Positions 1 through 64,000 of a stretch of 64,000 bases of DNA are shown one piece after another. Numbering within the stretch: position 1 is the first letter of the stretch; the number at the start of each line of letters is the position of its first letter. The notes beneath the pieces were generated by a model. It saw only the letters and a program-made list of their open reading frames with translations, made no database searches and was not told the origin of the DNA. The translations under genes and the position numbers were made by a program. Source of the stretch: Bacteroidales bacterium (GTDB taxonomy: Bacteria > Bacteroidota > Bacteroidia > Bacteroidales > P3); contig JAFTBM010000035.1 in NCBI GenBank assembly GCA_017455205.1, forward strand, positions 2,933-66,932, in the 5' to 3' direction.

Positions 1-83
1 GGCCGCCATACCTGGAGCCTCCAGCTCCAGTTCCGCCTCCGCCGCACCGCAGAAGGTTGGCAGTTCATCGAGTCCCGCGCGTC

Positions 84-115
84 GACTTATTGAAAGTCTG
101 TAATAAGTCTTTTTC
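84..115 (+). terminator. Putative intrinsic terminator hairpin closing a GC-rich partial ORF that enters from upstream
   Basis: Perfect 8-bp inverted repeat GACTTATT (84-91) / AATAAGTC (102-109) followed by a T-run at 110-115. It lies exactly at the GC-rich to AT-rich composition break. Confidence 0.35.
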
Positions 116-513
116 CACGGCATAATGAAAAGATATTTTGTCGGATGGATTATTATTCGTAATTTTGCAGCCGAATTTGGACATAGTATAAACGAAATTA
201 TTGCCAATGAAGCATAGCGCATAGATTAGTATGCACATCATAGAATAGAAAAAAGCGAAGTGGCTGAACTCTGGAATCTTTGAAACTTCGACAACTTCAA
301 ATTCCACCCGGGGCAAAGCAACGGCGCTCCCGCTGTTAAGCGTGGGCTTATACGTTGTAATTGGGTGGAAAGGTAGTCGAAGACCTCAAAGATTCCGATG
401 AAAGCGAATGGTGCCACGCTCTTTTTATGTGCATATTTCAAAGTCTGGCACTAACAAAATGGAGAATGCCGATAGCCATCAAGTGGAGGCAAGACGATTT
501 AATACCTATAATA

Positions 514-762
514 ATGAAAAGGAAATCAATGATTTTAGGCGCAATCCTTTGCGTAGCTTTAACAGTTGTATTCGTTGCCTGCAGCAAAACACACAATTGT
601 GAATGCCTTTTAGGATGGAATTATACCGGAGAAACTCATACAATATCAATGGGTGAAGTAGAAAAAGAATGCAGCTCTATCACTTTTAGCGATATTGTTA
701 GCCATGTAGGAGGAGATGCTACAGGTGCATCTGAGTACAGGTGGTCATGCTATGAGAAATAA
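514..762 (+). CDS. Small Cys-rich lipoprotein (82 aa), function unknown
   Basis: Internal ATG of ORF 361..762. MKRKSMILGAILCVALTVVFVAC is a lipobox-type signal, and the short mature part has four further Cys. The upstream part of the ORF has no signal-like features. Confidence 0.5.
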   Translation: MKRKSMILGAILCVALTVVFVACSKTHNCECLLGWNYTGETHTISMGEVEKECSSITFSDIVSHVGGDATGASEYRWSCYEK

Positions 763-790
763 GTTCCTTTCTGTGAATCTTTATTAACCA

Positions 791-826
791 AGCCATTGGG
801 GGTTCATACTCTCCCAATGGCTTTTC
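791..826 (+). terminator. Putative terminator/attenuator hairpin between the small lipoprotein and the MauE-Trx gene
   Basis: AGCCATTGGG (791-800) pairs with CCCAATGGCT (813-822), followed by TTTT. Confidence 0.35.
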
Positions 827-838
827 AAGTTACTTCTA

Positions 839-1729
839 ATGAAAAACATAAATATTCCAAGGGTTCTGAGTATTATCGTAGGAATCGTCTTCATATTTTC
901 TGGACTAGTGAAATTGCTTGACGTTTCTGCATTTCAGAATTTGATAATACAGTATGGACTATCGCTTTTCCAATATCTGGCTCCTCTCATAATACTGCTG
1001 GAGATATTGCTTGGGATGGCCTTATTATTGGGTATCTATCAAAGAATCACGGCCATCGCCACCATTTGCGTGCTTTTGGTTTTTACTGGAGCGTATACCT
1101 ATGGCTACTTGGTTAACTCCGTGGAAGATTGCGGCTGTTTTGGCAGTCTGGTGAAATCCACGCCAGCCCTAACTTACATAAGAAATGTTGTCCTGATAGC
1201 CATGTTGGTTGTTATAGCGTGCCTCGATAAGACTGTTTCTAATACTGTGCCACAGTGGAAAGTGGTTATTCTGTTGTCAGTTATGGTTCCATCCATCTTT
1301 GCCGCAGGAATGTCTTTCAGCATAAAAAGACACTATAAAGACAATCATCCATTCGAGGGAATGAATGTCACGGCAACTCCATTGAAAAAATATGTTGATG
1401 CTGACGGTAAGCGCAAATTGGTATTCTTCATGTCGTACAGCTGTCAACATTGCTGGAATTCGATAGAGAACTACAAGTCGTATGTTGAAAATGGATTTGT
1501 GGACACTGCAGTATGTTATGCCTTAAGTTCCTCCAAGCAACCAAAGTCTGATTCAACGGCTCTTTTCTTCAAAGAATCGTATCCAGAAGTAAACTGCCAA
1601 GAAGTTGTTCGAGATAGCGTACCCTTTATTGAAGCAACTCCTGCTGCTTTCTTCATCGAAGATGGCAGGGTGACAAAAATCGTCACAGGAGGACTTCCTT
1701 CTCCATTTTTATTGTTCCAAGGCAGATAG
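839..1729 (+). CDS. MauE/DoxX-type membrane domain fused to a thioredoxin-like domain (putative thiol-disulfide oxidoreductase)
   Basis: N-terminal half has four hydrophobic helices and a CGCFG motif typical of MauE/DoxX redox membrane proteins. The C-terminal soluble half carries a CxxC motif (SYSCQHCW). Confidence 0.7.
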   Translation: MKNINIPRVLSIIVGIVFIFSGLVKLLDVSAFQNLIIQYGLSLFQYLAPLIILLEILLGMALLLGIYQRITAIATICVLLVFTGAYTYGYLVNSVEDCGCFGSLVKSTPALTYIRNVVLIAMLVVIACLDKTVSNTVPQWKVVILLSVMVPSIFAAGMSFSIKRHYKDNHPFEGMNVTATPLKKYVDADGKRKLVFFMSYSCQHCWNSIENYKSYVENGFVDTAVCYALSSSKQPKSDSTALFFKESYPEVNCQEVVRDSVPFIEATPAAFFIEDGRVTKIVTGGLPSPFLLFQGR

Positions 1730-2025
1730 TCTTGATGTTTTGGCAAAACCTCTATAGTAGAGCAAGATGTTTTCTGTAAAGGAATTGTCATACTATGTAC
1801 TCCACTTGCAAGATTAAGATGATCATGAGGCTTTTCTAAACCCCTTTTATTGAACCGTCGCCGAATGACCGTAGAAGGATCAAGCTTGGATCATAGTCGG
1901 CACAGGATGGAGGCAGTATTTCATCAGAAGATGAGTAAACTGGGAGCAAAACATATAAACGATACCTCTATTGTTCCGATTTTGACTCCAAAGCATCAAT
2001 TTTTGCCAGTATCGGCAAAAAGCTA

Positions 2026-2033
2026 TATCTTTG
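2026..2033 (+). promoter_or_regulatory. Bacteroidota -7 promoter box TATCTTTG upstream of abiEi
   Basis: Matches the TAnnTTTG consensus, followed by CA. It is about 110 nt upstream of the ATG at 2143. Confidence 0.4.
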
Positions 2034-2142
2034 CACCGTGATTTTAACGAAAACTTGCCGAAAGATTGGATTGCTTTCATTTTTTTAATTTTGTCATATT
2101 CAAGAGAAGTTGTATTTTTGCGTCGTCTTTTGATTAAAACAG

Positions 2143-2763
2143 ATGAATTACTTGCAGTTCAGAGAATGGTGGCACAGAGTGGGTTGCTTCAATATCTATC
2201 AAGTTCGGGCGTGGCGTCCGGACTTTGACAGAACCAACATTACCCGCTGGGTAAAGCGAGGCTACCTGTCGAAACTTCGTCAGGATTGGTATGCTTTCAG
2301 CGACCTGCTGTCCGTTCCCGACGCACCTAAGTATGTGGCAGGCGCCATGTACAGCCCATCGTATATCAGTCTTCATACCGCGCTGGCATATTATGGCATC
2401 ATACCCGAGGCCGTTACAAAGATAACCAGCGTCACCTCCCGACGGACCACATCGTACAGCAATACCTTCGGGGAATTCAGTTATCAAACAGTCAAGCCCG
2501 AGCTGTTCTTTGGCTACAAACCCGTAGCTATCCCCACCGGAGGCAGTTATCTGGTGGCACATCCAGAAAAGGCCATTATCGACCTGCTCTATCTTTATCC
2601 ACAGTACAACACAAAAGAGTCTCTGCTCGACCTGCGCCTTGATGAATACTGGATGCAAGAGGACTTGAATCTTGACCGCCTCATGGAATACACACGTCGC
2701 TGCTCTTCGAAAAGCCTCCGGCAACGGATTGATTTACTTGTAAAAACCTATCGAAATGATTGA
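2143..2763 (+). CDS. abiEi: AbiEi-family antitoxin / transcriptional regulator (type IV TA system)
   Basis: About 206 aa with a wHTH-like N-terminus (NITRWVKRGYLSKLRQDWY). It overlaps the downstream AbiEii-type nucleotidyltransferase gene by 8 nt, the typical operon layout. Confidence 0.7.
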   Translation: MNYLQFREWWHRVGCFNIYQVRAWRPDFDRTNITRWVKRGYLSKLRQDWYAFSDLLSVPDAPKYVAGAMYSPSYISLHTALAYYGIIPEAVTKITSVTSRRTTSYSNTFGEFSYQTVKPELFFGYKPVAIPTGGSYLVAHPEKAIIDLLYLYPQYNTKESLLDLRLDEYWMQEDLNLDRLMEYTRRCSSKSLRQRIDLLVKTYRND

Positions 2764-3544
2764 TATAGAGTATCTTCTGGCATTCTACCCGCAAGATGTT
2801 GCTGCGAACAAGGCATTCCATAAGCATATACTGAAAGAATATGTTGAATTGTTGGCATTGGAGTACCTGTCGCGCTCGCCGTTGGCAGAGAAAATTGTTT
2901 TCATAGGTGGCACCAACCTGAGGCTCGTCCACGGGATAGATCGCTTCTCTGAGGATTTGGACTTCGATTGCAAAGGACTTACGGAAGCGGAATTTATGGA
3001 ATTGTCCAATGCCGTTGTGGGGTGCCTTAGAAACAACGGTCTGCGCGTGGAATTGCGCGACAAGGAAAATCCTAATCTTACCGTTTTCCGACGCAACCTG
3101 TATTTCCCGGAGTTGCTGTTCGAAATGGGACTCTCCGACCATCGAGAAGAACGTTTCCTGATGAAGATGGAAGTGCAGGATCAAGGTGTTGCCTACACTC
3201 CCGAGACGGCGCTGATTAACCGATGCGGGTTCTTGTTTCCCATGCCAGTGGCCCCGAAGGATGTGTTGCTCTCGATGAAGCTGTCGGCACTCCTTGCAAG
3301 AGCCAAAGGCCGCGATTTCTACGACACGATTTTCCTTTGGCAGCAGACGTCTCCCAACTACAAGTTCCTCGCCGCCAGATGTGGGATAGGAACACCCGAT
3401 GCGTTGAAGCAGGCATTGGATGAGAAGTTATCGTCCACAGACCTAAAACTGAAACAGCGTGACTTCGAGCACCTGCTCTTCAATACTTCACGCAGTTCCC
3501 AGATACTGCATTTTCGGGAGTTTATAGACGACAAAATACATTGA
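2756..3544 (+). CDS. abiEii: AbiEii/AbiGii-family nucleotidyltransferase toxin
   Basis: FIGGTNLRLVHGIDRFSEDLDFD matches the conserved GGTAL...R.S.DLDF NTase motif of the family. Size and gene order are typical. Confidence 0.8.
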   Translation: MIDIEYLLAFYPQDVAANKAFHKHILKEYVELLALEYLSRSPLAEKIVFIGGTNLRLVHGIDRFSEDLDFDCKGLTEAEFMELSNAVVGCLRNNGLRVELRDKENPNLTVFRRNLYFPELLFEMGLSDHREERFLMKMEVQDQGVAYTPETALINRCGFLFPMPVAPKDVLLSMKLSALLARAKGRDFYDTIFLWQQTSPNYKFLAARCGIGTPDALKQALDEKLSSTDLKLKQRDFEHLLFNTSRSSQILHFREFIDDKIH

Positions 3545-3664
3545 CAGAACTTTTCCCATCAACTTCTTCTGCTGTTTATTTGACGAAGTGGAACTTTGGG
3601 TTGCTGCGATAAAATGTACAACATTTGCCGCAGTTTGTATCTGGGCTGTTTGGCGAATTATTCG

Positions 3665-3672
3665 TACTTTTG
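3665..3672 (+). promoter_or_regulatory. -7 promoter box TACTTTTG upstream of the SDR gene
   Basis: Matches TAnnTTTG and ends 17 nt before the ATG at 3689. Confidence 0.45.
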
Positions 3673-3688
3673 CAAAAATTTTTGAGCA

Positions 3689-4522
3689 ATGAAGAAAGTA
3701 TCTGTATTGATGGGTGCCGGGAGCATTGGCGTGGCCATTGCGCGGCGCGTGAGTGTGGGCAAGCACCTGGTGCTGGCCGACTATAATATTGATAATGCCC
3801 AACGGGAAGCGACAATGCTGGAGAATGCGGGCTTCGAGTGTTCGACCGTCAAATGCGACCTCGGCAGCAAGGAGGACATCATAAAACTCGTGGAGTATGC
3901 TACCAGCAAGGGAGAGGTAACCAATGTGGTCTGTGCAGCGGGTATGTCGCCCTCGCAGGCGCCGGTGGCGGACATCCTGCGGGTGGATCTCTATGGCACC
4001 AGCGTGTTGCTGGAGGAGTTCGGCAAGGTGATCGCCGAGGGCGGCTCAGGCATCGTCATCTCGTCGCAGAGTGGCCATCGCCTGCCCGCTCTGTTGGAGG
4101 AGCTGAACCAGGCCCTGGCCTGCACCCCCTGCGAGGGACTGCTGCAATTGCCGTTCCTCACCGCCATCGACGACACGCTGAAGGCCTACCAGTACTCGAA
4201 GCGCTGCAACGTGCTGCGCGTGATGATGGAGGCCACGCGGTGGGGTAGGAGAGGTGCCACGGTGAACAGCATCTCGCCTGGTATCATCATGACCCCGCTA
4301 GCCAACGACGAGCTGCACGGTCCGCGCAAACAGGGCTACCTCGACATGATCAAAGGCATGCCTGCCCGCCGCGCTGGCACACCCGACGAGGTGGGCGACC
4401 TGGCGGAGTTCCTCATGTCCAGTCGCGGCCGCTTCATCAGCGGTGCCGACATCCTGATCGACGGCGGATGCACTGCCAGCTACCACTACGGCGACCTGCA
4501 GTACCTCAAGGCCACCCACTAA
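3689..4522 (+). CDS. SDR-family oxidoreductase
   Basis: N-terminal Rossmann motif LMGAGSIGVAIA, catalytic YxxxK (YQYSKRC) and SISPGIIMTPLA. Length 277 aa. Confidence 0.85.
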   Translation: MKKVSVLMGAGSIGVAIARRVSVGKHLVLADYNIDNAQREATMLENAGFECSTVKCDLGSKEDIIKLVEYATSKGEVTNVVCAAGMSPSQAPVADILRVDLYGTSVLLEEFGKVIAEGGSGIVISSQSGHRLPALLEELNQALACTPCEGLLQLPFLTAIDDTLKAYQYSKRCNVLRVMMEATRWGRRGATVNSISPGIIMTPLANDELHGPRKQGYLDMIKGMPARRAGTPDEVGDLAEFLMSSRGRFISGADILIDGGCTASYHYGDLQYLKATH

Positions 4523-4619
4523 AGGGGAGTCCACCCCTTCGCCTTAAGGGGTAACCGACTTTCATCGGCGAACGGACGAACCCCGGCAGCAGGTCGATTG
4601 TGGGACGAAAGCTGATACG

Positions 4620-4812
4620 ATGCTGCAGACAAGCAGGCTGATATTCAGACCCTGGCGCGATAGCGATACCAGTTTGCGGTTCAGATGTGCCTCCGCCACC
4701 GAGGTGTGGCCTCGCACCAGCTGACCACAGCACCGAAGCGTGGAGAAGACACCTGGGTTCATTATCTGAACCCTGAGAACCTACATCCTATGGGACAACT
4801 ACTGGTAGTGGA
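4620..4812 (+). pseudogene. Decayed N-terminal remnant of a GNAT (RimJ/RimL-like) N-acetyltransferase
   Basis: Reading from ATG 4620 gives MLQTSRLIFRPWRDSDTSLRFRCASATEVWPRTS*PQHRSVEKTPGFII*. This is collinear with the common GNAT N-terminus L.T.RL.LRPW...D...L..ya.Dp.V.p.agWP.H.SvEes...I. There are in-frame stops at 4722, 4767 and 4807. No acetyl-CoA motif follows. Confidence 0.4.
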
Positions 4813-5032
4813 ATCCCAAAGAAGTGTGTACACTCATCACCCTCATTGTCTACGCCCTGCCGCTGCACCCCACGCTCCTGCACCGACAGCCCGCCTTCTA
4901 CCTCTGCTGTGCACCTGTCTTCTCGAGTGTGGTGATTATTTACTTTGTTGTATATCATCCACTTGAAGGATTATGCACCTACAATCAGCTCCGACGCTTC
5001 ACGGCCCCCGTAACTACCGCATTTCTTGGGCA

Positions 5033-5101
5033 GTTCTTCAATCGTTCTTCAATCGTTCTTCAATCGTTCTTCAATAACCTATTGAAGAACTATTGAAGAA
5101 C
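5033..5101 (+). repeat. Tandem-word hairpin: GTTCTTCAAT(C/A) x4, 5-nt loop, inverted word x2
   Basis: Words start at 5033, 5044, 5055 and 5066. Inverted words TATTGAAGAAC start at 5080 and 5091. The same word and layout occur at 56436-56504. Confidence 0.9.
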
Positions 5102-5306
5102 TATTTGATAATGATTGAGATACGGAAGAGGAAAAATGTGCAGAATGGAGGTCGGGCGGATGAATGGCTGTGGATTAGGTTTTTAGCGACTGCAGGGAGC
5201 GGTGTAGCTTATGGTTGCAAGGCTGCATTCGGGGTGCAAAGCGGTCGGGTGCGGGACGGGAAGGCGGCAGGGAGAAATTTATGAGGTGAGGTATTTGTTT
5301 TTTGTG

Positions 5307-5314
5307 TATCTTTG
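5307..5314 (+). promoter_or_regulatory. -7 promoter box TATCTTTG, candidate promoter of the 5.6-19.1 kb surface operon
   Basis: Matches TAnnTTTG followed by CA. It is preceded by a T-rich stretch and is the only such box between 4523 and 5646. Confidence 0.45.
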
Positions 5315-5645
5315 CATTGCCAATCAGCCGGGTCATTGGCGGGCAAGTGGTGGGTAAGTTCCTTGTCCATTGCATGTTAGTCGGATGGCGGCTGGGTGGC
5401 GGACATAATGAAGAAAGACGCTGCAAGGCGTTTTATCTGCGGCTATCGAATCTCGCAAATTCGTAACCTACCGCGCGATAAAACAAGGCCAGCGCCTATT
5501 GGTATAAAGTATACAGCTCTTGTATCTCTTCATAGCGTGGGCTCGGCATTGTTTGTCCTCGGTAGGAAGGTATGCGAGAACCTCGATAGCAGGATAGATG
5601 ATGGAACATACGTCCCGCGCTTTCTTTATTTTGCCATGAGATGGA

Positions 5646-6302
5646 ATGAATGAAACACACCGAGAGATGAAACAATCAGCTCGAACAATAACGATGGTTT
5701 GGCTTGCGGCGGCTTGGCTTGTGACAGGCTGCGTGGGTGAGACTGACGAGACCATTTTGCTGCCCGTGCGGGTGAGGGATATCCCCGAGAGCGTGCTTCC
5801 TGCCGAGATGCAGGAGGCATTGGAGCAGCAGATGCCTATCTACCGTGGCGACAGGCCGGCGCGGATTGAGGGTGCGTATGTGCTTTCGCCGGTGAAGTTG
5901 GTCTATGCCTCGGATGGCTACCAGGGGGATTTCTACGACATCGACTGGGAGGCCTCGGAGCTCGACTGGTGGAACAGGTGCATCTTCCGCGAGCGTCAGG
6001 GTGGGGCAGAGGGCGAGGGTCAGGAAGCGTGGGTGATTGGCACGGCGGAGGGGTTTACACTCTACACCGTCGAGCAGATGCACGATGACGAGGCTGGGTG
6101 GGACTGCTTGGTGGTTACGCTCGTCTCGGGTCGAAAGACCGACCGTGGCATCAGCGGTTTACGGTGGGCGGTGGTGATGCACGACAAGCGCGATGCCGAG
6201 GGCTTGCTGGTTGAGCCCGACACTTGGCGTGTCTTTGCCGATGGCGATGGGGTGGCTTCGGTGGTGGGTAGTAGCAAATCTCAAACCGAGGGTGGCCTAT
6301 GA
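5646..6302 (+). CDS. Hypothetical lipoprotein
   Basis: Signal peptide plus lipobox (MVWLAAAWLVTGC). The start may be an internal Met at 5667 or 5694. The stop overlaps the next start as ATGA. Confidence 0.6.
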   Translation: MNETHREMKQSARTITMVWLAAAWLVTGCVGETDETILLPVRVRDIPESVLPAEMQEALEQQMPIYRGDRPARIEGAYVLSPVKLVYASDGYQGDFYDIDWEASELDWWNRCIFRERQGGAEGEGQEAWVIGTAEGFTLYTVEQMHDDEAGWDCLVVTLVSGRKTDRGISGLRWAVVMHDKRDAEGLLVEPDTWRVFADGDGVASVVGSSKSQTEGGL

Positions 6303-7039
6303 GAGTCAAGGCAGCATTCTGGATGGTGGCGGCACTGCTGGTGGCAGGCACTGCCGATGCACAGTACAGCTTGCGCAGACCCAAGCTGCAGGCATTCGCC
6401 ATCGGGGCACGGCTGGGCGGCGAGCTGGGCAGCATTAGGCTGGACGATGAGGCCTACGACATCTACTCCGCGCATCCCCGCGTGGGAGCCTCGGCGGGCC
6501 TTTGGATGCAGTGGCGGACGCCAGCGGGGGTGGCCTTGCGACCCGAGGTGATGTGGGCGATGCGTGGAGGCAGTCTGGAGTGCCACGAGGTGGCCTACAG
6601 CGTGCAGGCGCAGCAGGTAGTCATACGGCTTGGCACAGCCTATCATCTGCCCATCGAGCGGCAGCTGACCTCGTTCTATGCGGTGGTGGCTCCCGAGGTG
6701 GCTATGCTGGTGGGTGGACGGGTGAACTATAGCGATGCGCACATCGGCGAGGTTGGCATGGCCATCAATGCCTCCGACCACCGCCCCGTGGAGGTGGGGC
6801 TCTACTTCGGGGCGGGGGTGGATTATCCACTGACGGCGGGTAGCCGCTTGCTCTACCTGCAAGCTGAAATGGGGTATCGGGTGGGCCTAACCAGCACCTT
6901 CCCCGAGCGGCAGGGCTCCACGGTGCTCAACCCTACGCTCACGCCGCAGGGCATCTTCGGGAGCCGCACCACGGGCGGCTTCGAGCTGGCAGTGCGCCTC
7001 GGCATTCCCTTTGGTGGGGAATTCAAAATCAGACGATAA
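6299..7039 (+). CDS. Outer-membrane beta-barrel (porin-family-like) protein
   Basis: Signal peptide ending ADAQ, alternating hydrophobic beta-strand pattern, aromatic residue near the C-terminus (GGEF). About 246 aa. Confidence 0.6.
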   Translation: MRVKAAFWMVAALLVAGTADAQYSLRRPKLQAFAIGARLGGELGSIRLDDEAYDIYSAHPRVGASAGLWMQWRTPAGVALRPEVMWAMRGGSLECHEVAYSVQAQQVVIRLGTAYHLPIERQLTSFYAVVAPEVAMLVGGRVNYSDAHIGEVGMAINASDHRPVEVGLYFGAGVDYPLTAGSRLLYLQAEMGYRVGLTSTFPERQGSTVLNPTLTPQGIFGSRTTGGFELAVRLGIPFGGEFKIRR

Positions 7040-7054
7040 ACACATTCAACCGAA

Positions 7055-7555
7055 ATGAAGAGAATAGCGATGCTTTTGATGTTGGTGGCCTTGCCTGGTG
7101 CGTCGGCCTTGGCCCAGTGGGCGTTTCCCTCGCTGGGTGGAGACGAGTATTCCCCGCAGGGTGGCTTGAGCCTCAGCGTGGGGCAGATAGCGGTGCAGTG
7201 GGCCAGCGAGAAAGCCGTCTCGGTGCAGCGCCGCACCCTGTCGGTGCAGGAGGGGGTGCAGCAGACCTACCCGATGGAGGAGCTGGTCATCGCTGGAGTC
7301 GATGAGCCTGACTTCACGGTGGAGCTCTTCCCCAATCCCACCGAGGGGCAGCTCTCTGTCGTGCTTGGTGGGCAGCCCGCTATGCCTGTGCGCCTTGAGC
7401 TGCTTTCTATCGAAGGGCGCACCTTGATGGAAGCCGACTTGGGCTCCGACCTGCGGAGCGAACTCGACCTCTCCGCCTACGCTTCGGGCAGCTACCTGCT
7501 GCGGGTGAAGGATGCCGTGGGGCAACGCCTGTTCAAGATAGTCAAAATAAGATAG
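7055..7555 (+). CDS. Mini T9SS cargo: about 70-aa SVGQ...GVQQ module plus a type-A C-terminal sorting domain
   Basis: Signal peptide. The C-terminal ELFPNPTEGQLSVVL...GSYLLRVKD...KIVKIR is a typical Por_Secre_tail CTD. Confidence 0.75.
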   Translation: MKRIAMLLMLVALPGASALAQWAFPSLGGDEYSPQGGLSLSVGQIAVQWASEKAVSVQRRTLSVQEGVQQTYPMEELVIAGVDEPDFTVELFPNPTEGQLSVVLGGQPAMPVRLELLSIEGRTLMEADLGSDLRSELDLSAYASGSYLLRVKDAVGQRLFKIVKIR

Positions 7556-7584
7556 CACAACCGATGACAATACTTACTCACAAG

Positions 7585-10500
7585 ATGAAAAAGCAGAAGA
7601 AACTGATATTGGCAGTGGTCGCACTGCTGTGTGCAGCGGTGGCGGCAGCACAGACGCCGCAGAGTTTCACCTATCAGGCCGTGGTGCGCGATGCACAGGG
7701 GCGGCTGGTAACCAATCGCGAAGTGGGGGTGCGCCTCACCATCCTGCAGGGTACGCCTTCGGGCACTGCCGTCTACGCCGAGCACCGGCAGGTGGCGACC
7801 AACGCCAATGGCCTTATCGCCACTACGGTGGGCAACGCACAGCGTATCGATTGGCTGCATGGCCCCTACTACCTCCGCAGCGAGATTGACCCCAACGGCG
7901 GCACCAACTATACCCTCACCACCACGCAGCAGCTGCTCGCCGTGCCCTACGCCATTCATGCCCACATGGTGGACACAGTCCTCCCAGGACAGTTCACCGA
8001 GACCGACCCGCTCTTCTCGGCGTGGGACAAGGACTACTACAGCCTCACCAACCGCCCAGTGCTCTTCAGTGGCGACTACAACGACCTCACAGGTCGGCCT
8101 GTGCTTTTCAGCGGCAGCTACAACGACCTCACCGACAAGCCCGTCATCCCCACAGTGCCGACCGCCGTCTCCGCCTTCACCAATGATGCTGGCTACCTCA
8201 CCTCCTACACCGAGCAACAGACCCTCGCCGACGTGGTGGCTCTCGGCAACGCGGCAGGCGACCAACTGAAGGACGTGAGCGACCCCACCGACCAGCTCGA
8301 TGCCGTCAACCTGCGCACCTTCGATGCCGCTGTGGCCAATATCACCCGTCGTTTCGACTCCATCCTCGCCATCCAGTGGCGCATCATCGACTCGATCGGC
8401 GGTGCCTCTCCCGAACCACCGCAACCCTGCTATGGCACCACCTATAGCGACACCACAGCCGTGGTGGCTGGCTCGTTCACCTGGCACGGCATCCGGCACA
8501 CCGCGAGCGGCGACTTCCAGCACACCTACACCACCCCTGGCGGCTGCGATTCCATCGTAACGCTTCACCTCACCGTCTCGCCCCTGCCCACCGAACCCTT
8601 CACTGCCGAAGGAGCCACGCGTGCGCTCTTCTCCATCTCCAGCACGCAGCAGGTGGGTATAGCGCGTGGCAACTTGCAGCACAATGCCTCCCTCGGCACC
8701 CACTCCACTGCCGAGGGTGGCACCGCCCCTGGCACTTGGCGCTTCGCCCCTAACCAGTGGGACACCGTAGGCATTGCCAACGTCAACGCCTCTAGCACCT
8801 ACGATGGCTGGATAGACCTTTTCGGCTGGGGTACCAGCGGCTGGAACAGCGGAGCCAACTGCTACCAGCCTTGGAGCAACTCCACCGACTACACGGACTA
8901 CTACGTCGGTGGTAGCGACGTCAATGAACTTTACGGCACCTATGCCAATGCCGACTGGGCCTACTACAATGCCATCTCCAATGGCGGCAACGCCCCGGGA
9001 ATGTGGCGCACGCTCACCCAGGTAGAGTGGCAGTACATCTTACTCTACCGCAACGCATCCACCCTTGGCGACATCGATAATGCCCGCTACACCACAGGAT
9101 CGGTCTGCGGTGTCTATGGCCTCATCCTCTTTCCAGACAGTTATATCCATCCCGGCGAAGTGGCCATTCCCACCGGCATCAACAACATCGCCAGTGCTGG
9201 TTGGTACGCTAACGCTTACACCGCCGACCAGTGGGCACAGATGGAGGCTGCTGGATGCGTCTTCCTCCCGGCGGCAGGCTACCGCTACGGACAGTACATA
9301 TATAGGATAGGGTTCGGTTGCGAATATTGGCTGACCACTCACCGCAGTAACCTCGACGCGAATGCATTCTTTGCCACCGCGAGTTCCATCTCAGCCAATG
9401 GCGTCATCGAGCGCTACGCTGGCCTTTCCGTCCGCCCGGTGCGCGACAATACCAGCCTCACCTCCTGCAACACCACCACGGGCGACACCACCGCCTCGGC
9501 CACAGGGAGCTTCACCTGGCGCGGCACCACCTACACCGCCACGGGCAACTACACTAAAACCCTCACCAACGTCAGCGGCTGCGACTCTGTGGTTACGCTC
9601 CACCTGACCATCACCCCAAGCAGCGTTCCTGCAGGCTTCGTCGACCTCGGGCTACCCAGCGGGACGCTGTGGGCTGAGTGCAACCTCGGTGCCACCACAC
9701 CCGAAGGAGCAGGTAACCACTACGCCTGGGGGGAGGTTACCACGAAGACTTCCTATCTTTGGACTACATATCGCTACTGCAACGGCAGCAACAGCACCTT
9801 GACCAAGTATTGCGACATCGCCAGTTACGGCAATAGCGGCTTCACTGATACTCTGACCACACTGGAAATCATGGATGATGCCGCCACGCAAGCTTTGCGC
9901 AACGGGACACACACTCCTACCGAAGCCCAGTGGCAAGAACTGATGGACAATACCACAGCCACTTGGACGACTCTAGGTGGCGTCTATGGTCGCCTCTTCA
10001 CTGCCGCCAACGGCAACTCAATCTTCCTGCCTATCAATGGTTCTGACACTATTGGCTACTACTGGTCTTCATCGTTGTGTAAGTATGGAAGACCTGACTA
10101 TGCCAAAAGCATCCACTTCAATTCGGACTATCAATCCTTGTACACCTGTTCTCGCAGCTTAGGGTTTGCCGTCCGCCCAGTGCGTTCCAGCACACCCACA
10201 CCATGTGTTACCACCTATGGCGACACTACGGTTACGGCTTCTGGATGCTTCGCGTGGCGCGGTATCTGCCGCGATGCCAGCGGCGACTACCGCGACACGC
10301 TGGCTAACGCTGCTGGCTGCGATAGTGTGCTGACACAGCACCTGACCATCACGACAGCGCCGGCACCGTTCAGTACCACATGGGTTGACCTCGGGCTACC
10401 GAGCGGCCTGCTGTGGGCGGAGAGCAACCTCGGTGCCACCGTGCCCGAAGGCTATGGCAACCACTACGCCTGGGGCGAGATTGTCCCCAAGTGTAACTAT

Positions 10501-10947
10501 AGTTGGAGTACCTACCGCTACTGCAATGGGAGCGAAACTACCTTGACCAAGTATTGCAGCTATTCGAGTTTCGGCTACAACGGCTTCACCGACAACTTGA
10601 CCACGCTCGAAGCCATCGACGATGCGGCCACGCAGGCTCTCGGCAGCGGGGCGCGCACGCCCACCAGTGCTGAGTGGCAAGAACTGATGGACAACACCAC
10701 CGCTACGTGGACTACCCGCAACGGCGTGTATGGACGTCTCTTCACAGCTACTAATGGCAATAGTCTCTTCCTACCCGCCGCTGGTATACGTGATGGATCG
10801 TCGCACTACAATGCTGACTTCGGCGGCTACTACTGGTCATCTTCGCTCAGTACGGACTTCTGCTTCGGTGCGGGAGGACAGTCTGTAAACAACTATCACC
10901 GCTTTTACGGCTTCTCTGTCCGCGCGGTGCGTGCCAGTCAGAACTGA
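7585..10947 (+). CDS. Giant surface protein 1 (about 1,120 aa): Ig-like N-domain, tail-fibre-like segment, Cys-bounded repeats, FISUMP/DUF1566-like lectin-type domains; no T9SS CTD
   Basis: Start taken at MKKQKKLILAVVALL (signal). Contains SAFTNDAGYLT and DPTDQLDAVNLRT motifs as in phage tail fibres. Three C...GCDS(V/I)VTLHLT modules. Two WVDLGLPSG.LWA..NLGA...YYWSSSL...FSVR.VR domains. Confidence 0.85.
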   Translation: MKKQKKLILAVVALLCAAVAAAQTPQSFTYQAVVRDAQGRLVTNREVGVRLTILQGTPSGTAVYAEHRQVATNANGLIATTVGNAQRIDWLHGPYYLRSEIDPNGGTNYTLTTTQQLLAVPYAIHAHMVDTVLPGQFTETDPLFSAWDKDYYSLTNRPVLFSGDYNDLTGRPVLFSGSYNDLTDKPVIPTVPTAVSAFTNDAGYLTSYTEQQTLADVVALGNAAGDQLKDVSDPTDQLDAVNLRTFDAAVANITRRFDSILAIQWRIIDSIGGASPEPPQPCYGTTYSDTTAVVAGSFTWHGIRHTASGDFQHTYTTPGGCDSIVTLHLTVSPLPTEPFTAEGATRALFSISSTQQVGIARGNLQHNASLGTHSTAEGGTAPGTWRFAPNQWDTVGIANVNASSTYDGWIDLFGWGTSGWNSGANCYQPWSNSTDYTDYYVGGSDVNELYGTYANADWAYYNAISNGGNAPGMWRTLTQVEWQYILLYRNASTLGDIDNARYTTGSVCGVYGLILFPDSYIHPGEVAIPTGINNIASAGWYANAYTADQWAQMEAAGCVFLPAAGYRYGQYIYRIGFGCEYWLTTHRSNLDANAFFATASSISANGVIERYAGLSVRPVRDNTSLTSCNTTTGDTTASATGSFTWRGTTYTATGNYTKTLTNVSGCDSVVTLHLTITPSSVPAGFVDLGLPSGTLWAECNLGATTPEGAGNHYAWGEVTTKTSYLWTTYRYCNGSNSTLTKYCDIASYGNSGFTDTLTTLEIMDDAATQALRNGTHTPTEAQWQELMDNTTATWTTLGGVYGRLFTAANGNSIFLPINGSDTIGYYWSSSLCKYGRPDYAKSIHFNSDYQSLYTCSRSLGFAVRPVRSSTPTPCVTTYGDTTVTASGCFAWRGICRDASGDYRDTLANAAGCDSVLTQHLTITTAPAPFSTTWVDLGLPSGLLWAESNLGATVPEGYGNHYAWGEIVPKCNYSWSTYRYCNGSETTLTKYCSYSSFGYNGFTDNLTTLEAIDDAATQALGSGARTPTSAEWQELMDNTTATWTTRNGVYGRLFTATNGNSLFLPAAGIRDGSSHYNADFGGYYWSSSLSTDFCFGAGGQSVNNYHRFYGFSVRAVRASQN

Positions 10948-11080
10948 CCTTGTTCTGTTCCGTTTACGCAGAACGGGCAAGTCCTCGGAGGAATGGTTGG
11001 CGTTGGGCAACAGGGAGTACGGAGTGCGAACCCCACGCAGGCGGCTTCTCCACCAAAGAAACGAAAACACTACAAAAAAA

Positions 11081-14000
11081 ATGAGAACAAAATATAGTCT
11101 CTTGCTGATGGCGATACTGGCCGTCGCCACTACCCTCCCGGCACAGGTGCCGCAGACATTCGTCTACCAGACGGTGGTGCGCGATGCCGACGGTCGACTG
11201 GCCTCAGGCCGCCAGGTGGGCGTACGCGTTTCCATCCTCCGCGGGTCGGCAACGGGCACTGCCGTCTACACCGACCAGCAGCAGGTGCAGGCCAACCGAA
11301 GTGGCCTGATTACCCTCATGGTGGGCAGCCAGCAAAAGCCTCTCAACGGCATCAACTGGGCCAGTGGCTCCTACTACTTCCGCTGCGAGGCCGACCCAGA
11401 CGGCGGCAGCAACTACAGCCACAGCGAAGTGCACCAGCTGCTTGCTGTGCCTTATGCCATCCTTGCCCGCACGGTGGACAGCATAGGCCACGACCAGTAT
11501 GCCGAGCGCGACCCGCTTTTCCTCGCTTGGGGCAAGAATTATCTCACACTCATCAACCAGCCCACGCTCTTCAGCGGGCGCTACGCCGACCTTCGCAACC
11601 TGCCTACGCTCTTCAGCGGTAGCTATCTTGACCTCACAGACACGCCTACACTCCCCACCATTCCCACCCTCATCTCCGCCTTCACCAACGATGTGGGCTA
11701 CATCACCTCCTACACCGAGCGGCAGTCGCTTGCCAGTGCCGTTACCCTCGGTAACGCGGCAGGCGGCCAGTTGAAAAGCGTCAGCGACCCCATCGACCCG
11801 CTCGACGTGGTCAACCTCCGCACGCTTGACTCCTCGCTCAACAGCATCAAGCAGCACTACGACTCTGTGCTCTCGCGCCGCCAGCGGGTACTTGACTCCC
11901 TCCTTGCCGCCACCTGCTTCACCACCTACGGCGACACAACTGCCATTGCTTGTGGAGGCTTCACGTGGCTTGGCCACTCCTACACCTCTTCGGGCAACTT
12001 CTATCAAGTCATCACCAACGCCGCTGGCTGCGATAGCATCGTCTCCCTCCACCTCACGCTCCACCTCAACCGGGTAACGGCCACAGTGCAATGCGAAAGC
12101 TACACGTGGAGCGATGGCACTGGTCAGACCTACACCACCTCCGGCGACTACACCTTTACTCACACCAACACTGACGGCTGCACACAGGTGGACACGCTGC
12201 ACCTGACCATCAACTATCCAGCACATACTGCCACAACAGCAATCGCGTGCGGAGACTATGCTTGGCATAGTCAGTCGTATACCTCTTCTGGCACTTATAC
12301 CTATACTCATGCTGACGGCAACGGCTGCACGCAAGTAGACACTCTCCACTTGACCATCAACCATCCAGCACACATTGCCTCCACTGCCACCGCCTGCGAT
12401 AGTTACACTTGGACATCGGCTACTGGCACCACTTATACCGCCAGTGGCAATTACCTCTACTCCCACACCGATGGCAACGGCTGCACACAGGTGGACACCC
12501 TGCACTTGACTATCAACAACCCGATGCATGCTGCCCTCACGCAGGCTTCGTGCGAGAGCTACACGTGGACAGCTGGCAACGGCACCACCTATGCCAGTAG
12601 TGGCAACTACACCCACAACCATACCGATGCCCACGGCTGCACACAGGTAGACACCCTGCATTTGACTATCAACCATCCAGCACACACCGCCCTCACGCAG
12701 GTCGCATGCGAGAGTTACACGTGGAGTGCTGGCAATGGAAATACTTACACTTCCACGGGCCACTACACCCATAGCCACACCGATGCCCACGGCTGCACGC
12801 AGGTAGACACCCTGCATTTGACTATCAACAGCATCGTCAGCACAGCCACTACCGAGGCCGCATGCGAGAGTTACACGTGGACGGCAGGCAATGGAAATAC
12901 CTATACGTTCAGCGGTCACTACACCTACAGCCATACCGATGCTAACGGCTGCATACAGGTGGACACACTGCACCTCACCATCAACAATCCAGCACACGCT
13001 GTCTCCACTGCCTCCGTCTGCGATAGTTACACTTGGACTGGCGGCAACGGCAATACCTACACGGTCAGTGGTCACTACACCTACAGCCATACCGATGCTA
13101 ACGGCTGCATGCAGATAGACACCCTGCACCTAACCATTAACCAAAGCAGCATAAGCGATGCCACTGCCACTGCCTGCGAAAGCTTCACCTGGCACGGCAC
13201 CACCTACACTGCCAGCGGCGACTACTTCGATACGCTGACCAACGCCGCAGGTTGCGATAGCGTGCTGACCCTCCACCTGACGCTCCACCCCTACACGAGA
13301 GGCTTCGATGCCAATGGTGCCTCGCTCTCCTCCTTCTCCGTGGCTGCAGGACGTACGGTGCACTTCTCGCGGGGCAACTTGCAATACAATGCCGCCCTCG
13401 GCACCCACGCCACCAACGGTGGCGGGACGGCACAGGGCACATGGCGCTTCGCCCTCCACCAGTACGACACCATCTGTTCCAATAACCGCAGTGCATCGTC
13501 CTCCTACAACGGATGGATAGACCTCTTCGGTTGGGGTACATCGGGGTGGAATAGTGGAAACACCTACTATCAGCCGTGGTGTACGGCCAGCGATGTATGG
13601 AGTCAATATGGTCCCGCTGGCGACTATGACCTCACGGGTATCTATGCCAATGCCGACTGGGGAGTGTATAACGCCATATCCAACGGAGGCAATACTCCTG
13701 GGCAGTGGCGCACGCTCACCGCCAACGAGTGGCAATACCTGTTCAATACCCGCCCCGCTTCCACCCTGAACGGGACAACCAATGCACGCTACGCCAAGGC
13801 TTCGGTAGCCGACATACACGGAGTGATACTCTTCCCCGATGCCTATAGTCACCCCTCTAGTGTGCCACTGCCCGCAGGCATCAATGCCACAGGCAATGCT
13901 GGATGGAACAGCAATAGGTACACAGCTGCCAACTGGACAGCAATGGAAGCCGCTGGTGCGGTGTTCCTGCCCGCCACGGGCTATCGTATTGACGATATGA

Positions 14001-16537
14001 CTGGCGAGTCGGGAGAGGGCGTGCACTATTGGTCGGCTACATCGGGAGGCGATTCCTACGCCTACCGAGCCTCCATAAGGTCTTACTCCTTTGATGCAGC
14101 CTATAACGGCGGCCGCCTTGATGGGATTGCAGTCCGCCTAGTGAAGGCCGATGTGATCCCCTGTACCACCACCTATGGCGATACATCGGCCACGTCGGCG
14201 GGCTGCTTCAATTGGCACAGAGAGTGCTATCCCACCAGCGGCGACTACCGCGACACCCTCACCACCACCGCCGGCTGCGATAGCGTCGTTACCCTCCACC
14301 TCACCATTACCCCGACACCAACGCCGACCACCACCACATGGGTAGACCTCGGCCTTCCCAGCGGCCTGTTGTGGGCCGAGTGCAACCTCGGTGCCACCAC
14401 ACCCGAGGGCTATGGCAACCACTACGCTTGGGGTGAGATTATTTCCAAATGTAACTATAGTTGGGGTAACTACAGCCACGCCAACGGCGATTGGGACAAA
14501 TTGACCAAGTACATCCCCGGCGGCGATAACTTGGTTACGCTGGAAGCGATGGACGATGCTGCCACGCAAACCCTCGGCAGCGGTGCGAGAATACCCACCA
14601 AGGACGAGTGGCAGGAGCTGGTGGATAACACCACTGGCGCTTGGACGACTCGCAACGGCGTGAATGGCTATTTTTTCACTGCCGCCAATGGAAACAGCCT
14701 CTTCCTGCCCGCTGCGGGTGAGTGGTACGGCTCCTACTACAACACCTACTACGCGAATGGTATTGTGGGAACTTACTGGTCTTCTTCGCTTGATGAGACC
14801 CTCGCGACCAATGCGTGGTTCTTCTCCTTCTTCTATGCTGATGGCACAGAGATAAGCTCAGCCTCTGAAGTCTACGGCAACCGCGACGACGGCTTCTCCG
14901 TCCGTGCGGTGCGTGCTGGTACAACCGTTCCTACTTGCACCACCTATGGCGATACGGCGGCAACGGCGGCGGGCAACTTCAACTGGCACAGGGTGTGCTA
15001 CTCCGCCAGCGGCGACTACCGCGACACCCTCACCAACGCCGGCGGCTGCGATAGTGTGGTAACGCTGTACCTCACCATAACTAATCCCCCAGCCACCGTC
15101 AGCGGAGAACTCCCTGGTCTTTTCTCGGTAGCCGATGGGCGCAAGGTCAAGTTCTCGCAAGGCCACCTGCAGTTCAACGCCACACAAGGTACACACACCA
15201 CAAACGACTGCAGCATAGCTCAAGGCACGTGGCGTTTCGCTTCCACTCAATACGACACTTGGACAACCGAAGATTCTGCCTGGATTGGCACTTTCTGTTG
15301 GGGAACAAGTGGCTGGAACAGTGGAGCCAACCGATATATGCCCACCGACACCAGCTCTTCCGCAACCGACTTCTATCCTGGCGGGTCATACACTAACGAC
15401 CTGACAGGAGATTATGCCAATGCTGACTGGGGAGTCTACAATGCCATTAGCAATGGCGGCAATGCTCCTGGGCTCTGGAGGACCTTGACCTACGAAGAAT
15501 GGCGATACATTTTCGCTACACGACAGGATGCTTCGAGCAAGTTTGCTTTAGGCTTGATTGACGGCATTATCGGACTGATAATCCTGCCAGATGATTTCAC
15601 CCTACCCGAAGGCTGTTCCTTTACCCCTGGCTCCTATTCGACATACTATAACGGCCTCTACCTTGGTAGTGCCTCTAACAATAGCTATTCGCTTGCTCAA
15701 TGGTCGGAGATGGAGGCTGCAGGTGCGGTCTTCTTCAAGGGCGATAGTTATGACCATCATCCCCCCTATTGGTCTGCGTCGCATTATACTGGGACTTACG
15801 GGGGGGGCGATATCCCGATGAAGGCCACCCGTCTTGCTTTTAACCATGACTACATGACCTGTAGCGACGGTAATTTCCGTAACGACCCATCTGCCGTCAG
15901 GCTTGTGCGAGATGTGGAGGACACCCCCGCAGGCTTCGTTGACCTCGGCCTTCCCAGCGGCCTGTTGTGGGCCGAGTGCAACCTCGGTGCAACCACGCCG
16001 GAAGGCTACGGCAACTACTACGCCTGGGGCGAGACATCTCCTAAAAGCACCTATGATTGGAGTACCTATGCCTATTGCAATGGTAGTTACGGCACCCTGA
16101 CCAAGTACTGCGGCTTCTCAGGTTACGGCTACAATGGCTTCACTGATGCCCTGACCACGCTGCAGGCGATGGACGATGCCGCCACGCAAGCCCTCGGCAG
16201 TGGCACTCGCACTCCCACTGCCGATGAGTGGATAGAACTGCTGAACAACACCACCGCCACATGGACCACCCGCAACGGCGTGTACGGTCGCCTCTTCACT
16301 GCTGCCAACGGCAACTCTATCTTCCTGCCCGCCGCTGGCTACCGCTATGGCTCGTCGCTCACGGGCGACGGCAGCAACGGCTACTACTGGTCGTCGTCGC
16401 TCAACGAGATCTACCCGAGCGGCGCATGGTGCTTCGACTTATTATATTTCTATTCCAGCTACCAGCTCATGTACTACTACGGCCGCCGCGGCGACGGATT
16501 TTCCGTCCGAGCGGTGTGCAGCTCCAGCCTCCCGTAA
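11081..16537 (+). CDS. Giant surface protein 2 (about 1,818 aa), paralogous architecture with an expanded Cys-repeat array; no T9SS CTD
   Basis: Start taken at MRTKYSLLLMAILAV (signal). The upstream part of ORF 10931.. is unlikely to be coding. The N-terminal Ig-like and tail-fibre motifs match protein 1, with 9 tandem Cys-repeats, 2 large X domains and 2 FISUMP-like domains. Confidence 0.85.
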   Translation: MRTKYSLLLMAILAVATTLPAQVPQTFVYQTVVRDADGRLASGRQVGVRVSILRGSATGTAVYTDQQQVQANRSGLITLMVGSQQKPLNGINWASGSYYFRCEADPDGGSNYSHSEVHQLLAVPYAILARTVDSIGHDQYAERDPLFLAWGKNYLTLINQPTLFSGRYADLRNLPTLFSGSYLDLTDTPTLPTIPTLISAFTNDVGYITSYTERQSLASAVTLGNAAGGQLKSVSDPIDPLDVVNLRTLDSSLNSIKQHYDSVLSRRQRVLDSLLAATCFTTYGDTTAIACGGFTWLGHSYTSSGNFYQVITNAAGCDSIVSLHLTLHLNRVTATVQCESYTWSDGTGQTYTTSGDYTFTHTNTDGCTQVDTLHLTINYPAHTATTAIACGDYAWHSQSYTSSGTYTYTHADGNGCTQVDTLHLTINHPAHIASTATACDSYTWTSATGTTYTASGNYLYSHTDGNGCTQVDTLHLTINNPMHAALTQASCESYTWTAGNGTTYASSGNYTHNHTDAHGCTQVDTLHLTINHPAHTALTQVACESYTWSAGNGNTYTSTGHYTHSHTDAHGCTQVDTLHLTINSIVSTATTEAACESYTWTAGNGNTYTFSGHYTYSHTDANGCIQVDTLHLTINNPAHAVSTASVCDSYTWTGGNGNTYTVSGHYTYSHTDANGCMQIDTLHLTINQSSISDATATACESFTWHGTTYTASGDYFDTLTNAAGCDSVLTLHLTLHPYTRGFDANGASLSSFSVAAGRTVHFSRGNLQYNAALGTHATNGGGTAQGTWRFALHQYDTICSNNRSASSSYNGWIDLFGWGTSGWNSGNTYYQPWCTASDVWSQYGPAGDYDLTGIYANADWGVYNAISNGGNTPGQWRTLTANEWQYLFNTRPASTLNGTTNARYAKASVADIHGVILFPDAYSHPSSVPLPAGINATGNAGWNSNRYTAANWTAMEAAGAVFLPATGYRIDDMTGESGEGVHYWSATSGGDSYAYRASIRSYSFDAAYNGGRLDGIAVRLVKADVIPCTTTYGDTSATSAGCFNWHRECYPTSGDYRDTLTTTAGCDSVVTLHLTITPTPTPTTTTWVDLGLPSGLLWAECNLGATTPEGYGNHYAWGEIISKCNYSWGNYSHANGDWDKLTKYIPGGDNLVTLEAMDDAATQTLGSGARIPTKDEWQELVDNTTGAWTTRNGVNGYFFTAANGNSLFLPAAGEWYGSYYNTYYANGIVGTYWSSSLDETLATNAWFFSFFYADGTEISSASEVYGNRDDGFSVRAVRAGTTVPTCTTYGDTAATAAGNFNWHRVCYSASGDYRDTLTNAGGCDSVVTLYLTITNPPATVSGELPGLFSVADGRKVKFSQGHLQFNATQGTHTTNDCSIAQGTWRFASTQYDTWTTEDSAWIGTFCWGTSGWNSGANRYMPTDTSSSATDFYPGGSYTNDLTGDYANADWGVYNAISNGGNAPGLWRTLTYEEWRYIFATRQDASSKFALGLIDGIIGLIILPDDFTLPEGCSFTPGSYSTYYNGLYLGSASNNSYSLAQWSEMEAAGAVFFKGDSYDHHPPYWSASHYTGTYGGGDIPMKATRLAFNHDYMTCSDGNFRNDPSAVRLVRDVEDTPAGFVDLGLPSGLLWAECNLGATTPEGYGNYYAWGETSPKSTYDWSTYAYCNGSYGTLTKYCGFSGYGYNGFTDALTTLQAMDDAATQALGSGTRTPTADEWIELLNNTTATWTTRNGVYGRLFTAANGNSIFLPAAGYRYGSSLTGDGSNGYYWSSSLNEIYPSGAWCFDLLYFYSSYQLMYYYGRRGDGFSVRAVCSSSLP
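11915..13291 (+). repeat. Coding tandem repeat array, period about 147-156 bp, 9 units (7 near-identical core units 12092-13174)
   Basis: The unit C(E/D)SYTW..G.G.TYT.SG.YT..HTD..GC.QVDTLHLTIN....... is repeated. The DNA core GGCTGCACACAGGTGGACACCCTGCA recurs with few changes. Confidence 0.9.
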
Positions 16538-16583
16538 TCAAATACTCCAAATCAGTAAATCATCTCAAAAGTAATAATTCATC

Positions 16584-19127
16584 ATGAGAAAGAAAGCACT
16601 TTCCTTCTGGGCAACCGTAGTCGTGGCCGTCCTGTCTGCATCGGCCCAGACCTTCACCGCCACTAATGCCGACGGCGTCGCCATCAACTATTCCGTCCTC
16701 TCGGCTACCGACCACACCGTCCAGGTAGAACCCTCCGCCTACTCGGGACGCGTCGTCATTCCAGGGACGGTGACCTACAACGGGGACGCCTATACCGTGG
16801 TCTCCATTGATACCGCCTTCCGAGGCACTGGCATTACCTACTTGAGCCTACCAGCCTCGGTTGCTTCTTTGAAACTGATGGCGCTGCTCAACTGCTCACG
16901 TCTCGACACGCTCTATCTCGCCTCCACCGCACCTGTGGAGGTGCCAACCTACCGCAATTACCACCTCCCTGAGTTCATCTTTTACAGCACCAACTCCCAG
17001 CCTATTGGCACCACAGTCGTCGTGCCGTGCGGCAGTCTGCAACGCTACCGCGACAGATATTGGGAGAGTGTCCCTAAGCTGACCTCTCCCTGTGCCGTGC
17101 CGCTGACCGTCGTTTCCTCCGCCGACAGCATCTTCCGCTTCGATAGCATCCGCTACAATTTAGGCGGCAATCCCATACTCCACTACAGCAATCGCGACTA
17201 TGAGGTGGGCGATACCGCCCGCATAAAGGCCGAGCGTATAGTCTTTCGTTGGAACTGGGGATCTTATGTGCCACGTTTCGGCTGGTTCATTGGCTGGGCG
17301 GACGGCTGCCATGAGCTCAACCGCACGTTTATTGTAACCCGTGCCGACACGCTGCGCTGCATCGTCGACACATTCCACTATGCCCAGCTCTCCGCCAGCC
17401 GCATCTCTACCCCGGTCTACCAGTTCGGCACCCTCAGCTACGACGGGCGTGCGGGCAATAACTACCGCTTCTCCGACCTCGGCAACCAATCCACCATCTA
17501 CGCCACAGCCCTCTGGGTGGGCAGCCACGATAGCCTCTCCTACAGTGCCCCCAACTACTCCGACACGGTGTCCGTCGCAGCCGACCGCTTCTTCTACAAC
17601 GGCCTCTCCGACTACTTCCCCGGTCCTCTGCGCATTGCCGATGCCACTACCGACCTCCAAACCACCCTCGATTTCAACCGCGTGTGGCACCTCACCCGCG
17701 AGATGATAGACTACCACCTCGCCCACTTCCGCGACCCTGGCTATACCCCCGCACCCGACATCCTCACCTGGCCTGGCAACGGCCCGGAGGGTTATGCCAC
17801 GCAGCTGGCACCCTATTTCGATGCCGACAGCGATGGGGTCTACAATCCCCTCAAGGGCGACTACCCCCTCATCCGTGGCGACGAGTGCGTCTTCTCTATC
17901 TTCAATGATGCCTTCGGCCTCCACGGCGAGAGCCAAGGGCGCACCCTCGGCATCGAGGTACACGCTATGACCTACGCCTTCCACGAACCCACCGACACCG
18001 CCCTCTGGAACTCCGTCTTCGTCCACTACGACATCTACAACCGCTCTGCCGCCGACCACCCCAACACCTACTTCGGTGCCTGGACCGACTTCGACCTTGG
18101 CAACGCCATGGACGACTACATAGGTTGCGACGTTGCCCGCGGCTTCTTCTACGCATACAATGGCAACGAACAGGACCTCCCTGGCGAAGGCTGTTTCATG
18201 GGCGTGCCGCCAGCGCAGGGCTGTGCCATCCTCGGCGGTGCCTCCCTGCCTGCCGATGGGAAGGACAACCCCGCCTTCACCATCGACGACTTCTCGGGCT
18301 TCACCCTCAGCGACCCCCTCGGCAACATGGGCATCAACGGCCTGCACTTCGGCGACGGCATTGCCGACAACGAGCGCATGGGCATGACCTCATTCGTCTA
18401 CTACAACAACAGCGTGAGCGGTTATAACAGCGAGCCCTCCCGTTCCACCGACTACTACAACTACATGTGCGCCTTGTGGAAGAACAACCAGCACATAAAG
18501 TACGGCGGCGACGGCCTCGGCACCGGCACCACCTCGCTCTCCGCCAGGTTCATGTTCCCCGGCGATAGCGACCCCTGGCATTGGGGCACCGATGGCATCA
18601 ATCCCGAAGTCCATCCCAACGACTGGACCGAGGCTACCGCCGGCAACATCCCTGGCGACCGCCGCGGCATCGCAGGCAGCGGCTGCTTCACCTTCCAGGC
18701 CAGCAGCCGCCAGCAGTTCGACCTGGCCTACACCACCGGCTTTGGCAATGTTGATGTGCAGTCGTCGGTCGATGCACTCGTGCGCAACGTCGAGAGTGTA
18801 CGCCGCCAGTTTGCCCGCGACACCACCGACTCGGGTCGCCCCTTCGTCTATGCGCCCCTCGTCGAGCCCCTGCCGCCAGTTGATACCACTGGCATCAATG
18901 GCGTGGAAACTACGCAGCTACAGGTCACCCCAAATCCCACTTCGGGCATCATTACCATAACCGTTGCATCCTCCTTCGGCACGTTACAACTCCTTGATAT
19001 GACGGGTCGCACCCTCATGGCCGTCCCCATTGCCGAAGGTGTTGCTACCCTCGACCTCTCCCCCCTGCCACAAGGCATCTACCTCCTCCGCATCGGCAAT
19101 GCCACGCAGCGCATCGTCAAGCGATAA
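16584..19127 (+). CDS. BspA-type leucine-rich-repeat surface protein with a T9SS type-A C-terminal sorting domain
   Basis: Signal peptide. N-terminal LRR-like segment (VVIPGTVTYNGDAYTVVSIDTAFRGTGITYLSLPASV). The C-terminus LQVTPNPTSGIITI...GIYLLRIGNATQRIVKR is a CTD. Confidence 0.85.
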   Translation: MRKKALSFWATVVVAVLSASAQTFTATNADGVAINYSVLSATDHTVQVEPSAYSGRVVIPGTVTYNGDAYTVVSIDTAFRGTGITYLSLPASVASLKLMALLNCSRLDTLYLASTAPVEVPTYRNYHLPEFIFYSTNSQPIGTTVVVPCGSLQRYRDRYWESVPKLTSPCAVPLTVVSSADSIFRFDSIRYNLGGNPILHYSNRDYEVGDTARIKAERIVFRWNWGSYVPRFGWFIGWADGCHELNRTFIVTRADTLRCIVDTFHYAQLSASRISTPVYQFGTLSYDGRAGNNYRFSDLGNQSTIYATALWVGSHDSLSYSAPNYSDTVSVAADRFFYNGLSDYFPGPLRIADATTDLQTTLDFNRVWHLTREMIDYHLAHFRDPGYTPAPDILTWPGNGPEGYATQLAPYFDADSDGVYNPLKGDYPLIRGDECVFSIFNDAFGLHGESQGRTLGIEVHAMTYAFHEPTDTALWNSVFVHYDIYNRSAADHPNTYFGAWTDFDLGNAMDDYIGCDVARGFFYAYNGNEQDLPGEGCFMGVPPAQGCAILGGASLPADGKDNPAFTIDDFSGFTLSDPLGNMGINGLHFGDGIADNERMGMTSFVYYNNSVSGYNSEPSRSTDYYNYMCALWKNNQHIKYGGDGLGTGTTSLSARFMFPGDSDPWHWGTDGINPEVHPNDWTEATAGNIPGDRRGIAGSGCFTFQASSRQQFDLAYTTGFGNVDVQSSVDALVRNVESVRRQFARDTTDSGRPFVYAPLVEPLPPVDTTGINGVETTQLQVTPNPTSGIITITVASSFGTLQLLDMTGRTLMAVPIAEGVATLDLSPLPQGIYLLRIGNATQRIVKR

Positions 19128-19208
19128 CAGAAAATGAGTGAGCTGTGATGCGAACCCTCGTGCCTCGCAGCTCCCCATAGCCCCTTCCTCGTAGACGGTG
19201 CATCACCT

Positions 19209-19241
19209 GTTCACCGCTGCCAATGGTAGTCAGCGGTGAAC
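19209..19241 (+). terminator. Hairpin downstream of the LRR-CTD gene (possible terminator, no T-run)
   Basis: Perfect 11-bp stem GTTCACCGCTG / CAGCGGTGAAC with an 11-nt loop. Confidence 0.3.
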
Positions 19242-19332
19242 TGTTGCAGTCTTTCTACAAGGCAGGAATCATTCCTTATTCATATTCCGTAAAAGACCGT
19301 CTGAAAACTTTTTGGCGTTAAAATTGCAGAAG

Positions 19333-19508
19333 TCTCATTTTCAGTTATTTGGCAATTTGGTAGGAGGGGTGGTATAAATGGCTGACAGACAGCCTCTTGT
19401 AGGCATCCCCTTCTTCCCCTCTTCTTCCCTTCTTCTTCTCCCCTTTTTCCCCTCCTTTTCTCTGGAAGAAGAGGGGAGGTAGGGAGGCGGAAGGGAAAGG
19501 GTAAAAGA
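19333..19508 (+). repeat. Dispersed element, copy A: conserved about 70-nt head, 58-nt pure pyrimidine tract, then a complementary purine-rich tract
   Basis: Pyrimidine-only run at 19406-19463, purine-rich run at 19464-19508. 19403-19426 is the exact reverse complement of 46515-46538, and the flanking head is collinear with 46539-46610. Confidence 0.85.
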
Positions 19509-19665
19509 TACTATGTGGTTGGGGTAGGGGAGGGGTGAGCCTCGAAAATAATACTCGTCAAGCGGAAGTGTTCGTTGGGATGGTTGCACACGCACCCACT
19601 ATCAGCCCATAGGCTGTGTGTGCATCGGGTGGGACGGATAGCTCTGCCGGGCGCAATGGTGCAGC

Positions 19666-20604
19666 CTACCACCGCTCGCCGTTGAGGGCAGCCTCGTAGT
19701 GCTGCACGTAGGCTCGAGCCATCACATCGGCATTGAACCTCTCGGCTGCATATTCGTGGCAGCGGCGGGGCGAGTAGGTCTGGTGCTGAATAGCTTCAGC
19801 TATGCCCTTGGCAAGTGTCTCCTCATTGGCTGACAGAAACCCTACCTCTGGCGTTACAATCTCGGGCAGCGACCCTCGAGGGGTGCCAAATACAGGTGCT
19901 CCGTAGTAGAGCGACTCGGTGAGGGCAAGGCCAAAAGGCTCATCCCACAGCACGGGGAACACCAGCCCGCGCGAGCGGCAGATGTAGTGCTGCTTGGCTC
20001 GGTCGTCGACCATGCCGTGGAAGTGCACGTGTGGGTTGAGGGTCAGCCTAAAACCCATCTTGAAATTCAGTCGTGTGCCGCCCAGCACCTCCAGCCGCCC
20101 GCCTGGCACGCGGTCCACCACGCGGATGGCTCCGTGGAGGTTCTTCACTTTCCAAGCGGCTTTGCCGAGGAAGTGGAAGTGCGACCTCGGTAGGTCAAGT
20201 TCTGGCCGAGGGTAGTCGTCCCAGTCCAGACCGTTGCAGACGTAGTGTGTTGCCCCATGGCGGGCGGCATGGTTGTGGGAGACGAAGATGGCCATCGGCG
20301 GCAGCGGCTCGCCCTGCCCGATATTGCCGTGCACTGTGGTTACAAAGGGCCGGGCATCGAACCCCTGGGGGATCACATCGTGGAAATGCACAAGGTCGGC
20401 ATCCGAGGGCAGCTGGTTGGCAAAAGGCTGCGTAGGGTCGTATATCTTTACTTCGGCAAAAGGCGAGGCAGACCCCTCGGCACAGAGCAGCGTTACGCGA
20501 TGTCCCATGCGGGTCAGTGCTTTGCCGAGCGACCATATCACCCGCTCCGTACCTCCGTAGCGGAGGGCGGGCAGTTGTGCGTTCTTGTAGATGACGATGT
20601 GCAT
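19666..20604 (-). CDS. Glycosyltransferase family 4-like protein
   Basis: Start taken at MHIVIYKNAQLPALRYGGTERVIWSLGKAL (GT4 N-terminal motif). A C-terminal E(x7)E-like region is present (WDEPFGLALTESLYYGAP). The longer ORF start at 20706 translates the 7-mer repeat. Confidence 0.85.
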   Translation of the reverse strand: MHIVIYKNAQLPALRYGGTERVIWSLGKALTRMGHRVTLLCAEGSASPFAEVKIYDPTQPFANQLPSDADLVHFHDVIPQGFDARPFVTTVHGNIGQGEPLPPMAIFVSHNHAARHGATHYVCNGLDWDDYPRPELDLPRSHFHFLGKAAWKVKNLHGAIRVVDRVPGGRLEVLGGTRLNFKMGFRLTLNPHVHFHGMVDDRAKQHYICRSRGLVFPVLWDEPFGLALTESLYYGAPVFGTPRGSLPEIVTPEVGFLSANEETLAKGIAEAIQHQTYSPRRCHEYAAERFNADVMARAYVQHYEAALNGERW

Positions 20605-20730
20605 GGGGGAATTGAGAATTGAGAATTGAAAATTGAGAATCGGGAATTGCGAATTAGTAAGAATTGGGAATTGAGAATTAGAGGGGGTGGCTCTGCTAAT
20701 TCTCAATTCCTGATTCTCAATTCTCAGCGC
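20605..20730. repeat. 7-mer word array AATTGAG x about 10 followed by about 4 inverted units; fills the whole clpP-GT4 intergenic space
   Basis: Units read at 20610, 20617, 20624, 20631, 20638, 20645, 20652, 20662, 20669 and 20676. The inverted arm CTAATTCTCAATTCCTGATTCTCAATTCTCAG lies at 20696-20727. Confidence 0.9.
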
Positions 20731-21396
20731 TCAGTTTTTTTTGGTTAGCACTTCGTCGATCATGCCGTATTGCAGGGCCTCTTCGGCGGTGAACCAGTGG
20801 TCGCGGTCGGAGTCGCGTTCCACCTGCTCGAAGGGTTGGCCACTATGCTTGGCGATGATCTCGTAGAGCTCTTTCTTGAGCTTGAGTATTTCGCGGACAG
20901 TGATTTCCATATCGGTGGCCTGCCCGTCGGCACCGCCCATAGGCTGGTGAATCATCACGCGGGCGTGCGGCAGGGCGCAGCGGCGGCCTTTCTCGCCAGC
21001 ACAGAGCAGCACGCTGGCCATCGAGGCGGCCAGACCCGTGCAGATGGTACTCACCTTGGGTTGAATGTACTGCATAGTGTCGTAGATGCCGAGACCTGCG
21101 TAGACCGAGCCTCCTGGCGAGTTGAGGTAGATCTGGATGTCTTTCTGTGGGTCGACACTCTCGAGGAAGAGGAGTTGCGCCTGGATGACGTTGGCTGTGT
21201 AGTCGTCGATGGCGGTGCCGAGGAAGATGATGCGGTCCATCATCAGGCGGCTGAAGACGTCCATCTGGGCGACGTTCAGTTGGCGCTCTTCGACGATGTA
21301 GGGGGTGAGCGACGCATTGATGGCCGAGGTGTACTTGGCCATAGTGGTGCTGCTGATGCCACGGTGGCGGGTGGCGTATTTCTCGAATTCAGTCAT
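20731..21396 (-). CDS. clpP: ATP-dependent Clp protease proteolytic subunit
   Basis: Full-length match to the ClpP pattern (RIIFLG..IDD..AN.IQAQLLFLES...I.IYLNSPGGSVYAGLGIYDTMQYI). Confidence 0.95.
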   Translation of the reverse strand: MTEFEKYATRHRGISSTTMAKYTSAINASLTPYIVEERQLNVAQMDVFSRLMMDRIIFLGTAIDDYTANVIQAQLLFLESVDPQKDIQIYLNSPGGSVYAGLGIYDTMQYIQPKVSTICTGLAASMASVLLCAGEKGRRCALPHARVMIHQPMGGADGQATDMEITVREILKLKKELYEIIAKHSGQPFEQVERDSDRDHWFTAEEALQYGMIDEVLTKKN

Positions 21397-21407
21397 ATCT
21401 GTGTGTG

Positions 21408-22097
21408 TTATGTTGTTTGTTTTTCCTTCAGCAGGTCGGGGCGGCGCTCACGGGTGCGGGCGATGGCCTGTTCCATGCGCCACTGCTCTATCTTGGCGTG
21501 GTTGCCGCTGAGGAGCACATCGGGCACGCGCCATCCGCGGAACTCGGGCGGCCGTGTGTACTCCGGCGGGGCCACCAGGCCGTCCTGAAATGAATCGGCC
21601 AGTGCCGACTGCTCGTCGCCTATCACTCCTGGCACCAGCCTTATCACCGCGTCGCAGATGACTGCCGCTGCCAGTTCCCCGCCCGTCAGCACGTAGTCGC
21701 CGATGCTAATCTCACGCGTGATGAAGTGCTCGCGCAGCCGCTCGTCCACTCCCTTGTAGTGTCCACATAGTACCATCAAATTCTGTGCCAGCGACAATTG
21801 ATTGGCCATCGGCTGGGAGAAGAGCTCGCCGTCGGGGGCGGTGTAGATGATGTCGTCGTACTCCCGTTCTTTCTGCAGTCCCTCGATGCAGTTGGCTATT
21901 GGTTCCACGGCCATCACCATGCCTGCGGCACCGCCGTAGGGGTAGTCGTCCACCGAGCCATAGCGCGTCAGCGAGTAGTCGTGCAGGTCGTGAAACACCA
22001 CCTCCACCAGCCCCTTCTTCTGTGCACGCTTGAGGATGCTCTCTTCAAAGAACATCTGCATCATGCTGGGGAATAGTGTCAGAATGTCTATCCTCAT
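21408..22097 (-). CDS. trmD: tRNA (guanine37-N1)-methyltransferase
   Basis: [13 protein letters not shown]...[13 protein letters not shown]...[12 protein letters not shown]...[12 protein letters not shown] are TrmD hallmarks. The ATG overlaps the upstream gene stop as ATGA. Confidence 0.95.
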
Positions 22098-23281
22098 CTC
22101 ACTTTCAGTTTCTGTCCTTCGCGGATGACGCTGTTCTGGCTGATGCCGTTGAGCTGGCAAATGGCTTTCACTGTGGTGCCGTTGGCTCGGGCAATGGATG
22201 AGAGTGTCTCGCCACGGCGCACAGTGTGGGTGGCACTTTGACTGCTTTTGCTGGACGATTTCTTCGTGCTACTGCTTGCAGCCCCACCGCTCACCTTCAG
22301 GCGGTCGCCTGGGCGAAGCACCTTGTTTTGACTGATGCCGTTGAGCTGGCAGAGCCGTTTGACGGTGGTGCCATTGCGCCGTGCTATCTTCTCAAGTGTG
22401 TCCCCCTGTCGCACGCGGTACCAGCCGTCGCCACTGCTCGTAGCCTTTCCCGTACCGCCTTTGGCCACCTTGCGAAACGATTTGGCCGTCAGCTCCAGCG
22501 TGTGGGATATCAGGTCGTGGGTAGAGCAGTCCATTACGTTCTCTGGATTGATGGCGTTGCCCATGTATCGTATCTCGAAGTGCAGATGGCTGCCGAAGCT
22601 TCGACCCGTGTTGCCACAAAGTCCGATTTGCTGTCCGCTCTTGACGTGCTCGCCACTCACTACCAGCCGTTTCGACATGTGGGCATAGTAGGTTTCCAGT
22701 CCGTTGGTATGGTGGATAATCACCAGGTTGCCATAGCTGCGGTTGTACTTGGAGATGCGCACCACCCCATCGAAGGCCGCGTAGATAGGCTCTCCGGTGG
22801 GTTGCGCCAAGTCAAGGCCATAGTGAAACCGCCGCCGCCGCGGCCCAAAGTGGCTCGACGGGCGGGCACTGGTAGGCGTAGGCCAAGTGAAGTCGGACAG
22901 CGATAGTTCTATCGGCTCGGTGATGCTGGCAGGGTTGAGCTTGGGCAGGTGGATGGCCATCGTGTCGAACCCCTCAAGCAGGATATCCTCCTCGCTGTCC
23001 ACCCCATCATCGGTCAGGTCGAACCGCTGTGGGGGGTCCTCCTCTTCGTCTTCTTCGGGCGTAAGCACAAACGGCACGCGGTAGATGTGCGAGGGAGGCT
23101 CTTGTGCCTCGGGTGGTTCCTGCTCGGCTGGCATCCCTCGGTACTCCTCCTCATCATATATCACATCAAGCTGGCCAATGGTTATCTCCGATTTCTTTTG
23201 CGGCTCCCTGACCTGTGCCGCTGCCATACATTGCAATGCCAAAAAGCCTATTATGAATGCTATATATTTCTTTTCTCCCAT
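22094..23281 (-). CDS. M23-family peptidase with two C-terminal LysM domains
   Basis: HYGLDLA...[14 protein letters not shown] is the M23 metal-binding pattern. Two LysM repeats ([29 protein letters not shown] and [29 protein letters not shown]). Confidence 0.9.
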
Positions 23282-23306
23282 GATGCTTCTGCTTCGAAAT
23301 GCACTG

Positions 23307-23314
23307 CAAAGTTA
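23307..23314 (-). promoter_or_regulatory. -7 promoter box TAACTTTG (minus strand) for the M23-trmD-clpP gene string
   Basis: The reverse complement of CAAAGTTA matches TAnnTTTG. It lies about 26 nt upstream of the ATG at 23281. Confidence 0.45.
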
Positions 23315-23403
23315 GCAAAAATATCCTTGCCCCGCAAACTAATTTTCTTCCCCCTCTGCAATTTCAGTGTTGAAGTGTCGTTTATTGGGCAAAACATTCT
23401 GCT

Positions 23404-24144
23404 ATGAAGTATATCAACATCGCAATCCTATCCCTCTGCGCCCTCCTGCTTGCTGGTGTCGCCACCAGTTGTCGCCCCCGTAATGCCCAGCCAGAAGCCG
23501 ATTTTGTGGTGCTAACTGATGTGGTACCCGATGCAATACTTGAGGTACGCTACTTTGGCACCTACAACTTTGTCGGCAGCCGTATCGACGGCTATGAGCA
23601 GCCCGTGGTGCTGCTTACCCGCGAGGCAGCCGACAGCCTGCACGTTGTGGCCGACGAGCTGCGCAGCCAAGGCTACCGCCTGAAAATCTACGATGCCTAT
23701 CGTCCGCAGCGAGCAGTAGACCACTTTGTCCGCTGGGGGCAAGATCTTGCCGACACCGTTATGCGCCGCTACTTCTATCCCAACGTAGACAAAAGCCGCC
23801 TCTTCGAGCTGGACTACATCGCCCTCAAAAGTGGCCACACCCGCGGCTCCACGCTCGACCTCACCCTCTTCGACATGGCCGCAGGCAAGGAGGTGGACAT
23901 GGGAGGCACATTCGACTGGTTCGGTCCCGAGAGCCATCCCGACTATGGCGGCAACCCCGAGACGGGCGAATATGACCCCGGTCTGGCCAACATCACCGCC
24001 AGTCAGTTTGCCAACCGTATGCTCCTGCGCCAGGCTATGCTCCGCCACGGCTTCTTGCCCTACTCCTGCGAGTGGTGGCACTTCACCCTCGCCCACGAGC
24101 CTTACCCCGACACCTATTTCGATTTCCCTGTCCGTACACTTTAA
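23404..24144 (+). CDS. D-alanyl-D-alanine dipeptidase (M15D, VanX/DdpX-like)
   Basis: Signal/lipobox, then YDAYRPQRAV, SGHTRGSTLDLTL and EWWHFTL, the conserved M15D motifs. Confidence 0.85.
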   Translation: MKYINIAILSLCALLLAGVATSCRPRNAQPEADFVVLTDVVPDAILEVRYFGTYNFVGSRIDGYEQPVVLLTREAADSLHVVADELRSQGYRLKIYDAYRPQRAVDHFVRWGQDLADTVMRRYFYPNVDKSRLFELDYIALKSGHTRGSTLDLTLFDMAAGKEVDMGGTFDWFGPESHPDYGGNPETGEYDPGLANITASQFANRMLLRQAMLRHGFLPYSCEWWHFTLAHEPYPDTYFDFPVRTL

Positions 24145-24156
24145 TTCCTCTCCCCG

Positions 24157-24624
24157 ATGCAAGCCTCAAACCCCTATATGCAGCAGGCTATCGATGAAGC
24201 TTTGCAGGGCATCCGCACTGGCGACGGCGGGCCTTTCGGTTCGGTGGTGGTGAAGGATGGGAAGGTGGTAGGTCGAGGCCACAACCGCGTGCTGGGGCAT
24301 GCCGACCCCACCGCCCACGGCGAGGTGGAGGCTATCCGCGCTGCCTGCCGCAGCCTCGGCACCCACGACCTCACAGGCTGCGACATCTACACCACTGGCG
24401 AGCCCTGCCACATGTGCCTCTGCGCCTGCCTTTGGGCCAACATCAGCCACATCTACTACGGCTGCACCATTGCCGACAACGCCCTCATCGGTTTCCGCGA
24501 CCTTCAGTTCGACTCCCTCTTCGCTGGGCGCGACAAGCTGACCGACTACCTCTCCGAGCAGGACCGCCAAGCCTGCCTCGACCTCTTCCACACCTACCGC
24601 CACCTCCCCCACCAACGCTATTGA
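24157..24624 (+). CDS. Nucleoside/guanine deaminase (CDA-fold zinc deaminase)
   Basis: HAE-type motif (PTAHGEVEAIR) and PCxxC (GEPCHMCLCA). 155 aa. Confidence 0.8.
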   Translation: MQASNPYMQQAIDEALQGIRTGDGGPFGSVVVKDGKVVGRGHNRVLGHADPTAHGEVEAIRAACRSLGTHDLTGCDIYTTGEPCHMCLCACLWANISHIYYGCTIADNALIGFRDLQFDSLFAGRDKLTDYLSEQDRQACLDLFHTYRHLPHQRY

Positions 24625-24653
24625 CCCGTAATCCAATCCCCAAAAACATCATT

Positions 24654-25364
24654 ATGAAAGGCAAGAACATCCCCTTCAAGAAAAACATGATTCAAGCCAC
24701 TGCGATTGTGCTGGCTGCCCTCGTACTCGGCATCTTCTTGGTGCAAGCAGTGCGTACCCTGAAGTCCTACGACGACACTGTCAGCGTGCGCGGACTCTGC
24801 GAGCGTGAAGTGCCAGCCGACCGTGTGGTCTACCGCATCACCTACAGCGAGAAGTCCAACTCCTTCACCGAGCTCCGCTCCCTCATCCTCCAAAACAACA
24901 GCCTCATCGTCAAAAAGCTCCAAGAAGCTGGCCTCGACAAGGAGGCCATCAAGGTGGGTAACACCAGCTATGAAGACCGCTACAACTACTCCTACAACGA
25001 CCCTTCGCGTATCGCCTTCCGCTATACCGCAAGCCAGACCATCAGCGTCTTCACCACCAGCCTCGACTTGGTGCGCAAGCTGCAGGAGACGCTCGAAGCC
25101 GACCTCGCTGCACAAAACATCCTCGCCAGCACCTCGGCCGACTACCAGTTCCTCGGCCTCAACGACATTAAGCCCTCGATGATAGCCGAAAGCCTCGACA
25201 ACGCCCGCACAGCCGCCGACGAGTTCGCCCGCAACAGCCATTCGCGCATCGGCAAAATGCACACCGCCTCGCAAGGCTACTTCGAGGTGAACGACCTCGA
25301 CGAAAATACCCCGCAGGTGAAGAAAGTCCGCGTGGTTACCTCGGTAACCTACTACCTCAAGTAG
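24654..25364 (+). CDS. SIMPL-domain (DUF541) periplasmic/membrane protein
   Basis: Start taken at MKGKNIPFKK, followed by a TM helix. The overall pattern fits the SIMPL family. The upstream part of ORF 24414.. is a P-rich alternate frame of the deaminase gene. Confidence 0.7.
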   Translation: MKGKNIPFKKNMIQATAIVLAALVLGIFLVQAVRTLKSYDDTVSVRGLCEREVPADRVVYRITYSEKSNSFTELRSLILQNNSLIVKKLQEAGLDKEAIKVGNTSYEDRYNYSYNDPSRIAFRYTASQTISVFTTSLDLVRKLQETLEADLAAQNILASTSADYQFLGLNDIKPSMIAESLDNARTAADEFARNSHSRIGKMHTASQGYFEVNDLDENTPQVKKVRVVTSVTYYLK

Positions 25365-25384
25365 CACCCGACGTGTTGCCCATT

Positions 25385-25422
25385 ATGCGATGAGGGGCTG
25401 CCGTGGCAACCCCTCATCGCAT
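25385..25422. terminator. Bidirectional terminator hairpin between convergent SIMPL and GH43 genes
   Basis: Perfect 13-bp stem ATGCGATGAGGGG / CCCCTCATCGCAT with a 12-nt loop. Confidence 0.55.
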
Positions 25423-25436
25423 CACATATTTGGCAT

Positions 25437-26411
25437 CTATTGCCGTAGGCGGAGCGTTTCCCCCACGTCCTCCACCTCGTGGAGGACTGCCCGCTCTGCA
25501 CCCGAGGGCGCATTGGGGCTGTGCAGCACCACGTAGAGCCGCCCGTCGAACGAGCGGAACAGCATCCCGTGGCCACCATCGCGACTGAACAGCGGCTCCC
25601 TCTGGTGAATCCACGGCCCTGCGATGCGACCCGTGGTCGACTCGGCAATGCCCACCGCATAACTGCTCCCCACGAAGCTCGACCACAGCATCACCAGTTT
25701 CCCCGTCCGCGTGCGGTATAGGAATGGACCGTCGGTTACATAATACTTCTCTGCGCCCATGCCCTCCCACTGCAGCGGGCTGGCCCACGAAGCAGCCGAT
25801 GCACAAAACAGCCTCGACGAAGGTCCAGCGGCTTTGTGAAGGTTCTTCGTCAGCCGCATTAGCCGCATCTCGCCATCGAGGGTCTCCACCCACTCGTGGC
25901 AATAGACCATATAGGGCACACCATCTTCCACCCAAAGCGTACCGTCCAAGCACATCTCCCCTTCGGGGGTGGCAGGCTTATCGCCGAGAGGGAGGAACGG
26001 CCCCTCGGGCGAGTCGGCACGGAATATCTGCGTGCCGCGCAGGTAGTAGGGCGGCAGCACCGTGTCGCGACGCTTCCACTCCACGCTGCTATTCATCGTG
26101 GCAAAAAGGTAGTACTTCCCCCGATACTGATGCACCTCGGGCGCCCACACCAGACCCGTGGCCCAGTTGCTCTCTGGCACCTCAAACACCTGCTTCGGCC
26201 CCTGCCAGTCGGCGAGGTCCTTGCTCCAATACACAGCCACCCCGCCCAGCGTCTTGCCCTCGTGGCTGACCGACGACGAGCAGTAGAGGTAGTAGGTCTG
26301 CGTCTTGCCGTCGGCAAGAATAAACGGGTCGCGGACGCGAATATCCTTCAGCCCAATCGCCTCCGCCAGCATCGGCAAAAGCATCAGCACCGCCAACACA
26401 ATCTTTTTCAT
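25437..26411 (-). CDS. Glycoside hydrolase family 43-like protein (five-bladed beta-propeller)
   Basis: Start at MKKIVLAVLMLLPMLAEA (signal). Contains RDPFIL, WAPEVHQYRGKYYLFAT and DGTLWVEDG patterns typical of GH43. Confidence 0.8.
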   Translation of the reverse strand: MKKIVLAVLMLLPMLAEAIGLKDIRVRDPFILADGKTQTYYLYCSSSVSHEGKTLGGVAVYWSKDLADWQGPKQVFEVPESNWATGLVWAPEVHQYRGKYYLFATMNSSVEWKRRDTVLPPYYLRGTQIFRADSPEGPFLPLGDKPATPEGEMCLDGTLWVEDGVPYMVYCHEWVETLDGEMRLMRLTKNLHKAAGPSSRLFCASAASWASPLQWEGMGAEKYYVTDGPFLYRTRTGKLVMLWSSFVGSSYAVGIAESTTGRIAGPWIHQREPLFSRDGGHGMLFRSFDGRLYVVLHSPNAPSGAERAVLHEVEDVGETLRLRQ

Positions 26412-26444
26412 AATGCTACCATTTGTGATGATTAATATTTTCGG

Positions 26445-26452
26445 CAAAGATA
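26445..26452 (-). promoter_or_regulatory. -7 promoter box TATCTTTG (minus strand) for the GH43 gene
   Basis: The reverse complement of CAAAGATA matches TAnnTTTG. It lies about 34 nt upstream of the ATG at 26411. Confidence 0.45.
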
Positions 26453-26485
26453 GCAAAAAAAGTTGAAACCAGAGTTGCCATCCCC

Positions 26486-26561
26486 AATTCTCAATTTTCA
26501 ATTCTCAATTTTCACTTCCCATTTTCCCCAATTCTCAATTCTCAATTTTCAATTCTCAATT
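26486..26561. repeat. 7-mer word array AATT(C/T)TC x about 10; same word family as 20605-20730 in the opposite orientation
   Basis: Units at 26486, 26493, 26500, 26507, (26514, 26521 degenerate), 26530, 26537, 26544 and 26551. Preceded by GCCATCCCC. Confidence 0.9.
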
Positions 26562-26568
26562 AGGACTT

Positions 26569-26676
26569 GGTCCGTGTCAGGTCCGTGTCAACTCCGTGTT
26601 AGGTCCGTGTCACCTCCGACTCGAGTCGGACTTAACACGAACCAATCACGAACCAAGCACGGACTAAACACGAGCC
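26569..26676. repeat. 11-mer word palindrome: GGTCCGTGTCA-type x4, 16-bp perfect palindromic core, inverted degenerate words x4
   Basis: Left words at 26569, 26580, 26591 and 26602. Core TCCGACTCGAGTCGGA at 26615-26630. Right words TTAACACGAACC / AATCACGAACC / AAGCACGGAC / TAAACACGAGCC at 26632-26676. Confidence 0.9.
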
Positions 26677-26883
26677 AAATCCCTACGGGCGATACCCGCA
26701 ATGGCGACGGGGATGGGGAAGAGGAAAGTGGCACGAGAAGGCAGCGATTAGGCACGGGACGGGGGGAGAACCACAGGGTGCGCAACTGATTTCTTCTTTT
26801 CAGAGGTGGGGCTTGCCGCATCGCACTACGGCGATAGAACAAAATTTTTCAGAGGTGGAAAGGCGATATTCAGGATTTTTGCG

Positions 26884-26891
26884 TAACTTTG
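26884..26891 (+). promoter_or_regulatory. -7 promoter box TAACTTTG upstream of lepA
   Basis: Matches TAnnTTTG followed by CA. It is 30 nt upstream of the ATG at 26922. Confidence 0.5.
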
Positions 26892-26921
26892 CACTCCCAA
26901 ACCTCTATGAACTCCACGCGT

Positions 26922-28697
26922 ATGGAAAATATTCGCAACTTCTGCATCATTGCCCACATTGACCACGGCAAAAGCACGTTGGCAGACCGCCTGCTGGAGG
27001 TTACACACACGGTCAGCCAGCGCGAAATGCAGGACCAGGTGCTCGACGATATGGACCTCGAGAAAGAGCGCGGCATCACCATCAAGAGCCACGCCATACA
27101 GATGAACTATCGCGATTATGTCCTCAACCTGATTGACACGCCAGGGCACGTAGACTTCAGCTACGAGGTGAGCCGTGCCATCGCCGCCTGCGAAGGCGCT
27201 CTGCTGGTGGTGGATGCCACGCAGGGCATTCAGGCACAGACCATCTCCAACCTCTACCTCGCGCTGGAGAACGACTTGGAAATCATCCCCGTGATGAACA
27301 AGATCGACCTTGACAGCGCCATGCCCGAGGAGGTGGCCGACGAGATTGTGGATCTGCTGGGCTGCTCCCACGACGAGATTCTCCGCTGCTCCGCCAAGAC
27401 CGGCGAGGGCGTGGAGGCCATACTGAACGCCATCGTCAGCCGTATTCCTGCCCCGCAAGGCGACCCTTCGGCACCGCTCCAGGCGTTGGTTTTCGACTCG
27501 GTGTTCAACTCCTTCCGCGGCATCATCAGCTACTTCCGCATCATGAACGGCACGCTGCATACGGGCGACCACGTGAAGTTCGTCTCCACGGGTCGCGAAT
27601 ATAACGCTGACGAGGTGGGAGTGCTTCGCTTGAACATGGAGCCACGCAAAGAGCTCGCTGCGGGCGATGTGGGCTACATCATCAGTGGCATCAAGAGTAG
27701 CAAAGAGGTGCGCGTGGGCGACACCATCACCCAAGTCGCCGAGCCATGTGAAAAACCCATCGACGGCTTCGAGGCCGTCAAGCCGATGGTCTTCGCTGGC
27801 CTCTATCCCGTCGACGCCGACGACTACGAGGAGCTGCGTGCCAGCCTCGAAAAGCTCCAGCTCAACGATGCCTCGCTCACCTTCGAGCCCGAGAGTTCGC
27901 TGGCCCTCGGCTTCGGCTTCCGCTGCGGCTTCCTCGGATTGCTGCACATGGAGATTGTGCAGGAGAGGCTGACGCGCGAGTTCAACATGGACGTCATCAC
28001 CACCGTGCCCAACGTGCAGTACAAAGTGAAACTGACTAATGGCAACGAGATTGACGTCTACAACCCCTCGGGTATGCCCGAGCCCAACAACATCGCCGAG
28101 GTCTACGAGCCCTACATCCACGCGCAGATCATCACCAAGGCCGACTTCATCGGGCCGGTCATCAAGCTCTGCATGGACAAGCGCGGCCAGCTCAAAAACC
28201 AGACCTACCTCACCACCGACCGCATCGAGATCACCTTCGACCTGCCGCTCGGCGAGGTGGTCTTCGACTTCTACGACAAGCTGAAGTCTATCTCGAAGGG
28301 TTATGCCTCGTTCGACTACTACATCAACGGCTACCAGCCCTCCAAGCTCGTCAAGCTGGAGATACTCCTCAACGGCGACCCGGTGGATGCACTCTCCACC
28401 CTCACCTACGTGGACAACGCTTACCCCATTGGCCGCAAGATGTGCGAGAAGCTTAAGGACCTCATCCCGCGGCAGCAGTTTGACGTGGCCATCCAGGCCG
28501 CCATCGGCAGCAAGATCATCGCCCGCGAGACCGTGCGTCAGGTGCGCAAGGACGTCACGGCCAAGTGCTACGGTGGCGACATCACCCGCAAGCGCAAGCT
28601 CCTCGAAAAGCAGAAAGAGGGCAAGAAGCGCATGCGCCAGGTAGGCAACGTTGAGGTCCCCCAGAGCGCCTTCCTCGCCGTCCTGAAGCTGGATTGA
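26922..28697 (+). CDS. lepA: Elongation factor 4 (LepA)
   Basis: [38 protein letters not shown] and the LepA-specific C-terminus. The ATG at 26907 is an alternative start. The ORF start at 26889 lies inside the promoter box. Confidence 0.95.
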
Positions 28698-28784
28698 AAT
28701 ATATCGGATAAAAGACAAAAGCCTAATATCTCGTACAATATTGAACGAATCATGACGTTACAATAACGAAGAAAAACAGAAGGC

Positions 28785-29024
28785 ATGAATACAATAACCT
28801 GCAATATCGGAATACCCAAGGCCGATTTCCCGTTTATGCAGGAATTGGCCAAGAGGATGGGGTGGACACTGACTGAGGCCGCTCCCGCAGATGCATTGTT
28901 CGACCCCGAGAGCGGGAGCTACCTAAACGCAGAGACAATGCAGGCCATCCGTGATGTAGAAGCGGGGCACGGTGTGAAAAGAGTCAAGAACATTGACGAA
29001 CTGTTTGCGGTGTTAGCGGTATGA
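28785..29024 (+). CDS. Putative antitoxin of the YafQ-type module (RelB/DinJ-like C-terminus)
   Basis: 79 aa, overlapping the toxin gene by 4 nt. The C-terminal NAETMQAIRDVEAG...NIDELF resembles RelB/DinJ-class antitoxin tails. The assignment rests mainly on context. Confidence 0.55.
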   Translation: MNTITCNIGIPKADFPFMQELAKRMGWTLTEAAPADALFDPESGSYLNAETMQAIRDVEAGHGVKRVKNIDELFAVLAV

Positions 29025-29302
29025 ATGAACGCTATCAGTTGGAATATGGAAGCAGGTTTGTAAAAGACCTGAAACTTGCCAAAAGGCGTGGCTTCGACTT
29101 AGCCCAGCTCAAGGCAGTAACCGATATGTTGCAGGACGGCATTAAGCTGCCTGCCAATTATCGCGACCATTTGTTGACTGGTAATTACGGGGGCTACCGC
29201 GAATGCCATATCAACCCCGACTGGCTACTGATATACAGCCGCAAGGATACCGTTCGCATCATCTCGCTTTACCGCACAGGAACCCATTCGGATTTGTTTT
29301 AA
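29021..29302 (+). CDS. yafQ: YafQ-family (RelE/ParE superfamily) mRNA interferase toxin
   Basis: FVKDLKLAKRRG...RDHLLTGNYGGYRECHINPDWLLIYSRKD..IISLYRTGTHSDLF matches the YafQ signature. 93 aa. Confidence 0.85.
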   Translation: MNERYQLEYGSRFVKDLKLAKRRGFDLAQLKAVTDMLQDGIKLPANYRDHLLTGNYGGYRECHINPDWLLIYSRKDTVRIISLYRTGTHSDLF

Positions 29303-29334
29303 GACGTTTATTCAACGAATAATCCCCTCTCCCC

Positions 29335-30144
29335 ATGAAAAACATAACCGCAATGCTTTCCGTGCTGCTTCTGGCCTTTGGCATCAACGCACAGGGCAGC
29401 CGCTTCACCAAAATCACCGTAGCCAGCTGGAATATCGGCCACTTTGCCCTCGGCAAGTCGGGCGACACCAAGCTCACCCATGATGTGCTCGACTTCAATA
29501 GCCAGGCCTACCGTGCACTGCTCAACGCCGTGGGAGCTGACATCCTGGCGTTGGTCGAGTATAACCCGCTGATGGTCAATGCTACCGACGACAAACCTGC
29601 CGTTGAGGCTCGCAAGGCCATCCTCTCCAACTACCGCGATGCACAGATAGGTCCCAAGTACAGCTACAACTGCAACGCCGTCTTCAGCAACGGTATTCGC
29701 GTGCTGGGGGTGGACACAGTAATGTTCTCCAAGATGGTGCAGAAGCGCTACTACCTGGTGACGACGATGCTCCTCGACGGCGACACGGTGAAAGTGGTCT
29801 CCACCCACCTCGACTGGAACCAAGGCGAGACGGGCGCCGCCTGCCGCGCTGTCCAGATACAAGAAATCATCGAGGCCTTCAAGAACGACAAGTACGTGAT
29901 TATGTGTGGCGACTGGAACGTGGGCAGTGCTGCCGAGTATGATGCCTTCATTCAGGCAGGTTACGACATGGCCAACCACGGCTATCTGGGCGACATCCGC
30001 ACATTCCCCGCTGGTGCCACCCCTCGCTCGCCTTTGGACAACATTATCGTCAAAGGCTTTGCCGTCAGCCATGTCGGCACGACCAATAATCCCCTTTTGA
30101 GCGACCATATCCTCATACAGGCCGACCTCACCAAGCTGCCGTAG
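29335..30144 (+). CDS. Secreted endonuclease/exonuclease/phosphatase (EEP) family protein
   Basis: Signal peptide. EEP motifs SWNIGHF, LVEYN, VSTHLDWN, CGDWN and SDHILI. Confidence 0.8.
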   Translation: MKNITAMLSVLLLAFGINAQGSRFTKITVASWNIGHFALGKSGDTKLTHDVLDFNSQAYRALLNAVGADILALVEYNPLMVNATDDKPAVEARKAILSNYRDAQIGPKYSYNCNAVFSNGIRVLGVDTVMFSKMVQKRYYLVTTMLLDGDTVKVVSTHLDWNQGETGAACRAVQIQEIIEAFKNDKYVIMCGDWNVGSAAEYDAFIQAGYDMANHGYLGDIRTFPAGATPRSPLDNIIVKGFAVSHVGTTNNPLLSDHILIQADLTKLP

Positions 30145-30269
30145 CCAATTATATTCTGTCTCCTGCACAATATGCGGAAAGACAAAACGTTTATGCTGCA
30201 AAGACCAACGATAATGGTAGCAATCACAACATTCAATCCTATTCAGGCATACCATAACTCGCTGATATT

Positions 30270-30281
30270 CCCCCCCCCCCC
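30270..30281. repeat. Homopolymeric C12 tract
   Basis: Twelve consecutive C read at 30270-30281. Intergenic, about 165 nt upstream of the ATG at 30446. Confidence 0.95.
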
Positions 30282-30445
30282 ATATTACACACAGAAGTGA
30301 GGAAAATGTAGAGGGCAGGGAGAATCCTTATCGTCGCTTTTTGAGACCTCGGGCGATGCTTACGGCATCGGCTCGAGGCTTCGCCGTTTCTGTGGCGTCC
30401 AATGGCTCGTGTATTCAATTTATTAACCCTTAAACAATCACAATT

Positions 30446-30904
30446 ATGAAAAAGATTTTCACACTGGCACTGACGGCACTGTTCGCACTCTCGATGGGTA
30501 CGATGGTCGCCTGCGACAAAGACGACGAAAGCAGCAGCTCCACTACCAGCAGCTCTACTGGTGGCAATGGTAGCAACAGCAACCGCTTACCCAGCGAGAT
30601 TGCCAACACCCATTGGGAATACACCGTGGGCGAATACGGAGAGTATGGCTATTTCACGGTGTATGTGGATTTCTCCACCCACAACGCCGGCGTTACCCGC
30701 CAGAGCATCCAGCCCGGCAATGTAACCACCGATAACTTCTACGGAAGCGCCACCTACTCCAACGGCAGCGGTACCATCCAGCTGCTCGACGGCATGACCG
30801 ATGAGAACCGTGGCACCGCCACCTACATCATCAGTGGCACGACAATGACGCTCAATCTTCTCGGCGAAACCTACACGCTGACCAAGTACGTAGCGACGCG
30901 TTAA
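30446..30904 (+). CDS. Hypothetical lipoprotein with a Ser-rich linker
   Basis: MKKIFTLALTALFALSMGTMVAC lipobox, then DKDDESSSSTTSSSTGGNGSNSN. 152 aa. Confidence 0.6.
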   Translation: MKKIFTLALTALFALSMGTMVACDKDDESSSSTTSSSTGGNGSNSNRLPSEIANTHWEYTVGEYGEYGYFTVYVDFSTHNAGVTRQSIQPGNVTTDNFYGSATYSNGSGTIQLLDGMTDENRGTATYIISGTTMTLNLLGETYTLTKYVATR

Positions 30905-30928
30905 GGCAGCATTCGGGTGCATTTTATG

Positions 30929-30967
30929 CTGCGGGGTGAATGGTAGGGTTCGCCCCGCAGTTTTTTA
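30929..30967 (+). terminator. Rho-independent terminator of the lipoprotein gene
   Basis: CTGCGGGG (30929-30936) pairs with CCCCGCAG (30953-30960), followed by TTTTTT. Confidence 0.7.
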
Positions 30968-31137
30968 TAGTGGATGTGAAGCAAACCAGAGGGATGAAAT
31001 AATTGCCGTGCGGTGCGGTGTGCAGAAGTTTACATCCCTGCCTGTGGTATTATGCCCCATTGGGGTTGAAAGGGGCTTCGGGGGATGGTGATTTTATTTT
31101 GTTGGGCTGGGTGTGGAAAAAAATTCGTATATTTGCA

Positions 31138-31145
31138 CTTGGAAA
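31138..31145 (+). promoter_or_regulatory. -7 promoter box TATATTTG upstream of the giant cargo gene
   Basis: Matches TAnnTTTG followed by CA. Preceded by an A/T run and a G-rich upstream tract. Confidence 0.5.
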
Positions 31146-31227
31146 TTGTGCCTGCACGGGTGGGTACAATGGCCTATAGATGAATTGCAATGAAATGAAA
31201 CACAGCGATATTAAAAACATTTGCGAT

Positions 31228-34200
31228 ATGAAAAGGGCGTTGGTTTTGATGGGTGCAATGCTGACATTAATGGCGGGAAACGTCAGGGCGCAGGTGTATG
31301 AGATGTATTATCAAGGCTTCGAGAGTGGGCAGTCGGCCACGTATAGTGTAACGACGAGTGGAAGTGAGGCTGACAGCGTGCTGGTGCGGACAGGAAGTCG
31401 GAGTCTGCGACTGCTGCAGAACAAGACGGCGGATGTGGAGTTGGTGCTTGACACGATAGACTTTTCGCAGAATGTAGCGTTGCGCTATGTGGCGTTGGAG
31501 TTTGACCATGTGTGTAATCTGCCGACTAATGGTAGCCGTGGGGTAGGGGAGATTTACGTGAAGAGGGCAGGGCAGTCGGACGATAGTTATGTGCAGCTTT
31601 CGGGCAGCGAGTATAACAGGGATGGTGATACCTACAGCGACCCGTTCACGATGCTTTTGGCGTTCAACCGTGCGTCGTATGATGAGTGGGATGTGGCAGC
31701 GGTGGACAATAGTAGCTGGAAGCATGAGCGGTTTGATATAGACAATATCCTTGGCGGGGCATCAACCACGGCGGAGCGGAAATTGATTATTAAGTTCAAG
31801 CTGGACAGACGGACGGTTTCGGGCGATGTGCCCGCCGATGGAGGATGGTGGCTGGACAATGTGAGGGTGCGTGCGAGCCAGAGCAAGATAGTGAGTCCGA
31901 AGTTGGATATGGTGGTCTATCCCGATGGGGAGTTGCTTCCGAGCAGCCGTGGGGCGAAGGTGGCACTGGATGCATACACGTCGGTGGCGGAGGGGATAGA
32001 CGGTGACTCGGTCTATGTGGTCTATCGGGTAGGGAGCAGTGGGGTGGAGCATAGGGTGGCGATGGCTTCGCAGGGAGCTGCACAGCGACACGATGGAGTG
32101 GCGGCCACGCGTTTCGCCTGTAGGATACCTTTTTACGGCTACGACACGCTGATGCGTTTTTATTGCGTAGTGAAAGATGCCACCACAAACGCCAACGAAG
32201 TAACCTTCCCGAAGTCGGGAGGACAATGGGTGGAGTATAGGTGCGTCAGGGGAGAAGCTCAGACGAACAGCACAATACCCGCTGCCCTAACGGGGACTTC
32301 GACCAGCACGGCGTTCCCCTTCCCGAAATACATTGACAATCGGAGCGAGTGGATATACGATTCGGCACTGATGGCATCGGCAGGCTACGGTCCAGGAGGG
32401 ATTACGGCGATGAGGTTTGTGCTGGGCGGTGCTGTGCAGGCGCAGACGCGGACAAACTTGCAAATAAGGATGAAGAACGAGGGGACGGACTACACGGTGT
32501 CGGGGAAGCAGAACTATGTGAGCGGTTACATGCATGTGGTGTGGGATTCGACACTCAGCATAGCGGCAGCTGATGCGGGGTCGGAGGTGGTAATCAGGCT
32601 GCAAGATACCTTCTTCTATGCTGGCAAGGATGTGGTGATGCAGGTGATATACGATGGTACGGGGAGTGCCGACCCCGAGGCGGCGAGCGTGCAAACTATT
32701 GCCACGGGAAGCAACAAGCTTTCGAAGGTAAGGAACGGCAAGAGTTACTCGGCGGGAGTGAATACTTACACAGACGAAGAGTTCCTCGAGCCGTCGTCGG
32801 TGGAGCGTGTGAGGCCAGTGGTGGTGATGACTGCGGTGGAAAATCAGGTGCTGGTGCATGATATGGGAGTGGCAGCTATAGTATTCCCCAACGAGACGTC
32901 GCCCATAGTGTCGCAACCAGCACAATTGCAAGTGCAGTTGAAGAACTATGGCGAGGATGCGGTGCAAGCCATAAGGATAAGCTATGCCATTGATGGCACA
33001 ATACCGACTGGCTACTACGACTGGACGGGCAACTTGGCAGGTCAGGCATCGGCAACGGTTACGATAGCCACGGGGGTGACACTGGCGGCGGGTTACCACA
33101 CCATTAGGGCGTGGGTGGAGGATACGCTGACATCCAGTGGGGCGAGGTATAGAGATCATGAGCCGCTCAACGATACGGCGGCGGCAGAGTTTATCGTCTG
33201 TGCGGGACCATTAAGAGGAGTGAAGACAGTGGGAGGAACGGGTAGCGACTATGCCACGCTGCATGAGTTGCTATTTGACATAGGCAGTTGTGGGGTGAAC
33301 GACTCGGTGATAGTGCGATTGGCTCCTGGCTATTATGAGCCTTTTGTGATGCCTGCGATAAGTGGCATTTCGGCGACGCACTACATAGTGTTCGAGCCTG
33401 CGAATGGCAGTGTAGTGTTCTATGCCGATACGACGGTAGGGAATGCCACAGCGATAGCCGACCTGACTTCGGGTGGGTATGTGCGGTTTAGGAACGTAGG
33501 GTTTGTGAGACGCAGCGGGGCTTTGAGTTATATGGCAGAGCTGGGCGTTTCGAGTACCGATTGTAGGTTTGAGGGGTGTTGGTTTACGGATAGCTTGAGT
33601 GGGCAGTCGTCGGATATGCGAATTGCGGCGATGGTGTTCACTGGCGGTGCCAACAATGTGGTGGTGAATGGCTGTCGGTTTGTGGGTGGAGGCGTAGGGG
33701 TGGACATCCAAGGGATCTCGGCATCAAGCAGAGCCACTGGCTGCAGCGTGAGCAAGAGTTATTTCAAAGGGCAGTATACGGATGCCATCAGTGTGCGCAA
33801 CGCTACGGGAACGAAGGTGGTGGGCAATGAGATGTACGATGTCGAAAGCAGTGCGAGTGCGGTGGTGATAGTCTATCAGTGCAATGGTGCGACAGAAATC
33901 AGTGCCAACAAGATATACACCTCACATGGGGCAAGCGGACTGATGGTCAGTGGGGTGGAAGGCACATCGGCACAGCATGCGTTAGTGGCGAACAATATGA
34001 TAGTCTGTGCAGACGATGGTGCAGCCACCACGGCACAGACACCGCTCAATGTGCTGCAAGGTGCATGGTTGGACGTGGTGTATAATGCGGTGAAGCACAA
34101 TGCGGCAACGCGTAGCAACTTGCCAGCGGTGGTCTTCGGTGGAATCCAAACGACCAATAGCCGACTGATGAACAACATTATAGCCTGCTACGACGGAGTC

Positions 34201-37200
34201 AATTTCGCCTTGAGTCTGCAGACTTCCACGCCGAGCAGTAATCAGTTGGGGAACAATGTGTACTACTCGGCGGGGAGTACGCTCAACCGCGTTGGGGCTG
34301 TATCTTATTCGAGCCTTGACGCGTGGCAGTCGGCGGTGACGCTGGATGGGAACTCGCTGTCGCTCGACCCAGTGTTTCTTAATACCGAGTTGGTGGACTT
34401 GCGTACCTACAACCGTTTCATCAAAGGAAAAGGAACGCCGATTAGTGGGGTAGCGAGCGATATGTTTGGAACAGCCCGAAGTTCGTCCAGTCCATGCCCT
34501 GGGGCATTTGAGTATGCCTCGCTGCAGTATGATTTCGAGGTGGATGCGTTGGTGAGTCCAGTGGCAGATACGTGCCAAATGCCAGCCACGGTGGCCTTGA
34601 CGGTGCGACTACGCAACAACGGGATTAGGAGCTACGCGATAGGCACTGGGGATACGCTATGGATTTCGTGCCAAATGAATGGGGGGGAGGTGCGGAAGGT
34701 AGCTGTTGGCCATTCAGTGCCGAGTGAGGATACAATAACGGTTAGTACGGGACTGACCTATCAGCTGCCTGCCAACGGCATTTATGATTCAGTGTATGTG
34801 GTGAAAGTGTGGGTAGCGTATGCTGGTGATCCCAATCAGACCAACGACACAAGCCTTTTCACTGTGGTGAGTCGCTATCATCAAGAGGCAGCTGATGACT
34901 TGGCGATGACCATTCCGTATGCAAGCCAAGCGACGGTGGTGCCGAGTTCGGGAGTGGCGCAGTGGAGCGTTTATGCCAATGGGTCGGCTCCCAAGAAGAG
35001 GTCGCAGCTGTTTTGGTATCGCAGCATGTCGGACGTTGTACCTTTTTATCAGGGAGATACGTTGCAGACCGATGTCTTAAGGCAGGACACACACTACTAC
35101 TTTAAGCAGCGGAGGTTGCTTCCAGTGGTGAGACTAACGCAGGTGCAGATAAAAGGTACGGGGGCAGTGGGTCTGACGAGTCCTATGCCATCGTGGATGG
35201 GGAGTTCGACCCTGTTGGCGGTGCAGCTGACCAATGTGGGCGATGATACCGCCTACTTGGCAGGCGATACGTTGAAGATGGTGTCGGATGTGGCAGCTAT
35301 TAACAACCAGTATATCCGTTTTGGCGATGTGAGGATAGCACCAGGAAAAGCGATGGTGGTGCAGTTTGCAGCTGGTACAAGCACGAATGCCTCGAAGACG
35401 GTATACACAGGGCTGAACATGAGCCAGTCGCCCACAGCCTCAACCAAGTTCGGACTTATCTATAAGCATGAGAGCGAGGTGGAGGATGCGGTAGCAATCA
35501 ATAGTATTGAGTCAAATGCTCGTTGGACGACGATGGCAGTGCCGAGTTATGTGTGGAGTGGTAGTGGGGTAAATGTGTCTCCCAGTACGACGGGAGGGAT
35601 AGTGAGACAGGCGTTTAATGGGATGGCCTCGGACTGGCGGATGGCCACGACGGCACAGCCGATGATGATAGATACGATAGCCGAAGGATGGTTGATGTAT
35701 GTCGATAATGGTTGTCCAACAGAGTTCGCAACAGCCACGGTCAATATGGCCACTCACCCAGCAGTGGATATCTCTCTGCAGGCGGGTAACCTGGCTTCGG
35801 GGTGCAATTTGGGCAATGAAGAGGTCTCGGTTATTGTGCACAACTACGGACAGCAGGCGGCCACAGGTGTGCAGTTACATTACACAGCTGGTGGACCTGT
35901 CGTGAGTGAGACGATGAGTGGAAGTGTGGCATCGGGAGCCGATGTAACCTTTACTTTCACGCAACGGCTCAACATGGCGGTGGCACAGGATTCGCTCTTC
36001 AGGGTAGTTATATGGGCGACAAAGCTTTCGGCAGATTCGGAACAAAGCAATGACACGACGGTAGTGCAGTCGCTTGCACGCTATACGCCATCGGCTCCAG
36101 TATTAGCCTCAACGATGTCGGTTCCCTATGGCACAAGTGCAACGGTTAGCCCTACGCCGTTGCCAAGAGCAACAATGATATGGTACGATAGTTTGGACAA
36201 TCCGATTGATACTGCCAACAACTATGTATCTGCCCCGCTCTATGAAACCACGCTCCTCGGAGTGAGTTATCTAATGGCCGATAGTAGCGGTGGACAGATA
36301 GGTTCGGCTGCAACACGTACCACTGCCACTGCCTACCCCTCCCCCTACCAACCTTACAATGCGATGGCCAAGCAGCAGTATATTTATTCGGCCAGCGAGT
36401 TGAGGACATTGGGAATTGAGGCTGGAAACATCACGGCAGTGGCGTTCCATCTCGACTCGATATTGGGTAGTGTACAATCGCTGACGTTCAGCAAGTATTA
36501 TATCTCTATGGGGCTTACCGATGACACGCTGTTCTCATCAATGACGGCATGGAAGGCCACACAGGTGGTTTACAACCGTAGCTCGTTCAGCGTCAGCAGG
36601 AGTGATATTGGTCAGTGGGTCAGTCATAAGCTGGATACACCTTTTGTTTGGGATGGCATGTCGAATTTAGTGGTACAGGTGGTGCATGAAAACACGTCGG
36701 CTGTTACCACTGGAGTGCAGACCACATATAGCAGCAAAAGTAACAGCTGCCTCACCTATGGGTCAAATAGTTCGCTCTCTCCCTCGGCTCTGGACTATAC
36801 TGGGTCGGGAAGGATGAGTGGCAACAGGCCGAATATACACATAGAGCAGGTGCTTTATAGTTGCCAAAGCCCGAAGGTATATACCACTATCACCCTCTCT
36901 GGCCAGCCTAATGTAGACGCTCGTATCACCTGGCCCGATGGCTACGACACGGTAACGTACACTTCGTGTAGCAATATCGCACTCAACGTAAAGCTCCAGA
37001 ACCTCGGCTTGCAGGCATTCAACAGCGTAAATCTTCACTACACTATAGACGGGACAACGGTGGGTTCAACGACCATCAACAGCGTGCTTGCACGCGGAAA
37101 TGCTACTACCGTGCAACTATTCAGTCGCCCCTTGAAGCCTGGCAGGCATTATGTGGTGGCATGGGTCGCCTTGAGCGGCGATGAAGAAACGAGCAACGAC

Positions 37201-40200
37201 ACGATAGTGCTGCCGCTGACGGTGAAGTTCTGTGCAGGGTCATACACCATTGCGCAGACTGCGAGTGCCGATTATCGTAGCTTTGGCGAGGCTGTGGACA
37301 GTCTGGTGCAGGTAGGTATAGCGGGAAGTGTGGTGTTCAATGTGGCACAAGGAACCTATACCGAGCAGGTAAGCCTCGGAGCGATTGGTGGAACATCGCA
37401 AGCACAGACTGTTACGTTTAGGGGTGCCTCCGTCAGTAGCACAACACTGAAAGCGGCTACCTCCCAGAGTATAAACTACGTGCTTAATATTGATGGTGCG
37501 TCAAACGTGGTATGGGAAGGCATGACCATCACTTCGCGTCCACAGTCTGGCAACTTTGGCAATGTGTTGGTCATTCAGAATGCAAGCCATATTACACTGC
37601 AGAACAATATGGTCAAGGTGAGCGGTAATATCGACAACGACAACGCATCCTGCATCGTGCTGCAAGGTAATGTGGACGGATTAACGCTGCAAGGCAATAC
37701 ACTCGACAGCGGCTACTATTCGCTCCGCGAAAAGGGTACTGCCTATAACTACACCAACATAACCATTCAAGGAAACACGTTTACTAACTTCCGCTATGGA
37801 GCAGTGGCCTTACAAGGAGCAACCAACGTCAGCATTGCGGCCAATAGCATGCTATCAGGCCATACGACAATCAACCGAGGCTTGGTTGGCATAGGATTGA
37901 CGCAGGTGGATGGTACATTGAGCATCAGCAAAAACACCATCTATTTGGCCGATGATATGAATGGTGGCAAGCAGGGTATTAATCTCAACAAGGTGAAATG
38001 CACTGCTTCGAGCAGCGGGACGGTGGTGAATAATATGATAAGTGCTTGTGGCACAGGTGCCACGGCGTTGAGCAACCCTGGAGGTATTGTAGCCACCGAT
38101 TGCGAATACTTGAACATCATCTACAACAGCATCCTGACGCGGACTGGAAGCAGTACCATTTCGCGTGGCATGCTGCTCACGCAATCGGCTACTGACACCT
38201 CGCATCACCTCACTGTGATGAACAACGTGATTGTCAATCGCAGTTCGTATGCCTACTACGTCTCGCCCTCTACCGTAGTGGCTGCCTCCGACTACAACAA
38301 CTATGTCTCCCCCACGGGACTCCCGATTGCCTACTGGAACGCTGACCAATACACCTTGACCAACCTGCAGTCGGCCAACGGGCGCGATGGCAGCTCAATG
38401 GCAGAGGAAGTCTACTTCGTCAACGACACCAACTTGCACCTTTCGATGACCAACCTCTCTGGCAAGGCACAGTATAATCCCGATGTCATTGACGATATTG
38501 ATGGCAACGCACGACCGCAGCTCCCTCCCCCCACTATCGGTGCTCATGAAGTCAGTCTGACAGCGCACGATATGGCTCTGGTACGTGTGATTTCACCAGT
38601 GATGCCAGTCAGCATAGCCCGACCGATCAATATCGAGAGCGACTCTATCCTTGTGAAGGCACTCTTCTATAATAATGGTAGCTCCACCGAGAGCAATGCC
38701 TACTGGTATGCCTACGTGGAAGGCTATGGTGCTGCAACTCGCTCGGCCAACCGCTCGCTCGGTACGATGCTGCCGACGCAGTCCAAGACCGACTCGGTGT
38801 GGCTCTATTCTCCACTCGGTGTGGTAGATTCGCAGAGTGTAAAGATAGTACTGGTCGCCCCAACCGACGACGATGCATCCAACAACACGGCCTCTGCTCC
38901 ATTCTATATTGCCCCAGCGTTCAACCTCGGTGCGGTAAGTATTGCGACCTCCAAGACGGGTTGCGATATGCAGCAAACCCAAGTGTTGCTGACGCTCTCC
39001 AACGATGGAGCCAAGGATATTCCCACAGGCTTCACCATTGAGGTCGGCTACTCCGCCCAAGCCTATTACCCCACCTACGATGCATCCAACCCCTCGGCCT
39101 ATCGGCAGGCAGTCTCTACTATGCCTGGCTCTATTAGGGAGAACATTACCCTTACCAACCCATTCCAACGGGGTACTTCGCAGACTTTCACCTTCTCCGC
39201 CCCAGCCAATTTCTACCCAACCGACACCGCTATAAACCTAAAAATTATGCTCCGTGGCTGGTGCAACCTGACTTACGACCTCGTCCCCACCAACGACTCT
39301 GTATGGTCGGATGTGATCAATTCCTACTATTCTCCACGTCCAGCTGTGGGGCACGACACCACGCTTGCCTACGCCACTTGGGGCGAGGTAACGGCATCTC
39401 AACCCGACTATCGACCCATTCAGTGGTATCGCGACACCACGGCCTCCCCCTTCTACAATATGAGCAACTACTTCAGCTCCTGTCGCTGGTCCAACACTCC
39501 CATCTTCACCCACGACTCTACCTACTACCTTCGCAGCGTCAGCGACCTCGGTTGCCTCAGTGCATTCACCGAGGTGCATGTCCATGTGGCTGCGCAGCAG
39601 ACCAACGATGTGGGTGTGGCCACAGTGCTTGCTCCGATGGGTCGGCGCGTCTACACGGAGAATGACACCGTCCGCGTGCGTATCACCAACTACGGGACGC
39701 AGTCGCAACGCTCCTTCCCTGTAACCTACGAGGTGCGCGGTGGCAACAATCAAGCACCTTTCCAGGTCGTAACCGAGACCTGTGAGGTCTCCATCGCACC
39801 CAACCAGTCCTATGACTTTAAGTTCGATTCGCTCATCTCCTTCACCGACCCCTTGGAGGGCAAGAACTACTACCTCCGCGTATGGACCGACCTCGCGAAT
39901 GATGCCACTCGTCGCAACGATACTATCCGTTGGACGAACAGCCTCCGCCCCGCAGCAACCAACAACACCACCGTTGACTATCCGTTTGTTACCCTGCCCG
40001 AGACCAACTACGGTATTCGTGCCAACATCCCCAACGATGCCAGTGTGGATGTTGTCCGTGTATCGTTCAACGAGATTGACTTCGAGATGCCCCCGTTGGG
40101 GAGGTCGTTCACCAATATGGCTGGCTTCACCTCGCCCGAATACCCCGTGCTGCGGTTACCGCGCGGCTCGCAGGACACGCTGACCATTGCAATCCAGAAC

Positions 40201-43026
40201 CCCGCCGACCCCGAGGCTACGCCCAATGGTATGGTGGCAGCCTATATCGACTTCGACCGTTCTGGCACTTTCCTTGATGCGGGCGAAGAGGTTCTGCCTG
40301 CCACCCGCGTCAATAGCCGTGAGCCTATTAAAGTGGGGATAACCATCCCGCAGTCGGCAGCCAACGGCCACATGCGTCTGCGTGTGGTGGCCTCCAACGA
40401 GGGGAAAGCCCCCATTCCCACCCTTGCCTCCAGCGATGGCCATATCGTGGACTTCTTGATTTTTATCGATCCCGAACCTGCGTTCACCGACCTCGCCCTA
40501 ACGCAAGTCGCATCGCCCTATAGCAGCTTGCTCCGCACCGACAGCAACCTCGCTGTTGCTTTCCGTATGAGTAATAAGGGCACCTCTACCATCAATAATG
40601 CTACATTCCATTATTCCTACTATTTCCGCGACCTCGACAGCACCTACAACGGCACTTTCGACTGGTCTGGCACCCTCTCCACGGGGCGTAGCACCTTGGT
40701 GAAGCTCCCCCCCGTCCTCATTCCCTGCGGCACAGCCGACTTCAAAGTCTGGCATTCCACCCCCTCCGATGCCAACACCTCCAACGACACCTTGGCCCAC
40801 GAATACCACCGCCCGTATGTGGTTACCCTCGTCTACAACGATAATTTCAACGGTGAAGACCTATGGTATGCCCCGACGGGTCGCACCAAGTACACTCGCA
40901 ATCAGTGGCAACGCGGTATCACCACCAAGCCGACATTCTCCTCTGCTCATTCCTATCCCAATGCTTGGGCCACCAATCTGACCACAGATATCACCGTAGG
41001 CACTTGGGGCAATATGAGCTACCTCTATAGCCCCATTATCAACATCTCCCAAATACGTGCCGACTCGGTGGCCTTCTATCTCTGCCGTATGTTCGATACC
41101 ATCAGCGTCAGCTATCTCCGTCTGGAATATTTGGACTATACTGGCACTTGGCGCAATATGCGCGACGAGGCCGACAGCACCTGGTATACCAACGAGCAGC
41201 GCACAGCCTTCGACAATGTGGGGCAAAACGCTCATCTTAACAGCAGTGGCAAAGCCACTTATCAGCGTTTTGCGTTCAGCACCTCTTCGACAGGTATCGG
41301 CGATGAATTCAACGAGATGCTTCAACTCCGCTTTGTCTACGTCGCAGCCCAAGGCTCCAACGAGAATTCTACCTGCGGCAGTGGCTGTGCTATCGACGAC
41401 TTTTTGGTTACTCGTGCCCGCCGTCCTATCGATGTGGGAGCTTTCAAGGTAACCTATCCCACCGCACCCCGAGTAGGCGATATCGTCTATCCTCAAGTGG
41501 CTGTGAAAAACTACGGCCTCGACACCGTCTACACCTTCCAAATGGGCTACACAACCTATGAAAACTATATCCCCACCATCACTACCGTCCAATGCGCCAT
41601 ACCTCCCGACTCTGTCGATACATTTGCCTTCCCCAACCCCATTGTGATTACATCTGATTTCCCCGACACTTTCGCCATCACCGCCTTTACCGCTCTAGTG
41701 GAAGATATATATGTGGAGAACGACACCGTCCGTACAAAATTCCGCCTCTCTCCACTCGACCACGACATCAGTGTCGTAGAGTTCGTCTCGCCTCGCCCAA
41801 CCGTCATCGGGGGCGACTCCGTGGCCGTTACGCTCCGCATCCGCAACTTCGGCATAGATAGCATCTCTCGTGCCACGCTCTCTTTCATATTCAACACTAA
41901 CACTCGTTGCGATGAGGAGGTCGATTTCACACAGCTCATAGGCCGCCCGTTGGCCACCTTCGAGTATTTCAACTACACCTTCTCCACCAAGGTGCGTGTG
42001 CCGATGGGAATGATGAACTTCGTCGGTATCGCCAAGTGCGATGCCAACGATTACCTTGGCAACGACACCATCCGCCTGCGTGTGTCGGGTATTTCCTCCG
42101 TAACCGATGTCGCAGCCTCCTCCCTTATCATCGACTCCTCGAGCTTCAACTCTATGCGGGTACAGCTGGTCATCGACAACCGTGGAGCCCGCGGCGCCAA
42201 CAACTTTGAGGTAGGCTTCTGGTACGACAACGACACTTCCACCATCCATCGCGAGACCTTCCATCGCGACACTCCCATCCCAGCCCTCACCTCCTACACC
42301 CACGCTTTCAATATCGAACTCCCCACGCGCCAAATCCCCTATAGCCAAGTGGTAGGATTTGTGCATATCGACAACGACCACGACCCCTCCAACGACACCA
42401 CCTACTCCCGCTCCACCCAATACGTCGACCTTGAAGTGCTCAGTGTGCTCGTCGAAGAAAACGCAAACCCCGACTGTCGGGTCTTCCTTCGCCTGCGCAA
42501 CATTGGCAACCTCGCTGTGGAGAACCGTATTGTCCCGCTGCGAGCCGTGGTCAATGGCGTTGAACTTGCCAACAACACCACGCGCAGCTTTGCCCCTGGC
42601 GACATCGTCAATGTGGAATTCCCCACCACCATCCCCAAAAACGACCTTCGCCGTTATTCGGGAAGTGGCTGGCTGCAATCCTTCCCCATGGACAACAACT
42701 CCTCCAACAACCAGACCTCTGTGGTTCGCGTGGTGAACTATATGGAGGGCATACCACTGGTTGATGCTGGCCTCTTCACCCTCGGGCAGAACTATCCCAA
42801 CCCAGCCGCCCAGTCCACCACCATTCCATTCTCGCTCCCCTCCGATGCCGAGGTGCACTTCTTTGTGATGGATGCACTGGGCAAACGGGTCGTCAGCCAG
42901 CACTTCTTTGCTCCTGCGGGCGAGAACTCTTTGCAGCTCGACCTCCGTCCGCTCGCCTCAGGAGTCTACTACTATGGTCTCGAGGTGGATGGTGAACGTC
43001 GTATGCTTAAGTTAATCCACCGTTAA
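31228..43026 (+). CDS. Giant T9SS cargo/adhesin-like protein (3,932 aa): choice-of-anchor-J/MAM-like N-domain, at least 12 CARDB-like beta-sandwich modules, two parallel beta-helix regions, type-A CTD
   Basis: Start taken at MKRALVLMGAMLTLMAGNVRAQ. YYQGFESG N-domain. Repeated modules end in an N-D-T motif (e.g. PNQTNDT, SEQSNDT, EETSNDT, ATRRNDT, HDPSNDT). NN(M/I)I/GN beta-helix repeats at about aa 700-1000 and 2030-2400. The C-terminus NYPNPAAQSTTIPFSL...GVYYYGLEVDGERRMLKLIHR is a CTD. Confidence 0.9.
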   Translation: MKRALVLMGAMLTLMAGNVRAQVYEMYYQGFESGQSATYSVTTSGSEADSVLVRTGSRSLRLLQNKTADVELVLDTIDFSQNVALRYVALEFDHVCNLPTNGSRGVGEIYVKRAGQSDDSYVQLSGSEYNRDGDTYSDPFTMLLAFNRASYDEWDVAAVDNSSWKHERFDIDNILGGASTTAERKLIIKFKLDRRTVSGDVPADGGWWLDNVRVRASQSKIVSPKLDMVVYPDGELLPSSRGAKVALDAYTSVAEGIDGDSVYVVYRVGSSGVEHRVAMASQGAAQRHDGVAATRFACRIPFYGYDTLMRFYCVVKDATTNANEVTFPKSGGQWVEYRCVRGEAQTNSTIPAALTGTSTSTAFPFPKYIDNRSEWIYDSALMASAGYGPGGITAMRFVLGGAVQAQTRTNLQIRMKNEGTDYTVSGKQNYVSGYMHVVWDSTLSIAAADAGSEVVIRLQDTFFYAGKDVVMQVIYDGTGSADPEAASVQTIATGSNKLSKVRNGKSYSAGVNTYTDEEFLEPSSVERVRPVVVMTAVENQVLVHDMGVAAIVFPNETSPIVSQPAQLQVQLKNYGEDAVQAIRISYAIDGTIPTGYYDWTGNLAGQASATVTIATGVTLAAGYHTIRAWVEDTLTSSGARYRDHEPLNDTAAAEFIVCAGPLRGVKTVGGTGSDYATLHELLFDIGSCGVNDSVIVRLAPGYYEPFVMPAISGISATHYIVFEPANGSVVFYADTTVGNATAIADLTSGGYVRFRNVGFVRRSGALSYMAELGVSSTDCRFEGCWFTDSLSGQSSDMRIAAMVFTGGANNVVVNGCRFVGGGVGVDIQGISASSRATGCSVSKSYFKGQYTDAISVRNATGTKVVGNEMYDVESSASAVVIVYQCNGATEISANKIYTSHGASGLMVSGVEGTSAQHALVANNMIVCADDGAATTAQTPLNVLQGAWLDVVYNAVKHNAATRSNLPAVVFGGIQTTNSRLMNNIIACYDGVNFALSLQTSTPSSNQLGNNVYYSAGSTLNRVGAVSYSSLDAWQSAVTLDGNSLSLDPVFLNTELVDLRTYNRFIKGKGTPISGVASDMFGTARSSSSPCPGAFEYASLQYDFEVDALVSPVADTCQMPATVALTVRLRNNGIRSYAIGTGDTLWISCQMNGGEVRKVAVGHSVPSEDTITVSTGLTYQLPANGIYDSVYVVKVWVAYAGDPNQTNDTSLFTVVSRYHQEAADDLAMTIPYASQATVVPSSGVAQWSVYANGSAPKKRSQLFWYRSMSDVVPFYQGDTLQTDVLRQDTHYYFKQRRLLPVVRLTQVQIKGTGAVGLTSPMPSWMGSSTLLAVQLTNVGDDTAYLAGDTLKMVSDVAAINNQYIRFGDVRIAPGKAMVVQFAAGTSTNASKTVYTGLNMSQSPTASTKFGLIYKHESEVEDAVAINSIESNARWTTMAVPSYVWSGSGVNVSPSTTGGIVRQAFNGMASDWRMATTAQPMMIDTIAEGWLMYVDNGCPTEFATATVNMATHPAVDISLQAGNLASGCNLGNEEVSVIVHNYGQQAATGVQLHYTAGGPVVSETMSGSVASGADVTFTFTQRLNMAVAQDSLFRVVIWATKLSADSEQSNDTTVVQSLARYTPSAPVLASTMSVPYGTSATVSPTPLPRATMIWYDSLDNPIDTANNYVSAPLYETTLLGVSYLMADSSGGQIGSAATRTTATAYPSPYQPYNAMAKQQYIYSASELRTLGIEAGNITAVAFHLDSILGSVQSLTFSKYYISMGLTDDTLFSSMTAWKATQVVYNRSSFSVSRSDIGQWVSHKLDTPFVWDGMSNLVVQVVHENTSAVTTGVQTTYSSKSNSCLTYGSNSSLSPSALDYTGSGRMSGNRPNIHIEQVLYSCQSPKVYTTITLSGQPNVDARITWPDGYDTVTYTSCSNIALNVKLQNLGLQAFNSVNLHYTIDGTTVGSTTINSVLARGNATTVQLFSRPLKPGRHYVVAWVALSGDEETSNDTIVLPLTVKFCAGSYTIAQTASADYRSFGEAVDSLVQVGIAGSVVFNVAQGTYTEQVSLGAIGGTSQAQTVTFRGASVSSTTLKAATSQSINYVLNIDGASNVVWEGMTITSRPQSGNFGNVLVIQNASHITLQNNMVKVSGNIDNDNASCIVLQGNVDGLTLQGNTLDSGYYSLREKGTAYNYTNITIQGNTFTNFRYGAVALQGATNVSIAANSMLSGHTTINRGLVGIGLTQVDGTLSISKNTIYLADDMNGGKQGINLNKVKCTASSSGTVVNNMISACGTGATALSNPGGIVATDCEYLNIIYNSILTRTGSSTISRGMLLTQSATDTSHHLTVMNNVIVNRSSYAYYVSPSTVVAASDYNNYVSPTGLPIAYWNADQYTLTNLQSANGRDGSSMAEEVYFVNDTNLHLSMTNLSGKAQYNPDVIDDIDGNARPQLPPPTIGAHEVSLTAHDMALVRVISPVMPVSIARPINIESDSILVKALFYNNGSSTESNAYWYAYVEGYGAATRSANRSLGTMLPTQSKTDSVWLYSPLGVVDSQSVKIVLVAPTDDDASNNTASAPFYIAPAFNLGAVSIATSKTGCDMQQTQVLLTLSNDGAKDIPTGFTIEVGYSAQAYYPTYDASNPSAYRQAVSTMPGSIRENITLTNPFQRGTSQTFTFSAPANFYPTDTAINLKIMLRGWCNLTYDLVPTNDSVWSDVINSYYSPRPAVGHDTTLAYATWGEVTASQPDYRPIQWYRDTTASPFYNMSNYFSSCRWSNTPIFTHDSTYYLRSVSDLGCLSAFTEVHVHVAAQQTNDVGVATVLAPMGRRVYTENDTVRVRITNYGTQSQRSFPVTYEVRGGNNQAPFQVVTETCEVSIAPNQSYDFKFDSLISFTDPLEGKNYYLRVWTDLANDATRRNDTIRWTNSLRPAATNNTTVDYPFVTLPETNYGIRANIPNDASVDVVRVSFNEIDFEMPPLGRSFTNMAGFTSPEYPVLRLPRGSQDTLTIAIQNPADPEATPNGMVAAYIDFDRSGTFLDAGEEVLPATRVNSREPIKVGITIPQSAANGHMRLRVVASNEGKAPIPTLASSDGHIVDFLIFIDPEPAFTDLALTQVASPYSSLLRTDSNLAVAFRMSNKGTSTINNATFHYSYYFRDLDSTYNGTFDWSGTLSTGRSTLVKLPPVLIPCGTADFKVWHSTPSDANTSNDTLAHEYHRPYVVTLVYNDNFNGEDLWYAPTGRTKYTRNQWQRGITTKPTFSSAHSYPNAWATNLTTDITVGTWGNMSYLYSPIINISQIRADSVAFYLCRMFDTISVSYLRLEYLDYTGTWRNMRDEADSTWYTNEQRTAFDNVGQNAHLNSSGKATYQRFAFSTSSTGIGDEFNEMLQLRFVYVAAQGSNENSTCGSGCAIDDFLVTRARRPIDVGAFKVTYPTAPRVGDIVYPQVAVKNYGLDTVYTFQMGYTTYENYIPTITTVQCAIPPDSVDTFAFPNPIVITSDFPDTFAITAFTALVEDIYVENDTVRTKFRLSPLDHDISVVEFVSPRPTVIGGDSVAVTLRIRNFGIDSISRATLSFIFNTNTRCDEEVDFTQLIGRPLATFEYFNYTFSTKVRVPMGMMNFVGIAKCDANDYLGNDTIRLRVSGISSVTDVAASSLIIDSSSFNSMRVQLVIDNRGARGANNFEVGFWYDNDTSTIHRETFHRDTPIPALTSYTHAFNIELPTRQIPYSQVVGFVHIDNDHDPSNDTTYSRSTQYVDLEVLSVLVEENANPDCRVFLRLRNIGNLAVENRIVPLRAVVNGVELANNTTRSFAPGDIVNVEFPTTIPKNDLRRYSGSGWLQSFPMDNNSSNNQTSVVRVVNYMEGIPLVDAGLFTLGQNYPNPAAQSTTIPFSLPSDAEVHFFVMDALGKRVVSQHFFAPAGENSLQLDLRPLASGVYYYGLEVDGERRMLKLIHR

Positions 43027-43042
43027 TCCTGTAGTCGCAACT

Positions 43043-43072
43043 GGGTGCGGCAGCCTTTCGGCTGCCGCACCC
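43043..43072 (+). terminator. Strong hairpin after the giant gene (terminator-like, no T-run)
   Basis: Perfect 13-bp stem GGGTGCGGCAGCC / GGCTGCCGCACCC with a TTTC loop. Confidence 0.5.
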
Positions 43073-43103
43073 GCGGCCATAGCCTCCGCCCCCTCCCACC
43101 GCC

Positions 43104-44462
43104 ATGCTGCAACGTTTCGCCGACTATATTAGGCTCCATGGCCTCATCGCCGAAGGCGAAAGAACCCTCCTCGCCGTCAGCGGCGGACGCGATTCCGTCT
43201 GCCTCGCCCACCTCGCCCACCAGCTCCACCTTCCCTTCGCCATTGCCCACTGCAACTTCCACCTCCGCCCCTCCGACTGCGATCGCGACCAGGAATTCGT
43301 CCGCAGCCTCGCCCAGTCTCTCCATGTCCCCTTCTTCACCACCGATTTCGACACCCACGCTTATGCCCAAGCCCAAGGCTACAGCCTCGAACAGGCAGCT
43401 CGCCTTCTGCGCTACGCCTACTTCGCCCACCTCTGCCAGTCCGAACACTACTCCCGCCTCGCCACAGCCCACCACCTCGACGACTCCATCGAGACTTTCT
43501 TCCTCAACCTCTTCCGAGGCACTGGCATAGCAGGTCTACACGGCATCCTCCCCCTCTCCCATCTCACCCTCCCACCCACCGACACCGCTGTCGCCGACGC
43601 TCCGCCCATCAGTCTCACCGTAGTGCACCCTATGCTCTGCTTCTCCCGCGCCGAAATCGATGCCTACCTCGCACAGCATCAATTAGCCTATGTGGACGAC
43701 AGCACCAATTTCGAACCCGAGGTGCAGCGCAACCGCATCCGTCTCCAGCTGATGCCTCTCCTGCGCGAGCTTTACCCCTCGGTCGATACTACTATGCAGG
43801 CCAACATCCATCGGCTGCATGAGGTAGAGCAGGTCTATCGGTTGCATATCGAAGACCTTCGTCGCAAGCTCTGCCATCGTGTCGCCCCCCGTCTTCCTTG
43901 GCTCTCCATGCCCATCGATGCGTTCCCCCTGACCAGCCTCGCGACCCTCTCCCCACGCAGCACCCTCCTCTTCGAACTCTTGCGTCCCTATGGCTTCAAT
44001 GCCTCCGTGGTGGCCAATATCGAAGCCTCTCTCCCTTCCCCCCAATCGGGTAGCCAATTCTGCTCGCCAACCCACCGTGCCGCCATTGACCGCGACCAGC
44101 TCCTCGTTGCACCCATTCCCCCCCCCACCGCTCCCACCCTCACCATCCGCGAAACCACTCTCCCCTCCTCCCCCCGCACCGATGCCTGCCAGATCTACGT
44201 CGCCCCCACCAGCCTCCGTCTGCCACTGCGTCTGCGCCCCTGGCATCCAGCCGACCGCTTCTGCCCCTTCGGCATGAGCGGAAGCCGACTGGTCAGCGAC
44301 TTCCTGAAGGATGCAAAGCTCAACGCCCTCGAGAAGCCGCATGTCCAACTGCTCGTTGATGCCAGCGATAGGGTGGTCTGGGTTGTCGGCCTGCGAGCCG
44401 ACAACCGCTTCCGTGTGCATCAAGCAGGCGATGCCTGCTGGCTCGTCAGCGTATCGCAATAA
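43104..44462 (+). CDS. tilS: tRNA(Ile)-lysidine synthetase
   Basis: PP-loop LLAVSGGRDSVCL, AHHLDD and a TilS C-terminal domain. 452 aa. Confidence 0.9.
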   Translation: MLQRFADYIRLHGLIAEGERTLLAVSGGRDSVCLAHLAHQLHLPFAIAHCNFHLRPSDCDRDQEFVRSLAQSLHVPFFTTDFDTHAYAQAQGYSLEQAARLLRYAYFAHLCQSEHYSRLATAHHLDDSIETFFLNLFRGTGIAGLHGILPLSHLTLPPTDTAVADAPPISLTVVHPMLCFSRAEIDAYLAQHQLAYVDDSTNFEPEVQRNRIRLQLMPLLRELYPSVDTTMQANIHRLHEVEQVYRLHIEDLRRKLCHRVAPRLPWLSMPIDAFPLTSLATLSPRSTLLFELLRPYGFNASVVANIEASLPSPQSGSQFCSPTHRAAIDRDQLLVAPIPPPTAPTLTIRETTLPSSPRTDACQIYVAPTSLRLPLRLRPWHPADRFCPFGMSGSRLVSDFLKDAKLNALEKPHVQLLVDASDRVVWVVGLRADNRFRVHQAGDACWLVSVSQ

Positions 44463-45714
44463 AACTCTTCACCGCCAGCAGCCGGTCGCCACGGTCGGCA
44501 GGCGTGTGCTGATAGACATAGACCGTGTAGCGGTTGCTGGTCTCGCTATGGTCGCCTTCGAGCTGTGCCGTCTTCGACTCCCACTGCGAATACTGCCCGT
44601 TGGCATAGAGCAGCTGGTAGGAATAATAACCCTGCTTCAAGAAAAGGCGTAGCGTGTAGGCCTTGATGGTGGGATTGTATTGCATCATCGAGGTCGAATC
44701 CATCTTCCAGTCGGTGATTGCACCCACCACATGCACGTTGCCATCCATATAAGGCTGCTGCATCGGCAGGCTGAAGTTCACCCACACGTAGTCCGCCTCC
44801 AGCCGAGGATTTTCCCTGTCCCAGATATTCACCTTCATCCCCCCGTTGAGCACCGTCTCGTTGAGGTAGTGCTTCCGCGAACGGTCATCCTCGGGATTAA
44901 GCACCACAAACTGCTCCCCACCATAGTTCTCCACGCTCGACACATTATAGCCCGTCCCCCGCAGGTTGCTGCAGTCAAAATAGCGAAACGTGTTGCCCCC
45001 ATCGAAGATATTGCACTGTCGGTTGGCAAACAGCACCGCCTGGCCTTCGTAGCCGCTAAACTCCAGCAGCCGCATGTTATCCAGCCTACCATTCTGCTGC
45101 ACCGCCACCGTCAGGTACTCGGGCCGCTGGTCGGTCGCCACCGCCACATCCACCTCCTGCCGTCGCCCCACACCGATGCCGTCGTAGGGGCGCGTATTGG
45201 TCGCCCTCACCGTGGTCTTCTGCTCGCTTACGCAAAAACGGCGTGTCAGCAGCACCCCGCTCTTGCCGAGGTCTTCCTCGCTGCTGATGGTCAGCTCGTA
45301 GTTGCCCGAGTGCGTAAACGCAGCGTAGCGGTCGGGCAAGAGGCACCGATAGTGGACATACTCCACCGTGGTGGTAAACGAGAACTCGAAATCCTCTATC
45401 GTCCCCTCGGCAAACCCCGTCATAAACTCCTCCGGCTGCAAGTCGTCGGGCACCCAGCAGCGGTCGCAGTGGCGAATGCTCCAATGCAACCTCTCCGATC
45501 GTGTACCCATCACGTCGAACTCCACCACCAGCCGCCCCCTCGCCCCGAGGGTGAGCATCGGCACTGGCAGCGCCTTCTGCGGATTGTCGCCCGTGGTGCT
45601 GTTGAACATCACCACCGTCCGCACATCCTTCCGCCAAATGGAATCCACTGCAACCCTTGCACTTACTCCCCAGCTTGCCACCACGGCAAGCACTATTGTC
45701 ATCATCTTTTTCAT
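44446..45714 (-). CDS. DUF5103-family protein (T9SS SprA-plug-like)
   Basis: Signal peptide. The pattern ...L.VEFDVMG......L.WSIRHCDRCWVPDDL...EF..GF......FEFS..T.V.Y.HY matches the DUF5103 N-terminal consensus as I recall it. Family recognition only. Confidence 0.65.
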   Translation of the reverse strand: MKKMMTIVLAVVASWGVSARVAVDSIWRKDVRTVVMFNSTTGDNPQKALPVPMLTLGARGRLVVEFDVMGTRSERLHWSIRHCDRCWVPDDLQPEEFMTGFAEGTIEDFEFSFTTTVEYVHYRCLLPDRYAAFTHSGNYELTISSEEDLGKSGVLLTRRFCVSEQKTTVRATNTRPYDGIGVGRRQEVDVAVATDQRPEYLTVAVQQNGRLDNMRLLEFSGYEGQAVLFANRQCNIFDGGNTFRYFDCSNLRGTGYNVSSVENYGGEQFVVLNPEDDRSRKHYLNETVLNGGMKVNIWDRENPRLEADYVWVNFSLPMQQPYMDGNVHVVGAITDWKMDSTSMMQYNPTIKAYTLRLFLKQGYYSYQLLYANGQYSQWESKTAQLEGDHSETSNRYTVYVYQHTPADRGDRLLAVKSFIAIR

Positions 45715-45785
45715 GCCGCAAATATACCAAATTTATTCCACATACCCGCAATTTCTTTTCATGCACTCTCCCTGCCGTTTAGGTT

Positions 45786-46046
45786 TCATTCCGCTTGCCT
45801 CATCTTTTGCTCACCAATAATTTCATCGGCCAAATAGCGGTCGCCAAAGGTGTAGTATTGGGCTTCTGGGTCGCGCATCAACTCATTGGTGTGCGACAGG
45901 TAGAACATCTCCAGTGCCTGTTCGGGACTGATACCGAGGTCGTCGGAAAGGAGAGTTACTATTCGACCAATCTTGTTCCACATCAAAAGGCTTGTCAGCA
46001 TAGCATCAGATAGTGTAGGATTTGACGAAATGAAGGTATCGGTCAA
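45786..46046 (-). CDS. DUF3791-like small protein (start uncertain; first ATG at 46001)
   Basis: GISPEQALEMFYLSHTNELMRDPEAQYYTFGDRYLADEI resembles the DUF3791 helical pattern. It is adjacent to a DUF3990-like fragment, the usual partner family. Confidence 0.45.
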   Translation of the reverse strand: MTDTFISSNPTLSDAMLTSLLMWNKIGRIVTLLSDDLGISPEQALEMFYLSHTNELMRDPEAQYYTFGDRYLADEIIGEQKMRQAE

Positions 46047-46198
46047 TCACCGTTTGCGTGCAAAAGCAAATTTGCCCATAATTCGGCTTGTAGCCGAATG
46101 TTGGTTGTATAAAATCCTCGTCCAAAGTCCAGCCCCTTCCTTCCATTTTCGACTTGGGGGTGGATTACCCTCTCCGTACTGCCATGATACACTATCAT
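46043..46198 (-). pseudogene. Truncated DUF3990-like ORF (51 codons, N-terminal part only)
   Basis: MIVYHGSTERVIHPQVENGRKGLDFGRGFYTTNIRLQAELWA matches the DUF3990 N-terminus (M.lYHGS..i..P......kDFG.GFY.T....QA..WA). It then stops where full-length members continue for about 100 more aa. Confidence 0.45.
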
Positions 46199-46322
46199 AC
46201 GCTATCTTTCTTTTTTTGCTTCGCGGCGGCGAAGAGCTTCGAGAATGTCCTCTGTTACTATCCGATGGCTTTGTGTGTGCAATGTGTCGTAGCAGGGATA
46301 TATCAACTCGGCAAACTCGGTG

Positions 46323-46330
46323 CAAAGTTA
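46323..46330 (-). promoter_or_regulatory. -7 promoter box TAACTTTG (minus strand) upstream of the DUF3990/DUF3791/plug gene string
   Basis: The reverse complement of CAAAGTTA matches TAnnTTTG followed by CA. Confidence 0.4.
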
Positions 46331-46463
46331 CGCTTTTTTTTCAAATTGCCAACTCTTCTCTTGGAATTCAGGCGGTTTTCTTGACGTTGGGTATCGAGGC
46401 TATGTGCCAGTTGGTGGGCTTGACAGCTGGGATGTGTTATCGAAATCGTTCCGACCCCATTCG

Positions 46464-46610
46464 CTTCCCCTTCTTCCAGGGTAAATGTTAATAAGAAGGG
46501 GGTAAGAAGGGGGTAAGAAGAGGGGAAGAAGGGGATGCTTACAGGTGCCTGATTATGTGCATTTTAGGCCGCCTTGCCCTACATTTCGCCAAAACGCTGA
46601 AAATGAGCGA
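46464..46610 (-). repeat. Dispersed element, copy B (inverted relative to copy A): short pyrimidine arm, loop, GTAAGAAGGGG-type purine words, conserved head
   Basis: CTTCCCCTTCTTCC at 46464-46477. AAGAAGGGGGTAAGAAGGGGGTAAGAAGAGGGGAAGAAGGGGATGC at 46492-46538. 46539-46610 is collinear with the reverse complement of 19333-19402. Confidence 0.85.
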
Positions 46611-46987
46611 GATAATAAATTTCCTAAAATCACGTTAAGTTAAATTAAGGAATGGGTGTGGGTAGGAGGTCAGAGGCTTCTTGGGAGGGGGAAACGGGGG
46701 CTGGAGGCCAAGGGGAAGTGGGTCGGGTGGAGGAGGGATTGTCAGTTAGTGGGCAACGCTTCCAAGCGTTGCATTTGAGTGTAGGGGAAGAAATGGGGTT
46801 GGGAATGTGATGAGGAAAGAGGACAAGGGCGGTGGAAAATTCTGGTGGTGGGACGAGGACGTGAGGTGGAAGGGGGTGTGGGGAGGAAGCGAGTGGTAGA
46901 TGTTTGGAAGAGGTTGAAAGTCATTTGGTTGATTGGATTTCGGCGAACTGGGAGGCGGTGCGGTCGGCTGGATTGCAGAAAAATGTG

Positions 46988-46995
46988 TATCTTTG
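46988..46995 (+). promoter_or_regulatory. -7 promoter box TATCTTTG upstream of miaB
   Basis: Matches TAnnTTTG followed by CA. It is 25 nt upstream of the ATG at 47021. Confidence 0.5.
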
Positions 46996-47020
46996 CACTC
47001 TGTTTAGTTTTTGAGTAGAT

Positions 47021-48352
47021 ATGGAGAATGTGTATATTGAGACCTATGGTTGCCAGATGAACTTTGCCGACAGCGAGGTGGTGGGGGCGATATTGCGTGA
47101 AGCGGGCTATGGGTTGGTTCAAGATTTGGATGCGGCCGATTTTGTGCTGATTAATACCTGTGCCATTCGCGACAATGCCGAACAGCGGGTGCGTCATCGG
47201 GTGCGTGAGTTGCGGGCGGCGCAGAACAGGCAGGCTGGACTTCGCATTGGGGTGCTGGGTTGCATGGCTGAACGCTTGCAGAGCCGCTTGATGGTGGAGG
47301 AGGAGAACGTCTCGTTTGTGTGTGGCCCTGATGCCTACCGCCGCCTGCCGTCGCTGCTGGCGCAGGTGAGGGAGGGACAGAAAGGTGCCGAGGTGGAGCT
47401 CAGCACCACCGAGACTTATGCCGACATTGAGCCAGTGCGCTTGGCAAGCAATGGGGTGTCGGCTTATATCAGCATCATGCGTGGTTGTCAGAACTATTGC
47501 ACCTATTGTGTGGTGCCCTACACGCGTGGGCGCGAGCGCAGCCGCGAGCCGCAGACGATTGTGGCCGAGGCACGAGCGCTGTTTGAGCAGGGCTATCGCG
47601 AGGTGACGCTGCTGGGGCAGAACGTCAATAGCTACCGTTGGGAGACTGATGGTGGGAGGACAGCGGTGGATTTTGCCGAGCTGATGCGCCAGGTGGCCGA
47701 GGTGAGTCCGCTGCTGCGGGTGAGGTTTGCCACCTCGCACCCGAAGGATTTGAGCGACAGGCTGATTGAGGTCATGGCCAGCTATGCCAATATCTGCCGC
47801 AGCATCCACCTGCCGGTGCAGAGCGGGAGCAACCGAATGCTCAAAGCGATGAACCGGCGCTACACGGTGGAGTGGTACCTCGGGCGCGTGGAAGCCATAC
47901 GCTCGCGGATGCCCGACTGCTCGCTGACGACCGACGTCATCGCTGGTTTTTGTGGCGAGACGGAGGCCGACCACGAGGCCACGCTCGCGCTGTTTCGGCA
48001 GGTGGGCTACGACTATGCCTATATGTTCAAATACTCGGAGCGCGAGGGGACTTTTGCCCAGCGGCATTTGAAGGACGATGTGCCCGACGAGGTGAAGACC
48101 CGCCGCCTCAACGAGATTATCGCCTTGCAGGGAGAGATAGCACTGGCGAACAACCGCCGCGAAGTGGGACGCGACTATGAGGTGCTGGTGGAGGGCGAGA
48201 GCCATCGCAGCCGCGAGCGGCTCTTTGGGCGCACGGGGCAGGGCAAGGTGGTGGTGTTCGACCGTGGCGATGCTGCGGTGGGGAGCTATCGCCGCGTGCG
48301 GGTGGAAGATTGCACGGCGGCTACGCTGCTGGGCCGTCTGATTGATAGGTAA
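47021..48352 (+). CDS. miaB: tRNA-2-methylthio-N6-dimethylallyladenosine synthase
   Basis: IETYGCQMNFADSE (UPF0004 domain), radical-SAM CQNYCTYCVVP and a TRAM domain. 443 aa. Confidence 0.95.
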   Translation: MENVYIETYGCQMNFADSEVVGAILREAGYGLVQDLDAADFVLINTCAIRDNAEQRVRHRVRELRAAQNRQAGLRIGVLGCMAERLQSRLMVEEENVSFVCGPDAYRRLPSLLAQVREGQKGAEVELSTTETYADIEPVRLASNGVSAYISIMRGCQNYCTYCVVPYTRGRERSREPQTIVAEARALFEQGYREVTLLGQNVNSYRWETDGGRTAVDFAELMRQVAEVSPLLRVRFATSHPKDLSDRLIEVMASYANICRSIHLPVQSGSNRMLKAMNRRYTVEWYLGRVEAIRSRMPDCSLTTDVIAGFCGETEADHEATLALFRQVGYDYAYMFKYSEREGTFAQRHLKDDVPDEVKTRRLNEIIALQGEIALANNRREVGRDYEVLVEGESHRSRERLFGRTGQGKVVVFDRGDAAVGSYRRVRVEDCTAATLLGRLIDR

Positions 48353-48354
48353 CT

Positions 48355-48801
48355 ATGCAAACTGATGGAGCTATGATAAGGAAGATTTGGCTACTGATAG
48401 CGGCTGCCGTGTTGCTGGTGGCGGCGTGCCATTCGGGAGGGATTGACCGCTTTCAAAGGGTGGTGGCCGAGGCCGAGGAGAATGCGGCATCCTATACAGC
48501 CGAAGATTGGCAGCGGGTGGATAGTGAATTTAAGGCATTCACGGAGCAGTATGACCCCGTGAGGGTGCTATCTTTGAGCGATGCGAAGCGGAACGAGGTG
48601 GGGCAGGTGGTGCAGCGCTACGCTCGGCTGCGGCTGGAGTATGCTGGCCGTAGGCTGATGGATATTGCCCAGGAGGACGATGCCTTGCCAGAGGCAACCG
48701 ACGGCGAGGCTGACGTGGAGGAATTTCCCGCCGAGGTGGATTCCCTCGTCGGGGAGATGGAGGGAGTACTGGAAGCCTACGAGGGGGTAATCGAAGATTA
48801 G
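48355..48801 (+). CDS. Hypothetical lipoprotein with an acidic C-terminus
   Basis: MIRKIWLLIAAAVLLVAAC lipobox. The start is either 48355 or 48373. Confidence 0.55.
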   Translation: MQTDGAMIRKIWLLIAAAVLLVAACHSGGIDRFQRVVAEAEENAASYTAEDWQRVDSEFKAFTEQYDPVRVLSLSDAKRNEVGQVVQRYARLRLEYAGRRLMDIAQEDDALPEATDGEADVEEFPAEVDSLVGEMEGVLEAYEGVIED

Positions 48802-48847
48802 CTCGAAGGCAATAAATAGGCGAAAGTCGCGTTAGCAAGAGGAGATT

Positions 48848-49750
48848 ATGAAAAAGGACAGGAAACAGACGATTTGGGTGCGTTGGCCGTGGTTGCTGCA
48901 TGTGCTGCTGATGCTGGGTGTCTCGGTGGTGGTGCTGGCCTTGGTGTTTGCTTTCATCAAGGTCTATGCACGGCATGGGCAGGAGTTTGAGATGCCCGAC
49001 TTGGTGGGCAGCCGTTTGGCCGACCTCGAGGCCGACAATCCGATTAGGCTTGATGTGGTGGTGATGGACTCTGTCTACCGCCCAGGCGACGAAGGGGGCG
49101 TTATCCTCACCCAAGACCCCAAGGAAGGGACACGGGTGAAGCGCGGGCGCAAATGCTATATCACCACTACGGCCTTCCGCCCAGAGGATGCAGTGATGCC
49201 CGAGCTGTCGGGTCTGACGGTGCGTCAGGCGGTCAGCGAGCTGATAAGCATAGGCTTGGTGCCAGGGAAGCTCAAGTTTGTGGACGACCCATACAAGAAT
49301 AACGTCATCTCGCAGAGTTGCAAAGGTAAGGCCGTCTATGCTGGTCAGGGAATCGAGCGGGGGGCGGTGGTCGACCTCACGGTGGGGCTTGGCGACGGCA
49401 TGGGGCGCAGTGTGGTTCCCTTCGCCATTGGCAGGACATCCGAGCGGGTGCGCCGCGACATCCTCTCGGCCTCGCTCAATGTGGGGCGTGAGCATTTCGA
49501 CGGAGTCAAAAACCGTCGCACGGCAGTGGTCTACCGCCAGGAGCCGGACTACACTGGTGTGAGCAAGTACCCCTACGGCACACGCGTAGAGCTTTGGTAT
49601 ATCGATGCCGACCAGACCGATGTGCAGCGCATGGTGCGCGAGTTTAAGGTGGACTCCAGCAAGATAGTCTATCCCGACGAAATGGAAGAATACCACGACG
49701 GCCGGCCTACGCCCGACCAGATCGACGAGCGCGAAGACTGGGCATGGTGA
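48848..49750 (+). CDS. PASTA-domain membrane protein
   Basis: N-terminal TM helix followed by three PASTA-like repeats (MPDLVG..., MPELSGLTVRQAVSEL..., VPFAIGRTSERV...). Confidence 0.75.
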   Translation: MKKDRKQTIWVRWPWLLHVLLMLGVSVVVLALVFAFIKVYARHGQEFEMPDLVGSRLADLEADNPIRLDVVVMDSVYRPGDEGGVILTQDPKEGTRVKRGRKCYITTTAFRPEDAVMPELSGLTVRQAVSELISIGLVPGKLKFVDDPYKNNVISQSCKGKAVYAGQGIERGAVVDLTVGLGDGMGRSVVPFAIGRTSERVRRDILSASLNVGREHFDGVKNRRTAVVYRQEPDYTGVSKYPYGTRVELWYIDADQTDVQRMVREFKVDSSKIVYPDEMEEYHDGRPTPDQIDEREDWAW

Positions 49751-51615
49751 GGCGGTGGATCATAGCGTTGGCAATGCTATTACCCCTCGCAGCGAAAGGG
49801 CAGGAGGTGCTGATTCCAGCAGCCAGCGGAGGAAAAACCTCGGCGGTGGCAGCTAAGTCCCCTGCGGCTGCGGTGCGGCTTCCTTTTTTTGATGATTTCT
49901 CCAACTATGAAGGTCGGCCACGAGCCAGCCACTGGGCTCAGGGTGGAGCCACAGTGGGGGCAGGCTATGCCCAGCATCCCCCCACGGTCGGCATGATGAG
50001 CCTCGATGCCCTCGATGCCGAAGGCCACCTCTATCCGCAAGCCTCCACCAGCACCTTCGCCGCCGACACCGCCACCTCGGCTCGGATTATGCTCTCGGGG
50101 CTCACGGCGGCCGATTCGGTGGTGCTGAGTTTCTACTACCTCCCCGGTGGGGGAAGTGGCAACCTCTGGGAGAGGGTGGGGGATACCCCTGGCAGTGGCG
50201 ACTCGCTCTTCCTTGACTTCTACCTCGGTGCCGAACACCGCTGGCAGACGGTCTGGCGGCGGGGAGGATGCAGTGCCGACAGCCTGCTGGTGCAGACTGG
50301 GCGCGACTGGCAGTACGTCAGCATCCCGCTCACCGAGGCCGTCTACTTCGACTCCCTCTTCCGTTTTCGCTTCCGCAATTACTGTTCGCTCGAGGACAAC
50401 GGCAAGACTGGTTTCGCAGGCAACTGCGACCAGTGGAACATCGATTATGTGCTGCTCGACCGTGGCCGCTCCTCGGCTGCCACTCCCGAATTTCGCGATG
50501 TGGCCTTCGTGTGCCAAGCCCCTTCAATGCTCGCCCACTATCGCGCCATGCCCGCTTGGCAGTTCCGCCCCAGCGAGATGGATACCACACTGAACCTCAC
50601 CATCACCAACCTCTATTCCCTCCCCTTCACCTCACACTATACCTACACCATCCTCGACGAGCAGGGCAACTCCCTCCACGCCTACGATGGTGGCTACGAG
50701 AACATCGCTCCCTTCCTCCCCTCGGGTGCCTACCAGGACGTACCGACCCACGCTCGGCCCTCGGTGAATTTCAGTTTTCCACTCTCTCGCCAGCAATGCA
50801 GCTACACTGCCGTCCACGTAGTGCGTGAAGGCTCCGCTGGCGACGACCGCCCTGCCAACGACACCATCCGCTACGCCCAGCAATTTGCCGACTACTACGC
50901 CTATGATGACGGCTCCGCCGAAAACGGCTACGGACTCACCTCCACCGCCGACAGCGTCTACCTCGCCTACCGTTTCGACCTCAATGAGCGCGACACCCTC
51001 TCCGCTATCGACCTCTACTTCAATCAAGCCTATGATGGTAGCAACCTGCAAGTGAAGTTCCTGCTCACCGTCTGGAAGGCGGAAGGGGGCAAGCCAGGCC
51101 GTGTGCTCTATCGCGACCGCACCAGCCGCCATGCCGAAGCACTCGGCTTCAACCACTTCGTGCTGGAACACATAGTCGAGGTAGAGGGTAGCATCTTTGT
51201 GGGTTTTACCCAAATTGGCAACAACTATATCAACATCGGCTTCGACCGCAGTTTCAACACCGCCGACCGCATCTACTACCTCACCGCCGTCGACTGGCAG
51301 CAGAGCATCCTCAGCGGCTCACTCATGCTTCGCCCCCGCTTCACCCGTCCAGGCAGCGAGGGAATCGCTACTGCCCGCCAGTCAAGTTCCAAGCTAACCC
51401 TTTTCCCCAATCCAGCGACCGATGTGGTATACGTCAGCTGCGATGCTGGGAGCATCCTCCTGCTGCTGGATGGCCGTGGAAAGACCGTCAAGCAGGTGCG
51501 TTCCGAATCCGAGCAGGTGCTGCTCCGCACCGAGGGGCTGCCCTCGGGAATTTACATAGTGAAAGTCTCCACCCCAAGCGGTACTGCCTCCGCACCACTT
51601 ATCATTGCCCACTGA
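49744..51615 (+). CDS. T9SS cargo protein with a type-A C-terminal sorting domain, function unknown
   Basis: Signal peptide MVRRWIIALAMLLPLAAKGQ. The C-terminus LTLFPNPATDVVYV...GIYIVKVSTPSGTASAPLIIAH is a CTD. Confidence 0.8.
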   Translation: MVRRWIIALAMLLPLAAKGQEVLIPAASGGKTSAVAAKSPAAAVRLPFFDDFSNYEGRPRASHWAQGGATVGAGYAQHPPTVGMMSLDALDAEGHLYPQASTSTFAADTATSARIMLSGLTAADSVVLSFYYLPGGGSGNLWERVGDTPGSGDSLFLDFYLGAEHRWQTVWRRGGCSADSLLVQTGRDWQYVSIPLTEAVYFDSLFRFRFRNYCSLEDNGKTGFAGNCDQWNIDYVLLDRGRSSAATPEFRDVAFVCQAPSMLAHYRAMPAWQFRPSEMDTTLNLTITNLYSLPFTSHYTYTILDEQGNSLHAYDGGYENIAPFLPSGAYQDVPTHARPSVNFSFPLSRQQCSYTAVHVVREGSAGDDRPANDTIRYAQQFADYYAYDDGSAENGYGLTSTADSVYLAYRFDLNERDTLSAIDLYFNQAYDGSNLQVKFLLTVWKAEGGKPGRVLYRDRTSRHAEALGFNHFVLEHIVEVEGSIFVGFTQIGNNYINIGFDRSFNTADRIYYLTAVDWQQSILSGSLMLRPRFTRPGSEGIATARQSSSKLTLFPNPATDVVYVSCDAGSILLLLDGRGKTVKQVRSESEQVLLRTEGLPSGIYIVKVSTPSGTASAPLIIAH

Positions 51616-51616
51616 C

Positions 51617-52648
51617 ATGGAAGCATTCGATGATACCGACGAGCAGCAACTCTATGAGCACCACCGCTTCAGCGTAGACCGTGGCCAAGAGGCTATGCGC
51701 CTCGACCGCTACCTGCAAATGCGCATCGAGGGTATCTCGCGCAGCAAGGTGCAAGCCGCCGTCAAGGCAGGTTGCGTGAAGGTGAACGGTGTGGAGGCCA
51801 AGTCGAACTACAAGGTCAAACCCCTCGACGATATTGCAGTCCTGCTACCCGAACCGCCCCACACCTTCGAGCTCCTGCCCGAGGAGATGCCCCTCAATAT
51901 AGTCTATGAGGATGCCCAGGTGCTGGTGGTTGATAAGCCAGCGGGGTTGGTTGTCCACCCAGGTGTGGGCAACTGGACTGGTACCTTGGTGAACGGTCTG
52001 CTCCACTACCTCGGCAGCAGTGCCACGCCCTACCTCGTCCACCGCATCGATAAGGACACCTCTGGCCTGCTCCTTGTAGCCAAGACCGAGGAGGCACAAG
52101 CGGCGCTGGCACGCCAATTCTTCGAGCATAGCATTGAGCGCAAGTACAATGCCTTGGTGTGGGGAGACTTCAACGAGGACAATGGCACCATCGTAGGCAA
52201 CCTCGGACGCGACCCTCGCGACCGTCGTCGGATGGCCGTCTATCCTCATGAAGAGGGGCTTCCCGACGAGCAGCAACGCGGCAAGCACGCCGTAACCCAC
52301 TGGCACGTGCTCGAGCGCTTTGGCTATGTAACCCTCATCGAATGTGTGCTGGAGACTGGCCGTACCCACCAGATACGTGCCCACATGCGCCACATCGGCC
52401 ACCCCCTCTTCAGCGATGCTACCTATGGCGGCGACGCTATCCTCAAAGGCACCACCTTTACTCACTACCGCCAGTTTGTGGAGAACTGCTTTGCCCTCTG
52501 CCCGCGGCAGGCGTTGCACGCCCGAGTGCTCGGCTTTGTCCACCCCACCACGGGCGAAACCATGCACTTCGAAAGCCCTTGGCCACCTGATATGACCCTC
52601 CTCGTCGAGCGTTGGCGAAATTATGCCACCCACGCAGCCGACCGTTGA
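51617..52648 (+). CDS. rluD: RluA-family 23S rRNA pseudouridine synthase (RluD-like) with an S4 domain
   Basis: S4 domain (RLDRYLQ...SRSKVQ), catalytic HRIDKDTSGLLLVAK and THQIRAH. Start taken at ATG 51617, just after the upstream stop. Confidence 0.9.
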   Translation: MEAFDDTDEQQLYEHHRFSVDRGQEAMRLDRYLQMRIEGISRSKVQAAVKAGCVKVNGVEAKSNYKVKPLDDIAVLLPEPPHTFELLPEEMPLNIVYEDAQVLVVDKPAGLVVHPGVGNWTGTLVNGLLHYLGSSATPYLVHRIDKDTSGLLLVAKTEEAQAALARQFFEHSIERKYNALVWGDFNEDNGTIVGNLGRDPRDRRRMAVYPHEEGLPDEQQRGKHAVTHWHVLERFGYVTLIECVLETGRTHQIRAHMRHIGHPLFSDATYGGDAILKGTTFTHYRQFVENCFALCPRQALHARVLGFVHPTTGETMHFESPWPPDMTLLVERWRNYATHAADR

Positions 52649-52699
52649 AAACTGGCCACATAGCAATATCCAGTCCCAATCGCCGTTATTCTCCACATA

Positions 52700-53614
52700 A
52701 TGAATGCCCCCCCACACCTCCGACCCACCGACCACGTGGCCATTGTGGCCACGGCTCGCAGCGTTGAGCCAGCGGAGATGGCTCCAGCCATTGAGCTGCT
52801 CACCTCGTGGGGGCTGCATGTGGAAATTCCAGCGGGACTCTATGCCACCGAGGGACAGCTCGCAGGCTCCGACGCCCACCGTGCCGAACTCCTCCAGCAG
52901 GCTATTGATAGTCCACACCTCAAAGCCCTCTTCTTCGCCCGTGGCGGCTACGGCACCGCTCGCATCATCGACCGAGTGGACTTCTCCCCATTGCACCAGC
53001 ACCCCAAGTGGCTCATCGGCTATAGCGACATCACCGTCGTCCACAGCCATCTCCACCGCCACCTTGCCCTCCCTACCCTCCACGCCACCATGCCCATCAA
53101 CATCCCCTCGCATCCCGACCCCCATTGCCCCGCGCTGCAAAGCCTCCACGACTACCTCTTCCGTGGCCATTGCTATATCGCCATTCCATCCCACCCCTTC
53201 AGCCGCCCCGGTCAGGCCATTGCCCCCGTCGTTGGCGGCAACCTCTCCATCCTCTACAGCCTCTGCGGCTCCCCCTCCACCATCGACACCACTGGCAAAA
53301 TCCTCCTCCTCGAAGACCTCGACGAATACCTCTACCACCTCGACCGCATGATGCTCAACCTCCGTCGCAACGGCATGCTGCAAGGGCTTGCCGGGCTGAT
53401 TGTGGGCGGGCTGACCGACATGCGCGACAACGCCGTCCCCTTTGGTCGCAGTGCCGAACAGATCGTGGCCGAGGCCGTCGCCCCCTATTCGTTCCCAGTC
53501 GCCTTCGGTGTTCCCATTGGCCACCTCGGCCTCCGCAACCATGCCCTCCCGCTCGGCACCCCCGTGAGCCTCCATGTCGAACCCAGCGGCGCAGCCGCCA
53601 TCAATGCCCTCTGA
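52700..53614 (+). CDS. LD-carboxypeptidase (peptidase S66)
   Basis: ARGGYGTARI and the nucleophile motif GYSDITVVH. C-terminal E/H region. 304 aa. Confidence 0.85.
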   Translation: MNAPPHLRPTDHVAIVATARSVEPAEMAPAIELLTSWGLHVEIPAGLYATEGQLAGSDAHRAELLQQAIDSPHLKALFFARGGYGTARIIDRVDFSPLHQHPKWLIGYSDITVVHSHLHRHLALPTLHATMPINIPSHPDPHCPALQSLHDYLFRGHCYIAIPSHPFSRPGQAIAPVVGGNLSILYSLCGSPSTIDTTGKILLLEDLDEYLYHLDRMMLNLRRNGMLQGLAGLIVGGLTDMRDNAVPFGRSAEQIVAEAVAPYSFPVAFGVPIGHLGLRNHALPLGTPVSLHVEPSGAAAINAL

Positions 53615-53615
53615 T

Positions 53616-54932
53616 ATGCTCCTCATCCACGTGCCTCGCCTCTCCAACCGCTTGGGATACACCCTCAACGTGCTCTTCCACCACCTCCTCCGCACCGACT
53701 TCAGCATCACCACCGACCCCGACTGCTTCGCCGCCCACAGCGGCCCCAAGCTCTGCTACGGCCCCCACCACCTCGAAGGCGGCATCTACCTCAAAAGCGT
53801 CCCCCTCCTCTTCTCCACCTCAATCGAGGAGCAAAACCACCGAGCCACGCAACAGGACGGCCAGTGGCAACTCTTCCCCGTCTACGGCGGCGATTCCGAC
53901 CTCCCCTTCGACCCCCTCGCCGCCTCCTTCTTTATGCTCAGCCGCTACGAAGAATACCTCCCCTACCGGACCGACCCCCACGGGCGCTTCCCCGCCGAGC
54001 AAAGCATCGCCTACCGCCACGGCTTCCTCCGCCAACCCGTGGTCGAACAATGGGCAGCCCTCCTGCGCAGCCTCCTGCACAGCCGTTACCCCAACCTTCG
54101 GCTCCCACAGCCAACCTACTCCCTCGTCCAGACCTTCGACATCGACGAAGCTTGGTGCTACCTCCACAAAGGGCTCGTCCGCACCCTGGCTGGCACCGCC
54201 CGCAACCTCTTCCTCCAGCACGACCCCGCTGCCGTCCGCCAACGCATCCGCGTTCTCCGCCACCGTGCTCCTGACCCCTACGACACCTTCGCCCACATCC
54301 TCTCGCTCCACCGCCGCTACCCAGCCTCGCGCCTCTTCTTCTTCGCCCTCGTGGCTGACTACGGACAGTTCGACAAACCCATCAGCCACCTCAACCCCCA
54401 CATGCGCGACCTCCTCCAATCCCTCGCCGACCACGCCACCCTCGGCATCCATCCCGGCTACTCTACCCTTGACAAACCCGCTGACTGCGACCTCGAAATC
54501 GCCCGCCTGCAATCCATCCTCCACCGCGACATCCACCACTCCCGCTTCCACTTCCTCCGCCTCCACCTGCCCCACTCCTACCGCATCCTCCTCCACGCTG
54601 GCATCCGCCACGACCACTCTATGGCCTTCCCCGACGCGCCTGGCTTCCGCGCCGGCACCAGCTCCCCCTTCCCCTTCTTCGACCTCCTGCGCGACCAAGA
54701 AACCGACCTCCTTATCCATCCCTTCTGCCTCATGGACACTACCCTCCGCCGCTACCTCCACCTCGCCCCAGCCGAAGCCCTACCGCTCTGCCGCGAACTC
54801 GTCGACTCCGTCCGCGCCGTCGGCGGCGCCTTCACCACCCTCTTCCACAACCAAAACCTCGCCGACACCGAACCCTGGCAAGGCTGGCGAACACTCTACG
54901 AGCAAATCTTCGCCTACGCACAACCCCATTAA
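53616..54932 (+). CDS. Conserved hypothetical protein, polysaccharide-deacetylase-like (tentative)
   Basis: Start taken at MLLIHVPRLSNRLGYT, 1 nt after the upstream stop. The TFDIDEAW segment resembles a NodB-type motif. The family assignment is tentative. Confidence 0.5.
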   Translation: MLLIHVPRLSNRLGYTLNVLFHHLLRTDFSITTDPDCFAAHSGPKLCYGPHHLEGGIYLKSVPLLFSTSIEEQNHRATQQDGQWQLFPVYGGDSDLPFDPLAASFFMLSRYEEYLPYRTDPHGRFPAEQSIAYRHGFLRQPVVEQWAALLRSLLHSRYPNLRLPQPTYSLVQTFDIDEAWCYLHKGLVRTLAGTARNLFLQHDPAAVRQRIRVLRHRAPDPYDTFAHILSLHRRYPASRLFFFALVADYGQFDKPISHLNPHMRDLLQSLADHATLGIHPGYSTLDKPADCDLEIARLQSILHRDIHHSRFHFLRLHLPHSYRILLHAGIRHDHSMAFPDAPGFRAGTSSPFPFFDLLRDQETDLLIHPFCLMDTTLRRYLHLAPAEALPLCRELVDSVRAVGGAFTTLFHNQNLADTEPWQGWRTLYEQIFAYAQPH

Positions 54933-54942
54933 CCCCCCACCG

Positions 54943-55464
54943 ATGATAAACTACAAAGAACGCCTCTCCTCCATCCGCGCCTTCGTCTTCGACTTCGACG
55001 GCGTCATGACCAACGGCGACGTATGGGTCTACGCCGACCGCCAAACCGTCCGCTGCGGCAACATCAAGGACGGCTTTGCCATGCAATACGCCGTCAAAAA
55101 AGGCTACCTCGTGGCCCTCATCAGCGGAGCTACCTCGGCCAGCATCGACAACCGCATGGCCATGCTCGGCGTCAGCCACTGCTACACCGGCTGCGCCGAC
55201 AAGCTGCCCGTCTACGAGCGCTTCCTCCAAGAGCATGGCCTTGCCGACAGCCAGGTACTCTGCATGGGCGACGACCTGCCCGACTACCCCCTCCTCCGCC
55301 GTGCCGGCGTGGCCACATGCCCCGCCGATGCCGCCACCGAAATCAAAGCCATCGCACACTACATCTCGCCCCTCCCTGGCGGCAGAGGCTGCGTGCGCGA
55401 CGTCATCGAACAGACCCTCCGCCTCCAAGGGGCGTGGTTCCACCCCGAAGCCGTAGTATGGTAG
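54943..55464 (+). CDS. kdsC: 3-deoxy-D-manno-octulosonate 8-phosphate phosphatase (HAD-IIIA, KdsC family)
   Basis: FVFDFDGVMTNG, IKDGFA, ALISGA, GDDLPD and PADA motifs. The open frame upstream of 54943 is a P/S/T-rich shadow. Confidence 0.8.
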   Translation: MINYKERLSSIRAFVFDFDGVMTNGDVWVYADRQTVRCGNIKDGFAMQYAVKKGYLVALISGATSASIDNRMAMLGVSHCYTGCADKLPVYERFLQEHGLADSQVLCMGDDLPDYPLLRRAGVATCPADAATEIKAIAHYISPLPGGRGCVRDVIEQTLRLQGAWFHPEAVVW

Positions 55465-56270
55465 CCCCCCGTCCGCACCTCCTCGCCCTCGCCTGCCTCC
55501 TCACGGTAGGCCGCCTTGCCGCTCAAAACTTCTCCCCCAGCGACACCCTCACCCAGTACCCCCACTACGGCACCTACTACCACGACCGCTTCGTGGGTCG
55601 CAAGACAGCCTCTGGCGAAATCTTCGACCAAAACAAATTCACCGCCGCCCACTGGAAAATCAAGCTCGGCACCCTCGTCCTCGTCACCAACCGCAACACC
55701 GGCCTCCAAGTCATCGTCAAAATCAACGACCGCTGCCCCAAACACGGTGTCCTCGACCTCACCCACCGTGCCGCCACCGCTATCGGCATCCGTGGCTGCC
55801 AACCCGTCACCGTGCGCATCATCCCCCCCTCCTACGAAGCCCGCTGGCACGCCCAAGAACCCCTCTTCGACTCCGTGAAAGTCGCCCCCCAGCGCAACCC
55901 CTCCTCCCCAGCAGCACCTAAAACACCCCCCACCGACACCACCACTGCCGCCCCCACCACTTCCCCCGCCCCTCAAGCACCCAACGCCCACCCAACGCCC
56001 ACCATGCCCGCCCACAAAACCACCACCACCACCCACCACCAACGCTGCTGCGCCATCCAACTCGGCACTGCCCAAAACCACGCCGAAGCCTACGAAAAAA
56101 TCCACCTCCTGCCAGAATACTACCAATCCTCCGTCTCTGTCGAAACCATCCCCGAAACCGACCTCCTCCTCCTCACACTCGACGTCAGCCTTCCCGCCGA
56201 CAAAGCCCGTGCCCTAAGCCAAGCACTCCTCCACAACTTCCCCGACAACACCGTCTCCTACTGCGACTAA
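55458..56270 (+). CDS. rlpA: Septal-ring lytic transglycosylase RlpA-family protein (DPBB plus SPOR domains)
   Basis: Start MVAPRPHLLALACLL overlaps the kdsC stop. The DPBB core is GTYYHDRFVGRKTASGEIFDQNKFTAAHWKIKLGTLVLVTN...VIVKINDRCP. A P/T-rich linker and a SPOR-like C-terminus follow. Confidence 0.8.
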   Translation: MVAPRPHLLALACLLTVGRLAAQNFSPSDTLTQYPHYGTYYHDRFVGRKTASGEIFDQNKFTAAHWKIKLGTLVLVTNRNTGLQVIVKINDRCPKHGVLDLTHRAATAIGIRGCQPVTVRIIPPSYEARWHAQEPLFDSVKVAPQRNPSSPAAPKTPPTDTTTAAPTTSPAPQAPNAHPTPTMPAHKTTTTTHHQRCCAIQLGTAQNHAEAYEKIHLLPEYYQSSVSVETIPETDLLLLTLDVSLPADKARALSQALLHNFPDNTVSYCD

Positions 56271-56435
56271 TCCCACCCGCTCGCCTGCGGCCACTCTTCG
56301 TCGGCTCCACGCCCTGAAATCGAATGGCAGACTGTCTTTTGATGAAAAGTCAGCATCGGTGGGCGATTGATTGTGTAAAAACTACACGCATTTTTCTCAT
56401 CAGCAATCCCCTGATATGCAGCCATATCATTGTCC

Positions 56436-56504
56436 GTTCTTCAATAGTTCTTCAATAGTTCTTCAATCGTTCTTCAATAATCGATTGAAGAACGATTGAA
56501 GAAC
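56436..56504 (+). repeat. Tandem-word hairpin: GTTCTTCAAT(A/C) x4, 5-nt loop, inverted word x2 (second copy of the 5033-5101 family)
   Basis: Words at 56436, 56447, 56458 and 56469. Inverted GATTGAAGAAC at 56483 and 56494. The inner two word pairs form an uninterrupted 21-bp helix. Confidence 0.9.
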
Positions 56505-56680
56505 GTTTGTCCACCGATAGGCGAAAAGGCAACCTCGGGGGCAGGGAGAAGAATGCTCATCCGCGGCTGCAATCGAAGTCGCTGCCCGCAGGAATGCTGC
56601 GGTGCTCGGATTTCCTCCCCCGAAAAGAGAGACAGAATGCGAAAAAATAAACTTTTTTTCGGTGATTAAATAAAAATTGT

Positions 56681-56688
56681 TATCTTTG
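56681..56688 (+). promoter_or_regulatory. -7 promoter box TATCTTTG upstream of porP
   Basis: Matches TAnnTTTG followed by CA. Preceded by an A/T-rich UP-like stretch. Confidence 0.5.
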
Positions 56689-56801
56689 CACATCCATTCT
56701 CTACTCGCAAGAAAAGGTATCTTGAGAGGTTGAGGATGCGGTAAGAAGTTAAAACACAGGCCATAGTGTCTATATTGAACAGAAAACCAGTAGCCGTGCG
56801 G

Positions 56802-57809
56802 ATGCCGAAAATAGCCTTATTTTTGGCCTTGATGCTCGTGGTCGAAGCCTATTCGCAGGCACAAATCGAGGGGCAGTATACCCATTTTATGTTCAATAGG
56901 CTTAGCTACAATCCCGCCTACGCTGGCAGTTCGGGAAATATCTCGGCCACGGTGCTCTATCGCAGCCAGTGGTTGGGGTTCGACCTGCAGGCACCAGTGG
57001 CTGGCGGCGAAGCGGGCAGTGCACCGACCGACATGCTCTTCAGCGTCGACCTGCCCGTCAGGTGGCTGCACGGTGGGCTTGGCCTCAATTTCACCTCCGA
57101 GAAGCTTGGCTACCACAGCAACAACGTCATCGAGCTCGACTATGCCTTCCGCCTCTACTGGGGAGCGGGGACGCTCTCGGCGGCTGTGGGTGCCGAGTTG
57201 CAGAGCTGCCAGTTCAAGACCACGAACCTGCTCGGCATGAGCGACCTCAGTGGTGACCCCGCCAACCCAGTGGCCACCTCGTCGGACCCCCTGCTCACGG
57301 GTGGCGAGCTTTCCGACTTCCTGATCGATGTGGCCACGGGTCTCTACTACCAGGTGCCAGGCATCTACTACGTGGGTCTCTCGGTCAAGAACCTCCTCGG
57401 AGCCAAAAGCGACCAGCTCAACCTCACCAACGCACGCACGCTCTACCTCATGGGTGGCTACGAATACACCTTCCCCTACAATCCCTCGCTCAAGTTCAAA
57501 CCCTCGGCCTTGGTCAAGACAGCCGACTTCTCGGCCATCCAGGCCGATGTGGCCTGCCTGCTCGACTACGAGAACACCCTCTGGGGCGGCGTGGGCTACC
57601 GCTGGGGCGATGCTTTCACCCTCATGGCAGGTCTCAACTTCCTGAAGATTATGCAGGTGGGTGTGGCCTACGACCTGACCACCTCCAAGCTCGGCTTCGG
57701 CGGTGGCCGCAGCCTCGGCTCGGTGGAAGTCTACATGAACCTCGCCTTCCAAATCAACGTCAATAAAAAGAATCCCACCGTCTCGCGCAACACGCTATAT
57801 CTGCGCTAA
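56802..57809 (+). CDS. porP: T9SS membrane protein PorP/SprF family
   Basis: QYTHFMFNRLSYNPAYAGSSG is the family signature. It lies directly upstream of porKLMN as in other Bacteroidota. An alternative GTG start is at 56766. Confidence 0.85.
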   Translation: MPKIALFLALMLVVEAYSQAQIEGQYTHFMFNRLSYNPAYAGSSGNISATVLYRSQWLGFDLQAPVAGGEAGSAPTDMLFSVDLPVRWLHGGLGLNFTSEKLGYHSNNVIELDYAFRLYWGAGTLSAAVGAELQSCQFKTTNLLGMSDLSGDPANPVATSSDPLLTGGELSDFLIDVATGLYYQVPGIYYVGLSVKNLLGAKSDQLNLTNARTLYLMGGYEYTFPYNPSLKFKPSALVKTADFSAIQADVACLLDYENTLWGGVGYRWGDAFTLMAGLNFLKIMQVGVAYDLTTSKLGFGGGRSLGSVEVYMNLAFQINVNKKNPTVSRNTLYLR

Positions 57810-57889
57810 ATGGACGGCGGATGAAACAAAATCGCGCAATATCCGTTATACATAGGCAATCAACGCACATCAAACGACAATAGCAAAAC

Positions 57890-59266
57890 ATGACCGATAT
57901 GAAAAAGCTGTTCTTCATGCTGACCGTAGCAGCCGCCTTGACGGCGGGATGTGGGTCGTCGAACAAAGGCGAGCTCGTTGGCGTAGCCGACCGCCCCTAC
58001 TTCGAGGATATTGACCTCAAAGGTATGGTCTTTGTCAGTCAAGGAAACTTCACGATGGGTGCTGGTACGCAGAACGTTACCTACGGTAGCGCTACCACCA
58101 CTCAGCCTCGCAAGATGCAGATTGAGTCCTTCTTCATGGACGAAACCGAAATTACCAACACCGAGTACCGCCAGTTTGTGGCAGCGGTGAGCGACTCGGT
58201 GATGCGCCGCATCTTGGGTGAGGCCGGTATCGACGGGATGCTGATCGAGGAGGATGAATATGGCGAGCCGCTCGACCCCCCTGTGCTCAACCGCAAGGCC
58301 AAAATCAACCTCAAGGATGCCGACGTGCGTCAGGCTCTGATTGATGGGGGCTACTATATCGTCGACCTCAACCATCAGCGCATCGTCGATGCCTCGAAGC
58401 TCAACTATGAGTACTATTATCTTGACTATGCCGATGTGGCCAAGAAGGAGAATGGTGTGGCTACCAAGAGCGAATATCGCGGCTCATCGTTTGCCGTCCG
58501 TCCCAAAGGGTTGAACAACCGCTCGAGCCAAATACAGCGCGAGTATGTCAATATCTATCCCGACACCCTCTGCTGGGTGCACGACTATGCCTACAGCATG
58601 AACGAGGACTTCACGCGCAACTACTTCTCCTCATCGGCCTACGACAACTATCCCGTGGTGGGCGTCAGCTGGCGCCAGGCCAAGGCTTTCTGCGTGTGGC
58701 GCTCGAATATGCTCAACCAATACCTCGAAAGCATCGACTACACCCGCCTCAACGACTTCCGTCTGCCGACCGAAAGCGAATGGGAGTATGCAGCCCGTGG
58801 CGGTATCGCCAGCCAGAGCTACCCCTGGGGAGGTCCCTATGTGCGCAACCCGAACGGATGCTTCCTGGCCAACTATGAGCCCCTGAAGGGTGCCTACGAC
58901 GACGATGGTGGGGTGAAAACCCTCATGGTCGGCCACTATGCTCCCAACGACTTCGGCCTCTACGACATGTCGGGCAACGTCAGCGAGTGGTGTCTTGATG
59001 CCTACAACGAGTCTACCTACCAAGTGGCCAACGCTATGACTCCCTACTATAACTACGACGCCAAGGATGACGACCCGCTGGCTATGAAGCGCAAAGTGGT
59101 GCGCGGCGGCAGCTGGAAGGACCAGAAGTACTTCATCCAAGTCCAGACCCGCACCTATGAGTTTATGGACACCGCCAAGTGCTACATCGGCTTCCGCTGC
59201 GTGCAGCCCTACCTCGGCCGCGTCAAGGGCGACAACCTCCGCACAGCAAGCAACGTAGTGCGCTAA
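57890..59266 (+). CDS. porK: T9SS lipoprotein PorK/GldK (FGE-sulfatase fold)
   Basis: Lipobox LTAGC. GldK-typical N-terminus GELVGV..RP. FGE/SUMF1 domain (NYPVVGVSWRQAKAFCVWRS, RLPTESEWEYAARGG, RGGSW). Confidence 0.95.
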   Translation: MTDMKKLFFMLTVAAALTAGCGSSNKGELVGVADRPYFEDIDLKGMVFVSQGNFTMGAGTQNVTYGSATTTQPRKMQIESFFMDETEITNTEYRQFVAAVSDSVMRRILGEAGIDGMLIEEDEYGEPLDPPVLNRKAKINLKDADVRQALIDGGYYIVDLNHQRIVDASKLNYEYYYLDYADVAKKENGVATKSEYRGSSFAVRPKGLNNRSSQIQREYVNIYPDTLCWVHDYAYSMNEDFTRNYFSSSAYDNYPVVGVSWRQAKAFCVWRSNMLNQYLESIDYTRLNDFRLPTESEWEYAARGGIASQSYPWGGPYVRNPNGCFLANYEPLKGAYDDDGGVKTLMVGHYAPNDFGLYDMSGNVSEWCLDAYNESTYQVANAMTPYYNYDAKDDDPLAMKRKVVRGGSWKDQKYFIQVQTRTYEFMDTAKCYIGFRCVQPYLGRVKGDNLRTASNVVR

Positions 59267-59332
59267 CCCCAAAGAGAGCTGAATGCATCACTAAAAAAAC
59301 ACATTTAATAACCTAACACAAAACAAGCAAGT

Positions 59333-60202
59333 ATGAGTTTCATCGACACGATTGTCCGCAGTAAAGGCTATAAGACCTTCATGGGCTACCTCTATGGTTG
59401 GGGTGCCGCAGTCGTTATTATCGGCGCATTGTTCAAAATTATGCACTGGCCTGGTGCCAACATGATGCTTATTGCCGGCATGGGTACGGAGACGTTCATC
59501 TTCATCATGTCGGCATTCGAACCGCCGCACAAAGAGTGGGATTGGAGTTTGGTATACCCCGAGTTGGCAGGCATGGCAGTGGAGAGTCCGTTGCAGCCCG
59601 AACTCGATGAGGATGGTAATCCCATCGAAGGCACGGAGCAGCAGCCCGTCAGCAAAGATCCGCTGACTGCCAAGCTGGACAAGATGCTTGAGGATGCCAA
59701 TATCAGTCCCGAGCTGATTGACCGCCTCGGGCAGGGCATGCAGAACCTGGCCGAAAGTGCCAACTCGATGAACAACATGGCCAGCGTCACGGCTGCCACC
59801 GACAAGTTTGTGGGCAATATGGACGGTGTGGCCACACAGGCGGGCAAGCTGCTGGAGAGCATGCAGGGGGCTCCCGAGTCCATCTCCACCCTCTCGGCCA
59901 TCTATCGCGAGACGGCCGAAAGCCTCAGCGGCGAGGTGAGCTACGTGGAGGAGATGAAGAAGATGTCGGCCAGCTTGAGCAGCATCAACGCTATGTACGA
60001 GATGCAGATAAGCAATGCTTCGACGCAGATGAACCTCAACAAGGAGTTCGAGGAGAAGATGGCCACGATGCTGGCCAACTTCAGCGACTCGGCCGACGGC
60101 ATCACCAAGTACAAAGAGCAGGTGGATGCACTCACGCGCAAGGTGTCTGAACTCAACAATGTCTACGGCAATATGTTGGCTGCAATGCAGACGCGCATCT
60201 GA
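59333..60202 (+). CDS. porL: T9SS inner-membrane motor component PorL/GldL
   Basis: Two N-terminal TM helices (YGWGAAVVIIGALFKIMHWPGANMMLIAGMGTETFIFIMSAFEP), the typical GldL signature. The C-terminal part looks helical. Confidence 0.9.
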   Translation: MSFIDTIVRSKGYKTFMGYLYGWGAAVVIIGALFKIMHWPGANMMLIAGMGTETFIFIMSAFEPPHKEWDWSLVYPELAGMAVESPLQPELDEDGNPIEGTEQQPVSKDPLTAKLDKMLEDANISPELIDRLGQGMQNLAESANSMNNMASVTAATDKFVGNMDGVATQAGKLLESMQGAPESISTLSAIYRETAESLSGEVSYVEEMKKMSASLSSINAMYEMQISNASTQMNLNKEFEEKMATMLANFSDSADGITKYKEQVDALTRKVSELNNVYGNMLAAMQTRI

Positions 60203-60257
60203 TGCACACAGAAGTCTAACGTAACCGCTTACCTAACGAAAAAGAAAGGAAGAGACT

Positions 60258-61940
60258 ATGGGTGCAACTAATTGTCCGGAGACCCCGAGGCAAAAGATGA
60301 TTACTATGATGTATCTCGTCTACACCGCTATGTTGGCACTCAACGTGTCGGCAGAGGTGCTGGCGGGATTTAAGAGCGTCGGCACTGCGATGCGCAAGTC
60401 CAATGCCAATATCATTGCCAAACTCGACGATACCTACTCCAACTTCGAGTCAGCCTACAAGAACAGCCCCGACAAAGTGGGTGAGCAGTACAACAAGGCT
60501 CAGCAGATTAAGAAGCTCTCGAAGGACTTGGTGGGATACCTCGACAGCCTCGAGTGTGAGTTTATCGGCACGAAGATTGTAAACAAGGCCGACATCAAGA
60601 GAGACACTGCGGCGACGAAAGCCTCCACGGTGATGTTTCTTGACGAGAACATGAACGTCAATCACGATAGTGTGCGCTATGTGATGGACAGGGAGGGTTT
60701 GAATTGGTTTACCGACAAACAGTTGGAGGATAACCACAACCCCGCCAATTTCTTCTACCTGAAACCAAAAGATGCCGCTGAAGGTACGAAAAACAAGGCC
60801 GAGCAAATCAAGGAAAAGATAATCGCCTACAAGCGGGCCATCAACCAGGCGTTGGGTGAAGATTCTGCCCATGTGGTGTTGGCAATGGATGTCTCGGACG
60901 GGCCAGACAAGGATGGCAAGATGGTTTCGTGGGAGCAACTGACCTTCAGTGAGGTTATCACTGGTGCTGCGCTGGTGGCACTCACGCGCATCAAGGCCGA
61001 GGCACTCAATGCCGAGTTTGATGCAGTGAATATGCTCTACAAGAAGGTGAACAAAGGCGACAAGAGCTTCAGCAACATCGAGATGCTTTCAGTCCCCAAG
61101 GCTGCCTACGTGATGCAGGGCGGTACGTATGAGACCGCCATCCGCGTGGGTGCCTACGACCCTAACCAGCGTTTCCGTGTGATGATCAACGGCCAGTCGG
61201 TTACCTCGGATGAGAATGGCACGGCCAACTTCAAGATGACGTGCAACTCTGTGGGGCCGCAGACCATCAAAGGTAAGGCCATCATCACGACGCAGGACGG
61301 CGAAGAGGAGTATGACTTCAGTGACGAGTTTTATGTGGCAGTACCATCGGCGACCATTTCGCTCGACAATATGAATGTGCTGTATGCAGGCTTGGAGAAT
61401 CCCATTTCGGTGAGTGCGCCAGGTATGGCCAGTCGCGATGTCAGCGTAACGATTGATCAAAACTTGGGCAAACTGACCAAAGGAGATGGTGAAGGCAAGT
61501 ATAATATCACACCCAATGGAAGTGTGAAAGCCATAGAAGCAACGGTGTGGGGAAATATAGACGGACAGCAGAAGAAGCTGAACACGATAAGATATCGTGT
61601 AAAAGAAATGCCTAAGCCAGTGTTGAAAGTTGGTGTGTATGAGAATGGGGAGAAGAAGGCATCGCGTAAAGAATTTAGTGAAAACACCATGGTGATTGCC
61701 TCGAAGAGTAAAGACTTTGAGTTTAAGATACCCAAAGGGTCAATTCGCATCAAGACGATGAATATCACGGTGGGTAGCAAAACATGTGCACCGATTGAGA
61801 ATAGTGGAAAGCTCAACGCCGAGGTGGCGAGTGCCATTAGAAAGGCTAACCGAGGCGACAATTTGGTGGTTACCGCTACGGTAATGATGCCCGATGGGAA
61901 ACCGCGTGAGGTGGATTGCGTGATAAAGTTGGCGAAATAG
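60258..61940 (+). CDS. porM: T9SS periplasm-spanning component PorM/GldM
   Basis: PRQKMITMMYLVYTAMLALNVSAEVL N-terminal signature. About 560 aa. Confidence 0.9.
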   Translation: MGATNCPETPRQKMITMMYLVYTAMLALNVSAEVLAGFKSVGTAMRKSNANIIAKLDDTYSNFESAYKNSPDKVGEQYNKAQQIKKLSKDLVGYLDSLECEFIGTKIVNKADIKRDTAATKASTVMFLDENMNVNHDSVRYVMDREGLNWFTDKQLEDNHNPANFFYLKPKDAAEGTKNKAEQIKEKIIAYKRAINQALGEDSAHVVLAMDVSDGPDKDGKMVSWEQLTFSEVITGAALVALTRIKAEALNAEFDAVNMLYKKVNKGDKSFSNIEMLSVPKAAYVMQGGTYETAIRVGAYDPNQRFRVMINGQSVTSDENGTANFKMTCNSVGPQTIKGKAIITTQDGEEEYDFSDEFYVAVPSATISLDNMNVLYAGLENPISVSAPGMASRDVSVTIDQNLGKLTKGDGEGKYNITPNGSVKAIEATVWGNIDGQQKKLNTIRYRVKEMPKPVLKVGVYENGEKKASRKEFSENTMVIASKSKDFEFKIPKGSIRIKTMNITVGSKTCAPIENSGKLNAEVASAIRKANRGDNLVVTATVMMPDGKPREVDCVIKLAK

Positions 61941-61978
61941 ATAGGTAGAGTGAAAATATAACAAATAAAATTGACGCT

Positions 61979-62878
61979 ATGAAAAAGGTATTCTTAACAC
62001 TTGCTCTGATGGTTGCAGTTGCATTTGCTTGCAGTGCACAGAGCATCATTGATGCCGACAATGGGCGCAATCCCAATGATTTCTATCAGCGGGGTATTGT
62101 GGTGGGGAAGAAGGCAATGCCTTACCCCTATCTGCGTGAAAGCGATGTGGTGTGGGAGACCACTATATGGCGTGATATTGATTTCAATGAGAGTTTTAAC
62201 CAGTTCTTCTATTTCCCAATAGAGGAGACGAGCGCACAGGGGAGGGTAAGTCTCATCAATTTGATTGTGTCCAAAGCCGAGAGTGGTGAGATTGACATAT
62301 ACGAGGACGATGATATGTCGGCTCCAATAGATTGGGAAGCTGCATGGCGAAATTTGGCTGGAACAGGTCGCACAGTACAAGTAAATGTTTTGGATCCAGA
62401 GACGGGAGCTCCTATGGAGGACGAGGATGGTGAATATGTGATGAAAGATTCTGTTACCACCCCCTCATTTGACAACGCCTCTGCAAAGAAAGTAAGGATC
62501 AAAGAGTTTTGGTATATTGACAAGCAGGATACACGTCAGAAGGTACGCATCGTGGCTCTGCAATTCCAGTTTCTTAAGCCCGCTGCCTCGCAGCAGGCCG
62601 AGGATCAGTTGGCATGGTCGTTCGTCATTCCGATGGATGAGATGAAGGTGCGGCAGATGCTGGTCAATGCCAATGCCTTTGAAGAGAATAATGTGGTGGC
62701 TGAACGCTCCTACGATGATGTCTTCATTGAGCGCTTTTTCGACAGCTACGTGGTACGCGAGTCGAACAAGTATAACCGTGCCATCAGCAGTTACCTCACG
62801 GGTCAGGATGCCATCTTCGAGTCGCAGCAGATAGAGAGCAGGATATTCGATATAGAGTCGGATATGTGGGAGTATTGA
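61979..62878 (+). CDS. porN: T9SS periplasmic ring component PorN/GldN
   Basis: Signal peptide. YLRESDVVWETTIWRDIDFNE matches the GldN signature. It is the last gene of the operon. Confidence 0.9.
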   Translation: MKKVFLTLALMVAVAFACSAQSIIDADNGRNPNDFYQRGIVVGKKAMPYPYLRESDVVWETTIWRDIDFNESFNQFFYFPIEETSAQGRVSLINLIVSKAESGEIDIYEDDDMSAPIDWEAAWRNLAGTGRTVQVNVLDPETGAPMEDEDGEYVMKDSVTTPSFDNASAKKVRIKEFWYIDKQDTRQKVRIVALQFQFLKPAASQQAEDQLAWSFVIPMDEMKVRQMLVNANAFEENNVVAERSYDDVFIERFFDSYVVRESNKYNRAISSYLTGQDAIFESQQIESRIFDIESDMWEY

Positions 62879-62897
62879 TGCAGTGTTGCACCTCAAG

Positions 62898-62937
62898 AAA
62901 TCGGGGGAGTTGGCTCAATGTCCATCTCCCCCGATTT
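62898..62937. terminator. Bidirectional terminator hairpin between convergent porN and proS
   Basis: Perfect 11-bp stem AAATCGGGGGA / TCCCCCGATTT, followed by GTTT on the plus strand. Confidence 0.6.
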
Positions 62938-62965
62938 GTTTCGTTTGTTGCGATTATCGCTTCGG

Positions 62966-64000
62966 TCAGTAGCTGCGGGCGAAGACGACGCGGCGGTGAC
63001 TGGGGCGGCCGCTGTAGATGCACTTGCCTTCTTCCTCGGGAGCATCGAAGGGGATGCAGCGGATGGTGGCTTTGGTCTCCTCCTTGATGCGTTCCTCGGT
63101 CTCTGCGGTGCCATCCCAATGGCAGAGGAGGAACCCGTTCTTCTCGATCTCGACCTTGAAGTCGTCCCAGGTGTCGACACGGCGGGTCATGCTGGCGCGG
63201 AAGTCGGCCGCTTTCTTGAACAAATTGGCTTGAATATCTTCCATCAGCTGAGCCACATGGTCGGCAATACCCTCGAGGGGAAGGGTGGCCTTCTCAAGCG
63301 TGTCGCGGCGGCGCACCTCGCAGGTGCCGTTTTCCATATCGCGGGCACCGATGGCCAGCTGCACGGGTACGCCCTTGAACTCGTATTCGGTGAACTTCCA
63401 GCCAGGCTTGTATTCGGGTCGGTTGTCGTATTTCACCGTAAGACCTTTGGCCTCGAGGGCACGGACGATGGGGGCGATGTGTTCGTCAAGCTGTCGCTGC
63501 TGCTCCTCGCTCTTGCAGATGGGGACGATGGCCACATGGATGGGAGCCAGGTGCGGCGGCAGGACGAGGCCGTTGTCGTCGGAGTGGGTCATGATGAGGG
63601 CACCCATCAGGCGGGTGCTGACGCCCCACGAGGTGGCCCAGACATACTCCAGTTTGTTCTCTTTATTCAAGAATTGCACCTCGAAGGCCTTGGCGAAGTT
63701 CTGGCCGAGGAAGTGGCTGGTGCCGGCCTGCAAGGCCTTGCCGTCCTGCATCATGGCCTCAATGCAGAGGGTGTCCAGTGCACCGGCGAAGCGCTCGTTG
63801 GGACTCTTGTGGCCCTTGATGACAGGCATAGCCATGTAGTGCTCGGCGAAGTCGGCATAGACCTCGAGCATGCGGCGCACCTCGGCCTCGGCCTCCTCAC
63901 GGGTGGCGTGGGCGGTATGGCCTTCCTGCCAGAGGAACTCGGCGGTGCGGAGGAACATGCGGGTGCGCATCTCCCAGCGCACGACGTTGGCCCACTGGTT
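62966..64000 (-). CDS. proS: Prolyl-tRNA synthetase, C-terminal part (gene continues past the window end)
   Basis: Class II core and anticodon-binding region ([38 protein letters not shown]). The C-terminal Zn-like domain ends ...RVVFARSY. The frame is open to position 64000. Confidence 0.95.

Follow-up and report, generated by a model that had tools for sequence, protein, structure and literature searches.

Two palindromic arrays of the 10-nt word GTTCTTCAAT, referred to as W1 and W2, lie 51 kb apart in the window, the whole 64,000-nt stretch of Bacteroidales DNA that was analysed. The interpretation to which we give the most weight, with a probability of roughly 0.5, is that they belong to a slippage-built, hairpin-forming, dispersed extragenic repeat of the kind of the STRR and the long simple sequence repeats, and that they are not operators of the neighbouring T9SS operons. 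This interpretation follows from the presence of the family at unrelated sites and from the many tandem-word arrays of the same lineage. A first-pass annotation of the window had described the structure of W1, had linked it to the downstream promoter and had known of no described class of repeat to which it belongs; the structural description holds, whereas neither the promoter link nor the novelty of the class does.

Results

Word, loop and arms of the two arrays

Both arrays are built from tandem copies of one word, as had been recognized for W1, and the exact word positions (Table 1) are in agreement with the TRF results for W1/W2, which give a period of 11, 3.9-4.0 copies and 93-100% matches. 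The array unit is 11 nt long, being composed of the 10-nt word and one variable base (C, C and C in W1 versus A, A and C in W2). All 12 exact copies of the word in the window are inside W1 and W2. When up to one mismatch is allowed, the window has 17 matches, as compared with 2.38 +/- 1.44 in shuffled sequences (0 of 100 shuffles reach 17), and outside the arrays single and double words are found in the window at chance level only. The recurrence of the 4+2 layout 51 kb away is also confirmed, at 56436-56504.

The two outer left words had been described as having no partner. They face, instead, decayed inverted words, and these are paired by RNAfold, which in W1 joins the outer left words with the segment 5103-5123. 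In W2, the decayed words TTTGTCCACC and ATAGGCGAAA align with ATTGAAGAAC and ATTGTCGAAG of the orthologous array of L025. Because the outer left words are opposite decayed inverted words, W1 and W2 are decayed 4+4 palindromes of about 91 nt with a 5-nt loop, in which the outer two inverted words are eroded. A still larger decayed palindrome, reaching into the flanks, was rejected, as the left flank aligns with the reverse-complemented right flank no better than shuffled sequences do (z -1.2 to 2.1).

Table 1. Arrays and promoter boxes of the window, in window coordinates
Feature	Sequence	Positions	Strand	Context
W1 left arm	GTTCTTCAAT x4, direct, C between words; word starts 5033, 5044, 5055, 5066 (+)	5033-5075	+	
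W1 loop	AACCT	5076-5080		
W1 right arm, exact inverted words	ATTGAAGAAC x2 (5081-5090, 5092-5101), T between; word starts 5081, 5092 (-)	5081-5101	+	
W1 right arm, decayed inverted words	ATTTGATAAT (5103-5112), ATTGAGATAC (5114-5123)	5103-5123	+	
Promoter -7 box	TATCTTTG	5307-5314	+	OMP/T9SS-cargo operon; 205-206 nt after W1
Tandem-word array	(CTTCTTCCCCT) x4 facing GGAAGAAGAGGGGAGG	19410-19500		between convergent genes
Tandem-word array	(GAATTGA) x~10, GC-rich centre, inverted (AATTCTC) x4	20609-20726		between clpP and a glycosyltransferase gene, both on the - strand
Heptamer array	(CAATTCT) x~10.7	26485-26561		reverse complement of the array at 20609, 5.8 kb apart
Tandem-word array	(GGTCCGTGTCA) x4, GC-rich palindromic centre, four inverted copies	26563-26682		divergent GH43/lepA intergenic region
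Tandem-word array	CCCCTTCTTCC facing (TAAGAAGGGGG) x4	46449-46534		divergent intergenic region
W2 left arm	GTTCTTCAAT x4, direct, spacers A, A, C; word starts 56436, 56447, 56458, 56469 (+)	56436-56478	+	
W2 loop	AATCG	56479-56483		
W2 right arm, exact inverted words	two inverted words, G between; word starts 56484, 56495 (-)	56484-56504	+	
W2 right arm, decayed words	TTTGTCCACC, ATAGGCGAAA	56506-56526	+	
Promoter -7 box	TATCTTTG	56681-56688	+	porP-porK-porL-porM-porN operon

The public gene calls place no gene across W1, in keeping with the earlier remark that it holds no plausible ORF. There is also no T-run, as had been pointed out, and a consensus scan of 4400-5800 finds no terminator-like site. 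The array differs from a CRISPR in that its units abut, with one variable base between them and no unique spacers of 25-40 nt, and from an inverton in that just 5 nt separate the arms, which leaves no room for a promoter segment. The window has no Rfam match at the gathering threshold, and permissive settings return only sub-threshold look-alikes of miRNA hairpins. A literature search for the word returns primers and unrelated sequences only. Viral contigs have no match to the array word, and a phage origin was rejected on these grounds.

Folding, covariation and conservation of the word

The arms are mirror-complementary, and the hairpin potential that is predicted for them is strong. As single strands, W1 and W2 fold with -38.2 kcal/mol (z -8.2) and -36.4 kcal/mol (z -6.6), respectively, and the inner left words and exact inverted words of W2 form a perfect 21-bp stem. 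The fold of the orthologous array of L025 has an energy of -56.2 kcal/mol (z -13.7).

In an ungapped alignment of 11 arrays, 35 changes occur on both sides of the mirror, as compared with 20.3 +/- 3.8 in shuffles (0 of 500 reach 35), and the covariation score of the arms is 0.165, as compared with 0.114 after shuffling and 0.05-0.08 in slid controls. The signal comes mainly from spacer and flank columns. This mirror covariation supports the view that the complementarity of the arms is maintained or templated, and it is equally compatible with the DNA and the RNA level. The comparison of sense and antisense folding energies (9 versus 6) is biased by the choice of the array boundaries and is taken as uninformative with respect to RNA-level selection.

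Conservation is much higher for the word than for the 11th base and the loop. Between W1 and W2, 60 of 60 word positions are identical, and differences are found at the spacers, at two of the five loop positions and in the decayed words; by a rough count, there are at least 4 events in 7 free positions versus 0 in 20. Across the arrays, the non-ascertained word slots are about 10% divergent, versus about 50% at the spacer and loop columns. This contrast is suggestive, since the copies are related, the units duplicate and the independent events are few. Conservation of the word beyond what slippage and neutral drift would give points to a sequence-specific reader, being either a protein or a transposase.

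Independent assemblies and a third copy

W1 is identical in four independent assemblies and W2 in three, and identical arrays with both flanks are present in L016, L017, L019, L078 and L082, which derive from different samples and assemblers. The polymorphism in word number for which the first-pass annotation had suggested looking is not seen among strains 99.9-100% identical to the window, and at this degree of identity the constant word number says little. Several contigs start exactly at 5033 or end within an array.

A third copy is associated with glyS. In contig L084, the 3' end of glyS is followed, after 77 nt, by CGTTCTTCAAT x4, AACCT and ATTGAAG; the left arm and the loop are identical to those of W1 up to the contig end inside the array. 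In scaffold L082, the glyS flank is joined to the right flank of W1, and the homology with the window begins exactly at 5033. These two sequences thus point either to an additional array of recent origin or to a recombinant formed at the array. The organism seems to have at least three copies of the GTTCTTCAAT array, and the breaking of contigs at the arrays makes the number of copies per genome uncertain.

Gene context, promoters and orthologous loci

W1 is upstream of an operon for an unknown protein, an OMP beta-barrel protein, T9SS C-terminal-domain proteins and very large proteins, the last of which have no informative Pfam matches. W2 is located 166 nt past a DPBB-domain gene and upstream of porP-porK-porL-porM-porN. 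The window is generally rich in T9SS genes; no transposase or recombinase domain is found in the window genes scanned, and there is no RAYT gene among the window genes. The promoter box downstream of W1 is present where it had been reported, about 206 nt past the array, and the intervening spacer is G-rich, as had been noted (GC skew +0.53 over 200 nt). Both TATCTTTG boxes are conserved in relatives without an array, and they are therefore not considered to be part of the element.

At the DPBB-porP junction, L026-L028 (69-72% PorP identity) have no array, and the stop codon leads directly to a conserved A/T-rich stretch and the TTATCTTTGCACAT promoter. At the same junction, an extra 250-370 nt is present in the window and in L025 (81% PorP identity), and of this the array alone can be aligned, in register, the flanks being unalignable. 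The array of L025 is a full 4+4 array with drifted words (GTTCGACAAT, GTATTACAAT, GTTCTACAAT and others), and the drift has occurred in mirror fashion, with the arms still complementary. The distance between array and box at these orthologous porP sites is 176 versus 99 nt. At the W1 locus, the closest relative is L074, in which the neighbouring protein is 84% identical; it shares the promoter and leader and has no array, and the more distant L075 and L077 have other tandem-word arrays there. Arrays have been gained and lost at orthologous sites. With respect to target-site duplication, no direct repeat is found at the borders of W1, W2 and the glyS copy, and no empty site close enough to be aligned was found.

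Same-word palindromes in other genomes

The search of related genomes that had been proposed shows that the word recurs and that W1 and W2 are not its only sites. Copies were found with a pattern requiring two perfect words, and genes in the fetched loci were called with a simple GC3-based caller. Among the GTDB representatives, four other Bacteroidales MAGs (L005, L008, L012 and L014) have one palindromic array each, every matching representative genome having one locus with two perfect words, and a metagenome scan adds L032/L056, L034, L035, L038, L049, L059, L063 and L069. Together with the three loci in the organism, there are about 13 in other Bacteroidales contigs, and the GTTCTTCAAT array family occupies, at an apparently low copy number, unrelated intergenic sites of related uncultured Bacteroidales. 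The layouts range from 2+2 to 11+1, of which 4+4 or decayed 4+4 is the commonest, and the loop is 5 nt long in 12 of 13 same-word arrays and variable in sequence. Low-GC metagenome contigs also contain long, direct, non-palindromic arrays of similar 11-mers, which have been set aside as a different family.

The neighbours of the same-word arrays are ThiF, RNR (ribonucleotide reductase), NUDIX, patatin, OppC, EamA, Gdh, a hydrolase and LeuRS, and furthermore UDG, Band 7, HtrA, a P-type ATPase, pgi, a korA-like gene and lepA. Pfam annotation around the 13 other copies finds these neighbours to be functionally unrelated housekeeping genes, with no conserved regulated set. The distance from the array to the next TAnnTTTG box is 55-251 nt across the family, on which grounds promoter phasing was rejected. 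Tabulation of promoter distances and gene functions, as had been proposed, gives no fixed promoter distance and no association with gene function. Six of 15 same-word arrays begin 17-38 nt past a stop codon, and others are in divergent intergenic regions. In L012, L059 and L063, the array is followed by a GC hairpin and T-run of the classic kind; these three arrays are therefore located in 3' untranslated regions and are not the terminators.

Tandem-word arrays in the lineage

Besides W1 and W2, the window contains five tandem-word arrays, the majority of which have an inverted partner (Table 1), and 6 of its approximately 14 intergenic regions longer than 120 nt hold tandem-word arrays. In a census of 260 kb from the lineage, 46 intergenic arrays are found in 40.3 kb of intergenic DNA, versus about 0.05 per shuffle. 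The periods are 7 nt (n = 9), 8 nt (n = 4), 9 nt (n = 6), 11 nt (n = 25, a number inflated by the search), 14 nt (n = 1) and 18 nt (n = 1); no array in the census has a period of 10, 12 or 13. Tandem-word arrays with periods of 7, 8, 9 and 11 thus take up a large part of the intergenic regions of the lineage. Some arrays fill whole intra-operon spacers (L026, L063). A second family, (TTTAAGT)n...(CTTACAG)n, which was not searched for, is present at non-orthologous sites in L026, L038 and L059, and its arms keep the same imperfect complementarity between genomes.

In L005, tandem 7-8 nt words are also found within a coding sequence, that of a T9SS C-terminal domain.

Discussion

The closest known kind of repeat is provided by the cyanobacterial STRR and the long simple sequence repeats. 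In the STRR, short words are arranged head to tail without spacers at many intergenic sites, and the words are common to related species (PMC2670836). Hairpin formation has been reported for them, as in the hupS-hupL intergenic region or near the 3' end of a gene, which is at variance with the earlier statement that no described class was known to build a hairpin from tandem copies of a short word; their function is still unknown, with transcript stability, translational coupling and termination having been proposed (PMC2670836). The GTTCTTCAAT array is STRR-like in that it has a short head-to-tail unit, is extragenic, and recurs at several loci and in related genomes, and heptamer arrays of the STRR type are present in the same window (20609, 26485). 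It differs in its unit, which is 11 nt long here and usually 7 nt in the STRR, in its host, an uncultured GC-rich Bacteroidales instead of a filamentous cyanobacterium, and in its layout as a regular 4+4 palindrome around a loop of 5 nt.

A category of long simple sequence repeats, in which the units have 5-11 nt, has also been described (Mrazek 2007, as cited in MacGregor 2015, PMC4679880). The TAACTGA intergenic repeats of the latter study have a sporadic phylogeny, the same word being found in different genomes, of which five are Bacteroidetes; in close relatives, the intergenic regions are shorter and repeat-free, contigs end in the repeats, the functions of the neighbours follow no pattern, and slippage is the proposed origin (PMC4679880). 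They are direct arrays, with one indirect array in the BOGUAY genome, and are mostly found just upstream of gene starts (PMC4679880), whereas the GTTCTTCAAT family is palindromic and mostly located past stop codons. New features are the unit length of 11 nt, the regular 4+4 palindrome with its 5-nt loop, the lineage to which the hosts belong, and the large number and diversity of word families.

A plausible course of events for the dispersed extragenic repeat can be put together from these comparisons. Replication slippage of the unit would create the arrays and alter their length, and the opposite arm may be made, and kept complementary, by template switching on an intrastrand hairpin or by inverted duplication. 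New intergenic sites would be reached through a copying or recombination step. When transcribed, typically as 3' untranslated sequence 17-38 nt past the stop codon, the array would form a stem of 21-44 bp. If this stem has an effect, it most likely insulates the 3' end of the upstream transcript, or acts there as a barrier, ahead of the next promoter, and the repeat may be tolerated, or may even confer a slight benefit, where it separates successive transcription units. Three observations do not fit easily. Slippage and neutral drift do not explain why the word is conserved over the 11th base and the loop; the sense strand has no folding advantage, in a comparison that is confounded by the array boundaries; and some arrays are located between divergent promoters, a place at which transcripts would not be expected to end.

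Two alternatives stay in contention, since the word is conserved, the boundary of the copy is sharp and the family has spread over non-orthologous sites. The first, which is possible although unlikely, is a non-autonomous mobile element of the foldback or REPIN type, in which the arms would be stacks of transposase-binding words, the single-stranded hairpin would be the substrate, and the enzyme would be encoded elsewhere. It would account for the same word at non-orthologous sites of several genomes, for presence and absence at orthologous sites (W2 in L025 and not in L026-L028, W1 not in L074), and for the glyS copy, which is identical to W1 in its left arm and loop and in which the homology breaks exactly at the first word. 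The better conservation of words than of spacers and loops, and the imperfect arm complementarity that (TTTAAGT)n...(CTTACAG)n keeps in two genomes, are also in agreement with it. However, there is no visible target-site duplication, no transposase or recombinase domain in the window, and just one locus with two perfect words per GTDB representative genome; W2 is old, being common to L025, and still has six perfect words, which is against the neutral decay of an insertion; and many words in one architecture would call for many cognate enzymes.

The size and location of the arrays are REPIN-like. Like REP, BIME and REPIN sequences, they are extragenic, hairpin-forming, and often just past stop codons or within operons; those repeats have no target-site duplication, are dispersed and can mediate rearrangements, and a REPIN is about 100 nt long. 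In REP elements, the unit is 20-40 nt long, is itself imperfectly palindromic and has a GTAG or CGTC tag at one end (PMC3733652). Here, the stacked unit is a non-palindromic 10-mer in four copies, neither end of the 11 aligned copies has the tag, the copy number appears to be low, and no RAYT gene is known for the array. A MITE with a minisatellite, BrickBuilt, exists in Porphyromonas gingivalis, having inverted-repeat ends and a spacerless tandem array of variable copy number, and being always intergenic (PMC4596501). Its bricks are 23 nt long, have one orientation, are located between distinct leader and tail units, and carry promoters (PMC4596501). In the GTTCTTCAAT arrays, the arms themselves are the tandem arrays, with the 5-nt loop alone between them. 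This resembles the architecture of the eukaryotic Foldback transposons, which have long inverted arms of tandem short subrepeats with little or nothing in between, but which are kilobase-sized and known to transpose. We know of nothing comparable described in bacteria.

In the second alternative, which we regard as somewhat less likely again, the array would offer phased sites to which a sequence-specific DNA-binding protein binds, with one protomer per 11-bp unit (a 7-bp core GTTCTTC and an AT-rich AATN) and the two arms bound convergently, comparable to PhoB/OmpR-type boxes, the ParR-parC iterons or the omega-protein heptads. Such systems use units of 7-11 bp in 4-10 copies, sometimes in both orientations: R1 parC has ten 11-bp iterons, the omega protein binds 7-10 heptads in direct and inverted orientation, and the PhoP protein of B. 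subtilis needs four 11-bp-phased repeats. The 11-bp period, which is close to one helical turn, the four copies per arm in several arrays, the conserved word with its variable 11th base and loop, and the clustering of the periods at 7, 8, 9 and 11, with none at 10, 12 and 13, are in agreement with this possibility. Phased operator and iteron arrays have a 7-bp core and a 4-bp AT-rich spacer, and they occupy fixed positions in the promoters or centromeres of a defined regulon, unlike the GTTCTTCAAT family, which has neither a fixed position nor a conserved gene association. Against such a role are also the variable promoter distance, which differs even between orthologs, the drift of the word at an orthologous site while the arms stay complementary, the mirror-wise covariation of the arms, spacers included, the arrays inside operon spacers and directly past stop codons, and the chance-level frequency of lone and double words outside the arrays.

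The evidence argues strongly against the classic terminator and the T9SS- or promoter-specific element. It is improbable that the array is the intrinsic terminator of the upstream gene, to which its strong hairpin, located past a gene end and ahead of the next promoter, and the starts 17-38 nt past the stop codon in six relatives, might point. The stem is AT-rich and lacks a T-run, the consensus scan is empty, and ordinary GC-rich hairpins are already used in this genome, between convergent genes at 25385-25422 and 62895-62940; moreover, a classic terminator is present 3' of the array in three relatives, and arrays also occur in divergent regions and inside operons.

A cis-regulatory element of T9SS or surface-protein operons, as suggested by the fact that W1 and W2 both precede T9SS-linked operons, is very improbable. 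The window itself is T9SS-rich, the third copy follows glyS, and the 13 other copies adjoin unrelated genes. The porP promoter is conserved without an array in L026-L028, as are the promoter and leader of the OMP operon in L074. The link to a T9SS regulon is largely refuted and was dropped after the Pfam survey of the 13 copies and the glyS copy. The promoter link first proposed for W1 meets the same conserved array-less promoter and leader, as well as the variable box distance and the unrelated neighbours. Finally, an assembly or sequencing artefact, which the first-pass annotation had raised and which contigs that start or end exactly in an array might suggest, has practically no probability left, given the identical flanked arrays in independent assemblies, including MAGs of other groups.

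Beyond the dispersed extragenic repeat, it can be proposed, as a possibility that is rather unlikely, that the 4 x 11 + 5 + 4 x 11 nt structure is a functional unit read by a sequence-specific protein of uncultured Bacteroidales. One candidate for the putative reader is the enzyme that would move a bacterial foldback-type mobile element; another is a protein polymerising along the 11-bp-phased words. If this is true, the word families with periods of 7, 8, 9 and 11 would be a system of reader/array pairs.

For the annotation of the window, the present analysis removes a tempting but unsupported link to T9SS regulation. Short-read assemblies are broken up at the arrays, which may also mark the breakpoints of recombination, as at the glyS/W1 junction. 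Repeats of the STRR and TAACTGA type became known decades ago, and they still have neither a demonstrated function nor a known route of spreading. This lineage has a dense and unusually regular version of them, by which slippage debris, a selfish element and a binding array become testable against each other in one system.

A conserved leader in the OMP/T9SS-cargo operon

In the OMP/T9SS-cargo operon, a non-coding leader of approximately 320 nt separates the first ORF from the TATCTTTG promoter. This leader is conserved at the corresponding loci of the relatives L074, L075 and L077, and its 3' end is a hairpin, GCGTGGGC...CCCGCGC-TTTTT. The structure predicted by RNAalifold comprises 75 pairs, with compensatory changes in 16 of these 75. 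The search of Rfam with this leader gave no matches, even at E<=1. It is a candidate for a new structured leader or small RNA.

Table. Coordinates of the features discussed.
Feature	Sequence	Positions
Conserved leader	window	5315-5640
Conserved leader	L074	3150-3465
Conserved leader	L075	6150-6430
Conserved leader	L077	9645-9925
Array identical to W1, with glyS 3' end	L082	1-352
Array identical to W1, with glyS 3' end	L084	4297-4626
Array-to-promoter stretch	window	5125-5300
156-nt repeat	window	12319-13143
Heptamer arrays	window	20609-20679; 26485-26561
Low-GC start region	window	1-3544
AbiEii-type toxin gene	window	2756-3544
GC-rich hairpins	window	25385-25422; 62895-62940
Tandem 7-8 nt words	L005	483-671; 6308-6500
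Crowded intergenic region	L077	8390-10000
ATTGAAGAAC-like direct array	L065	3415-3670
ATTGAAGAAC-like direct arrays	L030, L036, L039, L046, L047, L052, L073	

The glyS copy and the flanks of W1

An array identical to W1 (the tandem-word palindrome upstream of this operon) is found 77 nt past the 3' end of glyS. In scaffold L082 this glyS-side array runs on into the right flank of W1, a junction produced either by recombination between two copies of the array or by chimeric assembly. A number of contigs also have their start or end exactly within the array.

From W1 to the promoter, G is abundant and C scarce (GC skew +0.53), and runs of GGG/GGGG occur several times. On its left side W1 is preceded by 200 nt of C-rich sequence (skew -0.33). 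Comparison of the two flanking sequences revealed no complementarity. Further into the operon, a 156-nt unit encoding 52 residues is repeated in tandem approximately 5.3 times within the gene of a 1868-residue protein.

Other features of the window

Two heptamer arrays of approximately 70 nt, which are mutual reverse complements 5.8 kb apart, enclose the clpP, M23/LysM peptidase, D-Ala-D-Ala dipeptidase, SIMPL-domain and GH43 genes and may be a long-range inverted-repeat pair. GC-rich hairpins of the ordinary kind separate convergent genes at two sites, and therefore conventional terminator-like structures are also used by this genome. The GC content is 0.415 over the first 2 kb versus 0.55-0.65 elsewhere; the low-GC start region, which includes an AbiEii-type toxin gene, may be acquired DNA.

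Tandem words in other architectures

A 1.6-kb intergenic region of L077 is crowded with differing tandem-word arrays, in which (GGGACAGTT)n is followed by approximately 120 nt of AT-rich DNA with a TAnnTTTG-like box and then by (AACTGTCCC)n. The layout is that of an invertible promoter.

The MAG contig L005 has tandem words (AAGTGGA, TAACGCAT and TTCATCA, four copies each) within two paralogous genes, in the parts encoding their T9SS C-terminal sorting domains, and thus tandem-word formation in this lineage is not limited to non-coding DNA. In low-GC environmental contigs, 11-mers resembling ATTGAAGAAC form long arrays that are direct and not palindromic, such as one of approximately 12 units between bcp and recA; these arrays have the conserved end motif TTCAATGGATAATTC in common. 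A W1-like word therefore also serves in another architecture.

Follow-up and report, generated by a model that had tools for sequence, protein, structure and literature searches.

Copy A of the element studied here lies in a 64,000-nucleotide stretch of DNA, analysed as a whole and called the window, from a 2.17-Mb rumen Bacteroidales MAG (the source genome assembly, G000; the other G0 numbers below denote relatives). It is flanked by two genes with Pfam support, a plus-strand gene for a T9SS-CTD cargo protein (end at 19127) and a minus-strand gene for a GT1/GT4 glycosyltransferase (end at 19666), and its position between convergent genes agrees with the preliminary description of the sequence. 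By eye, each of these genes is followed by a hairpin, at 19209-19241 past the cargo gene and at about 19587-19625 past the glycosyltransferase gene. A scan for intrinsic terminators detected none inside copy A; its sole match (19231-19246) was upstream of the head, within the hairpin at 19209-19241. Because copy A is located between the terminator hairpins of the neighbouring genes, it is not required as their terminator. A role of the element as the terminator of its neighbours was also considered unlikely because one third of the elements are found in divergent gaps and both neighbours of copy A have their own hairpins.

Copy A begins with a head, or leader (19326-19402, plus strand), which is common to all subfamilies described below and is conserved at motifs only, as indicated by alignment A1 and by a sequence-only covariance model of the head of about 95 nt (R1). 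Block 1 of the head (CTCATTTTCAG, 19334-19344, plus strand; family consensus yTGAAAAyCAg) contains near-invariant T, G/A and CA columns in alignment A1. It is followed on the same strand by an inverted word, W' (GTAGGAGGGG, 19360-19369), which is the complement of CCCCTCCT in the array, and by block 2 (19380-19394), the palindrome GGCTGACAGACAGCC (family consensus GCTnATnnTCAGCC in alignment A1), the outer stem of which pairs without covariation support. The word array (19403-19463, plus strand) consists of GCA and 58 nt of pure pyrimidine, approximately 5.5 words of the CCCCTTCTT / CCCCTCTTCTT type, and measures 61 nt from its start to the turn. The inverted words, or purine arm (GGAAGAAGAGGGGAGG..., 19464-19508, plus strand), follow, in which GGAAGAAGAGGGGA complements the first word TCCCCTTCTTCC with one extra A. 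The element ends in a G-rich, C-poor tail (GGTTGGGGTAGGGGAGGGG, 19509-19548, plus strand), along which conservation falls; its composition was profiled over 41 elements. When copy A was folded to its MFE structure, W' was paired with the first word of the array, with block 2 at the tip of the resulting hairpin; the folding was no better than that of shuffled sequences (z = -1.4). A small ORF noticed by eye (ATG at 19378, 34 codons through the array) was rejected because the start codon is absent at that position in other copies.

The tract at 19406-19463 contains only C and T over 58 nt and is the sole pure-pyrimidine or pure-purine run of at least 25 nt in the window, where about 7e-13 runs of such kind are expected from base composition. 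The segment that follows (19464-19508) is 93% purine, so that the two tracts are as first described. The longest exact mirror repeat within the pyrimidine tract is 17 nt (TCTTCTTCCCTTCTTCT).

When R1 was run on the window, two matches only were obtained, at 19326-19419 (plus strand, E 4e-18) and at 46522-46614 (minus strand, E 4e-12), the latter being the head of copy B. The word array of copy B (46480-46538, minus strand) opens with a 24-mer identical to that of copy A, 19403-19426 being the exact reverse complement of 46515-46538, and is thereafter broken by A residues, its longest pure-pyrimidine run being 21 nt. Its turn and inverted word (CTGGAAGAAGGGGAAGCGAATGGGG) were read from the sequence at 46451-46479 (minus strand). 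Immediately ahead of the 24-mer of copy A, 70 nt match the reverse complement of 46539-46608 at 61% identity in a gap-free alignment, close to the roughly 60% estimated earlier, and the turn motif said to be common to both copies was located as CTGGAAGAAG at 19462 (plus strand) and 46470 (minus strand). The genes on either side of copy B diverge from each other: a radical-SAM methylthiotransferase gene (47021-48352, plus strand) and a T9SS plug gene (44446-45714, minus strand). A minus-strand ORF at 46742-48205 (487 aa) has no Pfam match and is a shadow frame of the methylthiotransferase gene, which is the real gene; gene calling by the longest ORF is unreliable in this GC-skewed genome.

Rumen MAGs (Bacteroidales bacterium RGIG4993, RUG156, RGIG7858, UBA1208 and others) encode proteins that share 92-98% identity with the ClpP of the window. 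The similarity of the copy A locus to the nearest of these MAGs stops at the clpP stop codon, and R1 detected no head at their clpP loci. Further, the glycosyltransferase gene beside copy A was found in only 3 of 30 congeners.

A common head followed by different words

When the 24-mer was searched with up to four mismatches, 13 occurrences were found in the 2.17-Mb assembly. An HMM of those 13 copies yielded about 29 full-length elements, a head-only HMM (nhmmer) more than 45 with at least five word families, and R1 counted 40-51 copies. The element thus belongs, as had been proposed, to a dispersed family in which a conserved non-repetitive head precedes a word array; the suggested checks of copy number and of related genomes revealed far more than two copies, and heads in relatives. 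Two contig ends, G000:C58:1-297 and G000:C8:1-297, are near-identical elements of the subfamily sub3, and since two contigs end in such elements, the assembly breaks at repeats and the copy numbers are lower bounds.

The family consensus of the head in alignment A1 is ..TTGAAAAnCAG..AnTTTnG[TAGGAGA]..TnCAAnTnGCTnATTATCAGCC..AG. Behind it, sub1 (13 copies, including A and B) carries the word CCCCTTCTT, sub2 (about 11 copies) the word CCATCTCCTTA and sub3 (at least 12 copies with head) the word CCGCTCCGTAT, and further word families with GGTCCGTGTCA and GTTCTTCAATC are found behind the same head. Behind each array, one to three inverted words complete a hairpin, which is present in all copies, and a G-rich, C-poor tail comes next in all word families. 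All copies of the head-bearing family are intergenic. The potential for H-DNA, which had been put forward for the repeat, is not the common denominator of the family: the words GTTCTTCAATC, GGTCCGTGTCA and CCGCTCCGTAT behind the family head are not homopyrimidine. Since the same head precedes such words, what the elements have in common is inverted complementarity, that is, the hairpin, and not a triplex-prone tract. The homopyrimidine composition of sub1 is therefore a property of its particular word and not of the family.

The array had been described as variable, but in each subfamily almost every copy has an array of about 60 nt. Measured from the start of the array to the turn, 10 of the 13 sub1 copies (copy A included) have 61 nt and all nine sub2 copies (9/9) have 60 nt, and 11 of 12 sub3 copies contain five words (49+11 nt). 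Genome-wide, the word count of TCCGTAT-type arrays also peaks sharply at five. Among sub1 copies, most of which contain pure-pyrimidine runs of 43-58 nt, the mean pairwise identity is 0.43-0.63 in the head, where only motifs are conserved, 0.97-0.87 in the first words and the array, about 0.72 over the turn with the inverted word, and declines from 0.57 to 0.41 along the tail.

In sub2, ATTTTnG in the head is directly followed by GTAGGAGATGAT, which is exactly complementary to the word ATCATCTCCTAC, and perfect complements of 9-13 nt between head and word are found in 9 of 11 copies. The complement measures 5-9 nt in sub1, and sub3 to sub5 possess no W' segment. In relatives with other words, the head segment has altered along with the word: AGTCGGACTTGAT of G012 faces the word ATCAAGTCCGACT; G019 pairs GTAAGAG with CTCTTAC; and in G004 the head segment AGTCGGAGATGAT is nearly identical to the 3' arm GGTCGGAGATGAT of the same element. 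Thus, in two subfamilies W' changes together with the word of the array when subfamilies and species are compared, and because W' is complementary to the word, the array in those subfamilies is bracketed by inverted words on both sides.

The end of sub3 is formed by a conserved AAATTAGTTCG-N4-CGAAnTAnTTTGTTTTT hairpin and a T-run (TTTGTTTTT), oriented with the head; a simple terminator scan did not call this hairpin and TTTGTTTTT. In the same hairpin (TTCG-NNNN-CGAA; for example at L035, L036 and L048) some copies have the loop TGTG and others have CACA, its complement, as though the centre of the palindrome had flipped.

Within the genus, R1 matched 13 of 24 sampled species and 4 of 6 in a second draw, with 0-21 matches per genome. 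In one other genus, 2 of 5 genomes each gave a single weak match; there was none among the genomes sampled from 16 further genera of the family, and marginal matches only were obtained in those sampled from other families of the order. All of these counts refer to sampled genomes and not to whole taxonomic groups. On this sampling, and apart from the two single weak matches in one other genus, the family is restricted to a single genus of uncultured Bacteroidales from the rumen.

The elements are found among many other short repeats. TRF detected 624 short tandem arrays in the 2.17-Mb genome, of which 253 have a period of 11 and 101 a period of 7. In the window, GTTCTTCAAT arrays at 5033 and 56436 gave only faint partial R1 matches (E 1.7-2.8); two other arrays of GTTCTTCAAT words do have the family head. 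A heptamer array of AATTCTC at 26478-26561 of the window opens with GCCATCCCC, a junction motif (GCATCC / GGCATCC) as at the array starts of sub1 and sub3, and is preceded by TTGAAACCAG, which resembles block 1 of the head. Further, a PF05635 gene ('23S rRNA intervening-sequence protein'; L079:1400-1940, G000:C14:24193-24492), which lies between two genes, has AATTGAG heptamers upstream and inverted AATTCTC heptamers downstream.

Genomic sites and signals of the elements

The elements occupy 13 co-directional, 13 divergent, 7 convergent and 6 opposite gaps. When the GC skew of the head strand was averaged over 41-43 elements, it was -0.15 to -0.35 over the 1.5 kb upstream and +0.1 to +0.3 over about 2 kb downstream, a pattern symmetric under strand flipping, so that the elements are located at switches from minus to plus. 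This combination of skews in the flanking coding DNA was found at 69% of head-bearing gaps and 26% of other gaps of at least 150 nt, a control set that includes intra-operon gaps, and the association may just reflect true operon boundaries. Genes with the 5' end toward an element have a skew of +0.163, compared with +0.003 for other genes (p 3e-6), and those with the 3' end toward it -0.26 compared with -0.087 (p 2e-5). Headless word arrays exhibited the same minus-to-plus pattern. The window itself switches skew near 19.4 kb and 46.5 kb, and genes next to word-array hairpins are unusually rich in G in their 5' part and in C in their 3' part.

The sites themselves turn over. No head is found near the G000 orthologues of the genes that flank elements in relatives, and gene order is in many cases not preserved. 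Several congeners share the divergent gap of copy B in syntenic position, and its content varies by species: G000 has the sub1 element (forward), G002 a degenerate pyrimidine-word element (forward) and an extra gene, G012 and G042 sub2-like elements in the opposite orientation, G018 an array of GGTAGGTCTAT words, and G019 and G046 no element in gaps of about 70-230 nt. Gain, loss or replacement at one site is thus observed. The filled and empty versions of this gap are too diverged to define insertion junctions, and the 3' end of the element is fuzzy.

The idea of a MITE is unproven. In a full-length alignment of sub2 we found no terminal inverted repeats at the outer ends, where the start of the head and the G-rich tail are not complementary; the only inverted repeats were the word and the inverted word. 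Neither target-site duplications at the outer ends nor a mobilising gene were found. An exact-pattern scan of genome contigs gave no match to the sub1 core, and scans of metagenome contigs gave none to a flank of copy A or the sub2 core.

The source genome contains two IS200/RAYT-like Y1 transposase genes, at L072:1450-1938 (G000:C62; 162 aa) and L073:1399-1851 (G000:C39; 150 aa). They are accompanied by GC-rich REP-type hairpins of their own, of the CCCAGGGCAACGCCCTGGG type at C62 and the GCGTGCCTTCGGCACGC type at C39, and a unit of roughly 100 nt is repeated in tandem about five times upstream of the C39 gene (L073:1880-2420). No family heads or words flank these Y1_Tnp genes. Further, no Y1_Tnp match was found in the head-rich G012 (19 heads) and G019 (16 heads), and Y1_Tnp was present and the head absent in G005, G007, G009, G011, G018 and G023. 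Mobilisation by RAYT was rejected on these grounds; because the RAYT-like genes have their own, different hairpins and a phyletic pattern unlike that of the heads, the family does not belong with REP/RAYT elements.

With regard to RNA, the window had no Rfam 15 match at or above the gathering score, and eight elements compared with Rfam by E-value gave only miRNA-hairpin noise far below threshold. RNAalifold predicted no structure on the head alignment. Hairpins of blocks 1 and 2 paired worse than shuffled controls and showed no covariation, so that the head was rejected as a set of RNA hairpins and the covariation test suggested for an ncRNA was negative there. One sub2 element folded well (z = -4.3). 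The core hairpin was stabler on the top (head) strand in 17 of 40 elements (p = 0.40), indicating no strand asymmetry; a folding advantage of the top strand in 32 of 40 elements was due to the G-rich tail and was gone in the core hairpin.

The canonical Bacteroidetes -7 box TAnnTTTG, which is used ahead of genes elsewhere in the source genome, had one exact match in 40 elements (forward strand), at a position that is not shared, and a sigma-70-like promoter was not matched at copy A. As a sigma-70 or Bacteroidetes sigma-A promoter the head was rejected, consistent boxes or spacing being absent. The strict IHF consensus was found in 4 of 40 heads and a relaxed WHYCAR-N4-TT motif at block 1 in 16 of 40. 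An IHF site or Fur half-site in the head was rejected, the resemblance being weak and relaxed.

Interpretation of the elements

We lean, by a modest degree, toward the view that copy A belongs to an intergenic DNA repeat of the BOX, BIME or BrickBuilt kind, which is specific to the lineage, modular in build and hairpin-forming. The parts of an element are, in order, an AT-rich leader of about 95 nt with two TGA-N4/5-CA(G) motifs, which in some subfamilies includes the inverted word W', a fixed array of about 60 nt with five words of 9-11 nt, one to three inverted words that close the hairpin, and a G-rich tail. Whole units may have been copied to new intergenic sites by a trans-acting activity or by recombination, and hairpin-templated correction or gene conversion probably keeps arms and words matched. 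The motifs of the leader probably bind protein, as required either for propagation or for a role in the host. Any such role would most likely be structural, the cruciform or hairpin and its bound protein forming a landmark at the boundaries of transcription units. In favour of this reading are the number of copies, their distribution and the turnover of sites, the equal folding of both strands, the lack of structure in the head and of TAnnTTTG boxes, the occurrence in gaps of all types, the many short tandem arrays of the genome and the published example of BrickBuilt. Several observations speak against it. A recent mobile burst should give even similarity along the element, yet the array is 0.87-0.97 identical and the head 0.43-0.63, a contrast to be expected of a product under constraint whose control region has diverged. 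The fixed array length (61, 60 or 49+11 nt) is unlike that of minisatellite MITEs; terminal inverted repeats, target-site duplications and a mobilising gene were not found; and the sub3 hairpin with TTTGTTTTT looks like the intrinsic terminator of a small transcription unit.

The elements may instead be about 50 small non-coding RNA genes, transcribed from the head as a non-canonical promoter. Each transcript would carry a platform of five words, fixed at about 60 nt and held by inverted words at one end or at both; in sub1 this platform would be a G-free, C/U-rich stretch of 40-60 nt, a candidate binder of a protein or of purine-rich RNA targets. This interpretation is less likely, but is a serious rival. 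It is consistent with first words that are 0.97 identical behind a head conserved at motifs only, with the fixed array length, with the co-variation of W' and word (perfect complements of 12-13 nt in sub2 and in the G012 and G004 elements, which use different words), with the terminator-like hairpin and T-run of sub3 oriented with the head, with the fold of one sub2 element (z = -4.3), and with the position of copy A between its neighbours' own terminator hairpins, for which it is not needed. However, TAnnTTTG is present in 1 of 40 elements and copy A has no sigma-70-like match, the head shows no RNA covariation and Rfam no match, the core hairpin has no strand asymmetry, the sites are not conserved between species, and copy A itself folds no better than shuffled sequences (z = -1.4). 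Alternatively, the elements may be protein-bound boundary elements. By analogy with iterons and Rho footprints, five in-phase 11-bp words might act as iteron-like sites and the head as sites for IHF/HU-like or other dimeric proteins, and/or the C-rich arm and hairpin might form a two-way Rho-loading or pausing site, so that neighbouring transcription units would be insulated. The 11-bp period and the fixed number of five words, the relaxed WHYCAR-N4-TT motif at block 1 in 16 of 40 heads, and the location of elements and headless arrays at minus-to-plus skew switches (69% against 26% of gaps; +0.163 for 5'-facing and -0.26 for 3'-facing genes) point in this direction; given the flanking skew, RNA arriving from either side would be C-rich and G-poor before the hairpin. 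We nevertheless regard such boundary elements as improbable, because the strict IHF consensus occurs in only 4 of 40 heads, no gene reads into the one third of elements that lie in divergent gaps, and the skew may reflect true operon boundaries, the control gaps including intra-operon ones.

An intramolecular triplex (H-DNA) through which the element would act, for example by stalling polymerases, is highly improbable. The 58-nt pure-pyrimidine tract of copy A with mirror repeats of up to 17 nt and the runs of 43-58 nt in most sub1 copies agree with it, and triplex formation by copy A itself would be physically possible. However, the same head, geometry and closing inverted word occur with mixed-sequence words that are unable to form H-DNA, the tract of copy B is interrupted (longest run 21 nt), and the conserved relation is inverted complementarity, not mirror symmetry. 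The triplex-forming potential thus looks incidental. A broader proposal, which we consider quite unlikely, is that the elements are functional units in which a non-canonical control head precedes a re-writable, fixed platform of five words and about 60 nt, which would stay nearly the same in sequence at the roughly 10-13 loci of a subfamily and be held by inverted words that co-vary with it. Such a platform, whether RNA or DNA, might recruit a periodic binder (a hexameric or filament-forming one, such as Rho or an RHH-type protein) and thereby set the boundaries of G-rich-to-C-rich domains along transcription units.

In uncultured Bacteroidales of gut and rumen, word-built hairpins make up a large part of the non-coding DNA. 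The family studied here adds testable handles: one leader for different words, W' in step with the word, the five-word length, conservation that is higher in the array than in the leader, and the jump of skew from minus to plus. A binding protein or a transcript, once found, might account for the repeats as well as for the unusual G-to-C composition gradient along transcription units of this lineage; if neither is found, the elements would be another lineage-specific selfish repeat.

Comparison with known repeat systems

Cyanobacterial STRR heptamer arrays and long simple-sequence repeats (units of 5-11 nt) are likewise short tandem words that are dispersed between genes, often as inverted pairs. 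By description, STRR arrays have no shared leader and a period of 7, whereas the family has a period of 11 and a fixed number of words. BOX of Streptococcus pneumoniae (boxA-boxBn-boxC) and the Correia elements of Neisseria consist of an end, an internal repeat and an end, form hairpins, are intergenic and reach about a hundred copies in a 2-Mb genome; boxB is 45 bp and variable in copy number, and Correia elements have an IHF site, promoters, terminal inverted repeats and TA duplications. Compared by their general descriptions, these elements and the family are alike in modular hairpin design and unrelated in sequence. REP, BIME and REPIN sequences (RAYT, Y1 HUH), one BIME class of which has an IHF site, resemble the family as extragenic palindromic repeats with many copies and mosaics. 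In contrast, the elements of the family are much longer, are built from tandem words and have no link to RAYT. Unlike a minisatellite or VNTR, the family does not vary in the number of repeat units between copies.

The BrickBuilt element of Porphyromonas gingivalis is a minisatellite-MITE with a leader, spacer-less head-to-tail repeats and a tail; its roughly 19 copies all lie between genes, and its occurrence is limited to its lineage (Klein et al. 2015, PMC4596501). Its repeats are 23 nt long and number 1 to 22.8, its ends are small inverted repeats, and transcripts and promoter activity were reported for its leader and tail (PMC4596501). The family differs in its words of 9-11 nt in an array fixed at about five, where the BrickBuilt repeats of 23 nt are variable in number, and in ends at which the inverted repeats of BrickBuilt were not seen. 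Further, BrickBuilt has no closing inverted words, and the array of the family is closed, and sometimes also preceded, by such words, giving a hairpin with co-varying arms. Both are nevertheless found in Bacteroidales, are composed of a leader, tandem repeats and a tail, are always intergenic and are limited in lineage, and BrickBuilt is thus the closest described element.

What the first reader, a model, noticed from the sequence alone, without database searches (positions are those of the whole stretch)
37800..38600. Synonymous-codon regime switches inside one ORF: G-ending codons for about 7 kb, then C-ending codons for about 4.8 kb
Hand counts in the giant ORF (31228-43026):
- First about 200 codons: ACG accounts for 8 of 13 Thr codons (ACC 2). 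GCG, TCG, GTG, TTG, CTG, CGG and GGG predominate.
- Last about 110 codons: ACC accounts for 6 of 6 Thr codons. GCC, TCC, CTC and CCC predominate.

Reading along the gene, the change-over happens gradually around 37.8-38.6 kb. I see no frameshift, repeat or obvious domain boundary there.

Most other genes in the window use the C-ending regime on both strands (clpP, lepA, tilS, the fibre genes). This makes a replication-strand effect unlikely.

Possible causes (inference):
- A mosaic gene created by recombination with a donor of different codon usage.
- Transcription-associated strand asymmetry spreading from the promoter.
- Selection for G-rich, C-poor 5' mRNA, for example to escape Rho loading on a very long transcript.
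Basis: seen in the sequence. Interest (0 to 1): 0.65.

Follow-up and report, generated by a model that had tools for sequence, protein, structure and literature searches.

The report
Conserved codon-skew gradient in giant gene
A 12-kb gene for a secreted surface protein in an uncultured gut/rumen Bacteroidales bacterium really does drift from G-ending to C-ending codons along its length, and because about 70 related species show the same 5'-to-3' polarity it is a maintained strand-composition gradient tied to the gene's transcription unit, not a recombination scar, though its cause is still open.

Summary
At fourfold-degenerate sites, G/(G+C) is 0.75 in 31228-36215, 0.49 in 36216-38993 and 0.25 in 38994-43023 (LLR 129; permutation maximum 8). 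Every codon family shifts and every neighbouring-base context shows it.

It is not a mosaic. The change is graded. The 5' and 3' halves have the same nearest relatives. 68 of 75 full-length orthologues from different Bacteroidales species, with saturated synonymous sites, share the polarity; the window ranks second.

It is not per-ORF translational selection.
- tilS overlaps the giant gene's stop codon in most species and shows no reset.
- The untranslated leader is G>C in 62 of 68 species.
- The convergent minus-strand T9SS plug gene is G-rich in its own frame.
- Codon position 1, A/T and twofold codons co-vary.

It is not replication: flanks lack replichore-scale skew.

It is not a general rule for long operons or promoter-proximal genes.

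Best reading: a nucleotide-level purine-to-pyrimidine strand field anchored at the conserved promoter of the giant-tilS operon. The cause is unresolved. I favour selection on transcript C/G content (Rho-related) over a transcription-linked mutational asymmetry, with modest confidence.

The parts
30928..30971 (+). Intrinsic terminator (14-bp stem plus T-run) closing the upstream gene 30446-30904. It isolates the giant gene's transcription unit.
   Evidence: terminator scan; sequence read
31128..31135 (+). Bacteroidetes-type -7 promoter box TAtaTTTG of the giant-tilS operon.
   Evidence: Sequence. The same box is found in 65 of 65 orthologous loci at a median 97 nt (IQR 96-98) before the conserved Met, against a background of 8% per 300 nt. 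The motif is 8.5-fold enriched in intergenic DNA of the window.
31136..31227 (+). Untranslated leader of about 90 nt. It is AT-rich with G>C and carries a conserved TGTAA..ATTGA motif about 40 nt before the start codon.
   Evidence: Leader GC skew is +0.25, positive in 62 of 68 species. Alignment. No Rfam match.
31228..43026 (+). Giant ORF (3932 codons from the conserved Met): a T9SS-secreted surface protein with signal peptide, Ig_7, CARDB, GEVED and a Por_Secre_tail C-terminal domain.
   Evidence: Pfam; ORF list; full-length orthologues in 75 species
31228..36215 (+). G/purine regime domain. Fourfold G/(G+C) is 0.753 (0.716-0.788), purines are 70% of fourfold sites, GC3 skew is +0.33. Only 5.5% of 90-nt windows have C>G.
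36216..38993 (+). Transition zone. Fourfold G/(G+C) is 0.486. The sigmoid midpoint is about 37503 and the best single change point is 37693.
38994..43026 (+). C/pyrimidine regime domain. Fourfold G/(G+C) is 0.247 (0.210-0.286), purines are 27%, GC3 skew is -0.48. 93% of 90-nt windows have C>G. It corresponds to the GEVED/CTD core shared with shorter homologues.
43027..43103 (+). C-rich 77-nt spacer with a perfect 13-bp GC hairpin (43043-43072) and no T-run. This is a derived state: in most species tilS overlaps or abuts the giant gene's stop codon.
   Evidence: Sequence. Gap median is -1 nt, IQR -1..5, in 74 loci.
43104..44462 (+). tilS (tRNA-Ile lysidine synthetase), co-transcribed with the giant gene. 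It continues the C regime (0.15) without a reset.
   Evidence: Pfam. Pooled over 73 loci, the giant gene's last 300 codons give 0.256 and the first 150 codons of TilS give 0.286.
44446..45714 (-). T9SS plug-protein gene, convergent with tilS and overlapping it by 17 nt. It is G-rich in its own frame (0.66), so the plus strand stays C-rich across a gene of opposite orientation.
   Evidence: Pfam. Pooled 0.548 in 43 loci against a clade baseline of about 0.37. G-rich along its whole length.
45719..45735 (-). Two overlapping -7 boxes (TAnnTTTG) 12-21 nt upstream of the plug gene. They mark the far end of the plus-strand C-rich field.

Best explanation
The switch is the most visible part of a strand-specific, nucleotide-level composition field laid over one conserved locus: the operon made of the giant T9SS-cargo gene and tilS, plus the convergent plug gene.

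Shape of the field:
- It starts at the operon's conserved promoter and leader, where the sense strand is rich in G (and A) and poor in C.
- The bias decays smoothly along about 12 kb and crosses the genome baseline near mid-gene.
- It becomes strongly C/pyrimidine-rich in the 3' half. That state continues through tilS and across the opposite-strand plug gene up to the plug gene's own promoter.
- The polarity is maintained in most related species although their synonymous sites are saturated, so an ongoing force keeps it. The window's lineage is an extreme case.

Most likely force (inference, not shown): selection on the C/G (pyrimidine/purine) content of the nascent transcripts in relation to Rho.
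- The 5' half of the giant mRNA would be Rho-refractory while RNA polymerase runs ahead of the first ribosomes on a leader without a Shine-Dalgarno sequence.
- The distal half would be left, or kept, Rho-permissive.

Shown: reality of the switch, its gradedness, conserved polarity, nucleotide-level nature, anchoring at the promoter, no reset at tilS, crossing of gene orientation, and absence of mosaicism. I hold this descriptive part at about 0.9.

Inferred: that transcription is what anchors the field, and that Rho-related selection rather than mutation bias maintains it. The confidence given for this entry (0.35) is for the whole statement including that mechanism.
For: Reality and shape.

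Conserved polarity:
- 68 of 75 orthologues have negative slopes (51 at p<0.001, against 1 significant positive).
- Sign test on the 5'-minus-3' difference gives p=5e-11. The window ranks 2nd of 75.
- Synonymous sites are saturated: same third base 0.34 against 0.28 expected.

Anchoring at the promoter:
- The -7 box lies at a fixed 97 nt in 65 of 65 loci.
- The leader is G>C in 62 of 68.
- There is a terminator just upstream.
- The value jumps at the gene start in strongly graded lineages.

Nucleotide-level purine/pyrimidine axis: the 5'-minus-3' difference at fourfold G/C co-varies across species with R-ending twofold codons (r=0.32), Y-ending twofold codons (-0.45), fourfold A/T (+0.42) and codon position 1 (+0.50). 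This is the axis reported for Rho avoidance in PMC13323073 (excess C and %T promote Rho termination; wobble purines and amino-acid usage shift).

One transcription unit: tilS overlaps the giant gene's stop codon in most species and does not reset.

Crossing of gene orientation: the plug gene gives 0.548 in its own frame against a 0.37 baseline.

Rho is essential and regulated in Bacteroides (PMC13269538, listed).
Against: - No fine-scale avoidance of C>G windows was found when synonymous codons were shuffled among identical amino acids in 8 lineages (z within +-2).
- The 3' half is more C-rich than the genome baseline (-0.61 logit). It must still be transcribed to make a secretable protein and, in most species, tilS. 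A simple 'protect the transcript from Rho' logic does not predict that.
- Ordinary genes in the clade are pyrimidine-rich at wobble sites (baseline 0.37). Genes with a -7 box are not G-richer (0.370 vs 0.374).
- Another long operon shows no conserved gradient.
- Bacteroidota are not among the phyla classed as having runaway transcription in PMC13323073.
- No transcript, Rho or polymorphism data were available.
Confidence: 0.35

Rival explanations
1. Transcription-linked mutational strand asymmetry. The giant-tilS operon and the plug gene are convergent, and each makes its own non-template strand G-rich. Sense transcription dominates the 5' half of the giant gene. Read-through from the plug promoter dominates the 3' half. 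The switch marks where net transcription flux changes sign.
For: - The field is orientation-independent and spatially continuous.
- All three codon positions follow it.
- There is no fine-scale compensation, as expected for a regional mutational pressure.
- Flanking genes in the clade show a local strand component that ignores gene orientation and fades within about 2.5-5 kb: same-strand r=0.66/0.58, opposite-strand r=-0.36/-0.27.
- Within the giant gene the correlation decays smoothly with distance.
Against: - G co-varies with A, not with T. That is opposite to the keto (G+T) signature of cytosine deamination on an exposed non-template strand.
- The amplitude (0.85 vs 0.15) far exceeds known transcription- or replication-associated skews (my knowledge).
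- Well-expressed housekeeping genes here are C-rich, not G-rich: ProRS 0.16, ClpP 0.24, LepA 0.31.
- Promoter-proximal genes are not G-richer in general.
- No conserved antisense promoter lies inside the gene.
Confidence: 0.22
2. Position-dependent translational selection: the cost of ribosome drop-off (nonsense errors) grows with codon position. C/pyrimidine-ending 'safe' codons would therefore be increasingly favoured toward the 3' end of a 3,900-codon ORF, while the 5' end drifts to the mutational equilibrium.
For: - The theory predicts exactly this polarity (PMC13271495 section 21).
- Per-lineage profiles are adequately logit-linear: BIC prefers linear in 33 of 50 graded lineages.
- Ordinary genes show a weak gradient of the same sign that grows with length: +0.032 first half minus second half, p=9e-9.
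- Housekeeping genes prefer C-ending fourfold codons.
- Multi-gene operons show no gradient.
Against: - There is no reset at the tilS start codon, and the polarity within tilS is reversed.
- The untranslated leader shares the 5' G-richness.
- The opposite-strand plug gene shares the field.
- Codon position 1 and amino-acid composition co-vary with the synonymous skew.
- 5' values of 0.8-0.87 exceed any plausible neutral equilibrium seen in other genes of the window, whose maximum is 0.66.
- The most C-skewed genes are low-expression ones such as tilS, DUF7033 and RlpA.
Confidence: 0.07
3. Mosaic gene: the 5' 5-7 kb was imported by recombination or horizontal transfer from a donor with G-ending codon usage, or the N-terminal extension keeps the composition of its source.
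For: - The G-regime part coincides roughly with an N-terminal extension absent from shorter homologues, which align only from residue about 2561.
- GC3 is lower in the 5' part: 0.62 vs 0.69.
Against: - The transition is graded, not sharp.
- Identity and neighbour ranking are equal for both halves.
- Homologue spectra are the same for separate 5' and 3' searches: best hits 48% and 47%.
- The same polarity occurs in 68 of 75 species with saturated synonymous sites, so any ancestral signal would have been erased.
- No repeats or mobile-element remnants were found.
Confidence: 0.03
4. Replication-associated skew switch (terminus-like + to - change), or a relic of an inversion between inverted paralogues, located inside the gene.
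For: - The sign change is in the terminus-like direction.
- Mean plus-strand skew is slightly positive upstream and negative downstream in the meta-profile.
- The upstream signed strand component correlates weakly with the gene's first 750 codons (r=0.32).
Against: - In the window the plus strand is C-rich on both sides of the G-rich domain, and there are several further sign changes within 64 kb.
- The strand component in flanks fades within 2.5-5 kb and is not locus-wide.
- Genes downstream of the plug gene return to baseline in relatives.
- The axis is purine/pyrimidine, not keto/amino.
Confidence: 0.04
5. Chance, amino-acid composition, codon-context effects, or an assembly chimera.
For: Amino-acid composition does differ between the halves: Gly 8.7 vs 5.4%, Ala 10.5 vs 7.2%, Pro 3.5 vs 6.0%.
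Against: - LLR is 129 against a permutation maximum of 8.
- The difference holds within every synonymous family and every neighbouring-base context.
- Independent assemblies give the identical sequence.
Confidence: 0.01

Closest known systems
Coding-strand purine bias driven by Rho avoidance under runaway transcription (Dierksheide, Taggart, Johnson & Li, Nat Microbiol 2026, PMC13323073)
   Same: - The axis is the same: sense strand rich in G/A and poor in C/T.
- It is visible at fourfold wobble positions and in amino-acid usage.
- It is tied to the direction of transcription and not to replication.
- The 5' 5 kb of the giant gene looks like a Rho-refractory sequence by that paper's 'excess C' logic.
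   Different: - That bias is described as genome-wide and uniform along genes, in Bacillota and other 'runaway' phyla.
- Here the genome default is the opposite (pyrimidine-rich wobble).
- The bias is confined to one locus, decays along the gene and reverses sign in the 3' half.
- Bacteroidota are not in that paper's runaway set.
- No Rho data exist for this organism.
Position-dependent codon adaptation from the cost of nonsense/processivity errors (Eyre-Walker 1996; Gilchrist and co-workers; PMC13271495)
   Same: A 5'-to-3' increase of the codons preferred in well-expressed genes, with a roughly logit-linear form. A weak version is seen in ordinary genes of the clade.
   Different: The field does not reset at the next ORF. 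It includes untranslated RNA and a gene on the other strand, and it involves non-synonymous positions.
Transcription-associated strand asymmetries concentrated near the 5' end of genes (described for human genes; Francino & Ochman for E. coli; recalled from my own knowledge, not checked here)
   Same: A strand asymmetry anchored at the transcription start that changes with distance.
   Different: The known cases are small in amplitude and of the deamination (G+T) type. Here the amplitude is very large (GC3 skew +0.33 to -0.48), the axis is purine/pyrimidine, and the sign reverses.
Strand-asymmetry gradients in vertebrate mitochondrial DNA that scale with time spent single-stranded (my knowledge)
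   Same: A smooth, kilobase-scale gradient of very strong G/C asymmetry at synonymous sites along one strand.
   Different: That gradient is replication-driven, of the deamination type, and genome-wide in a 16-kb genome. Here it is confined to one chromosomal locus.
Giant T9SS-secreted surface proteins of Bacteroidota (signal peptide ... Por_Secre_tail)
   Same: The protein itself is an ordinary member: signal peptide, Ig-like, CARDB and GEVED domains, and a C-terminal sorting domain.
   Different: Nothing unusual at the protein level. The unusual feature is the nucleotide composition of its gene and its operon link to tilS.

Membership tests
Rho-avoidance purine bias (PMC13323073) | The sense strand has excess purines and low 'excess C', including at fourfold wobble positions. 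| tested here: inconclusive
   Met in 31228-36215: 70% purines at fourfold sites, and 5.5% of 90-nt windows have C>G. The opposite holds in 38994-43026: 27% and 93%.
Rho-avoidance purine bias (PMC13323073) | [quoted passage not shown] | tested here: met
   The domain starts at the conserved promoter and leader. No replichore-scale strand effect is seen in the flanks.
Rho-avoidance purine bias (PMC13323073) | The bias is a property of genes genome-wide in the organism. | tested here: not met
   The clade baseline is pyrimidine-rich: 0.37 G/(G+C), with T>A at fourfold sites. Promoter-proximal genes are not enriched.
Rho-avoidance purine bias (PMC13323073) | Pyrimidine-rich recoding causes Rho-dependent termination, and the organism has Rho and uncoupled transcription. 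| not testable with these tools
   This needs reporter assays and a Rho inhibitor. Rho is essential in B. thetaiotaomicron according to PMC13269538.
Nonsense-error (processivity-cost) codon gradient | Use of preferred codons rises with codon position. | tested here: met
   Negative slope in 68 of 75 orthologues. Logit-linear fits are adequate in most.
Nonsense-error (processivity-cost) codon gradient | The gradient resets at each ORF start. | tested here: not met
   The giant gene's last 300 codons give 0.256. TilS gives 0.286 for its first 150 codons, then 0.329 and 0.323.
Nonsense-error (processivity-cost) codon gradient | Confined to synonymous choice in the translated strand. | tested here: not met
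   The leader, the opposite-strand plug gene and codon position 1 all share the field.
Mosaic / horizontally acquired gene segment | Sharp compositional junction. | tested here: not met
   Single step LL -827, against sigmoid -811 and two steps -810.
Mosaic / horizontally acquired gene segment | Phylogenetic incongruence between segments. | tested here: not met
   Identity ranks correlate at r=0.74. The top three relatives are the same. The largest difference between halves is 0.04.
Replication origin/terminus skew switch | Skew of one sign persists for tens of kb on each side of the switch. | tested here: not met
   The window has at least 8 sign changes in 64 kb. The flank strand component fades within 2.5-5 kb.
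T9SS cargo protein | N-terminal signal peptide and C-terminal Por_Secre_tail sorting domain. | tested here: met
   PF18962 at residues 3872-3945. The signal-peptide-like N-terminus MKRALVLMGAMLTLMAGNVRAQ was read.

The most novel reading that the evidence does not exclude
The two halves of a 12-kb mRNA are deliberately given opposite 'Rho codes'. The first about 5 kb is a Rho-proof runway. A Rho-permissive distal half follows and extends through the essential tilS gene. Full-length transcription of a very costly adhesin, and of tilS, would then be gated by whether ribosomes have caught up with RNA polymerase. This would be a built-in, composition-encoded transcription-translation checkpoint conserved across a clade of gut and rumen Bacteroidales. 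More broadly, synonymous G/C skew could serve as a positional regulatory code inside genes.
Probability: 0.15. Interest if true: 0.85.

Novelty: new variant of a known kind. Interest (0 to 1): 0.62.

Why it matters
Codon-usage and GC-skew analyses usually treat a gene as compositionally uniform, and they read intragenic breaks as recombination or assembly errors. This case breaks both habits.

- A very large intragenic sign reversal of synonymous G/C skew is conserved in polarity across about 70 species.
- It ignores ORF boundaries and gene orientation.
- It starts at a conserved promoter.

That makes it a natural test bed for a current question: how much do Rho and transcription-translation coupling, as opposed to mutation bias or tRNA pools, shape synonymous sites? 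The test would be in a phylum (Bacteroidota) where translation initiation lacks Shine-Dalgarno pairing and Rho is known to be specially regulated.

It is also a practical warning. Skew- or codon-based detectors of horizontal transfer and misassembly would flag this gene wrongly.

Tried and rejected
1. Whole-protein homology search timed out. I replaced it with separate 5' and 3' searches.
2. Internal antisense promoter driving the G-rich domain. A strict Bacteroidetes promoter consensus lies antisense at 36735-36767, at the domain edge. Across 75 orthologues, however, such motifs are 4 antisense against 7 sense inside the gene, with no positional conservation. Rejected as a general cause.
3. 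Antisense coding. The long antisense ORFs have no Pfam hits.
4. 'Distance from promoter' as a general rule.
   - The window's three longest predicted units all decline.
   - But there is no trend with rank in co-directional runs in 56 loci.
   - There is no decline in the MiaB-PASTA-cargo-RluD unit in 80 related loci.
   - There is no G-enrichment in genes with a -7 box.
5. Plateau-step-plateau shape with lineage-specific steps. This was my visual impression, but BIC prefers a simple logit-linear decline in most lineages.
6. 'Pivot at mid-gene' from slope-versus-end correlations. Discarded as a statistical tautology of two independent ends.
7. Fine-scale compensation test for Rho-type window avoidance: null.
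8. Strain polymorphism for a mutation-versus-selection test. The three other assemblies of this species are identical to the window.
9. Polarised substitutions from close species pairs. Only a few pairs have fourfold identity of 0.6-0.67, too diverged.
10. The first plus-strand correlation matrix in the flanks was confounded by the coding-strand default. Redone with signed residuals.
11. Rfam search of the leader found nothing.
Full report
WHAT IS THERE. The window comes from an uncultured gut/rumen Bacteroidales bacterium. Its nearest database relatives are RUG/RGIG/UBA metagenome-assembled genomes, and the species itself is not among the GTDB representatives. The giant ORF (31180-43026 mechanically) encodes a surface protein secreted by the type IX secretion system (T9SS). 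It has a signal peptide, Ig_7, CARDB and GEVED domains and a Por_Secre_tail sorting domain. Upstream lie a strong terminator (30928-30961) and a Bacteroidetes -7 box, TAtaTTTG, at 31128-31135. Downstream come tilS (43104-44462) and a convergent, overlapping T9SS plug-protein gene (44446-45714, minus strand). Three independent metagenome assemblies are 100% identical to the window over 33.1-54.5 kb, so the sequence is not a chimera.

CHECK OF THE OBSERVATION. GC3 skew falls from about +0.3..+0.45 to -0.3..-0.65 along the ORF. I then restricted the count to G- or C-ending codons of fourfold boxes, which removes amino-acid effects.
- The G fraction is 0.71 left and 0.29 right of the best change point (nt 37693). 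LLR is 129, against a maximum of 7.9 in 500 permutations.
- All eight fourfold families flip, and Y-ending twofold codons shift from T to C.
- The contrast survives conditioning on the next base and on codon position 2, with a difference of about 0.45-0.5 in every context.
- A single sharp junction fits much worse (LL -827) than two steps at 36216 and 38994 (-810) or a sigmoid centred at 37.5 kb with a 1.2-kb scale (-811). By BIC even a plain logit-linear decline is acceptable.
- In segments: 31228-36215 gives 0.753, 36216-38993 gives 0.486 and 38994-43023 gives 0.247. Purines at fourfold sites go 70%, 49%, 27%.
- The 5' composition (G .49, A .20, C .17, T .14) is almost the reverse complement of the 3' composition (C .52, T .20, G .18, A .10).
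- No DNA repeats mark the zone.

Of 33 Pfam-checked genes, 20 are below 0.40 and 13 lie at 0.44-0.66, on both strands. None reaches the 0.75-0.87 of the giant gene's 5' end.

IT IS NOT A MOSAIC. Separate searches with the 5' and 3' thirds find equally distant best homologues, at 48% and 47%. Synteny (SpoU-type methylase, giant gene, tilS) shows these are orthologues. A profile scan of GTDB genomes returned 79 loci from different species, of which 75 carry the full-length gene.
- In window-protein coordinates, 68 of 75 have a negative slope of G fraction against position. 51 are significant at p<0.001, against one significant positive.
- The 5'-minus-3' difference is positive in 65 of 75 (sign test p=5e-11). 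The window ranks second.
- Synonymous sites are essentially saturated between lineages: same third base 0.34 against 0.28 expected. Close relatives differ by 0.2 in the 5' value. The pattern must therefore be actively maintained.
- Identity to the window is the same for the 5', middle and 3' parts (0.415/0.385/0.413). Ranks agree (r=0.74) and the three nearest relatives are identical for both halves.

IT IS NOT PER-ORF TRANSLATIONAL SELECTION. The cost-of-nonsense-errors theory predicts this polarity (PMC13271495). Several facts fit it: the near logit-linear profiles, a weak same-sign trend in 383 ordinary genes (+0.032, p=9e-9, growing with length), and the C-preference of housekeeping genes. 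Four results contradict it as the main cause.
1. In most species tilS overlaps or abuts the giant gene's stop codon (gap median -1 nt), and there is no reset. The giant gene's last 300 codons give 0.256. TilS gives 0.286 for codons 1-150, then 0.329 and 0.323. In the strongly graded subset the series is 0.193, 0.197, 0.211, 0.241.
2. The untranslated 85-nt leader is G>C in 62 of 68 species.
3. The convergent minus-strand plug gene is G-rich in its own frame, 0.548 pooled over 43 loci and 0.66 in the window, against a baseline of about 0.37. This holds along its whole length. The plus strand therefore stays C-rich across a gene of opposite orientation.
4. Across species, the synonymous 5'-minus-3' difference co-varies with R-ending twofold codons (r=0.32), Y-ending twofold codons (-0.45), fourfold A/T (+0.42) and codon position 1 (+0.50).

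IT IS NOT REPLICATION, AND NOT A GENERAL OPERON RULE.
- The window has many skew sign changes.
- In the flanks of 45-56 loci there is a species-level component (r about +0.4 for any gene pair more than 5 kb apart). There is also a local strand component that ignores gene orientation and fades within 2.5-5 kb: same-strand r=0.66/0.58, opposite-strand r=-0.36/-0.27.
- The upstream region does not predict the gene's 5' regime.
- The window's three longest predicted units, each starting at a -7 box (5307, 31128, 46988), all decline from at least 0.58 to at most 0.18. This does not generalise. There is no trend with rank in co-directional runs. The MiaB-PASTA-cargo-RluD unit is flat in 80 related loci, at 0.44/0.45/0.43/0.45. 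Genes with a -7 box are not G-richer.

WHAT IT IS. The switch belongs to a strand-specific, nucleotide-level purine-to-pyrimidine field over the conserved giant-tilS-plug locus.
- It begins at a promoter found in 65 of 65 species at a fixed 97 nt before the start codon.
- Relative to each species' own baseline it runs +0.52, +0.21, -0.07, -0.28, -0.61 logit along the gene.
- It stays C-rich on the plus strand up to the plug gene's promoter.
- Lineage-specific deviations are spatially autocorrelated: r is about 0.8 between adjacent 1.5-kb bins, and the two ends are independent. The window and L022 are the extreme tail of this distribution.

HOW IT MAY WORK. The purine/pyrimidine axis, its reach into amino-acid usage and its tie to transcription direction match the recently described Rho-avoidance bias (PMC13323073). 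Only 5.5% of 90-nt windows in the 5' domain have C>G, against 93% in the 3' domain. I therefore favour selection on transcript C/G content. Under this reading the 5' runway is Rho-refractory while ribosomes catch up on a leader that lacks a Shine-Dalgarno sequence, and the distal half is Rho-permissive. My confidence is modest, for four reasons:
- Synonymous shuffling shows no fine-scale avoidance of C>G windows.
- The 3' half is below baseline.
- The genome default is pyrimidine-rich.
- No transcript or Rho data exist.

The main rival is a mutational asymmetry from convergent transcription. It explains the orientation-independence and the smoothness. It predicts a G+T signature rather than the observed G+A one, and it is at odds with the C-rich housekeeping genes. 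An internal antisense promoter (36735-36767) is not conserved.

VERDICT. The mosaic reading is rejected. The promoter-anchored readings survive but remain unresolved. I found no prior description of a conserved intragenic sign reversal of synonymous skew in bacteria. I rate it a new variant of known strand-composition phenomena, of above-average interest.

Noticed in passing
window 43024-43106, and the giant/tilS junction in L007-L085: In most species the essential tilS gene starts 1 nt inside, or within 5 nt of, the stop codon of the 3,900-codon giant gene (gap median -1, IQR -1..5). This implies co-transcription and probably translational coupling of an essential tRNA-modification enzyme to a giant adhesin-like ORF. 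The window's 77-nt spacer with a 13-bp GC hairpin (43043-43072) is a derived state.
   Followed up: partly
window 31088-31236; leaders of 67 loci: The promoter and leader of about 90 nt are conserved. The -7 box GTATATTTG is near-invariant, and a TGTAA..ATTGA motif lies about 40 nt before the ATG. Between them is a variable hairpin-like segment. There is no Rfam match. It could be a regulatory or antitermination element for a 13-kb operon.
   Followed up: partly
window 36735-36767 (minus strand): A full Bacteroidetes promoter consensus, TTTG-N21-TActTTTG, lies antisense inside the giant gene at the edge of the G-rich domain. The window has 5 such hits against 0.29 expected. L023 has one at the same protein position (about residue 1845), but the motif is not conserved in the other orthologues.
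   Followed up: yes
window 50328 (inside gene 49744-51615), 7797, 52834, 55034-56258: The window holds other regime boundaries, one of them intragenic: 0.56 -> 0.25 about 580 nt into a T9SS cargo gene. The RlpA gene contains a stretch (55511-56258) with fourfold G/(G+C) of only 0.04, and DUF7033 is at 0.11. These genes also lose G-ending Lys/Glu/Gln codons.
   Followed up: partly
flanks of L007-L085 (clade-wide): Neighbouring genes share a strand-composition component that ignores gene orientation and fades within about 2.5-5 kb (same-strand r=0.66, opposite-strand r=-0.36 at under 0.6 kb). This is too local for replication, and I have no explanation for it.
   Followed up: partly
L001 13748 and ~18514; L003 ~3806; L004 10001-10023: In several metagenome contigs the orthologous giant gene is interrupted. 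L001 has one in-frame TAG and a frameshift, and L003 and L004 have frameshifts, so gene callers split it into 2-3 ORFs. These are either assembly errors or pseudogenisation. I did not determine which.
   Followed up: no
window 56766-62878: T9SS core operon porP-porK-porL-porM-porN. Its fourfold G/(G+C) rises along the operon (0.35, 0.30, 0.39, 0.51, 0.51) while GC3 falls (0.79 to 0.56). This is the opposite polarity to the giant gene.
   Followed up: no
window 1-4600 and 29021-29302: A low-GC stretch (0.41-0.46) at the left end carries a MauE/DoxX gene and an AbiEii-type toxin gene (2756-3544) preceded by several strict promoter motifs. It is probably an acquired island. A YafQ-type toxin gene lies at 29021-29302.
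   Followed up: no
L052 (CAJOLD010000013.1): This contig carries the Bacteroidales giant-gene locus but belongs to a genome bin labelled 'uncultured Lachnospiraceae'. The contig is probably mis-binned.
   Followed up: no
window 7564-19127: Three further large genes sit in a row (1127, 1868 and 847 aa). The last has a T9SS sorting domain, and the middle one has a sub-threshold Lcl_C match. All are C-regime (0.29, 0.29, 0.18). They are preceded by three small G-neutral genes (0.51-0.58) that follow a -7 box at 5307.
   Followed up: partly

Follow-up and report, generated by a model that had tools for sequence, protein, structure and literature searches.

A tandem-word hairpin between rlpA and porP in a Bacteroidales genome is a lineage-specific spacer occupant and is not specific to T9SS genes

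Several described classes of short repeat come close to the element reported here, a hairpin upstream of porP that we call a tandem-word hairpin, in each arm of which a 10-nt word is repeated in a short tandem series at 11-nt pitch. REP, BIME and REPIN sequences, which are mobilised by RAYT HUH transposases, resemble it in being short, non-coding, extragenic imperfect palindromes that are often found just past stop codons or between cistrons, where they are possible RNA stem barriers, and in forming lineage-specific families with a non-orthologous dispersal and no target-site duplication. REP elements typically number hundreds of copies. One end of a REP or REPIN sequence carries a conserved GTAG or CGTC tag (PMC3733652). 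From the Bacteroidales themselves comes the BrickBuilt MITE of Porphyromonas gingivalis, comparable in that it is strictly intergenic, breaks assemblies and holds an internal tandem repeat that expands and contracts; its 23-nt unit, AGAYCATARTATCCTCTCRTRTG, is accompanied by leader and tail segments and IS5-like terminal inverted repeats, and the whole spans hundreds of nucleotides (PMC4596501). The TAACTGA heptamer arrays (PMC4679880), the cyanobacterial STRR heptamers and the LSSRs are likewise sporadic, lineage-restricted intergenic arrays of 7-11-nt words, in which one word may occur in distantly related taxa. Rho-independent terminators share with our hairpin a stable stem-loop soon after a stop codon. 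Eukaryotic foldback transposons, finally, have inverted arms composed of tandem subrepeats around a small or absent middle, on a kilobase scale and with a transposase known in some; their likeness to tandem-word hairpins is one of architecture only, with no evidence of homology.

The DNA analysed here (the window) is a stretch of 64,000 nucleotides from a Bacteroidales bacterium (GCA_017455205.1, JAFTBM010000035.1:2933-66932), in which the hairpin upstream of porP occupies positions 56436-56504 on the + strand. A word search places four exact copies of GTTCTTCAAT in the forward arm (56436-56478; word starts 56436, 56447, 56458 and 56469), set at 11-nt pitch by spacers a, a and c and written in probe form as (GTTCTTCAATN)4. 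They are followed by the loop AATCG (56479-56483) and by an inverted arm (56484-56504) of two ATTGAAGAAC words (56484-56493 and 56495-56504) with spacer g. In the RNA fold, 56458-56478 pairs with 56484-56504 in an uninterrupted, perfect 21-bp helix (-33.3 kcal/mol, z = -7.8). The first word lies 165 nt past the stop of the rlpA-like gene (56270), and the TATCTTTG box of porP (56681-56688) lies 177 nt beyond the final word. A preliminary description of this DNA had given the forward words, the loop, the inner helix and the distance to the box as we find them; it had also counted two inverted words, rightly, but had started them at 56483 and 56494, one nucleotide short of their actual starts at 56484 and 56495. 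The array is flanked by the imperfect pair ATTGTCC / TTTGTCC, and this is the sole copy with such a pair among the 14 loci that we compared.

A twin of the hairpin is found on the + strand at 5033-5101, with four forward words (starts 5033, 5044, 5055 and 5066; spacers c, c and c), the loop AACCT and two inverted words (5081 and 5092; spacer t). Its fold has a single C/T mismatch, at the spacer, and an energy of -28.1 kcal/mol (z = -6.7), and the twin sits 206 nt 5' of a TATCTTTG box at 5307-5314. All 12 exact GTTCTTCAAT words of the window fall within these two sites, and matches with at most one mismatch number 17, compared to 2.4 +/- 1.4 in shuffled sequence, where none of 100 shuffles reached 17. 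The common layout of four forward and two inverted words bears out the earlier view that the two sites are one kind of element whose flanks do not align, flank similarity between the copies being not significant (z = 1.9 and 2.7). Both copies recur unchanged in independent metagenome assemblies of the same strain and are therefore not assembly artefacts; among these assemblies, which represent essentially one strain, no variation in array length was seen. Short open reading frames that begin at an ATG 5' of each array run through it (4973-5077 and 56416-56499, encoding MHLQSAPTLHGPRNYRISWAVLQSFFNRSSIVLQ and M-QPYHCPFFNSSSIVLQSFFNNRLKND, each closed by a stop codon), and these reading frames are probably fortuitous.

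Set against the systems introduced above, the tandem-word hairpin departs from each in some respect. Unlike REP and REPIN sequences, it has arms made of 10-nt word arrays in unequal copy numbers, its word is common to several species and its apparent copy number is low; no GTAG or CGTC tag was found in the flanks of the 14 loci, and no RAYT (Y1/HUH transposase) in the window ORFs scanned. Compared to BrickBuilt, the repeat unit is 11 nt (or 7 nt) and of unrelated sequence, the arrays themselves are the inverted arms, and both the leader/tail pair and the separate terminal repeat are missing. Membership of the MITEs in general was considered as well: the arms are inverted, but there is no consistent target-site duplication. 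TAACTGA, STRR and LSSR arrays are direct repeats placed mostly just 5' of start codons, whereas in the tandem-word hairpin a forward array faces an inverted one across a loop of about 5 nt. Rho-independent terminators differ in that the word hairpin has no U-tract, an AT-rich stem and extra unpaired words, coexists with canonical terminators and also occurs between divergent gene starts; the combination of GC-rich stem, short loop and U-tract that marks an intrinsic terminator is not present at the porP copy, the 3' tail of which reads GTTTGTCC. Two further candidates were rejected, namely a DNA uptake sequence (DUS/USS), as 12 of the 12 exact words are at two loci and one-mismatch singles are at chance level, and a CRISPR array, where repeats of 24-40 nt and unique spacers would be expected in place of an 11-nt period with a single spacer base. 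Rfam gave no match at the gathering threshold, and permissive searching returned only generic miRNA-precursor long-hairpin models, far below threshold. In the literature on the word, on Bacteroidetes terminators, on Bacteroidales intergenic repeats and on REPIN/RAYT we found no description of this architecture.

The gene context raises the question of a link to the T9SS. Upstream of the porP copy lies an RlpA-like (DPBB_1) gene (55458-56270, + strand; Pfam, and called on the identical contig L016), and downstream lies porP (56802-57809, + strand; Pfam), followed by porK, porL, porM and porN to position 62878. The twin precedes genes for an OMP beta-barrel protein, a Por_Secre_tail protein and very large proteins (Pfam). 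Both copies are on the same strand as the T9SS-related operon 3' of them and about 180-205 nt from its TATCTTTG box, and it had been proposed at the outset that they form a cis-element linking the T9SS machinery with a cargo operon. The words would then be binding sites for a PorX/SigP-type regulator co-regulating porPKLMN and the cargo operon, and three further observations speak for this reading. By our own reckoning the 11-nt pitch would put the words on one face of B-DNA; in an 85% relative, the porP contig (L073) and the cargo-region contig (L076) end in one common, though different, word family; and in a distant relative a direct array containing ATTGAAGA (L077:5601-5632) is found some 65 nt 5' of the promoter of the orthologous cargo-type operon. 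The window as a whole weighs against it. T9SS genes, comprising cargo genes at 7055, 16584, 31180-43026 and 49744, a plug gene (44446-45714) and porPKLMN, take up about half of the window length, so that adjacency would arise fairly often by chance and two matches out of two are weak evidence. At least four other T9SS units in the 64 kb are without the word, which is absent from the cargo loci at 16584, 31180 and 49744 and from the plug gene; a look at other T9SS genes or cargo operons of the genome had been suggested, and those of the window give a negative result. The cargo operon is moreover 3.4 kb away from the L076 array, with two unrelated genes in between, and contigs tend to break in repeats. 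Within the cargo cluster, a 1868-aa ORF contains tandem repeats of 156 and 312 nt (12319-13143, about five copies, 75% identity), which are likely repeated protein domains.

Related genomes were compared as well, as had been suggested earlier. Relatives were reached via PorP homologues (L070, 81%; L071 and L072, 72%; L073, 85%, on a cut contig). L071 and L072 keep the synteny (S66 peptidase, DUF7033, hydrolase, RlpA-like, PorP); in both, the rlpA stop directly abuts a conserved porP block, the intergenic region is 130-160 nt, and the hairpin is absent from the rlpA-porP spacer. L070 has a hairpin at the equivalent place, with four forward and four inverted words and a fold of -59 kcal/mol, and its words have drifted to GTTCTACAAT, GTATTACAAT and GTTCGACAAT, one ancestral ATTGAAGAAC word being left. 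The drift is co-ordinated between the arms, T6 having become A in the forward words and A having become T in the inverted ones. In L073 the spacer contains an 11-nt array of a different word, ATACGGAG, after a TCGGACTT half-site that resembles the apex of another hairpin of the window, at 26616. Common to all five sequences is the porP promoter block (56642-56693, + strand), which consists of an A-run, TAAAC, a T-run and, after about 20 nt, TTATCTTTGCACAT; we take TAnnTTTG in this block to be the -7 box, by the published Bacteroidetes promoter consensus. The hairpin itself belongs to the stretch before this block (56271-56641, + strand), a lineage-specific spacer to which nothing corresponds in the 72%-identity relatives and which can be aligned with the 81% and 85% relatives at the hairpin only.

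Given this pattern of presence, absence and word change, the hairpin is a lineage-specific occupant of the rlpA-porP spacer, outside the conserved promoter, with a dyad symmetry that is more lasting than its sequence. What porP conserves as a control region is the block of A-run, T-run and TTATCTTTGCACAT, which stands right after rlpA in relatives. Against a T9SS regulator, the array is absent 5' of porP in the 72% relatives, replaced by a different word in the 85% relative and changed in word but not in dyad symmetry at the orthologous L070 site, and it lies outside the promoter block. Together with the neighbours of copies in other genomes (see below), 10 of 11 of which flank non-T9SS genes, these observations lead us to consider control by a PorX/SigP-type regulator highly improbable. 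The hairpin is not T9SS-specific, the linking cis-element proposed earlier finds no support, and one should neither read the hairpin as a PorX/SigP-type operator nor use it as evidence that porPKLMN and the cargo cluster are co-regulated. The porP block is nearly invariant in the five species, and since it directly follows the rlpA stop in two of them, read-through from rlpA into porP may be the ancestral state. At the other end of the operon, relatives have two tandem GldN/PorN genes after porM (L070:6871-7740, L071:14673-15527 and L072:11409-12266), where the window genome has a single PorN (61979-62878) and then proS on the opposite strand.

We searched 185,579 species-representative genomes and the JGI metagenomes for two perfect adjacent GTTCTTCAAT words, a criterion by which the apparent conservation of the word is in part an ascertainment effect. 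Four MAGs of rumen Bacteroidales (L005, L008, L012 and L014) and seven more metagenome contigs (L028, the same as L052, and L030, L031, L034, L045, L055 and L059) carry the hairpin, giving at least 11 independent Bacteroidales loci beyond the window, mostly from rumen MAGs and metagenome contigs. The remaining matches were coincidences in coding sequence or direct arrays in unrelated low-GC contigs, and BLAST against plasmids and phages and a scan of viral contigs returned no copy of the word hairpin. Forward words number 2-11 and inverted words 1-4 per hairpin; the loop is 5 nt in nearly all loci but of different sequence each time, and the spacer base is a, c, t or g. What recurs over the 14 loci is the word, the 11-nt pitch and the loop of about 5 nt, with spacer base, loop sequence and flanks all varying, in line with the original statement that array and geometry are conserved in place of a duplicated segment. 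Six loci (L005, L012, L031, L034, L045 and L055) form one subfamily with a weak common leader, AAGCC...CCCT.

All copies examined are intergenic. Their neighbours, by ORF calls and Pfam, include PGI, ThiF, an OppC-type permease, UDG, LeuRS, GDH with an alpha/beta-hydrolase, ribonucleotide reductase (RNR), PFOR, EamA with a DRTGG protein, and patatin, and a T9SS cargo gene adjoins just one of the 11 independent copies (L005). The L034 hairpin is located between divergent gene starts, and those of L055 and L030 face a gene start on one side. Elsewhere there are one or two matching contigs per assembly or sample, and in the window two loci in 64 kb. Direct arrays of GTTCTTCAAT or near variants, without hairpin, are seen on contigs from low-GC environmental metagenomes (L026, L032, L035, L043, L048, L061, L042 and L069), the arrays often being built around a GGATAATTCAGTT core; in L048 and L061 the array is just 5' of a putative start codon, an arrangement recalling the TAACTGA-type leader repeats. 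A Methanosarcina chromosome (sp. Mfa9, L011) has at least seven direct ATTGAAGAACG repeats at 7923-7998, the same word again without a hairpin, and these archaeal repeats are presumably unrelated to the Bacteroidales hairpins.

Placement and stability of the copies bear on whether the hairpin is a dedicated 3'-end RNA element, either a factor-independent terminator or a stem that stabilises the mRNA, having evolved to serve the upstream gene and insulating the downstream promoter. Six of 13 loci have the array 19-38 nt past the stop codon of a gene that is transcribed towards it, with the next start codon 150-190 nt further on. Stems are very stable across loci (-33 to -69 kcal/mol, z from -5 to -16), most spacer bases in one arm can pair with those in the other, and compensated changes are present in L070, as described above, and in L030, where CAAT became CGAT in the forward and TTG became TCG in the inverted words. 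At L055 transitions give rise to G-U pairs on the minus strand (-67.4 versus -45.4 kcal/mol), which is the strand where a canonical terminator immediately precedes the hairpin, although this asymmetry of G-U and C-A pairs, as a test of RNA-level selection, is informative at L055 only, there being few loci with a known direction of transcription. On the other hand, there is no U-tract, and no terminator-like site was called in 55800-57000. The canonical minus-strand terminator of L055 immediately adjoins the word hairpin, L005 has a weak terminator-like site 64 nt beyond it, and in L012 a GC hairpin and T-run after it can be recognised by eye, if not called by the scan; at these three loci the word hairpin is therefore not the only 3' signal. 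Some members lie between divergent gene starts, where there is no gene end to serve (L034 and window 26485-26679), the extra unpaired words (four forward versus two inverted, or 11 versus one) have no role in a terminator, and evolution in situ fails to explain one word at unrelated loci of different species. A dedicated 3'-end element is thus, in our view, an unlikely account of the hairpin. Insulation or termination by the porP copy is possible as a side effect, this copy being at most an RNA hairpin barrier without a U-tract.

The recurrence of the word itself points in another direction, towards sites for a DNA-binding protein unconnected with the T9SS, such as a transposase or recombinase that recognises several subterminal repeats, or a protein of the nucleoid or partition type with cooperative binding to direct and inverted repeats. 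Precedents exist in the omega repressor, which binds heptad arrays, in ParR, which binds the 11-bp parC repeats, and in the ends of Tn7 and Mu, which have multiple binding sites. The 10-nt word recurs across species with a variable eleventh base and loop, pitch and loop length are fixed, and direct arrays of the word exist in L026, L043, L048 and L061, which are distant, low-GC contigs of Bacteroidetes-like look. Such a protein would, however, have to accommodate the drift of the word at L070 with arm complementarity kept, and the conservation that it would explain is inflated by the search criterion. At least four unrelated word families in 64 kb, moreover, would need as many proteins, and no candidate for one came to light; we rate binding by a non-T9SS protein of low probability.

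These other families were found with Tandem Repeats Finder, which located arrays or hairpins with further words at four more loci of the window. At 19410-19500, CTTCTTCCCCT words face a purine-rich arm between a convergent T9SS cargo gene and glycosyltransferase gene. At 20609-20726 a heptamer hairpin of about ten GAATTGA units, a loop and about four inverted units (-57.9 kcal/mol, z = -7.5) fills the spacer between the minus-strand clpP and glycosyltransferase genes. The divergent GH43/lepA promoter region (26485-26679) contains about ten CAATTCT units (26485-26561) and then a GGTCCGTGTCA hairpin (26569-26679) with four forward and four inverted words and a CTCGAG apex (-58 kcal/mol, z = -6.6). 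The CTTCTTCCCC family recurs at the fourth locus, 46470-46534, between a gene without known identity and the T9SS plug gene; this copy and the one at 19410 have the leader CYTGTARGCATCCCC in common. Two of these other families have two copies each, so that, with GTTCTTCAAT, three word families are present twice in the window. The GAATTGA array occurs in L034 too, and the families recorded in all are GTTCTTCAAT, GAATTGA, CTTCTTCCCC, GGTCCGTGTCA and ATACGGAG. An apex centred on CTCGAG is seen in hairpins of different families, as CCGACTCGAGTCGG at 26616-26629 of the window and as CTTACTCGAGTAAG at about L080:640-660.

With so many words in play, a purely local origin by slippage and fold-back copying of a pre-existing hairpin, the sharing of words being coincidental, has to be weighed. 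Arrays are homogeneous per locus, with mutated words spread in one arm (three GTTCCTCAAT in L055, two ATAGAAGAAC in L031), many different words exist, and arrays of assorted kinds crowd the long intergenic regions of relatives (L079 and L080). That three word families are doubled in a 64-kb window, and that at least 11 other loci have the exact 10-mer in hairpin form, nevertheless amounts to far too many coincidences, by our own estimate, for some 10^6 possible 10-mers, and this makes independent local origins very unlikely. The same two observations require copy-and-paste or some other sharing between loci. Word-array families populate the intergenic DNA of uncultured ruminant-gut-type Bacteroidales, and we judge it probable, if not strongly so, that the GTTCTTCAAT hairpins are a dispersed, REP/MITE-like family of non-coding extragenic palindromes, the arms of which are slippage-prone word arrays and the dyad symmetry of which is kept.

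For such a dispersed family, copies would reach new intergenic sites by a copy-and-paste route, and the arrays would then grow or shrink by replication slippage in steps of 11 nt. The compensated changes in L070 and L030 demonstrate that arm complementarity is maintained, which may be the result of selection on the hairpin or of templated correction within the palindrome, and concerted evolution within a locus can be seen in L055 and L031, where a single arm has several copies of a mutated word. The porP copy lies within about 370 nt of lineage-specific sequence, an insertion that separates the rlpA-like stop from the conserved porP promoter. Transcription of rlpA into this copy would produce an RNA with the 21-bp stem and two unpaired upstream words, and such a stem might, in the manner of REP elements, impede 3' exonucleases or read-through. 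The hairpin may plausibly serve the upstream gene as an RNA stem in its 3' region; with members located between divergent promoters or beside canonical terminators, this cannot be the only role.

Some of the data sit less easily with dispersal. Scanning of the window ORFs revealed no transposase domains, and the flanks of the 14 loci showed no consistent target-site duplication or terminal motif; against a dispersed element stands also its copy number, which looks low at two loci per 64 kb. Contig ends, in turn, lie repeatedly inside arrays, as expected of repeats or of length-variable sites: contig L074 ends inside the 5033 copy (at window position 5087), and L073:1-45 and L076:1-35, from one sample (SRR18056066), both start in ATACGGAG arrays. 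Such ends point to a family with several copies, or to a polymorphism in length, as the cause of broken assemblies. We put forward, as a tentative and less probable proposal, that tandem-word hairpins form a self-propagating class of intergenic repeat in which families are written or copied in by a dedicated mechanism (for example a HUH-type single-strand transposase or fold-back templating) that preserves word, pitch and dyad symmetry and not the flanks, with families replacing one another at the same site in sister species. The palindromic word arrays of these uncultured Bacteroidales recur across species, turn over fast per site and appear to break short-read assemblies. An understanding of how they spread, and of any effect that they have on the 3' ends of transcripts, might bring to light a new small mobile element or mutational process and would improve MAG assembly and intergenic annotation.

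The site of the twin was likewise compared among relatives. In the 84% relative (L076) the gene upstream is another one and a plain GC hairpin is present, and in the distant relatives L077-L080 the long upstream regions are crowded with other word arrays. L079 is a case in point: within a 1.6-kb intergenic region 5' of the orthologous cargo-type operon, positions 1630-2390 contain at least eight different word arrays as well as long-loop hairpins, as where three words of the GGGACAGT type are separated by about 110 nt of AT-rich sequence from three of the AACTGTCC type. Downstream of this site, a leader of about 330 nt separates the TATCTTTG box from the first ORF of the cargo-type operon (window 5315-5645). 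It is found again at L076:3140-3497, L077:5710-6000, L079:2640-2940 and L080:805-1106, ends in ...CCCGCGCTTTTT and gives no match in Rfam. The leader is kept across relatives though the first ORF is only 47-84% identical, and possible identities for it are a structured cis-regulatory RNA, an attenuator and a small RNA.
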